Of a DNA stretch of 64,000 nucleotides, positions 1-64,000 are shown piece by piece. Under the pieces are notes generated by a model. That model had not been told where the DNA came from. It searched no databases and saw only the letters and a list, made by a program, of their open reading frames with translations. How positions within the stretch are numbered: position 1 is the stretch's first letter; each line of letters begins with the position of its first letter. Both the position numbers and the translations under genes were made by a program. The stretch covers positions 434,001 through 498,000 of the forward strand of contig OZ025784.1 of NCBI GenBank assembly GCA_964019425.1. The letters are read 5' to 3'. The stretch comes from Flectonema sp. DT1601. Its lineage: Eukaryota.

Positions 1-2216
1 CTACCTCCTCGTACAGCAACGCGGGGTGGAGATCCAGGGATGCCTTCCACAACTACTGTGGTGATCGAATTAATTGGGGGGACTATAATTGGAGATCCGA
101 CTCTATCGTCTGGAAGTAGTTCCTGAAAGTGACCAGATGACGGTGTGACTAAAGGCTCTACAACTACTTCACCTCCACCAGGACCACTCGGTGGTTGAGG
201 AATAGCATTTGGAACGCTAGTCGGTATCATTACTGGTGTTGTTCCAGGTGTTTGAGCTGCAGCTTTTACTTCAGAAGGTGGATGTGAAACAGTTTGATGT
301 ACCTCTTCAATGATGACACTATCAACTCCAGGAGTTGGTTGTATTGGTGAATCTTGAACTATACTTTCTGCCTTCCTGTTATCAGGTATTTGCATATCGA
401 TACTACTTTGATCAATCACAGGTTCTACTTCTACAGGAACTCCTACCTGATCAACTACAGCGGGAATATCCTCAACAGGGACGTCCATTACTAAATTAGC
501 TTCAGTTGCTGGTGTAGCTTCGCGGCTTGCAGCAGGAGTACCACCCTTCTTCTTATCAACGTTGATATTAATATTTATTAAAAGAGGCTTTCCTGCAGAT
601 GCCTGAGGTCTCTTCCAGTGGCTCTTACTCGTTGCAATGTTGTAGAAGTAAGGTCTTCCTTCAGGTGTGTGATAGCATTTCCATCCTTCAGGTAGTTTGT
701 CCAGATTGTTATTTGGATCGATGACTGCATTTGATGGCTGTCGATGAGGTTGTTGATGAGGTGACTTAGCAGAAGGCAGAGATGGGGTTTTATTAACTGG
801 ACTTATCGGAGGTGGGAATCCATTAGGATCAGCGAGGTTACCTTGAACAATACTATAATTAGTTGACACTCCTGACACTCGACGTTCAGCAAGGTACGGA
901 TCAGAGTTGAGTGGAGTAGTTCGAGGGGCACCACCTGATGATGCAGAAACTCCGTAGTTTCCTAAATTCCAATCTTGTTGATCTAAATCTATCGCTTGAG
1001 ATTCAACATCGATCGTATTTATATAACATCCTTTGGTATCACTTCCATTTGAAGGTGTTTGTTTTGGTCCATCAGACTGCGCGGATTGAAATCTCTGTGG
1101 AGGTGGTCCTCCTGCACTTACCTGCTGCTGAACTGGTGCTGCCGGTAATCCGGATTCCGCAGCCTGAAGTAATCCTCCCTGAAGCTGTTCAACTGGTGTT
1201 TCAAAAACATCGTCGTCAACACTTCTTACGTTATTTCTTAACATTAATTCTAAGTCTTCATTATGTTGAAGTACTTCTTGTTGTCTGATTGATAAATCTT
1301 TTACTATCCTCATTATGTCACTACTCAATGTTGGCCAATCAACATCATCGCCAATCGGATGAGAACTTGAAAATGGAGGAGGAGGAATAGTAGTAGAAGT
1401 AGACGTCCTATTAGTGACGTCATGTCCATTTGATTGAGCAGCAATACTTTGAAGAACGAGTGCATGAAGATCAGTCGGTTGTTGAATAGGAGGAAGTTGT
1501 TTTGATAAAGGAATATCCCAGGCATCGATTCCTTTCCCTTCTGCTGATCTAACTGTCGCAGCAGCCAGTTCTGCGAAGTGAATTGGAACTCCAAGCGGCT
1601 GAGCACTCGGTGTTACTGCAAGTGATTGCCCAATTCCTCGACTACTACGGCTACTCTTTCTTGATAGTGATGGTTGCTGTTGTTGCTGACCTCTAAGAAC
1701 TGCAATAATATGATTCACTAACTCTGACTCTGACAATACTTTTTTCCCAGACTGTGAAGGTTGTGACTGCGTAAGATGAATAGCCTGATTTGGGAGAACA
1801 CTATCAGGCCGCGCCATACTTTCTGTACACATTGGAGCAGCAACAACATCGTAGTGTGACAAAGTATTCATCGGTGGCGGTGGTGGAGGCGGTGACGGAA
1901 TAGGGCTCCAGTTTTTCCGCTTCTCAGAAGGCGAGATGCTCGCTCTGTTAACGGATTTCAACTCTCCGTTTACGCGGGTTAATTCCTGTTGAAGTCTTCC
2001 TACTTCAATTCTCTGACTCTCAATTACGTGATCAGCTAGGATCTGATGAGCGAGAAACTTTGCGTTACCTGGCGAGATCATCTCCTGGGAAATGCCAGAC
2101 TTTTGTAAGATCTGCGCTGCTAAATGTGCCGCCTGCTCTTGAGTCTCCACTGCAAACCCTGGCTGGCCAGGGGCTGGCGCCACCGATGAACGGCAAGAGC
2201 CTCCGTCTGCGGCCAT
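1..2216 (-). CDS. Pro-rich WW-domain protein; 3' end runs off the window
   Basis: ATG at 2216 follows the acceptor ccttaacAG. Manual translation gives MAADGGSCRSSVAPAPGQ..., and in the same frame KLPEGWKCYHTPEGRPYFYNIATSKSHWKRP at ~606-698, a canonical WW domain. Absent from the ORF track, presumably because it has no stop in the window; I did not check every codon. Confidence 0.85.
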   Translation of the reverse strand, partial: MAADGGSCRSSVAPAPGQPGFAVETQEQAAHLAAQILQKSGISQEMISPGNAKFLAHQILADHVIESQRIEVGRLQQELTRVNGELKSVNRASISPSEKRKNWSPIPSPPPPPPPMNTLSHYDVVAAPMCTESMARPDSVLPNQAIHLTQSQPSQSGKKVLSESELVNHIIAVLRGQQQQQPSLSRKSSRSSRGIGQSLAVTPSAQPLGVPIHFAELAAATVRSAEGKGIDAWDIPLSKQLPPIQQPTDLHALVLQSIAAQSNGHDVTNRTSTSTTIPPPPFSSSHPIGDDVDWPTLSSDIMRIVKDLSIRQQEVLQHNEDLELMLRNNVRSVDDDVFETPVEQLQGGLLQAAESGLPAAPVQQQVSAGGPPPQRFQSAQSDGPKQTPSNGSDTKGCYINTIDVESQAIDLDQQDWNLGNYGVSASSGGAPRTTPLNSDPYLAERRVSGVSTNYSIVQGNLADPNGFPPPISPVNKTPSLPSAKSPHQQPHRQPSNAVIDPNNNLDKLPEGWKCYHTPEGRPYFYNIATSKSHWKRPQASAGKPLLINININVDKKKGGTPAASREATPATEANLVMDVPVEDIPAVVDQVGVPVEVEPVIDQSSIDMQIPDNRKAESIVQDSPIQPTPGVDSVIIEEVHQTVSHPPSEVKAAAQTPGTTPVMIPTSVPNAIPQPPSGPGGGEVVVEPLVTPSSGHFQELLPDDRVGSPIIVPPINSITTVVVEGIPGSPPRVAVRGG

Positions 2217-2607
2217 CTTGCCTCTGTTAAGGAGAAGATATTTTATTAAGCTGATGCGATAAAATCAAAATCCTAATCACAACAATATCTTAATTGAGAA
2301 CACCTGTCTGAGTAAAATAACAAACTCATCGAAGCCAAAAGAAATCAGAACTTTCAAATGCCCACAAGTAGGCGATACAACAACATTGAATCAACAAACA
2401 AACATAATAAAATAATAATACAAGGTCAACAAATAGTCCTCAAAGGACAATAATTAAATAGAGGGGAATGTAAAGCACAACTAAGGAGGTGCAAGAAGCT
2501 ATTTTGCCCCTGCGTTTTTTTTTTCTTTTTTCTTCTTTTTTTCATTTTTTTTTTCATTTAAACAACAGTAATAAACAATGAAGTGGTCGAGTAGATAATA
2601 TTTCCGA

Positions 2608-3942
2608 CTAGTTAAGTCTCAACAACCTTGTAGGTGGGGAGATGATAGTCGGGGACCCTGCGAGGGCAGCAGCATGTACGGCGGTAGTTACAGCAGCTGT
2701 CTCGTTAGCGCGAGCAACTTGGTGCTCTGAGTGGGCTGCCTGAGCTCTGGTTGTTGTAAACGCGTAGTTTGCAGACTCAGCGTTAACTACTTCAGCCGCA
2801 GCAGTCTTTACAACACCAGCCTGAGCTTCTACAGCTTTTGCGCGGCTCAGATCAACCTCCGCTCTCGACGCGTCAACATGGGCAGTGGTAGCAAACTGTC
2901 TGCTGTGGTCAAGGTGAACTCTTGCATGAAGCTCGTGTTGCTGAGATGCTGCGAACTCTGCTCTGGCTGAGGCATTTCTTACCTTTGAGGCACCTAAACC
3001 TGCGGCAGTCTGAGCACCAACCTGTCCTGACATAGCGAGTGCCGCCTGAGCATCAGCTGCTGAAGCCTGCTGAAGACGTTGTACGTTAAGTGCGCTGTTT
3101 GCCTGAGCGTTGGCAATCGCCTGACCAGCAGCACAATTTCTGGCAGCCGTGATGGCGGCGTTTACATTTGCGCGGGCAGCAGCGGCCATGGCGTTGGCTT
3201 CCTCAGTTTCACGGTTGGCAGTAAGAAGAGCCATCTGAGCGGCTTTTTCTCTCTGAATCGCGTCGCGTGCGAATGCAGAAGCAGCTGCTGATTCGTTTGC
3301 AACGATTGCTCGTCTGTTCTCAGAGGTAGCAGCTAATTGTTCAACTTCAGCTAGTCTAGCCTTGGCAGCGATGACGGCGGCGTTGGCATCATCAGTGGCG
3401 GTAGTTGCAACAACTTCTTGATTGCTGGCGTGAGCTGCATGAGATCCAGCGATGACGGCTCTCGTGTGCTCATTCGATGCGATGGCGTACTTGTTTGCGA
3501 TTTCAGTTTCCTGAACATGATGACGAATCGTGTTCACGGTAACTTCTCTATCAGTTGAAGCAGCTCTGATGGCTGCCGCATTTGCTCCGTGTACAGCATC
3601 CGTGTGAACAGCAGCAGCGTGAACATTAGCGGTGTTGGCATTGGCGAGGTTTGCATGGCGCATGGCAGTTTCTGTGTTGAGTGCTGAAGACCTCACTACT
3701 GATGCAGCGTGAGCTGCTCCAGCAACATGGTCATTGTTAATAGCTGCTGCGGTTCTCATTCCTGTAATCGCAACTGCGTTATCAGCTGTACGAGCTCCCT
3801 GCTCAGCAGCCATACATTGTCCTCTTGCAACTTGTGCGTGGTTAGCCAACACACTCGCTGCTGCTGCTCCTGGGTGTGAAACAACCGGAGCGACAACTGG
3901 CCTTCCAGCCAAATCAGTGGTAGCAACAACTGGTAGAGACAT
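2608..3942 (-). CDS. Ala/His-rich low-complexity helical protein, 444 aa, function unknown
   Basis: Long GC-richer ORF in AT-rich flanks; acceptor atattacAG ~40 nt upstream of ATG; no recognisable domain. Confidence 0.8.
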   Translation of the reverse strand: MSLPVVATTDLAGRPVVAPVVSHPGAAAASVLANHAQVARGQCMAAEQGARTADNAVAITGMRTAAAINNDHVAGAAHAASVVRSSALNTETAMRHANLANANTANVHAAAVHTDAVHGANAAAIRAASTDREVTVNTIRHHVQETEIANKYAIASNEHTRAVIAGSHAAHASNQEVVATTATDDANAAVIAAKARLAEVEQLAATSENRRAIVANESAAASAFARDAIQREKAAQMALLTANRETEEANAMAAAARANVNAAITAARNCAAGQAIANAQANSALNVQRLQQASAADAQAALAMSGQVGAQTAAGLGASKVRNASARAEFAASQQHELHARVHLDHSRQFATTAHVDASRAEVDLSRAKAVEAQAGVVKTAAAEVVNAESANYAFTTTRAQAAHSEHQVARANETAAVTTAVHAAALAGSPTIISPPTRLLRLN

Positions 3943-4931
3943 TTGTTTAATTAATAAGGTTTGATGAGGTTCGATAATTACCTGTAATATTATAATAAAT
4001 AACTACTTCTAAACAATTAACAACGACATCCTAAACAATCCTCTCTCCTGTCTAAGCATAACCACTTGCATCTAATGAGGAGGAAATAAAAAGATAATAA
4101 AAATTGATTGACAATTTTAAAGATGACATTCTCATTCAACCGATTGAGCTTTTATCAAAAGAATTTTTTAAAAAAAAAAGAAAAAAATGAAGAAGGGATT
4201 GGTATCAATAAAAGGGGGATGAACATATTAACCAAAAAAATCTTTACTTACTTCACAAAGTGTTCTAACCTGACGTATAACCACCAATTCATTGATCGCA
4301 GATATTCATTTTTTAACTAAAAAATTATTGTTTTGTTAGAAAAGCTTGAAATCGATGGCTGGGCAATTAACTAACCTACACAACACGCACACACTAAGAA
4401 CTTTCAGCAAGAAAGTATCGCAGAATACCACTACCAAACACAAACAGAGAGAACGCTTCTGCGACTGTTACTCCCAGCCGCTACAGATTTATATAAAGCA
4501 AAGAATCTCATGTATGAGAATCTTTGCTTTGCTTGCTCACTGATGATAAGACGAAACTAATGGTTTCTGTTCTTTTTTCTGTTCTTTTTTTTTTGTTTGT
4601 TTGTGCACGAAAACCATAAACTGTGAAAAGCTAAAGAGGAATACCTGTTGAAAAACATCCTTTTTTTTTTTTTTTTTTTTCTCTTTACAAATTCCACGTT
4701 GAACTTGACCATGAAAAAAATATAACAAAAAAGGTGCACAACTATGGATTTTTCTTTTTTTGAGGAAAAAAAAGAAAAAAAAAAAAAAAAAAAAAAGGAG
4801 GAGGAGTATGTGTGTAAGTAAGGGGAAGACATGACTTTGAAAGAAATGACCAAAAAACAGGCTTACTGTTTGAGTAAGTAAGCTACTAGTAGCAAGTCAG
4901 ATGGAAGGGTAAAATCGAATAAAATACCCAA

Positions 4932-4966
<35 letters not shown>

Positions 4967-6183
4967 TACCGGCCTAAAATTACACCGAACCTGTGCTACT
5001 GGGATTGGGTCACGGTCACCACGAATTTTTGTGGGTTTCGACCAGGTATTACCCATACAGCCATAAAGGTTCAGAGTGTAACCACCTAAAATACTACAGA
5101 CGTCACAAGCGACAGACAGGGGCAAGAGAAATCCAACATCATGAATCTATAAAATAGTGATACAGCTCGGTATGTGCACTGGCTCACCTAACGAAAAAGG
5201 AATTGATTTATTTGCAAGCGTGTAAACCACAGCCATTTTTTTTTTTTTTCCCCTTCTTTTTTTTTTTAAAAAGCAGGCTAAGGAGTAACAAAATAATAAC
5301 GAGGAAGGAATCTGACAAAGAATGGCGCACGTACAAACAACGAATATGTTAATAATTACGGGCAGAGAACAAGAGGGGGAATAACTTAATGAAAACATGC
5401 ATAAGTATCAAATCAACAAACAGAGTCACAACTACTCATTTTCAGTGACCAGTAATATTAATAAAAAACTAACCAACTGAAAATAAAACTAGTTATAAAG
5501 TGATAAATATCATTAACCAAATACGCACAATAAAAAAAAAAAAAAAAAAGAGGAAGAGTGATATAACTAAATCTAACAGAAGCCAACAATCATGCAGAAA
5601 TATTCTATTCCTCGTATCTGGGAAAGAAAAGTTTCCAGGAATCAGTGTATGCTTCTAACTCAACCTTCACTCAAATCACAGAAACAAACGCATCGAACCT
5701 AGGAAACGTAACATTAAAAAAATTAAAAAAAAATTTTGAAAAGTGTAATCAGAATAAGAAAAAGACAATATGAGAATTTAACAAAATAATAATTCTTTTT
5801 TTTGTTTATTTTTTTTTTTTTTTTTGTGTGCGCGCTCGCCAGCAGGAACAAAAAAAAAAAAAAAAAAAAAAAAAGAGGGAAAAAAAAAAAAAAAAAAAAC
5901 CGTGATTGCTATACTCGTTATTAGAAACATTAATAATACAAAAACGAATAAAAAAAAAAATATTTATTATTATTATCGATAATTCAGGTAAACAGACATC
6001 AACCCATCGGAGTAACCAAAACAGAGACATGTATGCAGGAAAAAAAAAAGACAAAGCAACTTCCGTTACAATAAAGTTAAAAGAAATATATGGCTGGATG
6101 AGGAGGAGAGGAACGCGATATAACGGCAGAAACGGGCTGGGCCAAGGGAACAAAAAAAAAAAAAAAAAAAATGAAAAAAAAAA

Positions 6184-9100
6184 CTAACTAATAAGAAATG
6201 GTTCTAATCTCAAAGCTTCTACACTAACACGGTCATTGGGATCAAGACGAAGACAGTTCCTGATCATCGCAACTACATCAGCAGGTTGCTTCTCAGGAAC
6301 AACAGGAATAACAGACTCATGTTGAATACTTAAATTGTACATAAATCTGTGAGCCGAATATGATCCAGTTGCTGGTAGCGGATACGTCACGTCAGACTCA
6401 AATAGAGAAATGATAATAATACCAACTGCCCAGATATCACTCGCTTTACAAATCTCACCTCTTGCTGCTTCGGGAGGCATGTATTTCGGTGTTCCCATAG
6501 TACCAGTTCCTGATTCTGCCATTTTATTTAACTTTGCTGCGGCTCCAAAGTCTGCTAGCTTACATCTGCCGTCAACCATCATCATGACATTGTGAGGTTT
6601 CATGTCTCTATGAACTATATTCATTGAGTGTAAGAATGTCAATCCTTCTACAATATCAATTATATATCTTCGAATCGAAGCGTGGGGTAGTTGCCTATAG
6701 GGTGAATATGTTTATGTTTGTTTATTACCAATTATCTATATAAAAAAAATTACAATAATTTCATACCCAGGACCGAATTCCGATATGACGGTCTGCAAGG
6801 AACCTCCAGGAAGGTATTCCATAACAATCTGTGTTTGTTGTTATATAGAGGATTTATTATTTTATTTTCATAAATAATAAACAAAAAAAAAAAAAAAGAG
6901 AAATAGACGTACCATCACAAAGTTATCGACAACAGCGCTCGAAAGGTAGGTAACTATATTGTCGTGGTGTAATTCATTCATAAGCGATGCTTCTCTTATT
7001 AAGTCGTCGAGTTGCTTTCTGTGACTAATTTGACTTCGTTTTCCTCTCGGAGTTTGTTGAATTTTAAGACCCGGAAGTTGAATAGCCTTTATAGCAACCA
7101 ACCCTCCCACGGCATCCATTCCAAGCCAAACTTCACCGAAAGCTCCTCGACCAAGGTTCTTATTCGATCGTTGCCACATAGTACTTTTTGAGTCTATAAA
7201 GATCGTTGATGGTTCTCTCCTGTGGGATGTCGGACTTGCACCAGAGCTTGGAAGGCTAGCCGGAGGCATGACACCCCAAGCCGTTAGTTGGTCTGTGTTT
7301 GCTGCTATTTCTGCGTCTTTTATCGCGCCTCTCAGTGCTTTCATTTCGTAAGTTCCATCAGCGATTGCTCTTAGCTGTGCAGAACCAGAAGAATCTCCAG
7401 TAAATATCTGCTGCTCTTCTTTTAGACTGTGAACCGATCGTCTTGCTGACCGCTCAGTTTCTGTCAAATCGCCCTCGACTAATTCCCACTGTATAAATCG
7501 TCTTGGTATTGGGTGAGTAGTTCCTTGTTCTTGTAGATGTTTTGCATACTGCAGTAATCGTATTGCTTGTCTATCAAATCCCTTGTCAACTAACTGCGTA
7601 AAGTGTTCTATCGCTCGAGAGTATTTACCCTGTCGGAGGAGACTAAAACCTTTTGTGAATTGAGTGTTTCCTTCAGTGATTTTAGCTCCAAATGCACTTT
7701 TTAAACCCAACAACTCAAATACTGGTTCTGGTTTACCCACAGAAGCTGCAGAGAAATAGACAAGTTCAATTGGTCTGGTTAGGTATTGATGCTTGATAAC
7801 ATCTTGTACTTTGTCTGATAACATTATACGAGCGTCTAATCGATGGCTTAAATGACAAAGTGAAACCGCCTGTTGAATACAATTTGAAGAACTCACAGAG
7901 CTAACACCGTTGACGTATCCCTGTGAGAATAAACCTGAGCTTAGAGCAATTGCCCATGATGCTCCAGCAGCTTCATACTTCCTTCTGTGTGACAGTAATG
8001 AAGAATGGATTTGAACAGCGCAATGTCCACCCTGTTGAATATAATTAGGACACGGCTGTGCTCCATTAAACGTTGCAATCACTGTGAGATCATTACACGA
8101 TTGAACTGAACCTTTTCTGTTTACGATTCTGTCGCAGACAAGAGCGAAGAAAGATCCCGCGAACTGTGCGATATCTGAATGAGGTCGAGGAGAGCTCTGC
8201 ATGACTTCAACAGCAAGACAGAGGATCGGTTTTGCAGCTCCAAAAATGAAATTTTGAGGACCAGAATGTGGTGATGATGGAGGCGTATATCCCGCACTCG
8301 ACAAGTCTGAGACTGTCGCACTACTGGAGGCCGACTGACAGTCTTTGTCTGGTTTACTCTGACGTTGAGCTGTATTATATCCACTAATGATTCTACTATA
8401 AAGTGGATACAGAGTACTTGATACTCGAAGTTGCCTCGGACTTAACTGCAATCCAGCTAAGTCCTGACTCTCCTTCTGATGATTTGAGAAATGTTCAACT
8501 GTGTCAGCAAGCTGTCCAAGTTTCATAGCATTAAACTTCAAGGCATGCGATACCAACAGTGGGATTCCTACTAATATTATGGTACGGGTGACGCCTGCTT
8601 GGATGCTGTAGTTCAAATCCCCAATTTCAGAATTTATTTGATGAAAACTCAGAGTTTTTGAAACCGTCAAACATGATCGTAAAACCACCCAAACAACACA
8701 AACCGTCACCAATATCGGAAGCATGGCTGCCGAATGAGGACTAATGACTTGACACATTATCGTTGGAAATAATAAAAGTGTCCATAATTCATGTTCACAA
8801 TGATTGATTGCATCAACGGAAATAATTGATACGGTCAGAAGTACAATCATAACTCTCCACGGAGGATGATGTTGAGTCCTTACCCAAACCATGAACACCC
8901 CAAACCATGATATGGATAACACACCTGCTGGTATCAAGTTGTAGTAAAGACCAAGTATGGAAGTCCATGTCGCGAACAAAATCGATATGACGCTGACTAA
9001 AACCATCGGTATAGTCATCGGTAAATGTTCTGACGGGTCATCAACCAACTCAAGACAATCTTGTAATGTCACGACGTGACTAACAATGTCAGAACGAGAA

Positions 9101-10017
9101 GCTGATCTTGATCCAAGTCGTGGTCTCGTTCTAATGTTTGTCCCTTCTGCTTCACTTAACATTTCCCATTCTTTTAAAAGAGATTCGTTAGTACAATAGT
9201 TTCCTGAGATGTAACTGTTGTTGGTTGAGTTGACTTCACTACATGAGATGTCCCTGAGATCGATTATAATAATTGACTGTGATGGGATCACACCTGATCT
9301 TCTTGGTGTTGAGTCAACAACTTGAACTTTTATCTCACGGCAGATATCACTAACAGGAACAGAATCAATCCTTGACGATACGAACATTGCTAAGGCGTCG
9401 AGAGGAATAATATCAAACACTTCAGAAGACGCAGCAATCACGAACTGATCACATCTCTCAACTCTCAAAACTGATACTTCCGGAATCGCAATAATAGGAC
9501 TTTGTCCTGGTAGTTCAACATTCTTAAATTGACTAAAACCAAAACATCTCGAAACAGGAACAGCTTCAGTTAGTCCAGCAACAGTAACACCAGTAGGTAC
9601 AATTAGACCTCCCTGACTTATTATTCTTCTTCTTTCTGTCTCTTGGCTTGGATAATGAAGTTTTGTTAAATTCATTGGACGGTTATGCCTCATTAAAAAA
9701 GCTCCACAGCATCCGATATTCGCACTTATCACAAATCGATTTGTTACGACTAAGACAGTAGCAGAACATCCTCCAGAATATTCGATCATCGCTTCGTCGA
9801 TTTCAGCAAAGATAGCTCGTAGGTCTGTTGCTATTTGTGAAGGGTCGTCGGTAACTCTTAGGTTTTGTAAGTATTTGCCTACTGATTCTGAAACTTTTGC
9901 TCCTACAACTCCACCGTGGCTGTCCACTACTCCGCCGTACCATCCCCCAGCTTCTTCCAAAATTCCATTAAATGAGGTTCCATTTCCTTCAGATGCAACT
10001 CTTGCCGATGAATCCAT
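6184..10017 (-). CDS. Multi-domain membrane STE/MAP3K-type kinase: degenerate PP2C domain, TM helices, degenerate class III cyclase-like domain, Ser/Thr kinase. Exons 10017-6913, 6828-6767, 6694-6184
   Basis: GT-AG introns 6829-6912 and 6695-6766 join the 1049-aa and 152-aa ORFs in frame (...NFVM/IVMEYLPGGSLQTVISEFGPG/QLPHASIRRY...). Kinase motifs GRGAFG, AIK, HRDMKPHN, DFG, GTPKYMPPE. PP2C-like GVVDSHGG, ANIG, VSRCFG. Confidence 0.9.
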
Positions 10018-10407
10018 CTCAAGTTTGCATTTGAAAATTTAATTTATTTGTGTTTTGAGAGCGTGGTGTATATTTGTGTTTTATATTTTTAACAAGTGAC
10101 CAGGCTTGTTTTTTTTTTTTGTTCTCTTTGAGAGGATAAGATAAATAATAATAATAAAAACACTACTCAGAACTCACTAGTTTAGCATCCATCTCGTTGT
10201 ATGTGAACTGACATTTTATATAAATTATTTAACTAAACAGAAGTTGAGTCTCTTATCACGTCAAAACAATAATTCTACCTTTCATCGAAAGCTTTGTCTT
10301 TATTTTTTTTTTAAATAAAATTAATGGGAATCCTCTCTTTTTCGAAAAAGAAAAAGAGGAAGGGGGAAAATGAAAAAATAATTCTATGAATGAGGGTACC
10401 AAGGGGG

Positions 10408-10440
<33 letters not shown>

Positions 10441-10487
10441 GTTTCACGAAAAAATTACATAAATTCAAAGTCGGAATACTAAGTTAT

Positions 10488-12350
10488 TTAAAAAGATCGA
10501 ATATTCCTTCCTTGTGGAGCGTTAGGAGGGATACTTCCTGGAACGGGAATCTTATCTCTGAGATATTCAAGTAGATTAGGTGTTCCCTTTTCAAGAACTG
10601 CACGTCTGATTGTCTTAAGAGGGTTTCCAGTCAACAGTAATGAACGTAATGAATCCATACAACCAATCTCTGGAGGAACATGTTGCAGTTCATTGTTCGA
10701 TAAATCTAAAGTATTTATATTAGATAATGGAGCTAATAATTCCAAAGGAAGATGACTGATTTTATTACCAGACAATACCAAAGTGTTCATCCCAGATGGA
10801 ACACACGGAAACTGCTGAATACAACAATCACCTGCAATGAGAGTATGTAAACTTATCCATTTAGACATGTTGGGTAACACTGTAAGCTGATTAGCACTCA
10901 CATCTAAATATTGGATTTGATTAAAATCAGGAATCGATTGAAGACGATTCCTCTTCAGAGTTAGAGATCTCAACAACGGGAGCATCACTGGAGCGATTGC
11001 TATCTCACATATTTGATTGTTGGAAAAATCAACAGAAGTCAAACTCGTCAATCCCGACAACTCATTCGGAAGTTGAGTAAAATTTTGACTACAACACTTT
11101 ATTGACACTATCGAAGTTGTTGACGCGAATATTTCTGTTGGTAAAGAAGACAATCCTCCTCCCTTTCGTAATGACATTCTATCTGTCGGGTCTGGAGACA
11201 AATCAATATTCCCACTAACATCAGCACAACGAGCAATTGTAGATAATTGAGTTCCCTGTTGAGGATCAGTATTATCGACTTGTCTCCCTCTTAAGTATTT
11301 CATTATAGCTGCGGTACCCGCAGTCAGAACCGATCTGCTTATGCTTTTCAAAGGATTTCCTTCTAAGCTTAAAACCTTAAGCTCCGATAGATGTCCCAAT
11401 CCAGGATCTAAGTGACTCACGTTATTATTTGCAACATTTAAATGACATAATTTTGGTGTTGTCTCAGCGCTGACAAAATCAATACAAACTAATTTATTAT
11501 CCCGCAAGTCAAGAGTTGCCAACTCCGGTACATCTCCGAATCTAATCGCTGTGATGTTATTAAACGAAAGAGTAATATCCGTCGCGAATGGAGCGTTTAT
11601 CCTCTCGGGAAGTGACGATAGTTTATTTTGTCTAAAATCAATTCTTGTAAGAAACTTACTTTGAGGTAACTCCGGAAGCTTAGAAATACAATTAACGCTG
11701 ACTATGAGATTTACTAATGAATTCAGCTGACAGAGAGAATCTGGTATTTCAGAAATCTTATTGTTTGAGACGTCCAACAGCTGAAGAGATCGACATCCAC
11801 CAATAGACTGTGGGAGAGATGTAAGAGAACACTTTGATAATTTTAATGTGGATAAATGATCAAGGTTTCCTAATGACTCTGGTAAACCTTTGAGTGGATT
11901 TCCAGATAAGTCTAACTCAACCAGATTCATCGCAGATCCAATTTCCAAAGGTATTTCAGTCAGGTTATTATCACAAGCAATAAATCTACTCAACAACTGA
12001 AACGAAAACACATCAGATGGTAACACAGAAAGTTTATTTTGCATTAAATTCAACTGATGAATCCCTCCTAACATCGGGTACGTCGACATCCCTTTTGGTA
12101 GTTCTGTTAATTCGTTGTTTGAAAGATCTAATTTCGTCAATTCAACTTCCTCCCACCAAGTTTTGTTATCGTAGTCTAACGAATCGAGAGACTTAAATTC
12201 CGATGGGAGTTCTCGTAATCCTCTTCCAGCTAGAGTGAGTTCACCACTCTGAAGACTCTTTACCATGCATTCCTTCATGTTCAGAGCTCCTCCTCTTTGT
12301 CGTAGTCCTCCCTGACCACCTCCAAAATTAGGATTCATTCGGCGTTGCAT
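10488..12350 (-). CDS. LRRC40: Leucine-rich repeat protein, LRRC40-like
   Basis: Many LxxLxLxxN repeats in two blocks, each capped by GNPLKxIxR. N-terminal SGELTLAGRGL...WWEEVELTKL matches the LRRC40 pattern as I recall it. Confidence 0.85.
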   Translation of the reverse strand: MQRRMNPNFGGGQGGLRQRGGALNMKECMVKSLQSGELTLAGRGLRELPSEFKSLDSLDYDNKTWWEEVELTKLDLSNNELTELPKGMSTYPMLGGIHQLNLMQNKLSVLPSDVFSFQLLSRFIACDNNLTEIPLEIGSAMNLVELDLSGNPLKGLPESLGNLDHLSTLKLSKCSLTSLPQSIGGCRSLQLLDVSNNKISEIPDSLCQLNSLVNLIVSVNCISKLPELPQSKFLTRIDFRQNKLSSLPERINAPFATDITLSFNNITAIRFGDVPELATLDLRDNKLVCIDFVSAETTPKLCHLNVANNNVSHLDPGLGHLSELKVLSLEGNPLKSISRSVLTAGTAAIMKYLRGRQVDNTDPQQGTQLSTIARCADVSGNIDLSPDPTDRMSLRKGGGLSSLPTEIFASTTSIVSIKCCSQNFTQLPNELSGLTSLTSVDFSNNQICEIAIAPVMLPLLRSLTLKRNRLQSIPDFNQIQYLDVSANQLTVLPNMSKWISLHTLIAGDCCIQQFPCVPSGMNTLVLSGNKISHLPLELLAPLSNINTLDLSNNELQHVPPEIGCMDSLRSLLLTGNPLKTIRRAVLEKGTPNLLEYLRDKIPVPGSIPPNAPQGRNIRSF

Positions 12351-12781
12351 TTTATTATATTGTCTTTAATTGAGGAAAAAAATTTTTTTTTCATCATCTC
12401 ATCCGTAGTAACCTTTCAAAAATAATAAAAAAAAAAAAAAAAAAAAAAAAAAAATGAAAGATGCCTGAAAAGGCTGATTGCATACTTTTTTTTTTCTTCT
12501 ATTTCTTTTGAAGTAATGACAACAAAAGCTGTGGTGACATTCGATGTGATACCACAGCAGTGCGTAATCAATGTCTTTAAAGAAATAGTAGCGAATATTC
12601 AAGGCTTCAATGGAGAACATTGAAGGGCCGAAGTGGAGAAGGTTTCCGTGTCAACAGCAGTTGGACACGGGTGTAAATCAGCAGAGAAAAAAAAAAAAAA
12701 ACGAATTTTCAGTTAGTGGAACAAAACAATAACGAAAGAGGAAAAAAAAAAAAAAAAAAAAGAAAATTCAATGAATGTCAA

Positions 12782-15700
12782 TTATTCCTTTGTCTTCATA
12801 CCTAAAGTAACCGACGAGACTCTACATGATAAGTCTTCACTGAGTGATACGAGGATAGTTGTGTTGTCGTTATTAAGTCTGAGTTGAATACACTTAAGGA
12901 TCGCAATGATGTTATTTCCTTTAATCTTACTCGACGACGTGAATGTTACTTTAATTAATTGAGGTTCAACAATAAGAATTCCCATTACATTAGGTCCTTG
13001 GAGTAATAACGTTCCGTTCTGCTCAGTTCGAAAACCGGAATCCTTCATTGCGAGAGTTAGTTTGTCAGGAGCAGACAGCGAAGTACTCGAAGGAAGTAAT
13101 TGAACGCTAACCGATCCCATTGTGAATGGTAATTCAAGGCAGTTCAGTTGAAGTTTACAGAGAGGAAATGAAACTCCTTTTTCTAAATAAATATTCAAAG
13201 GCTGAGACAATAACGGTAGTCGTACGTCGATGCTAAATTTTTCCTTACCATCCGCAGGATTTGATGCGTCTGTCAGTTTAATTTGAAAACTTCGAATCCC
13301 CTCTTTGTATTTATCCGCACCACTTTGCATGTAAGCAATACAAGATAAAATATAACTGAGATCTGACATTGTGACGAACGGTTGATCTTTTCCGAATATT
13401 ATTTTAATGTCTTGGGAACCACTTTGATTTTTTAAATACTGCAAACTGCATTGAGCTCCACTTGATAGCTTAAACACCTTATCATCTTCTTGAAATGGAA
13501 AAACAAAACTCTCGGCATTATCAACAAAGAACGGGAACTGTTCTCTGTTTATTGCTTCTTGACGTTGGATCTGCTCAACTTGCTGCTGTTCAGAAAGCAT
13601 CATTAAGATATCTCCTTTACCTCCTCCAGCTAGTAGCTCAATAGTTAGTGAACCACCATCACTAAAGCACGCTGTATCATCATCTCTGATCACCCCAGTG
13701 TGTAATGGAACTATGCACATTGGTAGCCTTGAATCATCGGAACACCATCTGTATCTTAATCTTTCATCTTTGAATATAATTTCAGCGATGTCATTAGTTT
13801 TTTGTAAGTCTATATCTACAAATGCCTGACTGCTTGACCAACTTCCGTCATTCAAAACAACTTTTACGATTTTTCTGCAAATTTGAGGATCAGGAGAGGT
13901 GCTCTGATACGTAATATTTCTGAACAAGATCGTGATGTCTCGTTTCTTCATCAAAACTCCCTTTGCGAAGAATATCGCAAGATGACCAGGATATAAGAAG
14001 ATGTGACCAACAACCCTTCCTTCGACAGCTAATTCAGAACAGGAAGTCATCCCTGGAGGAGGAGAGTGTCTCGATGGAAATTTCTGAAAAAGAGTTTTTT
14101 TGGGTAATTTTGCAGCATTTTTTGCATTTTTTCGAAAACGATCAGTGAGAGAAACGCCAAGAGGATCACTTTGAAAAACGCTACTCGATCGACGTGCAGA
14201 AGTTTCCAACGAATCCGACCCAGCTCTATCCTTACCACGACAAGCATTAATCAATGCGTTGGTGGCAATGTTTGCTAAGTGTTTTGATTGATCAGCTTTA
14301 CCTGATACAATGTCTTGAATTTCTTGTTCTGTTGAAACCCATTCCTTCAACACACAAGAGACTGAATCTAACTCTCTCATGTCAATAGAATCTTCTCCTT
14401 GACAATACCCTTCAATCATATCGATGATGATTGACCCTCCCTCATAATTATCGATATACTGATCGTGAAGTAGTTCAAATGATGATAACCGTCGAGGTCC
14501 TGATCCCTTAGTGTATCTCAGAATTGAAAATTTCGAATGCACAGATATCAGTGACGGTGTTGCCTTGATGCTTACAGATGATCCGATTTCCGGCATTTTA
14601 CTCTCTTCGATTATTAATTCCTCGAGTTGTTTTTGTGGATTATCAAATCGAAGAAGAGTCGGACCCAATCTGATCTTTAAATCAACCAACCTCGTCGTGG
14701 CTGTACTTATATTACTCTGACCGTTGTAGTACACGACCGTTCTGAGAAAGGCTTCTGCAGAGTCAATCGTCGCATTTCCATCTTCAGTAAATTTCAATGT
14801 AATTCCCTTATAGTTTTTAACTCCTAAAGCACTTACAGATGTTTCGTCGACTGCATCAGGAGAGCTCTTACTCATCATAAAATCAGTGAGTCCTTTCAAA
14901 CCATTAAAGTTTCTCATAGAACTGTGTGACTTTTCCTGTGCCCTGTTGACAATCCCCAGCATGCGATTTTTCTTTTTTGGGATATCCGATTCTGAAATCA
15001 AATGAAATGATATCTTACCAATTATGTTTGAATTGTGAAAAACTTCATTAGTTGGCGACACGTATATTCGATCATTTTCCATCTCAGAAGGAACTACGAA
15101 AGCCGATTCTTCAAGATGAAGAGTATCCCCTCTTTGCATTTGAGTTAATGTAATTTGAACAGACCCACCAACAAAGTGTTCTGTGTCAGGATCTATAAGG
15201 GTCGCATCACGGAATAATGTTAAAGTCATTTTCTGCATGTGAAGTCGAATGTCTTCCGGAACATATCCACATCCAGCATGATATAATAAATGGTTTTTTA
15301 CTAATTTTAATTCTGCAGGATCATCGTGTGCTTCCACTTCGATGTCAATTTCTATTGTCGATATTGACCCTCGTTCATCTACTAGCGATAATGTGATCTT
15401 TCTTTCACCAGGAACTGGATCCTTAGTAGTATTGTGGTACCTGAGTCTTTCAACTATTCTTTTTACTATTTCTGCGGTCACGATTACTGGTGGTGGTTGG
15501 AATAAATTTAAAATTATTTTTCCTCCATTTTTACGAGGCTGAACAGATTCAGAAGGGTCTACTACTTTACTAAGCAGTACTCCTTCCGTAACTATTGCAG
15601 CTGGTGAGTCTCTTACTCTGATGATGTTATCGCAATCAGAATAGTGTAGTAGAGGTGGGCTTGTCATTCCCAATGCGTTTGTGACAGGTTGCATACTTCG

Positions 15701-18420
15701 AAGAACGACGTGATCGTGTTCAGTGTATCCTTCTGTGAATTCTACAATTAGCTTTCCTCCACCAAAATGGGTAATTCCTGTTCCATTACCGTCAGCAACA
15801 ACAACCTCTCCTTGTTTATTCTTTGATACGATTGCTGGATCGTGTGTTCTGACTTCGTCAACAAGTTGTCTTCCTTTATCACAACCTTCCTTCCACTTTA
15901 CCAGAACATTACTTTCAACCGATGCAGCATGACACAGAGATGGTAGTAAATTAATAACGTGTTCAATAATACAAACAGTAACAGTATCAAATGATTGAGG
16001 AAGAGGGACATTGGATTCAACTTCTTCAACGACATCGTTGTGTAAGTGAAAATATGAATCCTGAATATCTCCTTTAGCAAATTTCACATCAACCACCGTC
16101 TCAATAATAATTGGATACGATCGTGGACACTCACGTCTGTCAGAGCGGTAACGAATGCCTTCTATTAGTTCTTTAATATCAGTGAGTGTCGTACTTCCAT
16201 CACTATTTAAAGGAATAATTAATTCACAACTATTGACAGGTTCGATTCCCGGTGTCGCATCATTCATAAGCCAGTTTCCCTGATCCCAGGCATCTTCACT
16301 GTCATTTGTTGGTTTTATTGTAAACCTGGCTTCCCCTCCCCATATTGTCAATTTTCTGTTACGTACAGTGTCTGCTTCGGGCCATTTAACCTTATTTTCG
16401 GGTGGTTTTTGTTTGTTTGTTTCCTTTGGACCGATTTCTTTTTCGATTGTATCCAAAATACGTATCATAAACTCTCTATCTGGATAGGTATGTGCCTGTG
16501 ATGGAATATTTATTTTTTATGATATAAGTATGCTTTGTTTTTTATAAGATAAAAATAACATACATTCGTCCTGTGTTTAGCGTTAATGGCTAATTGTGTT
16601 GAAGCTTGTTGCTGTTGCTCTGTTACGTTGCTAATTCCCCTGGTAAGAATATCAGAATAGCCTTCTGACCATTCCTCACTTAGAGATGTTGTAATCGAAA
16701 AAGAATTCAACTGAGCTGCAGTCCAATGACAATCCTTCTGCAATAAAACACATCGAGGGAAGGATATTAATTCAGAAGACGTTGTTGTGATATTTAATGT
16801 TGGTAGCTCTCCGACAACGATTGATCTCTCAGCAGAGACGTCTGAAAACTGTGATTTTATTCTCGCAAATTTTATATATGACAGCAAGCAATCAGCGATT
16901 ATTGGTCGCATTATCTCTTCTTCTCTTTCATGTTTCTCTCTCGCACGTTCTTCATTGGTGCAAAATCCACGTCTTTGCTGCATTAGAGTGATCTCACGCT
17001 GTTGTTCTACGAGTCGTTTTCTGTCGAAGATGAATTTTAGTTCTGATCGTCCTTCCGATATGAGTCGATATCGTTCTTCGGTTTCTTCTTTCATGAGGAG
17101 TACAACTGTTTGGTGTCTCGTTGATACCCAGTTCCAATGATTGATGTGCCAATCGTGGTTTTCATTTACTTGAGTTTCACATTCCTCCTCAAGTACTGAT
17201 CTCTGTATTAATTCAGCTTTCTCCATATCGAGTCTCGCTAGTTCTTCTAAGTGAAAACGATGACGCTCACGTGATTTTGCTTCTCTCCAGGACATGCCGT
17301 TCTTCTTTCTTAAAGTTATTCGTGTCGTAGTGTACTCTGCTTCTAATGATGTTCTCCAACCCTCATCTAATAATTCAATTACTTCACAACAACTTCTTAA
17401 ATACGTTTTGAATGTTTTTAGTCGAAGTTTTCGTTCTTCTGAAATAATTATGAGGAGGAGTCTTTCGGTTTTTTTCTTTTGAATTTCCCATGCTATTCTC
17501 GCTATAAGATTCTTTGTTACAGACTTGTATGTTTTAAAATAGTGTCGCATCAGTCTGTAATACGCTGATTGTATTTCTGATCGTTCGATCTTTTCTCTCT
17601 CAGAGGTGCTGATCCGACTTTGTAATCTCTCGTCTCTCCATTCATTTTTCATTAATTCAAAGTCTTGCTGAGCTTGTTTTTGTTTAATTTGGATCTGATA
17701 TGATAAATTTGCTTGTGCTGCATTTTGTAATTGTTGTATGCATTTTTGGGACATTTCACAATCATTTATAATTATTTCAGTTATTGCTTGATTCTTCTCG
17801 AGAAGTAATAATATTCTCTCGAATTCCTGAACTGACGACATCGTATTACCAGACAGGTTGACACTACTGGCATCAGGGTTGCATTGCAACGACTCACAAA
17901 CTAAGAAAACATCACCCGAAGAGAGACAAGAATAAGAAAAATCAAACGAATTTGAAAGTATTTCTCTTGGTGACGAACATCGACTTAGTGAAATCATTTT
18001 CGTTATTTTAACGGCTGCGTTGCTTTTTTTTGATGAGTCCGTTGCAGTTGCTGACGGAAGTGGAAACAAACAATCACCTCCTTTAATAGAACTTTCAGGA
18101 TATTTTGTTTGTGATTTTAATTTTAAAAGTGATCGGAGGGTTCTTTGATTAACTCTCTTCTTTAAACTTCTTTTTTTTCTTCGTTTACTTCCGATTTCAT
18201 CCCTACTTGATGCCTGGCTAGCAATACCAACAAAACCCATTTGGTCAACTTCTTGACATTCAATTCGAATGCCGTGGTCGTAGTCGGGTTTTTTCATCTT
18301 CTTTACCTTTCCCGCCACCCTTCCAATTTCAGACTGGTATCTATTCCAAGCATTAATGTAACGTCTTTCATTATTTGATTGGTTGTTGGCAATAGGGAAT
18401 AGTATTGGAAGAACTGCCAT
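12782..18420 (-). CDS. Large (~1850 aa) protein: LRR-like patch, coiled coil, then repeated Ig/cadherin-like beta modules. Exons 18420-16564 and 16495-12782
   Basis: A 68-bp intron 16496-16563 (GTATGT...catcacAG) joins the 667-aa and 1228-aa ORFs in frame. Likely start MAVLPILF at 18420, just after the acceptor aaactcAG. Confidence 0.8.
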
Positions 18421-21400
18421 TAAGATATTCCTGAGTTTTTTATTGAAATAAAGTAATCTTATAATGGTTAATAAGGACTTGGGTAGTCGCCAATTCTCAA
18501 AAAAAAAAAACACACATTTTTAATTTTTTTTTCTGAATAAATTAAGTAAAATAAAACTAATAAAAATCAACTTAAATGAACGAGAATCAATTTTAACAAA
18601 TTGCAAAACGACAACGTTCCCCACCACAAATATCCTACAACAAAATTTGTGACACAGATCTTTGTTATTACAAATTGGTTTCAAAGTATTTCGTGGCGGC
18701 ATCCCAACAACAACATCACAACACGTTACGGGAGAGCATGGATCCCCCTAAAATTATCCGCAATCTGGGGAGGTAATAACTTGGACAAGGAAATGAAAAA
18801 GTTATTTCCCTCCACACGAACGTTAGCGCGGCGTCAAAAAAGAGGGAGAGTGGAGGGGAAAAAAGAAAAAAAGAAATATTTGCTAGAATCTCCCAAAAAA
18901 CAAATAAAAAAAAAGTGCTAATTTTTTTATGCGCAAAGATTGCTCACCACGAAATACTATGGATAGAGAGGAAGAATAGAAAAGTTTTTTTAAAAAAAAA
19001 AAAAAAAAACGGGAAATCACCACCTGCCACCTTTTGAAAGATCCCAAAAATAAAAAGAAGGCGCGCACAATCACTAAAAGAAAACTGGGAGGGAAAATAG
19101 TGAAGTAAATTTAGTTGTTTTTTTTTCTTTTTTTTTTCCAAAGTATTCGGCATTTTGTTCGCAACGCTGTTTAGGAATCAGAGCCTCAATCTCTGATCCC
19201 AAAACAGTTAGCCAAATAAATCCTCCAACAAAAATTACAAAGGAAAGAAGTAATTTCAAAAATATTGACAGCAGAATAGAAAACTGTCAAAAGTTTAAAA
19301 GAGAACGACTCTACGCGAGAAGGCCTCTCTTTTAAAAGCTCAGTAAAAAATATGAGACGCAGCCTCACTCAAAACCGCTTCTTTCGGATACAAAATGGAC
19401 ACTGATGTATTTCTTCATGTAATGCCACTTTGACAACAAATAGAGAAAAATATTTTTAAATTGAGGGAAGAAAAAAAAAAAAAAAAAGAAGAAAAAAATA
19501 GGGGAAAAAGAAATTGTCGACGAGAGATCTCCAGTAGTTCCTTTTCTTGAGCAAACAGAACGACCTGAGTACGTCTGTTCAACAACATTTGAAAAGAAAA
19601 AGAACAAACAGGAATTTTCGTAATAGAATAGTGTTTTAGTGGCTTTGCATGGTTGTCTTTTCTTCAACACCAGAGACTACTGACCATAAAAACTCAACCA
19701 TAGTTAACCGAATGAAAAGAATAAATGACGTATTTCGGGGTATTCAGCTTTGAGTCAACAAAATAATTTCTTCTGACTCTCATATTTCTTCATTCTTTTC
19801 TTTTCTTTTTTTTTTTTTTTTTTAATACAGCAAATTATAGTAATATAATAATATTTCTTCCAACATGTGTGTAACCCTAATTTCTCCTCTTTTTACTGAG
19901 AAACATAACATAAAAAAAAAAAAAAAAAAAAAAAACCATCGTGTAAAACACACAAATCATAAACAGATACTAACTAGAAACTAATACAACCAGAGAAGTG
20001 CAATAGCGCCATATGATTCATTAACTAAATATGTATCAAGTCATTACGTGTGTCAGTATTCAGACTAAAACAATAAGAATTTCCATACAAAAGAAAATCA
20101 TTGAATGAAACTTTGACTTGCCCGATGATCCCTTTTTCTATTTCAAGTTAAAAACAAGATTTTCAATTTTTTGTGTCTTCACAATAAAAAAAAAAAAAAA
20201 GAAAAGTACAAAAAGAGCGCCCTGTCACACACACGGATGACAAACACGCACCCAACATTTTTCAATGAGCTTTGTTGGATTAATACAATATAAAAAAAAT
20301 TAAAAAAAAAAAAAAAAAAAAGAAACATATCTCTGCAGCTGTGCGGGTTTGAGTACTATCCTCGCAATTTTTAATAACAGCAAGAAACAAAGAATATTGC
20401 AAACAGGGAAATACGAAAAGCGTTACATTAATTTTGAGAGGGAAAAAAAAAAAGTGAAAGGATTTCTTTACCTTTTTTTTTTCCCCCTTCTTTTTTTTTT
20501 TTTTTGCGTTAACTAAAAAAAAGCACGGTTACACTTTTTTTTTTTCACAGTGAAATTTCTCTTATATCAGACCCGCGAGCAGGTTGCTTGATTACGCGGT
20601 TCACATCGCTGTATTTATAGTGAGGCTGACAAATAAAAAAAAAAAAAAAAACTTTTACGTATTAATTTTTCTTTAAATTGCGTCTTAAGAAAATTGGAGA
20701 ACGAGGCAAGATTGTATTTTCCTGTTTGATAGAGACTAGGGATACCAAACCAATTTCACGTACAGCAGATACACATGTTTTTAAAATACAGATTTTTTAG
20801 CGTTAAACAAGTAATTAGCGTAATTCTTTATTAACCTTTTTTTTGGTTTGACCGAAAAAAAAAAAAAATTAAGAACACGCGTTTATACAAGATTTTTTGC
20901 GAGCGTTACAAAATTTTACTACCGTTCTAGATTATTGGTAGTAAAAAAATAAATGGAAAAAAAAAAAAAAAAACACTATTAATAAGTAACAGAACTGTGT
21001 TCGACAAGTTCTAAAACAGAAGAAACACAGGAGGAAGAATAAGAGGAAGAATATGCGTTAAAAATAAACTAGCTCTGTGTGACTACCGCAACTTTTAGCA
21101 GCTGCAACAGGCTTGACGAAGATAATAAAAAAAGTGAGGGAAGAGAGTAAATCACTTTTTTTTTTTTTGTTGTTGTTGTTGTTTTTTTTCTTTCTTTTAA
21201 TAAGTAAAAATGCTTATATGTGTGCGTTACAGTATTTTTTTACAAAATTCTCGGTACAAACATCACAAAGAAGGTGCTTCCGAGAAAATTTCGCAAAAAA
21301 AAAGAAATAAAATAAAAAAAGAGTCCGTACTCAATCACCTCCAAAACAACACTCCAACGAGGATGTAAAGGGAAAATGTGAAAAAAAAAAAAAAAAAAAA

Positions 21401-23921
21401 AAAAAAGGAAAACGGTCAATGAAATGTAAAAACAGCGAGAAGGAAAGAGGTTTTTTTTTTTTTTTTTTTTTTTCTTTCTTCTTCTTGACGAAGGGGACAA
21501 AGTTAGCTAAGGGAAGAGAGTAGGGGAAGAGAGGAACGAACTCACCCATTAAAAAGAGAATTGCATCAAAAAAAATATTTATTCTTGGAGGAATAACAAC
21601 AATAATAATACGGAGTTGCAATACATTTTGTAGAGAGAGAGAAAAAAAAAGAGATGTGCGTTACAGAATAATAATAAATATTATCGCGTTAGAGAATAAA
21701 TTTAAAAAAATAAAAATAAAAAAGCGTAGCAGTTACAACTCCCAAATCACAAAACAATAAGAAAAGAGTGCAATAATTCTACAACAGATTTGTTTTTCCG
21801 TTCGTGTTTTTTCTAAAGCTAAAAGTCAAGATAATCACACTTTTCAGAGGGGGGATATGAGGGAAACAAGACTGTTTTTACGGGGAAATAAAAAGAAAAA
21901 CTGCTCAGAAAATATCTGGGTGAGAACAAGCATATTCCTGTTTGCGCCTTCAAAAGAGTCAGTAAACTACCGGGAATAGAAGAAAAGAAAATACGGAAAG
22001 AGAGTTGGTTGGTTTTTGTTTCATTTTTTTGTTTCCATTTTTTTTAAAAAAAGAAAAAAAATAAATAATCATTACAAAAAAAAATCACAACATAAAAGTA
22101 GGTTTTGTGATTAGTGTAACACGATTTAACAAGAAGAATGAGGGAGGGGAAAACACTTGGTTTTCGTTTTTTTCAGGCTGCCAATACTTTCTTCAACAAC
22201 GAGTCTCCCTGACTTTAAATATTTTTTTTCGCAAACGTCGGAGAGAGAGAACTAGGAGCAAGCAAGTCTAGTACAATGAGGCGATAATTAATCTTATCGA
22301 GTGGCGAGTCGTCTCGTCTCGAAACCAAATAAAATAAATTACCAGACACCATACTTCTGACGTAACGAAAACTAAAGAATCCCCTTTGATTCAGTAGAAA
22401 GTATGATGATGTAGAGCACAACAAATAAAAAAATAAAAAAATTCTAACAAGTCGTTTAATTTGCAATTTCCTCATCTCCAATTGGAGCCGGAGAAAAAGC
22501 GATATACAGATTTCATTTGTACCGAAACAGTATAAAGTAAAGCTGTTTTTTTTTCTTATTGTTCGTTCTTTTTTTTATTCAACTCTGAAAATTCTGGTAA
22601 AAAGAGATAGATACATTGTTATCTATACCATAAGCGTTTTAATTACACGCAAAATTCGCAAAAAAACTTTTTTTTTTTTTAAAAAAAAGGTTTTGCAGTA
22701 GCACTACCCAAGAAAAATTGAGATTCAGAAAATGTCAGAAACACATCCTTCCCATTCCCCTAATTATTTTGTCAACAGAGAAGTGTCAGATTCAGCACAG
22801 CCATAACAAAACACTGGAGCAAACTCACCTTTTATTTAAAAAGTTTGTTTAAAAGGGACAGATGCTTACATTGTCGCACCAACATGTAAGATAGCAAGAA
22901 AAATTTCTTGAAGATTCGTCTTTTTTTTTTCGAGATCATCGACAAATCACAGCTACCAAATCGTACTACTTTACCATCATTCTCAAAGGGGATGGGGAAA
23001 TATGAACAAAAATGCAATGGGAAGGGGAGAAGAATCAAAAAAAAAAAAAAAAAAAATCGAAAGATGCATAAAAAGATGCTAATGTAAACCATTGGAAAGA
23101 AACAAATACCTGACAATAACCACTTTCTTCCGTTCAAAGAACCTGGGAATGTCGCATCGATTCTGAGAATACAACTTTTTAAACGTAAAGTCAATACACA
23201 CACCTGATTAGTATCGGTGATTGGGAAGAATACATGTAAAATACAAATATGAATCACGCTCTCGTGTCTCTCGATTTGACTTTATAATCGATTCCTTAAT
23301 CAACTAAAAACATTAAAAAAAAGTAATCTCTTTTTTTTAATCCTTACTGCCAGCGTCAGCCAGCAAAAGCTCATCAATAATCACTATGATGGAAATTTTT
23401 GGGAAAGTTTTTTTTTTTTTTTTTTTTTTCATCGCAATAGCGGATTCAATCTTTTAAAAGAGTTTAGAAAAAGATTGCCTGAATGAACTCAGTTTGGTAA
23501 GCAAAATGTTCCATCCCTTGGCACGCCACGTGTCGTTACAAAAGTCAGAATAGATGCTTAAAAAAAGTTTGGGGGGAATAAAAAAAAAAGATGATTTTTT
23601 TTTGTCACTTTTTTTTCAAGAACAAAAAAAAGGTAATAAAATAAAAACGTCATGTCGTCGTGTAATTCACCTGACCATCCACATTAATAGTAATGTAGTT
23701 GTGTCAAATAAAAAGGTTATTATGAATTTAAGAGAAGGGATTCACTCTTCCAAATCACTAAGAGGCTAAAGGTGCACAAGGTTAATGTTGAATTATTGTC
23801 GAAGGCAATTTTCGAAAGCTGTACGCTCAAATATTGTTTCCGATAATAATTATTATTAAACTTTTTCTCTTCATCTGCACAAGCAACTTTTCGAAAAAAA
23901 AAAGAAAATTCTTTTTTTTTT

Positions 23922-24587
23922 TTACTCTCTTGGTTGCAAATGTTGCAAAGAGCCTTCTGCAACTACATCAGTGTATGGAAAGTGATCTTCAAAAAAGTTT
24001 TCAGTTGCAGAAATTCTTTCAAAACCAACTCGTTTAAAAGTAACAGAACGAAGAACTTCAAGAGACCCGATTGCCGCCTTTGACGAATAACTTAAAGATC
24101 TCAATATCGAATACGTGAACATTCCTGTACGATGGATACCAGCTGCACAGTGAATCATAACGTTGTTTCCTTTCTTTAAGAATTCAGCAATACGCTCAAC
24201 TTCAGTATAAAGAGCATCAGTGTCCTTCTTGTGGTAGAGTTTCCAAAAATCAATTTGAATCCATTTAATTCCAACTTTTTCACACATCTTTCCAACATTT
24301 TTAGCTCCCTCAGCATCCTTCTGTAGAGTGACAACAACATCACATCCTTTATCAGCAAGGGCTTTGATATGTTTACCTCCTGGGAAGTGCATTAAATGAA
24401 GACCACCGGTCTTCTTTCCATTTAGATTTTTGACGCTACAAAAAGCTCCTGAAGTCTCCTTTATTTTACTGTGAATTTTTGGAACAGACCCCACCGTGGA
24501 GGAATATTCTGATCGAGTTGACGAAGCCTTGATGGTGTGCTCGGCATACAACTTCGACTGGCTAGCTTTTGATCCTTCGCAACCCAT
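23922..24587 (-). CDS. PTP/dual-specificity phosphatase family protein with probable N-terminal acylation
   Basis: P-loop HCAAGIHRTG (HCx5R); N-terminus MGCEGS fits myristoylation plus palmitoylation. Confidence 0.88.
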   Translation of the reverse strand: MGCEGSKASQSKLYAEHTIKASSTRSEYSSTVGSVPKIHSKIKETSGAFCSVKNLNGKKTGGLHLMHFPGGKHIKALADKGCDVVVTLQKDAEGAKNVGKMCEKVGIKWIQIDFWKLYHKKDTDALYTEVERIAEFLKKGNNVMIHCAAGIHRTGMFTYSILRSLSYSSKAAIGSLEVLRSVTFKRVGFERISATENFFEDHFPYTDVVAEGSLQHLQPRE

Positions 24588-24930
24588 TTTGTATTAGTAT
24601 GTTTTTAGTTTTGGTTTTGGTTTTTTTTTTGCCAATAAAAGCTGAAAAAAAGAAAATTAATAATAAAAACACTCCAACAATAAGATACATAAAAGAATGT
24701 AAAAAAAAAAAAAAAAAAAGTTAATTTTTTTTTCATGTTGTGACTGCACTGCGGGGGAAAAAAAACGTGTTTGACGAATTTGATTATGAGATAATAATAA
24801 AAAAGGTAGCTAACTAGCTTTCGGGCGATTAAAATGACCACTTAACACTAATGAAGACACACTACTCTCAACCAAAGGGTTGTCTGACTCTCAGCTGTTC
24901 AGCAATTACTTCATCTCACTTGTAGATTCC

Positions 24931-27720
24931 TTACAAAAGCTTCCAGTAGTCTGGGTTAGACGCATCTGAGTCCCTTAGCTGTTCAATGATACGAAGTCTT
25001 AAATTGCTGCTCTCAACAGTTTGTTGAATTGTTAACTTCAGCAGATCTAATCTTTTACTTTCCCAAAATAATTTCATTTTCTCAATCTCCTCAACGCTGT
25101 CACATCCTCCGAATGAAACTTTCGCAAACCTTCCAAAAAGCATCATTGAAGTCTTTCCTAATGCTTCGTAAAGTTTTGAGTAATTATCCCTTATGAATTC
25201 AGTTGTTAGTTTAGCACCCTTAGGATTCATCGCAGTGTGAGAAACAATGTAGATGTAATCTTGGGTACGAACCTCTCCGCTGTTTAAACCCCACGATAAT
25301 GTTTCCTTTAAAGTTGGTACTAAAGTAGTTTGTGCGACCGCTCCGTGAACTGAATTCTTAAAAACATTATCATCACTCTTTCGGTACATCTCTCTCAGAT
25401 GCTTTGCAGATGACTGAGTTGTATCGTGACGAACGATGTGCTTCATTGCAATGGAGCGAATGTCTGCCGTTTTCGGAAGTTTTTTCAAAGAGAATCCGGC
25501 CTTCTTGACAAGAGACGAATCGGTAGATACCTCGACATACAAACCGAGAATGAGTCCTCGAAGTCTTTTTGTGTTGTCACTGTCGTCTGGGCGATGGACC
25601 CATCCAAGGTCAGTCGCTTTCTTCTGAAGCAATGATGCTACTGTTTTCTTTGCATTGGAGTGAGTGGTGGTGTTGACCTTACGGAGCCCATCCAAAAGAC
25701 TTTTCCAACAACCTGAAATAATTTCCCAAACTTTGTCGTTATCTTCAGTTTTCGTGTACATTACCAACAAACTAATTAGTTCTGTAACTTGTATTTTGTT
25801 TGCATTAGCCAATGCGTTGTAGTCACTTAACAACCCAATGCGGTCAATAGCTGGTAGTTTTCCTTGTTGTAAAGCGGTACACAGCTTTGACAACATCTTT
25901 GGGGAATATTTCACTCGGAGAGGTGCTGATTGACCAAAATTTAATTTTGTAAAAGCAGACTTCCCAGAAAGATCAATCTCCATTTTCCGTGTTGTTAAGT
26001 ATTTAGGGGGTCCGTTAGTAGTGTTTGTCACAAGTGGAACGTACCAAAGTTTCTTATCGTCGTTTGGCTTTTTTGATCCATCTGACAAAAACCATTCCTG
26101 AGAAACATTAAAAAATCCCTTTTTACTACCCTCTGATACCGTCAACAGTGGAAATCCCATTTGATGAGTCCAAGTACTCATAATCTTAGTCAGAGGGATG
26201 GTAATTCCTTCTTCTTTTGCTGCTTGTTCCCATGCTTGCCAAAGGTGATCAGATTCAGTGTTTGCGTAGCTGTGTTTTGATAAGTATTGACGAAGACCGT
26301 TTCTGAATGCAGTTTGTCCAATTAAAGAGTGAACAAGTCTGACTACACATCCTCCCTTTGAGTAACTAATATGATCGAAGACTTCTTCAACTGTTTCAGC
26401 GCGGTAGATATCAACTTCAATTGGGTGAGAAGACCTCAACGAGTCAAGTCGTAATGCGAGACTCTGTTCTTGACTGATGTACTGTTCCCAAATGTTCCAT
26501 TTTGGGAATAGAGCGTCAGCTGAGTACGTTTGCATCCAATTCGCGAAACCTTCATTCAACCATAACCCATCCCACCATTGCATTGTTACAAGATTGCCAA
26601 ACCATTGATGTGCGATTTCGTGAGTTACGACAGTCGCAACTAGCTGAAGCTGATCAACTGATGCTTTGTCTTTATCAATCAGCATTAGTACTTCTCTGTA
26701 GGTAATCAATCCCCAATTCTCCATAGCTCCAGCGCTAAAGTCAGGAATAGCAATCATATCAAGTTTTGGAAGAGGATATTTAATACCGAAATATTTATTA
26801 TAAAATTCTAAACAATCGACTGCGACCTTCATCGCGAACTCCATTTGATTGATTCTATCCTTTCCTGGAACACACAAACATCTAATTAGAGTCCCGTCTG
26901 ATGTCTGTCGCTGAATAAATTCAAATTTTCCCAAACAAAATGCCAACAGGTAAGTTGACATAACAGGTGAGGGTAAAAACTTAGTAAGTGTTTTATCATC
27001 AGAGAGTCTTTCACTTCTGCTGACAGGCATGTTTGAGATAGCCGTGAGACTCGAATCGTGGATCATGCTAACGGTAAAAACAGCTTTATGTGCAGGTTCA
27101 TCCCAGCATGGATAACACCTTCTTGCATCAATAGCTTCTAACTGAGTAGTGGCCATGATTTGATCTTTTCCACTGTTATCTTTGTATGATGATCTGTAAA
27201 AACCTGCCATTTGATCGTTTAAAATTCCATCAAATTTAATCGTAAGTTGCGCCTTTCCTTTTGATAGTTTATTTGGTAAGGTTAGCTTTATGATGTTGTC
27301 TTTTTTATTTTCTTTGATTGACGTAATCTTTAATGTAGATCCACCTTGGGTTACGAACGTTTGTCGTTTTGAAAATTTAATTTCCTTGGCGTGGAATTCA
27401 ATGCTGTTGGTAGACTTTAAAACATCCAACTCGATAACGACGTTCCCACCGAAGGTGAACTTCACCAAGTCAGGTTGTAAAGTAATATCATAATGGGTTG
27501 GGGTTATCGTATTCGGTAGCAACATTCTCTTCCGGGTTGGGAGAGTTAGCTGTCCTGCCGCAGGAGTAGATTTCAATCTCAGCTGTCTCACTAACACTTC
27601 CCGTCTTCCAACATTTCTCGCAACTGAATTCGCTTTTTCGAAATGTCCTCTTGCTGATTGAGTGTTGATCCGAACAGCCGAACGCAAAACAGGGCGGTAT
27701 GCCCCTCTGAGAGCCAACAT
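24931..27720 (-). CDS. M1 family (puromycin-sensitive-like) zinc aminopeptidase with presequence-like N-terminus
   Basis: GAMENWG and HEIAHQW...LWLNEG motifs; C-terminal helical domain; Arg-rich N-terminus. Confidence 0.95.
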   Translation of the reverse strand: MLALRGAYRPVLRSAVRINTQSARGHFEKANSVARNVGRREVLVRQLRLKSTPAAGQLTLPTRKRMLLPNTITPTHYDITLQPDLVKFTFGGNVVIELDVLKSTNSIEFHAKEIKFSKRQTFVTQGGSTLKITSIKENKKDNIIKLTLPNKLSKGKAQLTIKFDGILNDQMAGFYRSSYKDNSGKDQIMATTQLEAIDARRCYPCWDEPAHKAVFTVSMIHDSSLTAISNMPVSRSERLSDDKTLTKFLPSPVMSTYLLAFCLGKFEFIQRQTSDGTLIRCLCVPGKDRINQMEFAMKVAVDCLEFYNKYFGIKYPLPKLDMIAIPDFSAGAMENWGLITYREVLMLIDKDKASVDQLQLVATVVTHEIAHQWFGNLVTMQWWDGLWLNEGFANWMQTYSADALFPKWNIWEQYISQEQSLALRLDSLRSSHPIEVDIYRAETVEEVFDHISYSKGGCVVRLVHSLIGQTAFRNGLRQYLSKHSYANTESDHLWQAWEQAAKEEGITIPLTKIMSTWTHQMGFPLLTVSEGSKKGFFNVSQEWFLSDGSKKPNDDKKLWYVPLVTNTTNGPPKYLTTRKMEIDLSGKSAFTKLNFGQSAPLRVKYSPKMLSKLCTALQQGKLPAIDRIGLLSDYNALANANKIQVTELISLLVMYTKTEDNDKVWEIISGCWKSLLDGLRKVNTTTHSNAKKTVASLLQKKATDLGWVHRPDDSDNTKRLRGLILGLYVEVSTDSSLVKKAGFSLKKLPKTADIRSIAMKHIVRHDTTQSSAKHLREMYRKSDDNVFKNSVHGAVAQTTLVPTLKETLSWGLNSGEVRTQDYIYIVSHTAMNPKGAKLTTEFIRDNYSKLYEALGKTSMMLFGRFAKVSFGGCDSVEEIEKMKLFWESKRLDLLKLTIQQTVESSNLRLRIIEQLRDSDASNPDYWKLL

Positions 27721-29418
27721 ATTAATAAAGTATCTGATGAGGTTATTATATTTATTCTATTCCCTTCTCTTGTGAAAAACAATCAATTTAATCACCCAAC
27801 ACGTTGTGACGAAATATTATGGAGGGCCTTTACGCTTTGATTCTATAGCCCTGTGAATGAAATAGTAATTACAAAACAACATCACAGCAGGGTGTCAACT
27901 GGTAAGATGTAAACTGAAAAATGAGGCCGAAAGAAGAAGGAAATCAACACAAAATGGAAGATTTCTCTCTACTTTCCTGGCTGCCAATGTACAGCAACAA
28001 ACGAGAGGTATTATCAAAGAATGAACAAAAAGTTTGTTGAATGATAAGACAACCAACCAGAGACTACAAAAAAAGGTTAGAAGCCGGGAGGCACCAGGAG
28101 TAGAATTTCTGAGGAAATTCTTTAAAAAAAAGTTAGCTGTTGGGCCATCTCCTCATAATATGTTTGTGAGATCACTTTTCCACACAAAAAAAAAAAAAAA
28201 AAGGAAATTATCGAAAAAATTATAATCTTTTTTTTCTTAAAAAAAATTTTTTTTTCCTCTCTCTCGCCATTGACCAAGCAAGGACTATAATCCCTTGCAA
28301 ATCTCTAAACAGAAAGTAGCTTGAAGAAGGGATCAATTTACGAAGAGAAGAAAATCAGAGATAGTTTTAGGGGGGTAGGTAGTTAGCACAATTACAATGC
28401 ACCACCAGGGGGAATGTTAAGGGTCAAAGCGACATCGCAATAGAGTACAGTACCAGAAGGTAGTCACTCACAGTAACAGACAGGGGTCAGTCTGAAATAT
28501 GAAAAACAAGAAACGTGTTTATTGTTTAGTAACAAAATTAGTAAATAAACAAAAAAAAAAAAAAAATGTCAATTCTGAATTTCTGAACAAAGCGTTTGGG
28601 GAATAAATTGAAGGAGAGGATCTCACCAGACAGACAATCACAGAAATTGCTTCAAGTAATTCTTGTATTTTTTCAGCAACAGCTGTAAAACAGAAACTCT
28701 TGACTTACAATGCAACACCACCACTAGTTTAACATGAATTGACTCATGTAGTTTGAGAAATGATCAAGGATCCAGTTTATGTATACTCGGCGAGGAAACT
28801 ATAAATTTCAACCCATCTAAGAAACACAAACAGCTAACTTGACTAAAGCAAATTGCACGAATACAAATAAAACGAGCAAAACAAAAAAAAAAAAAATCAG
28901 AAAAAACCTTAAAAAAAAAGATAAAAACGATGGTACAAGAGAGAAAACAAAACAAAAACAAAAAAAAAATTCAAATTCTAAAGTTTTTGAGGATACACTT
29001 TTTTTTTTTCTTTTCTTTTGAATTTAGTATTTGAAATTTCTTTATATAAAAATAATCTAAAATAACACGATTTTTGTTTCTTTTTTTTTTCTCTTTTTTT
29101 TTCTTTTAATATAAACAAAAACACAGAATACAAAAAAAAAGGGAAATATAAACAAACCGACGAACAACAATACCAGCGTCAAGTGATTCACAGAAGCGGA
29201 AACTCTGAACAATTAATTGACATTATTGTCCTTTAAAAGTGATGTACACGTAAATCTACTTCAACACTATGTCACTGTATAAGAACCTGGATTCCTTTAT
29301 TTTGATTTCCAGCCCAGACACTAATACATTACTGTACGGTGAATAACAGAGCTAACTTGAAGGATACACAACAACATAATATTGCCGAGAAGGAGGAGCA
29401 ATCTTCGTGGAACCCTAT

Positions 29419-30162
29419 TCACGGGACTACAGTTAGAGAACCATCCAGATGGACGTGGCCCAAGTCCAAAGCAGCTTGCTTCGAAGGAGCAATAAGAGGA
29501 TTTTGTGTTGCAGAACCTGACGACAGCGACGATCTCGACGATGCGGTTTCAGACGAGTTTGCTGTTGATGACCTTCCAGAAGGTGGATCAAGAGGAGGAA
29601 CACCAGATTTCAAACACATCCAATTAAGAAAGAATCTCGGTAGTAGACGAGCAGCTGACGCAGCTCTATTAATTCGATTTGGGAAGTTAATCTTAACGTC
29701 GCATGTAACTCCGAGAGCAGCAGCTAACCAGGCAGTGAAATTATTACAATTTCTATCGAAGATGTTGTAGGTGTCGGTTGTCCATTGTCGATCAGATCCT
29801 TCTAAGATCCATTCAAGTTGCTCTTCTGATATACGTATTTTACCTAATTTAACAGAATACAGAAAGTCATCAGTTGCAGTACCCGGAACAACTGAAAAAA
29901 CACCACTCTCTCCTGCTAAGTTGTCTCCTTTTCCAAAACTCCACTCTCTGCCGAATAACTCTAATCCGCTGTGGTAGATTCCAATTCCAATATTTTCTAA
30001 CTTGTCATTTAACCGCCTTTCTACTAAGTCATAAATGTTTAATTTAATTTCTACTTCTGCCTTGTCTCCTGATTTTGGTTTTGGGGATCTTTTCACTCCA
30101 ATTCGCCGGAGTTGTTTTATCATTTTTGTTGTAGTGAATGTGTCTCTCGATATCGCTCCCAT
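29419..30162 (-). CDS. PPPDE/DeSI-family desumoylating or deubiquitinating peptidase
   Basis: LNIYDL, GIYHSG (catalytic His) and YNIFDRNCNNF (catalytic Cys). Confidence 0.9.
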   Translation of the reverse strand: MGAISRDTFTTTKMIKQLRRIGVKRSPKPKSGDKAEVEIKLNIYDLVERRLNDKLENIGIGIYHSGLELFGREWSFGKGDNLAGESGVFSVVPGTATDDFLYSVKLGKIRISEEQLEWILEGSDRQWTTDTYNIFDRNCNNFTAWLAAALGVTCDVKINFPNRINRAASAARLLPRFFLNWMCLKSGVPPLDPPSGRSSTANSSETASSRSSLSSGSATQNPLIAPSKQAALDLGHVHLDGSLTVVP

Positions 30163-30245
30163 CTTTTGAGAAATCCCTCCCTCCTGTTTAGAATAATAAG
30201 AGTTATTTTTAAATTAATTAACAAAACATTTTTAAAAAAAAAATG

Positions 30246-32903
30246 TCAAGAGAAATGTTTTCTCTTAACCTCAACCTGATATACACCTGATGTAATATCA
30301 GACAGGAGTGCTCGTTCTTCTTCAGGAAATGAATAGAGAGTTTCAGAACACAAGTCAATCAACGTTTTAATATCCATTTTATCACACTCAGTCTTACACT
30401 GGTAGAATGTAAGTAGTAAAGATGCTGCTTGTGAAGGAGAGACATCGACTAAAGCATTCTCATTGCGTAAAAAAGTTTGATACAATAGTGGTGATAGAAA
30501 TGCCGCACCTGGTGTTTGACGTATAAAGTCACACAGAGACTTTGTGTTTGAAAGAGAACCGGCATCGAAATTTTTCAAATTATTCCTCACAGACATCATG
30601 AGATAGCTTAGCCCGACTGCTTGCGATTGGATGATTGGATGAGAAATCGTATCAGAGTTCAACAGTTCAAGATAACCCTCAATAAGTATACAAAGAGACT
30701 GCACGTCAGACACAAAATTCGAATTAAAAATATGACCAGAAAACCCTGCCCAGATGTTGCTGTGGCTTGCTATTCGAAAATACAACGCCCAAACTCTAAA
30801 TGCAATTTGTTGGGTTGCGATATCTTTAAAACGAACAATAAATAATGGAGTTATCAGTCCGTATATAATAGCATTCGACAACATGTTGGCAGCACGTTGA
30901 CTTTTAGGAACTGAGGACACCACATCTTTATTAACTGAATACAACACCCCACTTAGATGCTCTTCCAGATCCTTGATACACAACTGATACGCTCTTTCCT
31001 TACCTGTTGGTATATGAAGTGTTATTATGTTATTGATATCAGCGAATATTCTCCAATCTATGACTCCCATTGAGCGCAAATACCCCCCTGATTTAATCCA
31101 TTTTTTACAAGATTGCATGTCGGATTTGTTTCTACCAACCAATGAAAGTTTTTCTTTTATACTTGACAAAGCATTTCGAAGTTGATCACAGCAGGTTTGG
31201 GTAACAAACGAACGATTGGTAGAAAGTACTCTGATGATACTTATAAATTCATTATCCGTTATGGTGGGTACTATGGCTGCTTGCAATGCAGTACTCAACC
31301 ACCAAAACTGTTCCTTTGCCAATATCAGCCGAAGGATAATTGCGATATCGACTTTCGGAGGAGATGTTTTTTCATTCTCTTGATCCCAATCGTTGTATGT
31401 GTTAACAACAGTTTTGACTCCCAATTGATTTAAGACGTTAGCCACTTCAGAGTCCGATGATGGGACTACCCCAAGTTGTTTAGATAAATATGTATTGTTT
31501 GTAGTTTCTGTTGATGTTGTCTGTTGCAGGACAGATTGCATTCTATCGAGTGTGTGTTGCCTTTCGATAATTCCTTTAAAAAACTGATGAAGTTCTGATT
31601 GTAGTTCTTGTTTCTCAAATAACAATAACAATTCCGCAGTGATAACAAATATTTCTTTATCTCCCTTTGAAAAAATTCCCTCAGATTTAGGACGAGCAGC
31701 TTCAATCATCAGTTTACTTTGAATTTCTGATGACAATATTCGCATTTCAGGTCCTGAAAGAGAAAGATTATTTCGAACTCTCAAACAACTTAAAACACTT
31801 TTAGCTTCATTAATTGTAAGCGAGTTGGGTGAATTCGATATTTCAGTAATTATATTACGCAGTCTTGACTTTATCGATAATTTTATTTTATCAGTTTGAG
31901 GCAGATCGAATAGTATGTAGTTATGGGTCGATGCCATCTTCTCCAATATTCTGAAAAAGAATCCAATGCTAAACTTGTCTAAGGATCTCACTACAGGATA
32001 ACACAATTCTCTCTTAATCATGTCAGAGCTAAATGACACGATTGATAAAATATATATTTCAGTTAGTACAGAACTACTGCCTTTGTTCGTCTCGTGAACT
32101 AATATATCAACGCAGTTCTGAACAGTATTTGTGTTTACTTCCCCGAGTAAGGCACCATGCAGGTACAACTTTAGTAACTTAAGTATAGCTGGAGCTTCAA
32201 GTTTGACTCTATAGTGTTGTACGATCTCGTCGATGTCGTTACGAATCCAGGTTGGATGAATTTCTAAATCAACCAATTCTTGAACCACTACTAAAAAACG
32301 TCTAATTTTACCCTCTGACAGTGCCTCTGGAGGTTTTAATCTGCATGGCTCTAACCGATGTAAAGATGGATAGAGGAAGCTTCTTGCTGCACTTTTACCT
32401 TTTGATTTTCTAATATATCCCGTTATAAAACAAATTCTAGCCGGCTTAACCAAATCATCTAATGGAGTGTGGCTCACTATTATATCCGCAACGCGTTGGT
32501 CGTATGTGCCCCAGCCGCTGAGTCCAATTATGATTTCCATACGCAAACATTTCGACATAATTGTCTTCGATGGGTGATCATTGTCAGTTCGTAGTACTTG
32601 TTCTATAACATCACTTTCCAGTTTGGTATTTTTTATTCTCAATTTACTGCAACAGATTACCAAATTTGAAAGTTGTTTTGGTCGTAGAGTTTTTACACAT
32701 TCACTTTCAACCAAAACAGGTGTTATAAAATTTAAAAAGTTTTCTTTAATTAAACTTACTTGAGCAAATTTAACCAAAACGGAAACCATACTGGGATGAC
32801 TCATTGACAATGCCCGCATTTTTCCACCTGCAATTATTTCATCTCCCAACAGTTCAACGTCTCTTCTTGTCACGCGACTGAAAGGAAGAACAAGTCGATG
32901 CAT
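30246..32903 (-). CDS. Hypothetical 885-aa helical protein, possible mitochondrial presequence
   Basis: Long uninterrupted ORF; N-terminus MHRLVLPFSRVTRR; no confident domain. Confidence 0.75.
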   Translation of the reverse strand: MHRLVLPFSRVTRRDVELLGDEIIAGGKMRALSMSHPSMVSVLVKFAQVSLIKENFLNFITPVLVESECVKTLRPKQLSNLVICCSKLRIKNTKLESDVIEQVLRTDNDHPSKTIMSKCLRMEIIIGLSGWGTYDQRVADIIVSHTPLDDLVKPARICFITGYIRKSKGKSAARSFLYPSLHRLEPCRLKPPEALSEGKIRRFLVVVQELVDLEIHPTWIRNDIDEIVQHYRVKLEAPAILKLLKLYLHGALLGEVNTNTVQNCVDILVHETNKGSSSVLTEIYILSIVSFSSDMIKRELCYPVVRSLDKFSIGFFFRILEKMASTHNYILFDLPQTDKIKLSIKSRLRNIITEISNSPNSLTINEAKSVLSCLRVRNNLSLSGPEMRILSSEIQSKLMIEAARPKSEGIFSKGDKEIFVITAELLLLFEKQELQSELHQFFKGIIERQHTLDRMQSVLQQTTSTETTNNTYLSKQLGVVPSSDSEVANVLNQLGVKTVVNTYNDWDQENEKTSPPKVDIAIILRLILAKEQFWWLSTALQAAIVPTITDNEFISIIRVLSTNRSFVTQTCCDQLRNALSSIKEKLSLVGRNKSDMQSCKKWIKSGGYLRSMGVIDWRIFADINNIITLHIPTGKERAYQLCIKDLEEHLSGVLYSVNKDVVSSVPKSQRAANMLSNAIIYGLITPLFIVRFKDIATQQIAFRVWALYFRIASHSNIWAGFSGHIFNSNFVSDVQSLCILIEGYLELLNSDTISHPIIQSQAVGLSYLMMSVRNNLKNFDAGSLSNTKSLCDFIRQTPGAAFLSPLLYQTFLRNENALVDVSPSQAASLLLTFYQCKTECDKMDIKTLIDLCSETLYSFPEEERALLSDITSGVYQVEVKRKHFS

Positions 32904-33419
32904 TTCCTTTTAAAATGTTATCTCAAAATAAACAACAACAACGAATCCTCACACTGATTAAATATTTCTATCGCGTCAAAAATGTTAACCAAATTATGAT
33001 TCCTCCATGAATATCGTAAGAAGGCTAACTAATAAAACCATAAGCCTTGGGAAACTAAAACTAAGGTATAATTGCAAAACTATTCAACTCATTTTGTAGA
33101 TATACTCCTGTTGTGAATTGATCGTATCACAAAAAACAGAATTCAACTTCCAAAAAGAGGAAATGCTTGGAGTTTGCGAACGCTGAAGTTCTCCATCCGG
33201 CAACTCAGGCAGTTAAGGAAGACAAAACCAAAAATATAAAAAAACGTAATGAAACAGATATACAATAACAAGTTATTTTTTTTTTTTTTTTTTCTTTTTT
33301 AAAATTATTTTTAAATAATTGAGTAGAGCAAAACTCACACAACAGATAAAATGACAACAACAGGTCCTCAAATAAACCTACTCATCGACATCATTGACAT
33401 TAGATTAGAGTATTGCTTA

Positions 33420-34094
33420 CTATGAATGAGAGACACATGATCGATATGCTTGTCTATTTCGTTGATGTGAACCCTGTCGAATTGGACCCATCAGTTTAGT
33501 ACCATCGCGGTTGTCAGTCGCATCACGATACTGTGATGTGTTGTCTTGGGTATCATTCCAGGTGGTCGTCCGCGGCTGGTTACCCCGCAAAGCATTTTCA
33601 AGTATTTTATTTTTTTCTTGCTCTCCAGCAAGTTGGGTTCGCAATTCATTTAGATTACTGCGCATCAATGATGAGACAGAACTTATTTCTGAACAAGTTC
33701 TCTCATGTTGAGACTGTAAGGAGTGGAGCTCTTCTTCCAGAAGTTCCTTGTCGTCGGCGAGTTGATTTAGATTTGTTCTCATCGCAGATATAGTCGCATC
33801 CTTACCACTAATTATTCTTCTGAGATGATTTACTTCTTCTTGCAGTGATGCAGGAGAATAATTGCTTTCACGAACATGATCTCTTGACCTGGATCGAGAT
33901 TTCGTGGATGTTGTATGTCGTTGTCTTCCAGAGTCTCTCCCTCGTTCTCTCGTCATTGTACTCAGTGGAGAATGAATTTTATGCTTATCGGGTCTGCTAT
34001 AAACATCAAACGAGGCTTGGGGTATTATTCTGGGATTCTTCTCTAAACCAGCACCTCCTCCACCTCCAGTTCGACAGTACAGTCTGTCTCTCAT
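33420..34094 (-). CDS. Hypothetical coiled-coil protein with RS-rich segment
   Basis: Likely ATG at 34094 after the acceptor attttcAG at 34103; heptad-rich LQEEVNHLRR...LENAL segment. An upstream exon is possible. Confidence 0.65.
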   Translation of the reverse strand: MRDRLYCRTGGGGGAGLEKNPRIIPQASFDVYSRPDKHKIHSPLSTMTRERGRDSGRQRHTTSTKSRSRSRDHVRESNYSPASLQEEVNHLRRIISGKDATISAMRTNLNQLADDKELLEEELHSLQSQHERTCSEISSVSSLMRSNLNELRTQLAGEQEKNKILENALRGNQPRTTTWNDTQDNTSQYRDATDNRDGTKLMGPIRQGSHQRNRQAYRSCVSHS

Positions 34095-34714
34095 GTTGCT
34101 CACTGAAAATATAATTTTACATAAAAAAACATGATCTCTAACTTGCATCACAAGAACTTGGCTGCTATATAGATGAAATAAGTAAGTTGTTTAACCGAAC
34201 AAACTGAGTACATCCACAGAGACTTTCCATTAAAATAGCTATCCTTATCAGGTCTTTAACTTCACAGGAAGTATTCTATATAATAGCTTTAGTTTTTTTG
34301 TCTTAAATGTAACTGGTTTCAGGACATAGAATAATAACAACGATGTTGATTCAGGTTGAGGCTTACCTGTCCAGTAAATGATGCCGCATCGCTCACGATG
34401 TGAGCCGCATCGGGTTCGTAGGCGACGCAAATCCTATGCGACTTTAATAAAATAAAAAAAAAGAAAATTGTCAGCATATGCGATGTTAGCTTCGTAAAAA
34501 GAAGGCACACTATTATAAATATTCTTCGTGACGATAATAAATAAAAATGAGGAGAATAATAATATACGTTTGCATAATATATCAACTGGCAAAAAGGAAA
34601 AGAAAATATGAAATAAGTTCAACACAATAATGTTGAAGACAATTTTAGAGAAATTCATCTTTTAATTTGATAGATCCAAAAATACCAGAAAGCTGGACAA
34701 CCTAAACACCAGTC

Positions 34715-35101
34715 TTAGTAGTTGTCTCTGGCGTACGGTCTTGGGTCACCTCCTCCTGGGGCAGTGACGTTGATCGCCTTCTCTCTTCCCATGTGGTCAG
34801 TCTCAACATCGAACTCAACATCCTGCTGCTCAGCAAGAGATCTGAATCCCTGTTTTTTTGATTTAGTTTGTTGTTGTTATAGCCTTCATTTGATCAACGG
34901 AGAGTTACGTTAGAGTGAAGTATACTTGACTCGCACATCCTCACTCACAGCAAGACATACCTGCATCTTAATAGCAGACTGGTGAACGAAAACCTCACCA
35001 TCGTTGTCCGAACGCTGAATGAATCCAAATCCCTTGTTGTCGAGCCATCTGACAACCTTTCCGGTGTTGGTACCGAGGGTGAATCTAGTAAGACGGAACA
35101 T
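34715..35101 (-). CDS. Cold-shock-domain protein copy 1 (91 aa, RBP16-like, mitochondrial-type presequence); intron 34850-34960, type A
   Basis: Spliced product MFRLTRFTLGTNTGKVVRWLDNKGFGFIQRSDNDGEVFVHQSAIKMQ/GFRSLAEQQDVEFDVETDHMGREKAINVTAPGGGDPRPYARDNY; RNP1 KGFGFI and RNP2 VFVH; intron GTATGT...CAG. Confidence 0.92.
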
Positions 35102-35396
35102 TGTTGTAAGTAAACGAGAGGGGTCTGAGGTCTGAGGAAACTACTTAATAACTAGAAACACGTTAAGTTAGAAATAGGTGTCATCTCAGCAAAGATGTAT
35201 CCTACGAAATAATGATTAGCTCTCATGTAATTACATTACTTTAGAGCTTTTTATAGTACCACACATTGAAAGGGAATAAATAGATTTCAATATAACAGTT
35301 CGACCACTTAAATAACTGAAATTTTGATAAACTAAAGAATATTGCGAATATTCCCTTCATCACAAAAAGGTTATGCAGCTACTCAGATGCAGAACC

Positions 35397-35764
35397 TTAG
35401 TAGTTGTCTCTGGCGTACGGTCTTGGGTCACCTCCTCCTGGGGCAGTGACGTTGATCGCCTTCTCTCTTCCCATGTGGTCAGACTCAACATCGAACTCAA
35501 CATCCTGCTGCTCAGCAAGAGATCTGAATCCCTGTTTTTTTTGATTTTGTATTGAAAGCATTCCGACTTCACTCATCCTCAAAAAGAAGTATTATTATTC
35601 ACAAAAAGAAAAGACTAACACACCTGCATCTTAATAGCAGTCTGGTGAACGAAAACCTCACCATCGTTGTCCGAACGCTGAATGAATCCAAATCCCTTGT
35701 TGTCGAGCCATCTGACAACCTTTCCGGTGTTGGTACCGAGGGTGAATCTAGTAAGACGGAACAT
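35397..35764 (-). CDS. Cold-shock-domain protein copy 2; intron 35532-35623, type B
   Basis: Exons near-identical to copy 1; 92-bp intron GTGTGT...CAG at the same position. Confidence 0.92.
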
Positions 35765-36355
35765 TGTTATAAAGGACTAAGAATATCTGGAGAGGATATT
35801 AAATTGATACTTTATTGAGGATTAATAATCAAGGTGAAATACCATACATAGTTAACAAGTATAGTGATAGAAAAGGAGTTATAAAGATCTCTGAACCGCT
35901 AACCGTTTGCCGGAAGGACATTCCAAACCTGTGATTAAACTAATCCCCAAGAACCACCCTAGTCGTTGTAATTGGGTGGAACACCCTTACGGCTTGGTGG
36001 TTAGTAAGCTAATGCTTCCCCCTTTATGAACATTTTTGCTTTTTTGCAGTCGCTGAGATCCATTTGACCCGTAAAAAGTCGAAGGTGAATTCAAAAGCAC
36101 TTAAAGCAGACTTACTCACTCAACTATTCCTCATGTCTTTATCCCTGCTTAGATAAGGTGAATAATGAAACAATGTGAAGTATATTTTATATAAGTTTTG
36201 CTCACAATATCGATGACTTTGTCGTAGAACTGCTGTGAGGCACCACGTTTCGGAACCGACGGCCGAAAGTGCCAATTTAGTACAATGAAAATGATATTTA
36301 AATTCTTATCTTGATAGGTGCCCAACAATACACAATAAGATTATCACGAAGTCAT

Positions 36356-36742
36356 TTAGTAGTTGTCTCTGGCGTACGGTCTTGGGTCACCTCCTCCTGG
36401 GGCAGTGACGTTGATCGCCTTCTCTCTTCCCATGTGGTCAGTCTCAACATCGAACTCAACATCCTGCTGCTCAGCAAGAGATCTGAATCCCTGTTTTTTT
36501 CATATAGTTTGTTGTTGTTATAGCCTTCATTTGATCAACGGAGCGTTACGCTAGAGTGAAGTATACTTGACTCGCACATCCTCACTCACAGCAAGACATA
36601 CCTGCATCTTAACAGCAGTCTGGTGAACGAAAACCTCACCATCGTTGTCCGAACGCTGAATGAATCCAAATCCCTTGTTGTCGAGCCATCTGACAACCTT
36701 TCCGGTGTTGGTACCGAGGGTGAATCTAGTAAGACGGAACAT
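36356..36742 (-). CDS. Cold-shock-domain protein copy 3; intron 36491-36601, type A
   Basis: As copy 1; HQTAVK variant. Confidence 0.92.
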
Positions 36743-38536
36743 TGTTATAAAGGACTAAGAATATCTGGAGAGGATATTAATAATTAATTTAAAACGTCTT
36801 GCTTACAACATTGAGGAAATTAACCAGTAAGGTCAAAAAAACCAGACTACCTCAAAAACAGTACTTGGTTGAAGTGATTTTACTCACAAGAAGAGAAAAG
36901 GAAGAAAGAACAGAAGACATACAACAATTCTTATTCAAAATAAGTTCATAAGGGAAAGGTGAATAAAAAAAGGGGGGTGGGGGGAAAAGAGAGTGAGTGA
37001 GAGATTTAATTTTGCTGTTGTTGTGCCATTTCCTTTCCCCTTTGAGACAATTATTAAGTCCCTCAAACCACACAAACTCACATCAACAGAATACCTAACC
37101 GTGAAGACTTCAACCATACGATATCTTTATGAATAAGGCTAGGGATGCACAACGATAAGTCAAACTCAACTAACATTACGCGCTTTAAATAAGATCGTTA
37201 GCATTGCAACAGAAAACACAAATGCGATCCCCGAAAAAGATATTTTGTTTATCAGTCTCTTGACATGATGTTTCTCAGTAGTAAATCAGAGTCTTTCCTT
37301 TCGAGCACCGTTTCAAACCAGACGTAGGGAATTCACAAAAGGTGATCCCTAGAAGTACAAGCTTCAGTCTAAAACATAAAACTAAAAAAGAAACCTGAAT
37401 AGAGATGTTGCATATGTTCAAAAAAAATAGAATATCCATAATAAATTAGCTATCCGTTAGTACAAAAGCTGTTGCCAAAATTCAAAACGGAAAAAAACAA
37501 CTAAAAAAAAAAACAAAAAAAAAAAAACAGTCATCTTTATAACAAAGAACAAGAACTTACAAAACACAGTAGTTTCATAATAAGAAATACCAGCCTATCA
37601 ATGATTGAAGTAGTAAATATGACAATGAAAACAGCGTGAAATACAAGTCCCTTGTTTTTGGCCTTCACCAGTAAAGACTACATTATAAATCGAGTAGTAA
37701 AGTAGTTATTTGAATAATCATATCAATCAAATAATCGTAAAGACAACAAACAGATAATGACTTGGGTTGGGGTTGGGTTGGGTTTCAGTCCCTTAAAGCA
37801 ATGAATATTTCTTCGGACCATTCCCCTTACCCGACCCTTTTCAGTGAAGCCTATTCATAGCGTTTGCCTAAATTAGGATATTGATGGAAAGTACAGTCAT
37901 TCTTCCTAACCTATCCAGGTAATTGATTAGACTGTAATATAGTAGAGAGAAAGGTAAAAATCCTTCGGAGGGAAAAAAAAAAAAACCAATTCCCAAACAA
38001 GCACAAAGATTACAAAATACACACGAAACCGAGTAAACGGTTACTACGCTCAAAAAAAGAAATAATTAAAAAAAAAAAAAAAAAAAAAAAAACGATAATC
38101 CGTATGAACCGCATAAAAATATTTCAAAAACGAAAAAAGAATATCAAAATTGGTATGCAAAAATAAGATGTTTTTTTTTTTTTTTTTCGGCCTGAATTTC
38201 AAAGAAAGATATTCTCACCTTTCTGTGAACTAAACTCATGCTGTAGATAATGCAAAGACGGGTGTCTGCTTATTAAGTTCAAGAAAAAAAACCAACAACA
38301 CTTTTCCCCCACATAACACAATACATCAAGTCCTCTCCGCAGGTTAACTGTGGAAAACTCAACACAGATTTACTATGTATGTGTGTTGTGTTGTATGATT
38401 ATTTATTTATTTTTAATATGTTTCCCCCCCCCCCCTCAATTCAAAACATTTAACCACAGCGTTTGGTGCCACAGCTAATGATTTTAAAAAAAAATAAGAA
38501 AAGGAAATAAAATACATATCGGATTCTTTTCTAATA

Positions 38537-38575
<39 letters not shown>

Positions 38576-38897
38576 TACCGAACGCAAAAAAAACAAATAA
38601 AAACAAAAAAAGTGTAAGTAAGAAAAAAAAAAGTAGTTGGGCACCAAAAAACTGACAGGAGCAAAATAATTTAAATTAAGAAAACAAAATAGATCGCAAT
38701 AATGATTTGAAATACTTAAACAGGTTGCCCTGCTTTTTTTTTTTTTTTTTTTCTTGATGTACATGCGTAAAATTAGTCTTGCCAGAAGCGGGAATACTTT
38801 TGTATTGTTCTCTGAAGACTTGACTGTAACCTTTTAGAAAGATATAGTCTTTATGGGATAAATTATCACACATGCACGCCTTCTTAGCAAACTAACT

Positions 38898-38932
<35 letters not shown>

Positions 38933-40408
38933 CTTAAAAACAGAAAGATAACGAAAGGCAAAACATTGCATCATCGAAAATTGATTCGCTGCTACACATT
39001 TTATTTATCTACTAATCCTGGGGAGCCAAAAAAAAAAACCAGAAAAAGCTCAACATAAAATAAAAAAAAAACAAAAAAAAAAAGGAAAGGAAAAAACTAC
39101 AGTCGCAAACACCACAAGGATCGTTGGAAGAAAGATTGAAAGAAAAAAAAGTCTTTGTTGTAATCAACTTGTCAATCAAAAGAAAAAAGAAATTTTTAAG
39201 GAGAATTCGAAGGATAATAAAAAAAAAGGAAGGAAACCAACAGGGCAGACATGAAGAACAAAAAACAGAATTAGAGCGTCGGATTTATCGTCGACATGAT
39301 TCCTTCTAACATCGAAGCAGCTGTGAATTTGGAAACGACAATTTTTCTATTCCCTTCCTCAAACAACCCTATAAAGTCTTTGTTTTGTTTATATTTGTTG
39401 GTGGTGGCAACTTTGAACAAGAACCGATATTCTCAGACGACGTCAGACTGCCGCACACAATTACCCAAGAAGAACTGGTTAGAGTTAGTCGATGTTTCAC
39501 AAAGTATTCAGAAACGGAAAACGTAAAAAAAAACCAAAAAAAAAAAGAGAGCAGTTCAGCCTTCGATTCCATTCATTACCACAAACACTAGAGGGCAGTG
39601 ATGCTAGGAGTTAGTACCTGAAATCTTTCGAATGCCAGGGAAAGATATAAGTTTTGCGGGTTTGCGGTCTTCACAACTGTGAAAAAGAATATCACCAGAA
39701 CGTGAGACATCTCAGCAAAGAATGGTTTTTGCTAAAGATTATTTTGGTTTTGTGAGAGCTGAGTGTGCATTCCACCTCAAAAACCTAAAGCCATTATAAG
39801 GTACCTTTTATGCTAAAAAAAGAGTAGCTTGGCATTGCTTTTCTCATATTTTGTAATTAATAATTACCTGAATCACAACTCGCAGCAACTATTACTTGTT
39901 TGCACAAAGTAAAAAAAAGGACTGAGCAAAAAAACAAACAAACAAAAACGCAATAAAAATATTAGATTCCCTGAAAAATTGGATGAAACAGAAAAAAAAA
40001 AACTGAACTTAACTATTTTTTTTTGAATCATCACTCGTATCTCTGTTAATTACAATGTACCGCAAAAGAGAAAAATATTCCCGTCAGGGAAACACTCTTG
40101 CGAACAACAGGAAGAGTACATCTCTTTTTTTTTTTCCTATTATACGGTATGAATAATAAACTGAGAGGCACTCGCTAAAGTAGGAAGGGAGGAAGTTAAT
40201 TTGCAAAAAAAAGGTTGAAAGAAATTTGGAAAAAAAGAACGAAAAACAAAAAAAACATAATAAAAAACTAGTACAAAGGTTACCAAGTTTTATATTGAAG
40301 CAGGGATAGCAAAACTACTGTTCTTTCTGTTATTCGCATCTCGCCGTCTGATGCCTTTTTGTTGTTTTTTTTACTCAAACTTTTAAATGAGTGAGCAGAG
40401 TGAAATCT

Positions 40409-43400
40409 TTACAGCTGTACGAAGCTGCTATCAGCTGTTAAAGATTGCGTTAGTTCTTGTGGAAAATCTGAAATTGGTTTTAAAATGTTAAAATTCACAG
40501 AATTTCTTGTCACTAAAGGATCCAAACCGTCACTTCCGTTACTAAAGTCAACATCAGCAGGTGTCGGGAAATCAGTTGTTTTGAGAGGTTCCAATTGTTT
40601 CTGTTGATCTTCAACTTGACTATCGAGTAACCAATCACCGTCATTCAGATCTTCCGGCTCTAATAGTTGGTTGAATTTAGGAGCGTTACTAAAATATTTA
40701 AGCTCCGCGTGAGGCTGAATTAGAATTTCTTGAACGTGGTATCCACTCTTGCCAGTAAATAAGATGGAAAATGAAGGACCATCAGTTGGAAAATCCGCAA
40801 CATCGACTTTAACCCCAGCTCCGTGAGTTTTAATGAAGAAATCATCGCTTATTAATACTTCATCACGAGATAGAAATTGAAACATGCCTCTAAAGAATCC
40901 GGGAACCGCCTTACCAGATAATTGATACACCCTTACTGAAGCAATGTCTATTGAAGGGATGTCGATGTAGTCGCCTACAACAGCTCCAGGAAATCGACTT
41001 GACTCTTTGACTGTTGAGCTGTCGACTAACAAACCAAGTAGTTTTCTTGGTAATTTTTGTGGAAAATATGTAGGTTGACAAAAGAAGTCTTCTGGTGGTT
41101 TTACCCATAAATATTTTCTTCTAAAAAAGAAATTATAAATTGGATGACGAAGTGAAAACAAAGCAATCAGCAATCCAAGCATACCAGTGACCGTACCATA
41201 ATCTTCAATCCATTTAAGCAGCTGATCCATGAAGGACATGCTTACGCTAATTCTGATACTAACACGCAATGTTCCTTCATGACCGTCGCTTATTAAGAAT
41301 TGAGGTGTGTATGAGCCTTCATCTTCAGGTTCTGGACTTCCTTGAATAACACCGTTGTTTAACTTCATCCATGATATGGGAGATTCACTGTCATCAGTCA
41401 CGATGATGTCATCACCGTCTGGATCAGACAAGTGTGATGAAATATTTACAAATAGAGAACTTCCTGATCTTAAACTAATAGCGTCAATTGTTGTTAACTG
41501 AATTGGATTGCTATTTGATAAAATATTAATATCAATAGAAACCTCCGTCGTGTTAAAACTATCTGATACTAATAAAGTTATTGAAAATGTACCATTCACA
41601 TCACCAGGTTGAACCCTCAATAATTGCAATTCTTCTGAATAATGCATCCAATCTTCTTGACCTTCCATTTTATATGATATAGGGTCAGACTCAGGATCTA
41701 TAAAATCGATATTTAAAGGATACCTGCAGGAGTGTTTGCTTATACAAGTGTAGTTTAAACTGTCAATAAGGTTTCGTGGTAGTGGTGCTATGTTTGGATG
41801 TATAGTTATGTATAGGATTATCGATCGTTGTTTGTATCCATCAGATCCAATAATCTCAACAGCGTACTCTTTACTGCGTGATGAATCTGATAGACTGGCT
41901 GTTCCAAAAAGTTTTTGTTTTTCAGTATCAAATGAGAGCCAATCTGCATTCGTTGTATTCGCTTTTACAATAACCACATCACCATCAGGATCTCTAAAGA
42001 GAGTTGGTAAAGGATAATTTAAAACAAATTTATCTCTCACGGCAGTTTTTAAAGTTTTATTTCCATATAATTCCGGAGCCCTATTCTCTTTGAAGTACGT
42101 CGGAGGGACTTCTTCTTCTAAATCAAAATTTATGTCATCTCTTAACGCAACTAAGAAATTAGATTGACTTGTATTGCCATTTGGTGAATATCGAACCCTT
42201 CTAAGCATGCTGTTAACACCAACAGAGCTTCCCATGCATTCAATTGAGTTAGTTGGATAACTACAAAACAGACCTGGAAACGTTTCCGGAACAAATTCAA
42301 CTGAAGATCCACTACCAGGATAACTAACATAAGTAATAAATATTCTTATAGTTGGAGCTGGGCTTGTTATCGATGCATACGGTGGTGTTGTATCATTGTG
42401 TCTCACTATGAACAAACTTCTTTCAACAGGAATTCTTAAAATATGAACATCATCATTAGTGTACGAAGAAAGTTCAATCTGCAACGATACGTAGACTCGT
42501 AGTATTAGATTAGTTCCGGTGTACTCCTTCGGAGCGCTGAATTGAAAAACGTTAGGGCTCATTTCCTGAACCCAAAAAGGTAAATCACGAGATTTCTGTG
42601 GAAGGAATCGAGTGACTTCCTCAACTCTAACCACGGTAACTTTACATCTGGATAAGAACAGAGAATTCATTGAGAAACATGCACTTCCAAATCGAAGTTG
42701 TTTTGCTTCACCAACAGTAAGACTTGGACTTGTGTCAGATTTGTTCTCACCATTGTGATAATACGTTAATACTGGTTGAGAATATGCGACCCCTTCAACA
42801 GAAGTAGCATCCTTTCCAATCGAGATATACCCTCCCCAGTATCCAGGTTTTTCAGGCAACATTGCTAATGCTGGTGATGGATAACTGTTTACAGTGTAGG
42901 CTTCATAGGGACCAGTTGAAGCTGGAACAGGAACCATGATATCTGTGATGTCGTACATTTCTATTTTCCCAATATCATTGAATACTATTAGTGTATTCCC
43001 AACAGACATAATCTTCCAACAAGATTGATATAATCCTTCAGGAAATATCTTTGATAGAGACCCTGGTCTGTAGTGATATCCAATAAGAGAATCATATCCA
43101 CATCCGAATATATATTCTTCACCGTCTCTAACAATTGTTAAAGCATCTGCGAAAGTATATCTAATCGGAGTGTATTCACCTGTTACTAAGTGTACTATTC
43201 CTAGTTGAGTAGAATCAGATTTTATGTAAGCAGGATATAGTTTTAATGGTTCTACAAAGGTTGATCCAAAGCCAACAACAGGAGATGCTCGTTCCCTACT
43301 AACGGTTACCTTACCAGTGCTTAGCCCACGAGTTGTTATGAAGTTTCCTTCATGGATTGGGTTAATATTATCCACACAAACAGTAACATCATCTATAACG

Positions 43401-45925
43401 TGAGGCATGCAATACGAATGTCCTGAACAAGTTGCATATTTTCTCACACCACTTCCAATACCTCTGAAATCCATTCGTATGGTTGTCGGACACCATCCAG
43501 AAATGATCTCCGGAAATGGCAGAATCGACTTTTCTACAATAACTCTGTCAGCATCACCACCAAGTACAGATGACCCAACTCTATGTAGAATCATATAATT
43601 ATCATCAGTTAGAGAGACTCCTATAATTCCTCCTTTATCAGTTGGGAATACGGATACTAGATTAGTATTATTGCTGTGTACCTCTAGTCTGACGGCTAAG
43701 CTGCAAGCACGTACAGCGATTCTAACATCTCCGTGTGGACCTGGACCAAGACTGCTACCTGTACACATGTCTCCAATTAATATAAAAACACCATTTGTCA
43801 TTGGATCTCTGCTAGCGAATCTGGTTGGAGGTCCCATTGATGGATAGGCTGCACTGAAATTTAATGAAAGAGAAAGAGATCCCATTGAATCTCTGCGGAA
43901 TATATTTACTTGGGTTGAAGTGTATCGGCTTTCAATTTCACCGAACAATCGTAAATGGTCGATTCCAAAGACTCCCATGTACCTAAAAACCACGTCAATG
44001 TTTGTTGGTGATACAACGTCACATTTTTGAGAAAGATGATATAAATAATAATCTGATGTTACTAACGATCCTGACGCGTAGTGTATCGAGTTTGTACCAG
44101 TTCTGACAAATCTCATTACTGAACCCATTTTGTGAGGTCCTACCTCTTCAGTGATGAATGCGTATCCACCATCTTCGTATCTCTTATCAGAATTACTACA
44201 TAAAACTACCCGTTGTGTAGCTGTAACGGTAATGCCATACATTGGTAAATACTTCTTTTTAATGTTCTGAGGATCAGATAAGTTGTACATAAATAAACTA
44301 TCACTGTTTATGACGTAAAGTGTTTCATCTATTCCGCTTACTCCATTACCAGCAGGGACAGACATCAAAGCTACTTGAGTTATGGTATCGGTTTGTTGTC
44401 TGAATATTATTACTGCACCACGACCATGAGTTATCGTTATCAGTGTATCTCCAAATACATTGTCAGTTCGACTTATAAAATGCATTGTCGCAATTGAAGC
44501 TGCCGCCCGACTTATAAAATTCCCAGCACTAGACATATTGAAATCGTTTGATGAAAGTGATATCCCGGTACTCAAATCAACAGAATACAACTTACCGGTC
44601 CATTCTCCTTCCCACTGCTTTGAAAATGCTTCTTCTGGTTCATAGATTCCAACATCAATAAAAGCTCTCTCTGAATAAATAAACAATCCCATTTGAGTAG
44701 ATGAGTTCACAGTGTGGATAGAACAGTTAAAAGATACGTCTGTGAAAAGAGTTGTCGAAGGTGTTTTTATAGCGACTGAGCAGATTCCAGATGTGTTACT
44801 GTATAGTAAAGAGTAGACCTCACTGTTGTGAAGGGTTCCAATCTCTGGGTCAACTAGAGTTTTGTTGGTTGTTCCGAATTGTATAAAACTGCCGTCAGTT
44901 GCAAGAAGTGGAATTGAATCAAGAAACTGTGTAGTTCGATCCTCGGCGAAACACTCTCTATTGTTCATATTCGGGTCTTTCCATAAATTTGTTATCGGAT
45001 ACGTTCCATACGCAAAAACTCCAACATCCGAACAAATATACAATCGTCCTCCAAAAGCCATACCAATTACTGTGTAATCTCCCGGTGGAAGTTGAATTTG
45101 ACGGACATGAATAGGATTTTTATTGACTGATATGTCAAACAAATGAAGAAACGCCCTATCATCAATAATCCATAACTGATTACCTTCCGCATAGATACCT
45201 TGAACAGAACTTCCATCGGGTATAACTATGTTTTTTATCATCATCTCTGAAGGCGACGACATCATTAAACAACTACAATAAACAGTGCTCCCAACACTGA
45301 CTATTCTGGGTTGAGGTGGTATTGAATTACAAACATCAATTTCGGAATACACTGTTGATAATGATCCATCAGCATTTGATAATTTTATTTCTCTGATATA
45401 AGTCCCAATCATGTAGTACAAAACTCCTTCAGATATGGTTATATCAAAAACAGTACTGTGAACACCTGCTGACGGTGGAGTATAAAATGATGAAACGCCA
45501 GTTAATTGATTCCAAATAATTATTTTATCAGTACATGCGCCATAAATGTAATCTCCATATGAGACAAGTCTATTACATGTGTTGGTTCCAGTTGGAATAT
45601 CAAACAAAACTTCTAAGTCATCAGTCTGTTGGTATTTCGTTATATTATCGCCAACAGTGAAGAGAAACCCATCAGACGTTACTGTGGTTGCTGTAAGTCC
45701 GGGTTGTGGTCTGATACCACCTCCCTGAATACCCAAATTCTGTCTCGTCGCTTCAATTTTTCGAATATCTAACGAAACAATAGCAGTACTGTGTAATGTA
45801 TAGATCAAGTCATTAGTTGGATCAACAGCCAATCCAAACAAACCTCCCTGTGAATAAAAACCGTGGAGGAAACTAACATCAGTGACTGCCACAGCCAACA
45901 GCTGTATAGTTGTTATCCACAACAT
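40409..45925 (-). CDS. 1838-aa type I membrane protein: signal peptide, beta-propeller-like region, dystroglycan-type cadherin-like (CADG/He_PIG-like) repeats, TM helix, cytoplasmic tail
   Basis: Hydrophobic N-terminus; three repeats FRDPDGD..DWLSFD..LFGT, FIDPESD..DWMHY and LSDPDGD..SWMKL..IQGSP; TM GTVTGMLGLLIALFSL followed by basic residues. Confidence 0.85.
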   Translation of the reverse strand: MLWITTIQLLAVAVTDVSFLHGFYSQGGLFGLAVDPTNDLIYTLHSTAIVSLDIRKIEATRQNLGIQGGGIRPQPGLTATTVTSDGFLFTVGDNITKYQQTDDLEVLFDIPTGTNTCNRLVSYGDYIYGACTDKIIIWNQLTGVSSFYTPPSAGVHSTVFDITISEGVLYYMIGTYIREIKLSNADGSLSTVYSEIDVCNSIPPQPRIVSVGSTVYCSCLMMSSPSEMMIKNIVIPDGSSVQGIYAEGNQLWIIDDRAFLHLFDISVNKNPIHVRQIQLPPGDYTVIGMAFGGRLYICSDVGVFAYGTYPITNLWKDPNMNNRECFAEDRTTQFLDSIPLLATDGSFIQFGTTNKTLVDPEIGTLHNSEVYSLLYSNTSGICSVAIKTPSTTLFTDVSFNCSIHTVNSSTQMGLFIYSERAFIDVGIYEPEEAFSKQWEGEWTGKLYSVDLSTGISLSSNDFNMSSAGNFISRAAASIATMHFISRTDNVFGDTLITITHGRGAVIIFRQQTDTITQVALMSVPAGNGVSGIDETLYVINSDSLFMYNLSDPQNIKKKYLPMYGITVTATQRVVLCSNSDKRYEDGGYAFITEEVGPHKMGSVMRFVRTGTNSIHYASGSLVTSDYYLYHLSQKCDVVSPTNIDVVFRYMGVFGIDHLRLFGEIESRYTSTQVNIFRRDSMGSLSLSLNFSAAYPSMGPPTRFASRDPMTNGVFILIGDMCTGSSLGPGPHGDVRIAVRACSLAVRLEVHSNNTNLVSVFPTDKGGIIGVSLTDDNYMILHRVGSSVLGGDADRVIVEKSILPFPEIISGWCPTTIRMDFRGIGSGVRKYATCSGHSYCMPHVIDDVTVCVDNINPIHEGNFITTRGLSTGKVTVSRERASPVVGFGSTFVEPLKLYPAYIKSDSTQLGIVHLVTGEYTPIRYTFADALTIVRDGEEYIFGCGYDSLIGYHYRPGSLSKIFPEGLYQSCWKIMSVGNTLIVFNDIGKIEMYDITDIMVPVPASTGPYEAYTVNSYPSPALAMLPEKPGYWGGYISIGKDATSVEGVAYSQPVLTYYHNGENKSDTSPSLTVGEAKQLRFGSACFSMNSLFLSRCKVTVVRVEEVTRFLPQKSRDLPFWVQEMSPNVFQFSAPKEYTGTNLILRVYVSLQIELSSYTNDDVHILRIPVERSLFIVRHNDTTPPYASITSPAPTIRIFITYVSYPGSGSSVEFVPETFPGLFCSYPTNSIECMGSSVGVNSMLRRVRYSPNGNTSQSNFLVALRDDINFDLEEEVPPTYFKENRAPELYGNKTLKTAVRDKFVLNYPLPTLFRDPDGDVVIVKANTTNADWLSFDTEKQKLFGTASLSDSSRSKEYAVEIIGSDGYKQRSIILYITIHPNIAPLPRNLIDSLNYTCISKHSCRYPLNIDFIDPESDPISYKMEGQEDWMHYSEELQLLRVQPGDVNGTFSITLLVSDSFNTTEVSIDINILSNSNPIQLTTIDAISLRSGSSLFVNISSHLSDPDGDDIIVTDDSESPISWMKLNNGVIQGSPEPEDEGSYTPQFLISDGHEGTLRVSIRISVSMSFMDQLLKWIEDYGTVTGMLGLLIALFSLRHPIYNFFFRRKYLWVKPPEDFFCQPTYFPQKLPRKLLGLLVDSSTVKESSRFPGAVVGDYIDIPSIDIASVRVYQLSGKAVPGFFRGMFQFLSRDEVLISDDFFIKTHGAGVKVDVADFPTDGPSFSILFTGKSGYHVQEILIQPHAELKYFSNAPKFNQLLEPEDLNDGDWLLDSQVEDQQKQLEPLKTTDFPTPADVDFSNGSDGLDPLVTRNSVNFNILKPISDFPQELTQSLTADSSFVQL

Positions 45926-46317
45926 TAAATCATTTACTGTGTGTCTGAGAGTGATGGTTTGACATTAATAAGAATTATTTTAATAAGGAAAACATAAACA
46001 TTAAACTCATAGAGTGAACCTAGTGAGATAGAATTATTATTATAAAAAAAGTAAGAATATAATAATCGTTGTGTTTTGATTTCATTTAATTATTTGCACG
46101 CATCTCAGCAGAGATTACAGATTACAAAAGAAAAAATAAAAATTTAAAAAAAAAATTCCCCTAAATATTGATTCTACGGACACTCAAAAATATAAAATAA
46201 AATAATTTAACAATTGCAAACAATGTTTTGTTAAAGTAATAATAATCAGATTTTTACTACCGGGAGGGTTTCATAAAGATTCCTCTTATAAAAATTTACT
46301 TTCCATAGGCCATAAAT

Positions 46318-46685
46318 TTAGTAGTTGTCTCTGGCGTACGGTCTTGGGTCACCTCCTCCTGGGGCAGTGACGTTGATCGCCTTCTCTCTTCCCATGTGGT
46401 CAGACTCAACATCGAACTCAACATCCTGCTGCTCAGCAAGAGATCTGAATCCCTGTTTTTTTTGATTTTGTATTGAAAGCATTCCGACTTCACTCATCCT
46501 CAAAAAGAAGTATTATTATTCACAAAAAGAAAAGACTAACACACCTGCATCTTAATAGCAGTCTGGTGAACGAAAACCTCACCATCGTTGTCCGAACGCT
46601 GAATGAATCCAAATCCCTTGTTGTCGAGCCATCTGACAACCTTTCCGGTGTTGGTACCGAGGGTGAATCTAGTAAGACGGAACAT
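46318..46685 (-). CDS. Cold-shock-domain protein copy 4; intron 46453-46544, type B
   Basis: Exons and intron essentially identical to copy 2. Confidence 0.92.
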
Positions 46686-47302
46686 TGTTATAAAGGACTA
46701 AGAATATCTGAAAAGAGAAAATATTTTTAAAAAAAAAAAAAAACAAGCTGAAATATTTTTTTTGACCCGACTCATCAGAGTAATCAAGGTATGGTGATGT
46801 ATCGCTAAATTTTTTTTTTTTTGATAACAACAAAAAAAATAGGTTATTGGAATACAATTAAAAACAGAACAAGAGGAATACCGCGCAATGACGGAAAGCT
46901 CTAAGTTGTACATTCTTCAATTGGCTGATATAAGATTCCGATTCACATCTGATGCAAGTGAAACAATCTCAATCAATGTCAACTAAGTAAGCCAAGAGCC
47001 AAGTTGGGCAGGGAAAAAACAGAAAGAAAAACAGAGAGGGAAAAAAAAAAGATTTTGATCACTTTTTCTTCCAGAAGAGCTTACTCAATTGTTCCGATGA
47101 ATAATTACTTTTCCACTATTTGCTTTAATTTATTTAGTCGCGATTATTTTTTTTTTTCACGCAGGTAAAGGCCTACGGCCTTAGTGCGTTTACGCAGGCT
47201 TCTTTAAATGATTTTACAACAGGGCGTTGTAATAGAAAAATGCTCAACTGTTTTCATTTGGTACTAAGCAATGCGAGGCACTACTACGAAGTAATTAATT
47301 GC

Positions 47303-47687
47303 TTAGTAGTTGTCTCTGGCGTACGGTCTTGGGTCACCTCCTCCTGGGGCAGTGACGTTGATCGCCTTCTCTCTTCCCATGTGGTCAGTCTCAACATCGA
47401 ACTCAACATCCTGCTGCTCAGCAAGAGATCTGAATCCCTGTTTTTTTGATTTAGTTTGTTGACTTTGTAGTCCTCATTTAATCAATGGGGAATTACGTGA
47501 GTGAAAAATACTTGACTCGCACATCCTCACTCACAGCAAGACATACCTGCATCTTAATAGCAGACTGGTGAACGAAAACCTCACCATCGTTGTCCGAACG
47601 CTGAATGAATCCAAATCCCTTGTTGTCGAGCCATCTGACAACCTTTCCGGTGTTGGTACCGAGGGTGAATCTAGTAAGACGGAACAT
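47303..47687 (-). CDS. Cold-shock-domain protein copy 5; intron 47438-47546, diverged type A
   Basis: As copy 1; 109-bp intron. Confidence 0.92.
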
Positions 47688-48105
47688 TGTTATAAAGGGT
47701 GAAAAGATTTATCTGAAAAAAGAATAAAATAGTTAAATAAAAAAATGTTTCTTTTAAACAACAGCATTCCACAGAACAAGACAGCCCAATCAACAACAGT
47801 AATTTATGTCTGGAAAAGAAATTAACTATTTCATCTTATAAATCATAATTAAAATAAATTCCCATACAGAACCAGTTGTAACCTTACCAACACCCGTCGC
47901 CTCTTTTTCTTTGTAGTGTCAGCTCTACGAGCTGGGGGTGGAGTAAGACTCTCTGATTGATACTTCTTACCTGATAATCATTAGAATATATGCGACCAAT
48001 GGGCTTTCTGGTAAAGCTCTCCCAGCATCCCAACCGCTTAATGCTTCTTGTTTTACAGAAGAAAACACACTTTAAAATAGAGAGAAGGATAAAATACTAA
48101 ATTAA

Positions 48106-50894
48106 CTAATAGTTGTCTCTAGCGTACGGTCTTGGGTCTCCACCTCCTGGGGCAGTGACGTTGATCGCCTTCTCTCTTCCCATGTGGTCAGTCTCAACAT
48201 CGAACTCAACATCCTGCTGCTCAGCAAGAGATCTGAATCCCTGTTTTTGTAGTGAAATAAACGGAAGTTTTTTATCAGGTTGCGTACAGACATTACAAAT
48301 GATTCGAAGTAAGGCAACACATCAGACGGCTCTTCCTAAATAAGGTGTTTTACATCAAAGGTCGATCAGAGTTGGATTGTTCGAATATAATTCATCATTT
48401 GGTGAGGAGAGAATCACATGAGTGAATCAAAGGAAGAAATCAAAGAAGGAGATTGCTAATAACTTGCTGCCAACAAAGACAGAATAAAAGAACAACATCA
48501 GACGGCTCTTCCTAAATAAGGTGTTTTACATCAAAGGTCGATCAGAGTTGGATTGTTCGAATATAATTCATCATTTGGTAAGGAGAAAATCACAAGAGTG
48601 AATCAAAAGAAGAAATCAAAGAAGGAGATTGCTAATAACTTGCTGCCAACAAAGACAGAAGAAAAGAACAACATCAGACGGCTCTTCCTAAATAAGGTGT
48701 TTTACATCAAAAGTCGATCAGAGTTGGATTGTTCGAATATAATTCATCATTTGGTGAGGAGAGAATCACATGAGTGAATCAAAAGAAGAAATCAAAGAAG
48801 GGGATTGCTAATAACTTGCTGCCAACAAAGACAGAAGAAAAGAACAACATCAGACGGCTCTTCCTAAATAAGGTGTTTTACATCAAAAGTCGATCAGAGT
48901 TGGATTGTTCGAATATAATTCATCATTTGGTGAGGAGAGAATCACATGAGTGAATCAAAAGAAGAAATCAAAGAAGGAGATTGCTAATAACTTGCTGCCA
49001 ACAAAGACAGAAGAAAAGAACAACATCAGACGGCTCTTCCTAAATAAGGTGTTTTACATCAAAAGTCGATCAGAGTTGGATTGTTCGAATATAATTCATC
49101 ATTTGGTGAGGAGAGAATCACATGAGTGAATCAAAGGAAGAAATCAAAGAAGGAGATTGCTAATAACTTTCTGCCAACAAAGACAGAATAAAAGAACAAC
49201 ATCAGACGGCTCTTCCTAAATAAGAAGGTGTTTTACATCAAAGGTCGATCAGAGTTGGATTGTTCGAATATAATTCATCATTTGGTAAGGAGAAAATCAC
49301 ATGAGTGAATCAAAAGAAGAAATCAAAGAAGGAGATTGCTAATAACTTGCTGCCAACAAAGACAGAATAAAAGAACAACATCAGACGGCTCTTCCTAAAT
49401 AAGGTGTTTTACATCAAAGGTCGATCAGAGTTGGATTGTTCGAATATAATTCATCATTTGGTAAGGAGAAAATCACAAGAGTGAATCAAAAGAAGAAATC
49501 AAAGAAGGAGATTGCTAATAACTTGCTGCCAACAAAGACAGAAGAAAAGAACAACATCAGACGGCTCTTCCTAAATAAGGTGTTTTACATCAAAGGTCGA
49601 TCAGAGTTGGATTGTTCGAATATAATTCATCATTTGGTAAGGAGAAAATCACAAGAGTGAATCAAAAGGAGAAATCAAAGAAGGGCATTGCAAACAACTT
49701 GCTGCCAACAAAGACAGAAGAAAAGAACAACATCAGACGGCTCTTCCTAAATAAGGTGTTTTACATCAAAAGTCGATCAGAGTTGGATTGTTCGAATATA
49801 ATTCATCATTTGGTGAGGAGAGAATCACATGAGTGAATCAAAGGAAGAAATCAAAGAAGGAGATTGCTAATAACTTGCTGCCAACAAAGACAGAATAAAA
49901 GAACAACATCAGACGGCTCTTCCTAAATAAGGTGTTTTACATCAAAGGTCGATCAGAGTTGGATTGTTCGAATATAATTCATCATTTGGTGAGGAGAGAA
50001 TCACATGAGTGAATCAAAAGAAGAAATCAAAGAAGGAGATTGCTAATAACTTGCTGCCAACAAAGACAGAAGAAAAGAACAACATCAGACGGCTCTTCCT
50101 AAATAAGGTGTTTTACATCAAAGGTCGATCAGAGTTGGATTGTTCGAATATAATTCATCATTTGGTAAGGAGAAAATCACAAGAGTGAATCAAAAGGAGA
50201 AATCAAAGAAGGGCATTGCAAACAACTTGCTGCCAACAAAGACAGAAGAAAAGAACAACATCAGACGGCTCTTCCTAAATAAGGTGTTTTACATCAAAAG
50301 TCGATCAGAGTTGGATTGTTCGAATATAATTCATCATTTGGTGAGGAGAGAATCACATGAGTGAATCAAAAGAAGAAATCAAAGAAGGAGATTGCTAATA
50401 ACTTGCTGCCAACAAAGACAGAAGAAAAGAACAACATCAGACGGCTCTTCCTAAATAAGGTGTTTTACATCAAAGGTCGATCAGAGTTGGATTGTTCGAA
50501 TATAATTCATCATTTGGTAAGGAGAGAATCACATGAGTGAATCAAAAGAAGAAATCAAAGAAGGAGATTGCTAATAACTTGCTGCCAACAAAGACAGAAG
50601 AAAAGAACAACATCAGACGGCTCTTCCTAAATAAGGTGTTTTACATCAAAGGTCGATCAGAGTTGGATTGTTCGAATATAATTCATCATTTGGTGAGGAG
50701 AGAATCACAGATGTTTAAGTATTATTATTCACAAAAAGAAAAGACTAACACACCTGCATCTTAACAGCAGTCTGGTGAACGAAAACCTCACCATCGTTGT
50801 CCGAACGCTGAATGAATCCAAATCCCTTGTTGTCGAGCCATCTGACAACCTTTCCGGTGTTGGTACCGAGGGTGAATCTAGTAAGACGGAACAT
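48106..50894 (-). CDS. Cold-shock-domain protein copy 6, snoRNA host gene. Exons 50894-50754 and 48240-48106; 2513-bp intron 48241-50753
   Basis: Both exons intact and in frame; donor GTGTGT and acceptor ctacaaaaacAG intact; TAG stop; the intron contains the 176-bp array. Confidence 0.82.
48316..50709. repeat. Tandem array of a 176-bp unit (14 snoRNA cores, 13 full spacers)
   Basis: Anchor tcagacggctcttcc starts at 48322, 48498, 48674, 48850, 49026, 49202, 49381, 49557, 49733, 49909, 50085, 50261, 50437 and 50613. Period is 176; one unit is 179 because of a 3-bp insertion. Confidence 0.98.
48322..48398 (-). ncRNA. Double-guide box C/D snoRNA (one of 14 tandem copies; the last is at 50613-50689), predicted to target the LSU rRNA PTC/A-loop region
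   Basis: Minus strand: ATGATGA [C] ATTATATTC GAACAATCCAAC T CTGA [D'] TCGACCTT TGATGT [C'] AAAACACCTTATT TAGGAAGAGCCG T CTGA [D]. The two 12-nt guides are antisense to the conserved eukaryotic LSU rRNA segments GUUGGAUUGUUC and CGGCUCUUCCUA. Confidence 0.9.
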
Positions 50895-51227
50895 TGTTGT
50901 GAAGTTACGGTGCAATCTAAAACAAAGAAATTACAAAATAAATTAAACTCTTAACTTAAAACAAAAAATATAAAACTAAATAACTACTTTAAACTTTTTG
51001 TACGCGCTGATTGAACGTCGTAAATATTGAGAAATCCCAAGTGAAGCTAACCAGTAAGCAGTCCAGCTCAGTGGGTGCTCGTAGCGCATAGAATTTACCT
51101 TATATCATCAGCCAAGAAAAACAGAACTCCCAATTGCGATAAATTAAAAAATCGATAACTAAAAAATAATCTGAGAGGTTTTAATTAGATCATTCCGTAT
51201 ATATAATCTTACTGAGCAATTTATTGC

Positions 51228-51614
51228 TTAGTAGTTGTCTCTGGCGTACGGTCTTGGGTCACCTCCTCCTGGGGCAGTGACGTTGATCGCCTTCTCTCTT
51301 CCCATGTGGTCAGTCTCAACATCGAACTCAACATCCTGCTGCTCAGCAAGAGATCTGAATCCCTGTTTTTTTGATTTAGTTTGTTGTTGTTATAGCCTTC
51401 ATTTGATCAACGGAGAGTTACGTTAGAGTGAAGAATACTTGAGTCGCACATTCTCACTCACAGTAAGACATACCTGCATCTTAATAGCAGTCTGGTGAAC
51501 GAAAACCTCACCATCGTTGTCCGAACGCTGAATGAATCCAAATCCCTTGTTGTCGAGCCATCTGACAACCTTTCCGGTGTTGGTACCGAGGGTGAATCTA
51601 GTAAGACGGAACAT
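51228..51614 (-). CDS. Cold-shock-domain protein copy 7; intron 51363-51473, type A
   Basis: As copy 1; ATG at 51614 after the acceptor tttcattcAG. Confidence 0.92.
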
Positions 51615-51757
51615 TGTTGTGAATGAAAGTCGAAAACCTGAATGAAACAAAAAAAAAATTGAGTTTAATACAACAGAAAACAAAGTGAAACATGGCTATG
51701 CTTCTCAGCCTTTAATGCAATAAATAGTTTTCTGCAGCAAACCTAATATTTATATAT

Positions 51758-53113
51758 CAGTCAAAATTTTATTTCCTTACCAAAAAACACTGTTTTTCCC
51801 CCCACTGTATTTTTGGTGAAACTATAAGATTTTCTCTCGATTTTTTTTAGATTTTATTTATTTCTTTCCGATCTATTAAAATACGCAATTCCCGGTCCTC
51901 GTACACTGGTAACTTGTGTGCTGTTTCACATTTTTCGACGATTCACCCGATTTTTTAAAATTCAGGATGAAAAGAAGTTGATCCGAAATCGGGATCGGAA
52001 TCAGCGGGAAAAAATCATAAAATTCTACCCCTCGGTCGGGCTTTCGGGGGTCAGTACGTGTGTGTGGGCAGCCGCCAGCTTTTGACTGGGGATACCGGGT
52101 ACTAAAATTCGGGCGAATCACTTCAAGGCGAAATTTATGCTGGGGTGGATGGCAGCAGCTAACAGGGATATTACCTGGGATCGTTTTCCAACTGGGCATG
52201 GCAAAGGCCCATGGGATTCCGAGGGTTATCAACTGAAGAAGTTTGCTCTTGACATCGCGCGCTCCCCCAAACAATACGAGATGCAAGGAGAAATAGTTGA
52301 CGCAAGATCACTGTATGAAGTTGCGAGCAAGAGAATGAAACTCGCTGCTTCGACGCATGTTGTTTGCTCACGAGTGTTTAACTTCTTACCTGACCTAGTT
52401 GATATCTCCCCCCGCTACGGCAGCATGACCCTACCCGGCATCCAGAGCAACTTCTTCTCCTTCCACTCTCTCGTGAACGGCTATCAGAATGAGATTCAGC
52501 AATACACAATGGGATATCGTGCTCTATCGTGTTTCTGTGCGCACTGCATCAGAGCAGACCACGAGCTGTGCGAGTTACAGGGAGCCAGACTTGGATAGTA
52601 GCAGTTGTAGCGGTAGTTCAGGCACCAGCTTTGATGACGACGATGACGACGACAGTTCTGATGAAACCTCCGATAGCTCATCATAATTCCAAAGAATAAG
52701 GTCAGAAAAGTAGTGTGTCAAAAGTGTCCAAAAATAAGTGTGGAAAAGTGGTTAAAAAATACTGTAGTAAGCTGACGGCTACCCCACTGTACAAGAATCA
52801 GTTTTATGATATTTTTGCTCGATTTTTTTTTTATTTAATCGGGCTGACCCCCATCTACGCGAATAAGCACTTCGATTTATTTCCAGGTGAGAGACTCATC
52901 CATGGTTGACCGAAAAGAGGAAACTGCGAAATCTCGGTTGTGAGTTTGAAGGATGCTCTTCAGATTTAGGAATTCCGATTATTAGTCGGGCAGGATCACA
53001 TGTTTCCGCGCATTTAAATGCAGCTTTGGTCGGCACATTTACTCCTCACAGCAATTTTGTGGTCCACTTTTCCGTTTTTGCCTATTTTTGATAAGGAAAT
53101 AAAATTTTGACTG
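51758..53113 (+). mobile_element. Internally deleted TIR DNA transposon, Sola-like, ~1.36 kb
   Basis: 29-bp TIRs CAGTCAAAATTTTATTTCCTTA(C/T)CAAAAA at 51758-51786 and 53085-53113 (1 mismatch). ATAT flanks both ends (51754-57, 53114-17); TATA with a 1-bp shift is an alternative reading. Interior is GC-richer and holds a transposase fragment. Confidence 0.85.
52113..52598 (+). pseudogene. C-terminal transposase fragment
   Basis: In-frame ANHFKAKFMLGW...ITWDRFPTGHGKGPWDSEG...RALSCFCAHC. The FxxxHGKGPxD and CxCxxC motifs resemble Sola2-type transposases (from memory). It is the only credible plus-strand coding segment and lies inside the TIRs. Confidence 0.7.
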
Positions 53114-53429
53114 ATATACAGTGATAAAGTTACCTGTAAATAGATTAAAGGATAAATACTGTACAAGGACGAGTAGTGAAATTACCATAATCGTAATCCG
53201 GTCGCAGAGGTAACGGTGTTTTAGTGGTAAATAAGTGCCAGCTAAGTGGTCACACACTTCTTTCAGATATTCTTTTTAGTCTTGCCTTTCTGTTAAGTAC
53301 GTAGTCTGCAATGAACTAATACTGATCAACTTCCTCTGATTATCAGTATTTACTCGTTATAATACAGAAAAATGCTCAACTGTTTTCATTTGGTACTAAG
53401 CAATGCGAGGCACTACTACAAGTAAGCAA

Positions 53430-53796
53430 TTAATAGTTGTCTCTGGCGTACGGTCTTGGGTCACCTCCTCCTGGGGCAGTGACGTTGATCGCCTTCTCTC
53501 TTCCCATGTGGTCAGACTCAACATCGAACTCAACATCCTGCTGCTCAGCAAGAGATCTGAATCCCTGTTTTTTTTGATTTTGTATTGAAAGCATTCCGAC
53601 TTCACTCATCCTCAAAAGAAGTATTATTATTCACAAAAAGAAAAGACTAACACACCTGCATCTTAATAGCAGTCTGGTGAACGAAAACCTCACCATCGTT
53701 GTCCGAACGCTGAATGAATCCAAATCCCTTGTTGTCGAGCCATCTGACAACCTTTCCGGTGTTGGTACCGAGGGTGAATCTAGTAAGACGGAACAT
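53430..53796 (-). CDS. Cold-shock-domain protein copy 8; intron 53565-53655, type B
   Basis: As copy 2; 91-bp intron. Confidence 0.92.
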
Positions 53797-55015
53797 TGTT
53801 ATTACGTTAGATGAAGCTTAAGAGATTAGTAAATTAGGAGATAAGCTGACTAGAGAAACAACTCAAATATCCAGGCTCTCCCACAGCATAGTTAGTTCTA
53901 TGTGGATATGAATGAAAGATTTATTTTTTAAGAAACTCAAAACATTTTAGTGAACAGAACCCACCTAAGATATTTTTAAATATATTTCGCACAGAATCCA
54001 ACACCTAAAAAAAGACGTCAGGGATGAGGATGGAGTGAAGCAACGCCCAGCATCTTGTGTGGACTAAACTACTCCGCCCTAGTTGTATGAAAGAAGAAAA
54101 ACAATCGACATCAGTACTTTCTGTACAACACATGGGGTCTGTATAACAGGTCGATGTGTCGGTTTTATTCTTCTCGTTTTCTTGCGTATGCCGCTCGGGG
54201 AAAAAAAAAAAAAAAAAAAATTAATTCCATCTCAAGTAGTCAGCCTCATATATGTAGTATTTTTTTTTTTTTTTTATCGTTGGTAACAAAGACCGCTCAT
54301 GAATGCATGCAGAGGGACCCCTGATGCTCTTTGGGAATCGTTTCGATCATATACTTATTTCACAAAACTAATAAAAATTCGGAAAAAAGAATAGTCAGTT
54401 AGTTAGTGTCAAGCTCCATTAGCAAGCAGTTGTCACAAATAATTAAATAAATCAGATAAATCGATTCCTAGCTGTCTTTCAACAGAATAAAAAGATACTC
54501 GGAATGCGGAAATCACGCAGGCAAAAACGAATTTAAAAAAAAAAAAGGAAATGAAGTTGGAGGCGTGCCTACAACATCGCTACCCAGATAAAGTTTCAGA
54601 AAGAATAGAATACGGCACGCACAAAATGAATAATAGAAGGTAGCAGCTAACCATAATCAGAAACAGTCAAAAAAAACGTCTACACGTCAACTCCAATATT
54701 TTATTTTTCACGAGTGCTGAAGGATGATGATAGACTAAGTTCACCTCGGCTCAAATACATCTCTGAAGAACAAGGGGGAAGCTAAATAGAAAAACTGAAT
54801 TCACAAAGTAATCCCCGTTGAGTTTCGCATTTTTCTGACAACAAAGTCGAGGTAGGCTTGCAGCGTAAGAAACTTTGAAAAAGACGGCTTTTTTCAAGTT
54901 TGGCAGTCAGGGTGGTGTTTTTTTGTTCCCACACCTTTTTTTTAAAGAGACAGAGTAAAAAGAAGGAAAAGAAATTTAAAAAAAAAAAAAAAACGAAAAA
55001 CAGAATTTACAGAAC

Positions 55016-55046
<31 letters not shown>

Positions 55047-55205
55047 ATTCAGATTAGCCTTATATTTCGTTGAACGCAAACGCCAGGTAATAGTTATTTT
55101 TCGTTGAACGCAGACAGAATCCTGTCGCAACGGATGATGAGAAATATCGGCTTTCAATCTGAATAGTTTCTTCTCCCGACAAACGTCGGTATAAAAAGAA
55201 ATTTC

Positions 55206-56999
55206 TTACGTCGTTAATGTAATATCAAATCGGTCTGCAATTAGCACCCAAGCGACAAACAGCACGTAAACCACAACAAAAGATTTCCCAACGGTGGCAT
55301 GAAGCTTCATACCAGTGAAAGTTAGAATACCGAGAAAGGTTATCAAAACAAAGAATAAAATGATAGTTGGAATAATAATATTTTCTTTCGGAACTCGAAA
55401 ACAGTATCCTTTCGCAAGAGCGAATATAAACCATGGAATGCCAAGTCCTATACAAATGTCAAAAACGTTTGATCCGAGAGCATTTGACACTGCAGCATTT
55501 CCTTCACCTCTTTTAGCCTCATTGTAAGATCCCAATGCGTCTGGGACTGAGGTACCAGCACTAAGTACAACCAACCCCATTACGACACCGTTTCTGTTTA
55601 GAATTCCTCCCATCCATGAAACCGTCTTGACCATCATCGCTGATAAGAATGCAATCCAAAGTATACACATTGAGAATGCTAATACGTAATTATCTTTCAC
55701 GTTATGACGAGTAACCGAAGGGATTGTTAGTTTGAATAAAACAACATACGGAAGAGAGAAGACCCAATAGATCTTTTCACCAACTGATTCAGGAGGTGTG
55801 AATGTCGCTTCCCAAAATGGAGAGGTGTCATCTTCGTCTTCTTCGGGTGATGAGATAGAACCAGATTTGACTGACTGATTTACAGCAGTCATTTTAACTA
55901 ACGATTTCTTACTTCTCATTGCGAGTAAGACAGCGCTTGATCCCAATGGGAGCTTCGGAAATGAATTCCTGCCTGGAGGTGGCATCGGATGAGTATCTTC
56001 CCATCCAGGAACTGTTATTGGAGGGTCTTCGCAAACACCGCTTTTAATTTTCTTATTATCGTGTTCAGGAAACTCACCGCTTTCATTAGTTTTGAATATT
56101 CGATCTTTTAATATTCTCGAATTCGATTCAATCGTAGTCGAGAATTTCATGCACATAATATATCCAACATAAACTACTACATATAATAATGATTCGTACC
56201 ACATGACACAACCAGAGACAACAAGTGGTTGCTCATAGATTCTTTGGGGTGAGTCAGTAGCAACAGTCGAAACCAAAACTATAATCGACGTCAAATAAAA
56301 AATGGAATCTCTCGCCAGAGGATACCAATCAAGCCGAAGTCCTCCTTCAGTTATAATTTCACTTTCTTGAGCCGAATCCCAATCTTCTTTCGAGTAGTTT
56401 TGTAAGTAAATCTCCCTGTTGATCATTCTACCTTCAGGACCAGGACTTTTACGTCGGGTACTACCCTTTGCAGGTATGCATGATAAGGCGCATATTATTA
56501 AAATATTAAAGACTGCAGAACCCATAATGGTCCCAATACCAAAACCGGCACCACCTTCAGATGAAACCAAAAAAGTATCAGCAAAAGAAGTAAAAAATTC
56601 AGGTGCACTTGATGCGGCTGCAAGAAATGTAGCTCCAGCGACTTCTGCTGTAAGGTCAAGTGATTCAGCGATTTTTTCCAGTGCCGGAGTAAAGTATTCA
56701 TCAGCGACAATTGCAACTCCTAAAAAAATCCAAATCGTCAGCGGTATCCACAACACCATTCCAACAGCACCCAAAGGTCCCTTATATCCAGGTTCATTGT
56801 GTACTGGATTCCATGCTTCAGTAGCTGATGTTAATAGCTTTCTATTATTTCTACTCTCAGTTCCGAATAAACTTTCAATTTCACCCTTTTCGGGATCATC
56901 TTTACTTGACAATATCAATAATAGCATTCCCACTGACATCGCAGCATAAACCCATTTGTTGTTACGGATACGGGGTCTCCGCCGCCAGTTCGGTGGCAT
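55206..56999 (-). CDS. K+-dependent Na+/Ca2+ exchanger (NCKX/SLC24 family)
   Basis: Alpha-1 repeat VAGATFLAAASSAPEFF..GIGTIMGSAVFNIL; alpha-2 repeat SAGTSVPD..GNAAVSNALGSNVFDI. Confidence 0.95.
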   Translation of the reverse strand: MPPNWRRRPRIRNNKWVYAAMSVGMLLLILSSKDDPEKGEIESLFGTESRNNRKLLTSATEAWNPVHNEPGYKGPLGAVGMVLWIPLTIWIFLGVAIVADEYFTPALEKIAESLDLTAEVAGATFLAAASSAPEFFTSFADTFLVSSEGGAGFGIGTIMGSAVFNILIICALSCIPAKGSTRRKSPGPEGRMINREIYLQNYSKEDWDSAQESEIITEGGLRLDWYPLARDSIFYLTSIIVLVSTVATDSPQRIYEQPLVVSGCVMWYESLLYVVVYVGYIMCMKFSTTIESNSRILKDRIFKTNESGEFPEHDNKKIKSGVCEDPPITVPGWEDTHPMPPPGRNSFPKLPLGSSAVLLAMRSKKSLVKMTAVNQSVKSGSISSPEEDEDDTSPFWEATFTPPESVGEKIYWVFSLPYVVLFKLTIPSVTRHNVKDNYVLAFSMCILWIAFLSAMMVKTVSWMGGILNRNGVVMGLVVLSAGTSVPDALGSYNEAKRGEGNAAVSNALGSNVFDICIGLGIPWFIFALAKGYCFRVPKENIIIPTIILFFVLITFLGILTFTGMKLHATVGKSFVVVYVLFVAWVLIADRFDITLTT

Positions 57000-57484
57000 C
57001 GGCCGAGTAGGACTTTATTTTCACTGTTTAGAAGGATAAAATCAATAATAAAATGGTAATTATATCGAACTTTCATAATATACTCCTCCCCACCTGTCTT
57101 ATCCACTGTCCTAGTAGAAGACACTGGATCCACAACTCATCATATAAAAAGCTGTTGTTGATAATCAGAAATAAAAGAAAGCGATTCGTACCAACAAAAA
57201 AAAAAAAAAAAAAAAAACGAGTGCGATACTCTAATGGATTGATGTCAGTGTTTTTGTTACAATAAACAACCAAGATTACAACGAGAGTTGCAATAGTTTT
57301 ACCTTTTTAATAGATAAAAATAAAAAAAAACAGACTTGTGCTGCTTTTGCATGATGAGATTGTTAAAAAGACGTTCTCAAAACAATTATGTCAATTATAT
57401 GTGATTTCTGTCTTCAACAGAAGAATACATTCAAAATGTCAGGCTACTGTAGTAATGTTAAAACCAAACAATAACTACAGTTAT

Positions 57485-57835
57485 TTAATAAACACCTTTT
57501 CCAGCACCATCAGATCTATCATGTTGGCTGATACAACGAGGTGGATTTCCTTCTAAGTCAGTGACTGTAACGTCATCGCTGTTTTTATTTTATTTTTTTG
57601 TGATGGTTGGTTTGATGTAAAAAGTTGAAACATACCCATCTGTGGCTACCATGACCATTTGATGTAGAAGTAAGCCTCTTCTGTCACCGTCTTCACCAAG
57701 AATCATACTTCTGTGAATGAATAGTTGATCACCCGATGGAGTTATAGCCAAACCATGTCCTAAATTCCTTTTCCATTCTATCACACGAGCTATTTGTTTC
57801 TTCTCCGAGAATGTTGATAACGTTCTTCGGAACAT
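57485..57835 (-). CDS. Divergent cold-shock-domain paralog with presequence; intron 57579-57635
   Basis: MFRRTLSTFSEKKQIARVIEWKRNLGHGLAITPSGDQLFIHRSMI...ATDG/DDVTVTDLEGNPPRCISQHDRSDGAGKGVY*; degenerate RNP1 and RNP2; the 57-bp GTATGT...CAG intron keeps the frame. Confidence 0.72.
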
Positions 57836-58077
57836 CGAATATGGGTTTTATCTCCCTGTTAAATGATATTTAATAAAAGAGTTCATTTCAAAAATAAACC
57901 TCACCAACCATCAGCTCAGCGTTCAACTTCAGAGTTGCTCATTTAATGCTCTATGCTGAAATGTAACATTAAAACTCTTCGATATAAATATCTAATTAAA
58001 GACAATATTTATTTAGTGGAAGATGGCTGCACAAGATGCAGAAGAAGGTTTTAATAAAAACACGATGGGAGTAAACA

Positions 58078-58102
58078 CCCCCCCCCCCCCCCCCCCCCCC
58101 CC
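58078..58102. repeat. C25 homopolymer (G25 on the transcribed strand)
   Basis: Direct reading. Confidence 0.9.
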
Positions 58103-59454
58103 AGCTACTAAACTAGAAAAAAAAAAAAAAAAAAAAGTGCTCCCCGTTATCTTCTATCGCGTGGCACAGAATAGCAAGCCAGCTCTCAGCGTTACCACAT
58201 CTGAGGAATCAATGTGTGGATGGTTTATATCGACATCCCCACGTCTGTGTCTCTTAATGGTTTGTTGTGAAGAATCTTCACGTTGGCGTTTACAAAGAGC
58301 ATTTCCAGCAATTGGCATTTTGTTTTTTGTTAAAAACCTAGATGGCGTGTTGTGAAAATGAGACTTGAAAACAGTTGTCGAATAACACAGTCAATGGATT
58401 GAAGAGGGTACTTCGAGCATCATTGTTGTGAAGATCTGAAAGGGAAAGAAAAATATGCTTTGGAATAGTCTAAAGGGACTCCTTCTTTTTTCCGAAAAAG
58501 ACCTATCACACAGCACTCAGGCTTTAGGGTTTATTAAAAAAAGAAATTTCTTTTCCTTATCTGCTTTGCTTATTTTTTAATGGTGTTCGCATTTCTGTTT
58601 TATTTCTTAAGTTTTTTTTTCTTTTTTTCCAAATTTTTTTTCTTTTTTTCTGGTTTCTTTAGTCGTTCTTTCTAGAACAACAATTACATATATGCTTGAG
58701 GGGAAAAATTCTCACCTTTATGAGGAACACACTCCCACAGACGTGCACAAGGTAGCAACCCGTAAATACTGAAAAAAGATAATTATGGGGCGTTGGCCCC
58801 ATTATCTTATGGATGAACCAATGCTCATACCGCGGTATTTTTTTCATCAAAAAAAAAAAAAAAAAAAAAAAGGACACAGTAGGAATCAAACAAGGATGAA
58901 AGGGAAGTTCGAAAGCGCACACAAATTAACTTTATACTCACAATTACTCACAATCAACAGATGTTGATAAAAAACAAATGGTAAAAAAACGTGATAAACG
59001 AAACTGACTGGGGAGGGGGATGGGGCTTAGCTACTTCGCTACGGTAAACGGTAGCAGAAAGAAAGAAAAAATAAAAATAAAAAGAACAACACTATGCTTT
59101 TGAAAACGCTCTCTCTAAAAAGTAGCTGTGATGGCTTTAAAAAGGGAGTCCCCCACAATATTTTCTAAAAATGCGTACGCATTTTTGTAATAGCAATTAT
59201 AGTTTTTAAAAAAAAAAAAAAAAAAAAACGCGCTATTTTTTCAGTGGTTGTATTTTTTCTTTTTTTTTTTTTTTACCGAACGAAGAGTAGTCAAACTGCC
59301 TTTAAAAAAGAACAAATAATTATTACTTTTTATCTCCATCCGGCTATTCGTGAATTTATAATTAACACGCACCCACTCTTTTTTTTTATTTATTTTTTTT
59401 AATTATTATTCCAAACACACGCAACAAAAAACATTATTGTCATCACAATAACAT

Positions 59455-59487
<33 letters not shown>

Positions 59488-60692
59488 CGGTATAATTTGT
59501 CTGGAAAGCTGTAAGAAAAACAAAGTAACCGCATCCAAACAGGCTTTGATGACATTACCGAGTTGGTTTTTTTTTTTTGGCTTCTCAGGTGAACAAAAAA
59601 AAACAAATTGATACGAAGTGGAGTTTACATTCGAAGAGAGTGCCTTGAGTCATGTGTTACACTGGTATCAAAGAAACATAAAAAAAAGAATGAAAAAAAA
59701 AAATACAATTTTTTAAGGAAAAAAAACACATTTCCCAGCCATGTTAATTCTTGCAAGCAGAAAATGTGTTTCTCCCCTCTTTTTTTTTTTTTTTTTTTTC
59801 ACAAGGCATGATTTTCATCCCTGGAAATTGTAAGAAAAACGTACGTCGACAAGTGCTAGTTACCTTGCATTAGCTAATATATCATTACATGGGTAATTGT
59901 AATAAAAAAAAATAAAAAAACAAAAATAAAAATAAAAGAAATGCATTTAAGAAAACATGAATGGTGAAAACATTAAATAATTTGTTTTGCTGTTCCTAAA
60001 AAACATTACTTAAATCCTCAACACAACTGCAAACGAAGTACAACAAATGCTCTCTGAGTGTAGGGAATCGTTTAAAAAATGAAAGAAAAAGAAAAAATCC
60101 AAAATTGTTTTTCTCCACAGTACTTTTCGGAGTTTTTTTTTTTTTTTTCCCCACCACTAATTTTGCTGACAGGGGAAGAGAGGTTTCTGTCCAGTTGTTG
60201 TTGTTGTTGTTGTTGTTTTGAAAACTTTTATATTTTTCTTTCTTCTTTTTTAAATTTCTTTCTGAAAGATTTGCTGCCCCATTTGTGCCTTTGAGCCTTC
60301 AGTTCTTTATTTTCATGAGTTTAATAAACGAAAAACAACAAAAAAAAAAAAAAAAAAAAAAAAAGGAATCAAAAAGAAAAAAGAAAGAATGAAAAACGGT
60401 AGCTCGCTCGCAATCGGTTTCTTTTTTTCTTCTTTTTCTTTTTTTTTTTCCACTCTTTTTTTTTTTTTTTAAAAAAAGTTTTTTTTTACTTCCTCTTATT
60501 AAGAAACTAAAAAGCTATAAAAAAAGACTAACAACAGCTGAACTGGGCGTTTAATTTTTCGCAGTGTTACTATTCTGTCGGCACAAAAAGAATATCGAAC
60601 TTCCCTAACTATTTTACCATACGCGTGTCGAATAATACGTTGGCAGGTTTATCAATCGTGGAGGCCACTAAATGTATTTCTGCTACCTAGGA

Positions 60693-61496
60693 TTATTTCT
60701 TAAGTGAACGTCTCAAAGAACTGGCAGACATAGTACGCTTGCGATAACTACCACAACGTTTGCGACCAGATCTTGATAATTTTGATTGAGTTGCTTCATG
60801 CATCGGTCCGTAGTCTGGATCGGCTCCACCTCGAGGTGAGCTGACAGGACTATTACTGGCTTCAACGTAGTCTCCTTCATACTCCCGATTTAGAGATCTG
60901 ATAGAACCCGTACTGCCTTGTCTTCCTATTGCTTTCTGTGATCCATTAGACCGGATTGATCTGCTTCTATCTCTACTATTTGATGAAATATGTTGAACTC
61001 TCTTTGTGAGTGTCGCTTGAGTTTGTTTTTCATCAGATTTGAATGTGGCTACATAAATATGATGACCCGCAATTAACGTGGTATAAGCCAATACCCTGAC
61101 AGGAACAGATGAGAGCACATCTGATAAAATCCAGTGGAAATATTTGTAACCTGAAGTTGTTCTTAAAGCGAATGGAAGAACGCAAACTGCTCCACCAACA
61201 ATCAGTTTTGTTTTACTTATTAACTTACTTCTGTATAAGGAATACCAACTACCAAATCCACACATTACAAGAGTGATAATTGACAACAATGGTGGTGTGG
61301 GGGTATTGATTTCCCAAGTCATGTCACCACCAGCTCCTCCTATCTTTCTAGAAACAGCTCTCTTTGTTAACCAAGGTGCAGAAACACCTAACACTACCGT
61401 TAAGTCACGACAAATTCCAGAAGGAAGGTAGTGTTTAGCAACCTCTACAACGGAAACCCCTTCCGCCATTTTCAATACAAGACTCGCAATGTCCAT
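60693..61496 (-). CDS. Hypothetical membrane protein with Ser/Arg-rich tail, 267 aa
   Basis: Several hydrophobic segments; acceptor ttctctgacAG ~27 nt upstream of ATG. Confidence 0.72.
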   Translation of the reverse strand: MDIASLVLKMAEGVSVVEVAKHYLPSGICRDLTVVLGVSAPWLTKRAVSRKIGGAGGDMTWEINTPTPPLLSIITLVMCGFGSWYSLYRSKLISKTKLIVGGAVCVLPFALRTTSGYKYFHWILSDVLSSVPVRVLAYTTLIAGHHIYVATFKSDEKQTQATLTKRVQHISSNSRDRSRSIRSNGSQKAIGRQGSTGSIRSLNREYEGDYVEASNSPVSSPRGGADPDYGPMHEATQSKLSRSGRKRCGSYRKRTMSASSLRRSLKK

Positions 61497-61746
61497 CGCG
61501 TAGTTCTTTATAACTAACTAACTCTGTCAGAGAAAAATGATAATTTTAGTAAAACTCATGTGAGAGTTAATCAACATGATTCACATGATAACACACAACC
61601 ACATGACATAAATTAACCTGTCTCAAAGAGAGTAATTATTATTATGACTACACACTAGGAATACATATAAACAAGTCTTCAGAAGTATCTCACAGCTCAC
61701 AGTTGGCTTATTAACGGCAGCACTGTGCTTGGTAATCAGAACAGAA

Positions 61747-61779
<33 letters not shown>

Positions 61780-61875
61780 CAATTTTTCCAATGGTGCCCT
61801 AATAATAATATAAAAATAACGTTAATTAATTATTATTTTCGCTGGATCGCTTTCGAGTAGAGAACTACAATTCTG

Positions 61876-61925
61876 CTAGTCTAGTCTAGTCTGGTCTGGC
61901 TTGGTCAGGTCAGGTCAAGTAAGTA
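61876..61925. repeat. Drifting pentanucleotide microsatellite
   Basis: ctagt ctagt ctagt ctggt ctggc ttggt caggt caggt caagt aagt. Confidence 0.8.
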
Positions 61926-62265
61926 AAGCCGTCGGGTTGCTATGTGTCTTAATTTACATAAATAACACTCTAACAGCCATCATCACACATCCTATACTTA
62001 TTACCGGTGATAATCTGTCACCTATAACGTTACACTTGTAGCAGAATCCACGAACTCCGCGATGCTCTCTTAAGAATATAGCTGTTTGTTTTTCTTCTTT
62101 TTTTCCTTTCATACTTGTAAGTGAATAAGTTTACATACTGCTCCAGAAGTGTTTAGCGTACGTAGAGGTGCAAACGACGAGCAACATCACCATACAGAAT
62201 GCGTCAAAGTTAAAAAGGGCGGACATTTTTAGTTTGTTTTGTTTAATCACCCTGAGAGGAAAGTT

Positions 62266-62297
<32 letters not shown>

Positions 62298-62462
62298 CGA
62301 AATAGAACCTCAACAATCATTATTACTATCTCAACAGTTGAAATGGAACACTACAAGAATCACCATAAGCGAGTGGACATCCACATCGCACGCAAAGAAA
62401 ATATCACACGAGATCAGTAAGAAGCAACAGATAAGACAAAGGGAAGTGAGCAGGGGGACAAT

Positions 62463-63228
62463 TTAACTAACTGAGTCGAACCAGTCTTGGTCAAAGTCGT
62501 CTAGGTCTCTAATTTCCAGCGTCTGTTTTAGTTTTAGTTTTTTTTTTTTTTTAAATCTCAACTGCTACGTCAATCTAATTAAATTATAAACACACCTGAA
62601 CTATCTCGAACTCTTTTGAGACTTCGAGTTTCCACTTAGTCGCTCCCATTAACTTCTTTGGAGGTGCCTTTTGAGGACTGTAAAAGATGAAGACGAGAGG
62701 AGTCTTGACTCTACCGTCTGGCATAGTTTTAGTGTACGAGTAAAAAATGAATTTTGGATCAAGCTCGGTGAGTTCCTCAGCGATATCGTCGATGGTAGTG
62801 TCTTCCAGAAGGTCAACAAATTTCAGAGTTGCTCCGTCAGAACCGATTTCAGTTATACAAGCTGTGTCTTTGGCATTCCTTCCTAAGGTTTTCATCTTGT
62901 GCAGTGCTTCTGCAGCAGCTGCTTCTACAATAAGCCCACCTTTTGTGGTTCTTGCTACGGATTTTTCTTTCTTCTTTTCTTCTCTTTCGGCAGCTTTTTG
63001 CTTCTTGGCTTCGTCGTCTTGAGCCTTCTTTGCGACAGCTGCAGCTTCGTTGGCTTCTTTTTTCTTTGTTTCCTCTTCCATCTGTTGCGAGTCTCTCAGC
63101 TCAGATTTTAACGTTTTCAATGCAGATTCAAGAATCTGTTTTACTTTGTCGTGTTTTGCATTTTTTATGAAATTCTCTACTTCGGATACCTCCTTCTCTA
63201 TTGTCTCACTGCTGTCAAACATTCCCAT
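62463..63228 (-). CDS. Glia maturation factor-like ADF-H protein with N-terminal coiled-coil extension; intron 62523-62595
   Basis: DDIAEEL..PKFIFYSY..DGRVKTPLVFIFYSP, and the spliced C-terminus TLEIRDLDDFDQDWF, fit GMF. Likely start MGMFDS at 63228. Confidence 0.82.
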
Positions 63229-63485
63229 TGTTATTGAAAAAAGTATTCTTACCTGGAGTGGTGTAAATATTAATGCTAATATAAGATACAAGATAAAAAC
63301 TACAATCGTTTTTTCACCGCAAATCAATAATTAAAAGTATCTGACAGATAAAAGGGATTGATCTGTTTTACTTTATTGTGAGACACAACATTCTCTATTG
63401 GTTCACTGTGTCATTATTATCTGTTGTAGTGTGACAGCAATACAATAGTAAGTCTCTGAACATTCGATGAAATTTTTCGTAACAA

Positions 63486-63923
63486 TCAGCGATTCTTCTT
63501 TCCGTGGTCTGGAGGAGGTTGTCCGTATCCCTCAAAACTTGCTAAATTATTTAATATTTTTCGAAACAGAATCAGAGAGCAGACTAGTGGAGTAGTCACA
63601 CTCGCTCCACACACAATAGTGTTAGCCATTGAAGGAAACGAGCATGCGATTAACCTTACCGGGTAAAGTGGAAATTCAACGAAATATTTATGAGGCGTTG
63701 GATCACTACCGTTAAAATCACATGCCCACTCTGGACAGGTATCAAACGTTACTATCGACCAAACAGTTAACGAAAGCATAGTCAGTAAGACACACCAAGT
63801 TAATATTTCAGACATTAGATCTTCCGAAACGAGGAGATCTAACTCAGAAACCATTAGTTCTGCCCGTGCCATTCCTGTTTGATAAATCACTTCTTCAAGT
63901 GGTTCTTGTTCTCCATAACTCAT
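63486..63923 (-). CDS. Hypothetical small membrane protein, 145 aa
   Basis: Two hydrophobic segments; acceptor gtttttttcAG ~12 nt upstream of ATG. Confidence 0.65.
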   Translation of the reverse strand: MSYGEQEPLEEVIYQTGMARAELMVSELDLLVSEDLMSEILTWCVLLTMLSLTVWSIVTFDTCPEWACDFNGSDPTPHKYFVEFPLYPVRLIACSFPSMANTIVCGASVTTPLVCSLILFRKILNNLASFEGYGQPPPDHGKKNR

Positions 63924-64000
63924 TGTTTGTATCTTCTGAAAAAAACGAAAGAGTAAAATAAGATATAATACAATAATAATATAAAATCTATTTTAAAAAA

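What the first reader, a model, noticed from the sequence alone, without database searches (positions are those of the whole stretch)
48241..50753. The 176-bp 'satellite' is a 14-fold tandem box C/D snoRNA array inside one intron of a cold-shock-domain gene
Seen in sequence: every unit carries, on the host-gene sense strand, a 77-nt cassette with perfect box C (AUGAUGA), D' (CUGA), a C'-like UGAUGU and D (CUGA). A 12-nt element sits one base upstream of each D box: GAACAAUCCAAC and UAGGAAGAGCCG. Boxes and guides are invariant in all 14 copies, while substitutions and the 3-bp insertion fall in linkers and spacers. Established knowledge: these elements are antisense to LSU rRNA GUUGGAUUGUUC (A-loop helix 92) and CGGCUCUUCCUA (helix 90). 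The D+5 rule predicts 2'-O-methylation at the equivalents of human Gm4494 and Cm4456 (yeast numbering G2917 and C2879), guided in human by separate RNAs SNORD69 and SNORD49 (recalled, verify). Inference: one RNA guides both sites and has been amplified homotypically inside a spliceosomal intron. This combines trypanosome-style reiterated clusters with intron hosting, inside an amplified RNA-chaperone gene family, and may raise dosage for peptidyl-transferase-centre methylation. I do not know a described case of this arrangement, but I cannot search.
Basis: partly seen in the sequence, partly recalled or inferred. Interest (0 to 1): 0.92.

Follow-up and report, generated by a model that had tools for sequence, protein, structure and literature searches.

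The report
Tandem snoRNA array in diplonemid intron
A satellite-like repeat lying between the two exons of a small multicopy gene in a marine protist (a diplonemid) is fourteen head-to-tail copies of a likely small nucleolar guide RNA, predicted to methylate two conserved bases near the ribosome's catalytic centre; related layouts are known in other eukaryotes, so this is a new variant and not a new kind of system.

Summary
Observation confirmed. Fourteen 77-nt cassettes (period 176) with boxes C, D', C', D fill a 2,513-nt GT-AG interval of one of eight near-identical two-exon genes. Both 12-nt guides pair perfectly with eukaryotic LSU rRNA. The D+5 rule picks the C and G matching Arabidopsis Cm2880/Gm2918 and human Cm4456/Gm4494, which Arabidopsis guides with separate RNAs. 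0 of 637 CTGA sites outside the interval have such a guide. The organism is a diplonemid near Flectonema. In a relative's contigs the cassette is 67/68 identical (host exons ~92%), tandem with another spacer, and linked to the same exon 2 by short overlaps.

Not shown: mature RNA, methylation, the organism's own rRNA, splicing of this copy, any dosage benefit. The host's cold-shock label is recalled. Intronic snoRNA clusters and repeated euglenozoan clusters are known, and this scan noted similar arrays on other DNA (e1-7359270, e1-7908654; unchecked). New here: a diplonemid guide snoRNA (none found in my searches), the two-site pairing, and a trans-splice-like acceptor in every spacer. New variant of a known kind; interest 0.45.

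The parts
48241..50753 (-). GT-AG interval (predicted cis-intron, 2,513 nt) of host copy 3, holding the array
   Evidence: Same position and phase as the 91-111-nt introns of 7 sister copies; first 37 nt identical to introns of copies at 53796, 46685, 35764; 3' 81 nt share only the last 8 nt with sister introns
48322..50689 (-). 14 box C/D cassettes: 50613-50689, 50437-50513, 50261-50337, 50085-50161, 49909-49985, 49733-49809, 49557-49633, 49381-49457, 49202-49281 (80 nt), 49026-49102, 48850-48926, 48674-48750, 48498-48574, 48322-48398
50683..50689 (-). Box C (ATGATGA) of cassette 1; same offset in every unit
   Evidence: a 4-of-5-pair terminal stem is possible in 13 of 14 copies, and the C/T polymorphism there pairs with G either way
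50657..50673 (-). D' guide (12 nt, 50662-50673), one base, box D' (50657-50660); predicted target G = Arabidopsis Gm2918 / human Gm4494
   Evidence: 12 bp, -19.3 kcal/mol with locus L020; numbering
50643..50648 (-). C'-like box (TGATGT)
   Evidence: last base differs in the X10 homologue
50613..50629 (-). D guide (12 nt, 50618-50629), one base, box D (50613-50616); predicted target C = Arabidopsis Cm2880 / human Cm4456 (U49 site)
   Evidence: 12 bp, -22.6 kcal/mol; SNORD49 model matches here at E=0.081, below its cut-off
50514..50612 (-). 99-nt spacer (first of 13): 72% pyrimidine; a pyrimidine tract and AG at 50583 lying in a hairpin (about 50566-50611)
   Evidence: 18 of 20 pyrimidines before the AG, reached by 1.3% of 1,662 non-ORF AGs; fold z=-3.45, 0 of 200 shuffles, one of 7 sequences folded; hairpin kept in all 5 variants
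50754..50894 (-). Exon 1 of host copy 3 (141 nt); cold-shock-domain-like by recalled motifs, not by a search
   Evidence: relatives show exon 1 joined to exon 2 at this position (X5, X10; X3, X9, X10)
48106..48240 (-). Exon 2 of host copy 3 (135 nt with stop); four positions unique to this copy (48142, 48139, 48121, 48106), none changing the protein
47900..48105 (-). 3' flank unique to host copy 3
   Evidence: 0 of 191 16-mers occur elsewhere in the window; a 238-nt contig of RNA run X10 covers 47900-48138 with 10 other letters and 1 gap
34715..53796 (-). Seven sister copies of the host gene with short introns and no cassette (start codons at 53796, 51614, 47687, 46685, 36742, 35764, 35101)
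   Evidence: no 14-mer of the unit occurs outside the array

Best explanation
The repeat is fourteen tandem copies of one likely box C/D snoRNA gene, lying in the predicted intron of one copy of a small multicopy gene of a diplonemid; each copy is predicted to yield an ~80-nt RNA whose two guides would direct 2'-O-methylation of a C and a G 38 nt apart near the catalytic centre of the large ribosomal RNA. Shown: the anatomy, the pairing with eukaryotic LSU rRNA, the identity of the two D+5 positions with known methylated sites, and the cassette's conservation in relatives. Inferred: the array is co-transcribed with the host and spliced out as one intron, then cut between units (the spacer hairpin or pyrimidine tract may be the signal) and trimmed to the protein-protected C/D ends. 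Fibrillarin, present in D. papillatum, would then methylate both sites, possibly with both guides bound at once, since they are antisense in the same order as their targets. The copy number most likely arose by unequal crossing-over and conversion in a repeat-prone genome. The host probably supplies strong expression rather than a shared function.
For: Boxes and guides intact in 14 of 14. 28 of 29 CTGA in the interval and 0 of 637 outside have a conserved-LSU antisense. Only the two guides of the 176-nt unit match all 37 rRNA loci at 10 nt or more; 3 of 3 loci tested are LSU_rRNA_eukarya. D+5 gives C and G 38 nt apart; the target G has U at +4, G at +5 and A at -6, and the target C has U at +4, as the Arabidopsis list Cm2880, Um2884, Am2912, Gm2918, Um2922, Gm2923 requires. 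A 186-nt contig joins the cassette's 3' end over 129 letters to the start of exon 2. X3 (same sample) adds box C with one inserted base. X10 holds a third version, 53 of 61. The intron position is spliced in relatives (X3, X5, X9, X10). The host copy keeps an intact frame.
Against: No mature RNA, no methylation data and no spliced read of this copy were seen; all runs were contigs, which cannot show ends, strand or level. The organism's own rRNA was not available (no genome), and the 37 rRNA loci were picked by the target pattern itself, so they cannot show that diplonemids keep the sites. The X2 joint has only 30 and 27 letters on its sides, below the tool's 31-letter rule, and a link from exon 1 to the array was not seen in organism B (in X3 a 1,067-nt contig ends in box C with 1,036 upstream letters that I could not place). 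The cassette was found in 3 of 6 runs laid (X2, X3, X10; two studies), not in X1, X5, X9. No Rfam family reaches its cut-off. Two metagenome scans for the cassette gave 0. The 3' end of the interval is unrelated to the sister introns.
Confidence: 0.72

Rival explanations
1. Same snoRNA, trypanosome-style release: each spacer's pyrimidine tract and AG is a spliced-leader trans-splice acceptor, so the array is cut into separately capped precursors by trans-splicing (with or without cis-splicing of the host), not by debranching plus endonuclease.
For: The spacer AG has 18 of 20 pyrimidines upstream, like the presumed acceptors before the 8 host start codons (11-16 of 20) and unlike the A-rich cis acceptors of the 7 short introns (6-7 of 20; 13 for the host copy). 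Organism B also has a pyrimidine tract right after box D (loose end). T. brucei and L. major snoRNA precursors are trans-spliced and polyadenylated (PMC6562600, passage).
Against: The AG sits inside a predicted hairpin, which could mask it. The whole spacer is pyrimidine-rich. The X10 homologue has a GC-rich flank instead. The acceptor comparison uses one gene family, and its trans acceptors are inferred. No leader junction in a spacer was seen.
Confidence: 0.15
2. The snoRNA genes are real, but the host copy is no longer spliced across them: the array is an intergenic-type cluster in a polycistronic unit, flanked by remnants of a duplicated gene.
For: Diplonemid genes are co-transcribed in long units, and gene ends are often repeated without being part of the mRNA (PMC10161547, passages). 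The 3' 81 nt of the interval are unrelated to the sister introns. No copy-3 splice junction was seen.
Against: GT and AG are intact at the conserved positions; the frame is intact and the copy-specific changes are silent. The copy-3 3' flank appears joined to the end of exon 2 in an RNA library (DNA cannot be excluded). The cassette-to-exon-2 link appears in a second species.
Confidence: 0.08
3. A plain satellite or an antisense rDNA-derived repeat, or an assembly expansion of one unit, with no RNA function.
For: No Rfam hit at cut-off; satellites and short tandem arrays are common in diplonemids; no reads spanning the array were available.
Against: The 32-nt linker between the guides is unrelated to the 26-nt antisense of the rRNA between the targets (alignment score equals the shuffled mean, 51% of 2,000 shuffles as good). 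The cassette is more conserved between species than the protein-coding exons. 10 haplotypes among 13 units. Guides sit exactly at D+5 over known methylation sites.
Confidence: 0.05

Closest known systems
U49 / SNORD49 (Rfam RF00277; AtU49 for Cm2880 = human Cm4456) and AtsnoR34 (Gm2918 = human Gm4494; human guide SNORD69, recalled)
   Same: Same two target nucleotides by the D+5 rule; the D guide matches the SNORD49 consensus guide with one difference.
   Different: One RNA carries both guides, whereas Arabidopsis uses two (PMC8583080, table passages). The U49-type guide lies before box D here and before D' in the Rfam consensus. The score is far below the family cut-off, so it works like U49 and snoR34 without being a member of either family. 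Both sites are blank in the yeast column.
Intronic snoRNA gene clusters (rice, Liang 2002; Chlamydomonas, Chen 2008; Ostreococcus, PMC7671301; Drosophila H/ACA clusters)
   Same: Several snoRNA genes in one intron of a host gene, needing release from a polycistronic intron (PMC11028025, PMC7671301, PMC3089462: passages; the rice and Chlamydomonas papers seen only as titles in reference lists).
   Different: Here one C/D gene is repeated 14 times at 97% identity with a fixed period, like a satellite. Drosophila C/D genes follow one per intron. The host is itself an 8-copy family of which one copy carries the array.
Repeated snoRNA clusters of trypanosomatids and Euglena gracilis (Moore and Russell 2012, title and a citing passage only)
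   Same: Euglenozoan, repeated, polycistronic, several copies or isoforms (PMC13487219, PMC6562600, PMC2784804, PMC7671301: passages).
   Different: Those clusters typically mix C/D and H/ACA genes, and trypanosomatids have almost no cis-introns. This one is a single gene repeated inside a cis-intron position.
Mammalian tandem C/D arrays (SNORD113-116, rat Bsr)
   Same: Large tandem repeats of one C/D family, homogenised by unequal recombination and conversion (PMC11028025, passage).
   Different: Those are orphan guides in repeated introns of non-coding hosts. Here the guides have canonical rRNA targets and all copies share one intron of a coding gene.

Membership tests
Box C/D methylation-guide snoRNA | Box C (RUGAUGA) near the 5' end and box D (CUGA) near the 3' end, 60-100 nt | tested here: met
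   14 of 14 copies, 77-80 nt
Box C/D methylation-guide snoRNA | Internal D' and C' boxes | tested here: met
   D' CTGA exact; C' TGATGT, one change from consensus
Box C/D methylation-guide snoRNA | 10-21-nt antisense to rRNA just upstream of D or D', target at the fifth base | tested here: met
   Two perfect 12-bp duplexes with eukaryotic LSU rRNA of other organisms; targets are known methylated sites
Box C/D methylation-guide snoRNA | Complementarity to the organism's own rRNA | not testable with these tools
   No genome held; none of L001-L037 is known to be diplonemid
Box C/D methylation-guide snoRNA | Short terminal stem closing the C/D kink-turn | tested here: inconclusive
   4 of 5 pairs in 13 of 14 copies, 2 of 5 in the last; no stable fold overall, as is usual for this class (recalled)
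Box C/D methylation-guide snoRNA | Discrete RNA bound by fibrillarin/Nop56/Nop58/Snu13 that causes methylation | not testable with these tools
   Only contigs were served; cassette pieces at depth 5-15.5 in X3 and 2 in X10 cannot show ends or strand
SNORD49 (Rfam RF00277) | Score at or above the family's gathering threshold | tested here: not met
   17.5 bits against 37; E=0.081; match limited to the C'-to-D half
SNORD49 (Rfam RF00277) | Guide for the Cm4456-equivalent site | tested here: met
Intronic snoRNA cluster | Two or more snoRNA genes, sense strand, between one pair of splice sites | tested here: met
   14 copies between GT 50753 and AG 48241 at a position that is an intron in 7 sister copies and spliced in relatives
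Intronic snoRNA cluster | The host copy is spliced across the cluster and releases it | tested here: inconclusive
   Spliced joints seen belong to other copies or species; a copy-3-type 3' flank is in RNA run X10 but its contig stops at 48138
Trypanosomatid-type reiterated cluster | Precursors trans-spliced and polyadenylated | tested here: inconclusive
   Acceptor-like tract and AG in each spacer; no leader junction seen
Cold-shock domain (host protein) | Match to a cold-shock-domain profile | not tested
   Label rests on recalled RNP-like motifs in exon 1; no family or homologue result was obtained for the host

The most novel reading that the evidence does not exclude
Every repeat is a complete trypanosome-style snoRNA gene with its own spliced-leader acceptor, nested in a cis-spliced intron: cis-splicing frees the host mRNA, while trans-splicing at each spacer cuts the intron into 14 capped precursors of one RNA that grips both flanks of the catalytic-centre helices at once and methylates both. 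Diplonemids would then join the intronic and the trans-spliced routes of snoRNA production in one locus.
Probability: 0.15. Interest if true: 0.75.

Novelty: new variant of a known kind. Interest (0 to 1): 0.45.

Why it matters
Diplonemids are the intron-rich sister group of kinetoplastids. My searches found no paper on their methylation-guide snoRNAs; the D. papillatum genome paper has no 'snoRNA' in its main text or 7 readable supplements, but its main supplement, which covers structural RNAs, could not be read. The locus gives a concrete, testable guide RNA, and shows that 'satellite' or long-intron repeats in these genomes can be functional RNA arrays that Rfam misses. It also offers a direct test of how an organism with both cis- and trans-splicing cuts many snoRNAs out of one intron. 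The cassette stays fixed while spacer and period change between species (176 and 219), which makes it a small model of concerted evolution. It does not by itself show a new mechanism or selection for dosage.

Tried and rejected
Whole genome: none held, so no own rRNA, no other loci of the cassette and no genome-wide acceptor model. Rfam at cut-off: 0; 33000-48300 at E<=2: 1 chance bacterial hit. Viral contigs, rRNA pattern: 0. Metagenome contigs, two cassette patterns: 0 and 0. Other guide snoRNAs in the window: the loose C...D scan listed 11 candidates outside the array, but no CTGA outside the array has an antisense to conserved words of the 3' part of LSU rRNA (SSU and the 5' part of LSU were not available). 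Full-text search for the guide words: 52 papers, 40 listed, none about snoRNAs by title. Trypanosomatid supplements for the guide or target words: 0 in 11 of 18 files (PMC13487219) and 0 in 1 of 2 files (PMC3273796), so whether trypanosomes or Euglena pair these two sites on one RNA is open; the Euglena ribosome supplement could not be read. The Chlamydomonas paper is not held. 'homocluster' search: 0. X1 holds only an exon-1 piece with the upstream letters of other copies; X5 and X9 hold exons but no cassette (absence in contigs proves nothing). Contig depths (X2: repeat 9.35, joint 9.1, short-intron unit 6.52; X3: spliced host 4,846, cassette pieces 5-15.5) are not used as copy number or expression, though they give no hint of 14 copies in organism B. 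Rejected: rDNA-derived repeat; a conserved fold across the unit as the functional element (z=-0.13); membership of SNORD49; dosage as a shown cause.
Full report
Observation. The window holds a tandem repeat at 48319-50709, period 176, 13.6 copies, 97% matches. On the minus strand each unit carries a 77-nt cassette: box C, 9 nt, a 12-nt guide, one base, box D', 8 nt, a C'-like box, 13 nt, a second 12-nt guide, one base, box D. There are 14 cassettes, one with a 3-nt insertion. Boxes and guides are identical in 14 of 14. One substitution column and the insertion lie in cassette linkers, and 11 columns lie in the 99-nt spacer (Fisher p=0.013, or 0.041 with the insertion). The 13 full units form 10 haplotypes at 97.4% mean identity, with three identical pairs, the pattern of a real array under unequal exchange rather than one unit duplicated by the assembler. 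Reads spanning the array were not available. No 14-mer of the unit occurs elsewhere in the window.

Setting. The array fills a 2,513-nt GT-AG interval (50753-48241) of one of eight near-identical two-exon genes for a 91-residue protein; the other seven have a 91-111-nt intron at the same point. The first 37 nt of the long interval equal the start of three sister introns, and its last 81 nt share only 8 nt with them, so the array came in with a new 3' end. The host copy's frame is intact and its four private exon-2 changes are silent. I read the host as cold-shock-domain-like with a mitochondrial-type N-terminus, similar to trypanosome RBP16; this is recalled from motifs and comes from no search. 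Another ORF of the window (62587-63225) has its closest relative in Flectonema neradi (82%) and the next in four other diplonemids (44-53%); it lies on a 1,369,261-nt contig. The organism is therefore a diplonemid. No genome is held.

Targets. A scan of prokaryote assemblies with the two target words returned 37 contaminating loci; 3 of 3 tested are eukaryotic LSU rRNA. Because the pattern chose them, they show that the two words co-occur in LSU rRNA, not that diplonemids keep them. Both guides form perfect 12-bp duplexes (-19.3 and -22.6 kcal/mol), and they are the only parts of the unit that match all 37 loci at 10 nt or more. The fifth base upstream of D faces a C and that upstream of D' faces a G, 38 nt apart. 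The neighbours fit the published Arabidopsis list (Cm2880, Um2884, Am2912, Gm2918, Um2922, Gm2923), which equates the two sites with human Cm4456 and Gm4494, leaves both blank in yeast, and assigns AtU49 and AtsnoR34 as separate guides (PMC11542601 and PMC8583080, table passages). That these are helices 90 and 92 beside the A-loop, and that SNORD69 is the human guide, is recalled. As a control, 0 of 637 CTGA sites outside the interval have an 11-nt antisense to conserved LSU words directly upstream, against 28 of 29 inside. The four-box pattern arose in 1 of 20,000 shuffles (pattern written after seeing the unit). Rfam finds nothing at cut-off; its best E-value is SNORD49, 0.081, on the D guide. 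The linker between the guides is unrelated to the rRNA between the targets, so this is not an rDNA fragment.

Relatives. Ten runs held a small share of the region; I laid six. The host exons there match only 144/155 and 131/142, so the cassette is better conserved than the coding sequence. A 186-nt contig runs from the cassette's 3' end over 129 letters into the start of exon 2; its sides are 30 and 27 letters, under the tool's 31-letter rule, so the link is suggestive. A link from exon 1 into the array was not seen. X3, from the same sample, shows the spliced host and six cassette pieces, one reaching box C with one inserted base. X10, a marine metatranscriptome, holds a third version (53 of 61) with a 23-nt partial copy 119 nt upstream, and a 238-nt contig about 95% like the end of exon 2 plus the 3' flank unique to the host copy; DNA in that library cannot be excluded. 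X3, X5, X9 and X10 show exon 1 joined to exon 2, but for other copies or species. X1, X5 and X9 gave no cassette piece. Two metagenome scans for the cassette gave 0.

Mechanism. Most likely (0.72): transcription with the host, splicing, cuts between units, trimming to the C/D ends, and fibrillarin-guided methylation of both sites. Fibrillarin is listed for D. papillatum (PMC10161547 supplement). Only the anatomy, pairing and conservation are shown. How 14 units are separated is open. Each spacer begins with a pyrimidine tract and an AG (18 of 20 pyrimidines; reached by 1.3% of 1,662 non-ORF AGs) that resembles the presumed trans-splice acceptors before the host start codons, not the A-rich cis acceptors. 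It lies in a hairpin kept in all 5 spacer variants (z=-3.45, one of 7 sequences folded). Organism B also has a pyrimidine tract after box D, while the X10 version has a GC-rich flank. Trypanosomatid snoRNA precursors are trans-spliced (PMC6562600, passage), so release by trans-splicing is the boldest reading (0.15). An unspliced, intergenic-type cluster (0.08) and a functionless satellite or artefact (0.05) fit worse. Dosage is untested. Tandem repeats of gene ends and of small-RNA genes are common in D. papillatum (PMC10161547, passages), and intronic snoRNAs mainly need a broadly expressed host (PMC3511168, abstract and passages), so drift in copy number is at least as likely.

Comparison and novelty. 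Several snoRNAs in one intron are described as a class (PMC11028025, passages), in Ostreococcus (PMC7671301, passages) and for Drosophila H/ACA genes (PMC3089462, passages); rice and Chlamydomonas papers were seen only as titles in reference lists. Repeated or multi-isoform clusters are described for trypanosomatids and Euglena (PMC13487219, PMC6562600, PMC2784804, PMC7671301, passages). A two-guide C/D RNA with nearby predicted targets and tandem isoforms is described in Drosophila, one per intron (PMC1821038, passages). PMC11613528, PMC7672448 and PMC13228274 (passages) added background only. Ten searches gave no paper on diplonemid guide snoRNAs, on a single C/D gene repeated this often in one intron, or on one RNA for these two sites. 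Subscription papers are missing from the library, and unread supplements (D. papillatum file 1, the Euglena ribosome file, 7 of 18 Leishmania files, 1 of 2 T. brucei files) may bear on this. Unchecked notes of this scan report a 26-copy two-snoRNA array in a Euglena-like intron and six H/ACA copies in one RpL3 intron; none matched this sequence or genome.

Verdict. The finding is real and very likely a functional dual-guide snoRNA array. It works like U49 plus snoR34, is not a member of either family by score, and extends known intronic and euglenozoan cluster layouts to diplonemids: a new variant of a known kind, interest 0.45, rising to about 0.75 if each unit proves to be released by trans-splicing from within a cis-intron.

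Noticed in passing
window 51363-51473, 47438-47546, 36491-36601, 34850-34960 (- strand): The short introns of the host family fall into two types; the 109-111-nt type can form a long hairpin (z=-2.97 and -2.03 in two copies, -0.56 in a third; the fourth not folded). No Rfam hit in the three that lie in 33000-48300.
   Followed up: partly
window, acceptors of the 8 host copies: Cis-intron 3' ends are A-rich (6-7 of 20 pyrimidines in 7 copies) while the presumed trans-splice acceptors are pyrimidine-rich (11-16 of 20): the two splicing modes may use different acceptor signals in this diplonemid.
   Followed up: partly
window 34715-53796: Eight copies of a 91-residue gene, differing at only 8 coding positions but with mostly different flanks, in two groups split by a 5.5-kb ORF (40409-45964); organism B has a tandem unit of about 732 nt of the same gene.
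   Followed up: partly
run X5, loose end at window 50898: The letters upstream of the start codon end in what looks like the 3' end of the euglenozoan spliced leader (recalled), about 27 nt before the start codon.
   Followed up: no
run X10, 269-nt contig: A diverged cassette is preceded 119 nt upstream by a copy that matches only the D' half, perhaps a sister snoRNA with a different D guide.
   Followed up: no
L001-L037: Eukaryotic LSU rDNA sits in many prokaryote reference assemblies (37 loci shown, about 260 stretches estimated); L001 also holds a group I intron match.
   Followed up: no
window 2608-4002 (- strand): A 464-codon Ala/Asn/His-rich low-complexity ORF in a GC-richer stretch.
   Followed up: no
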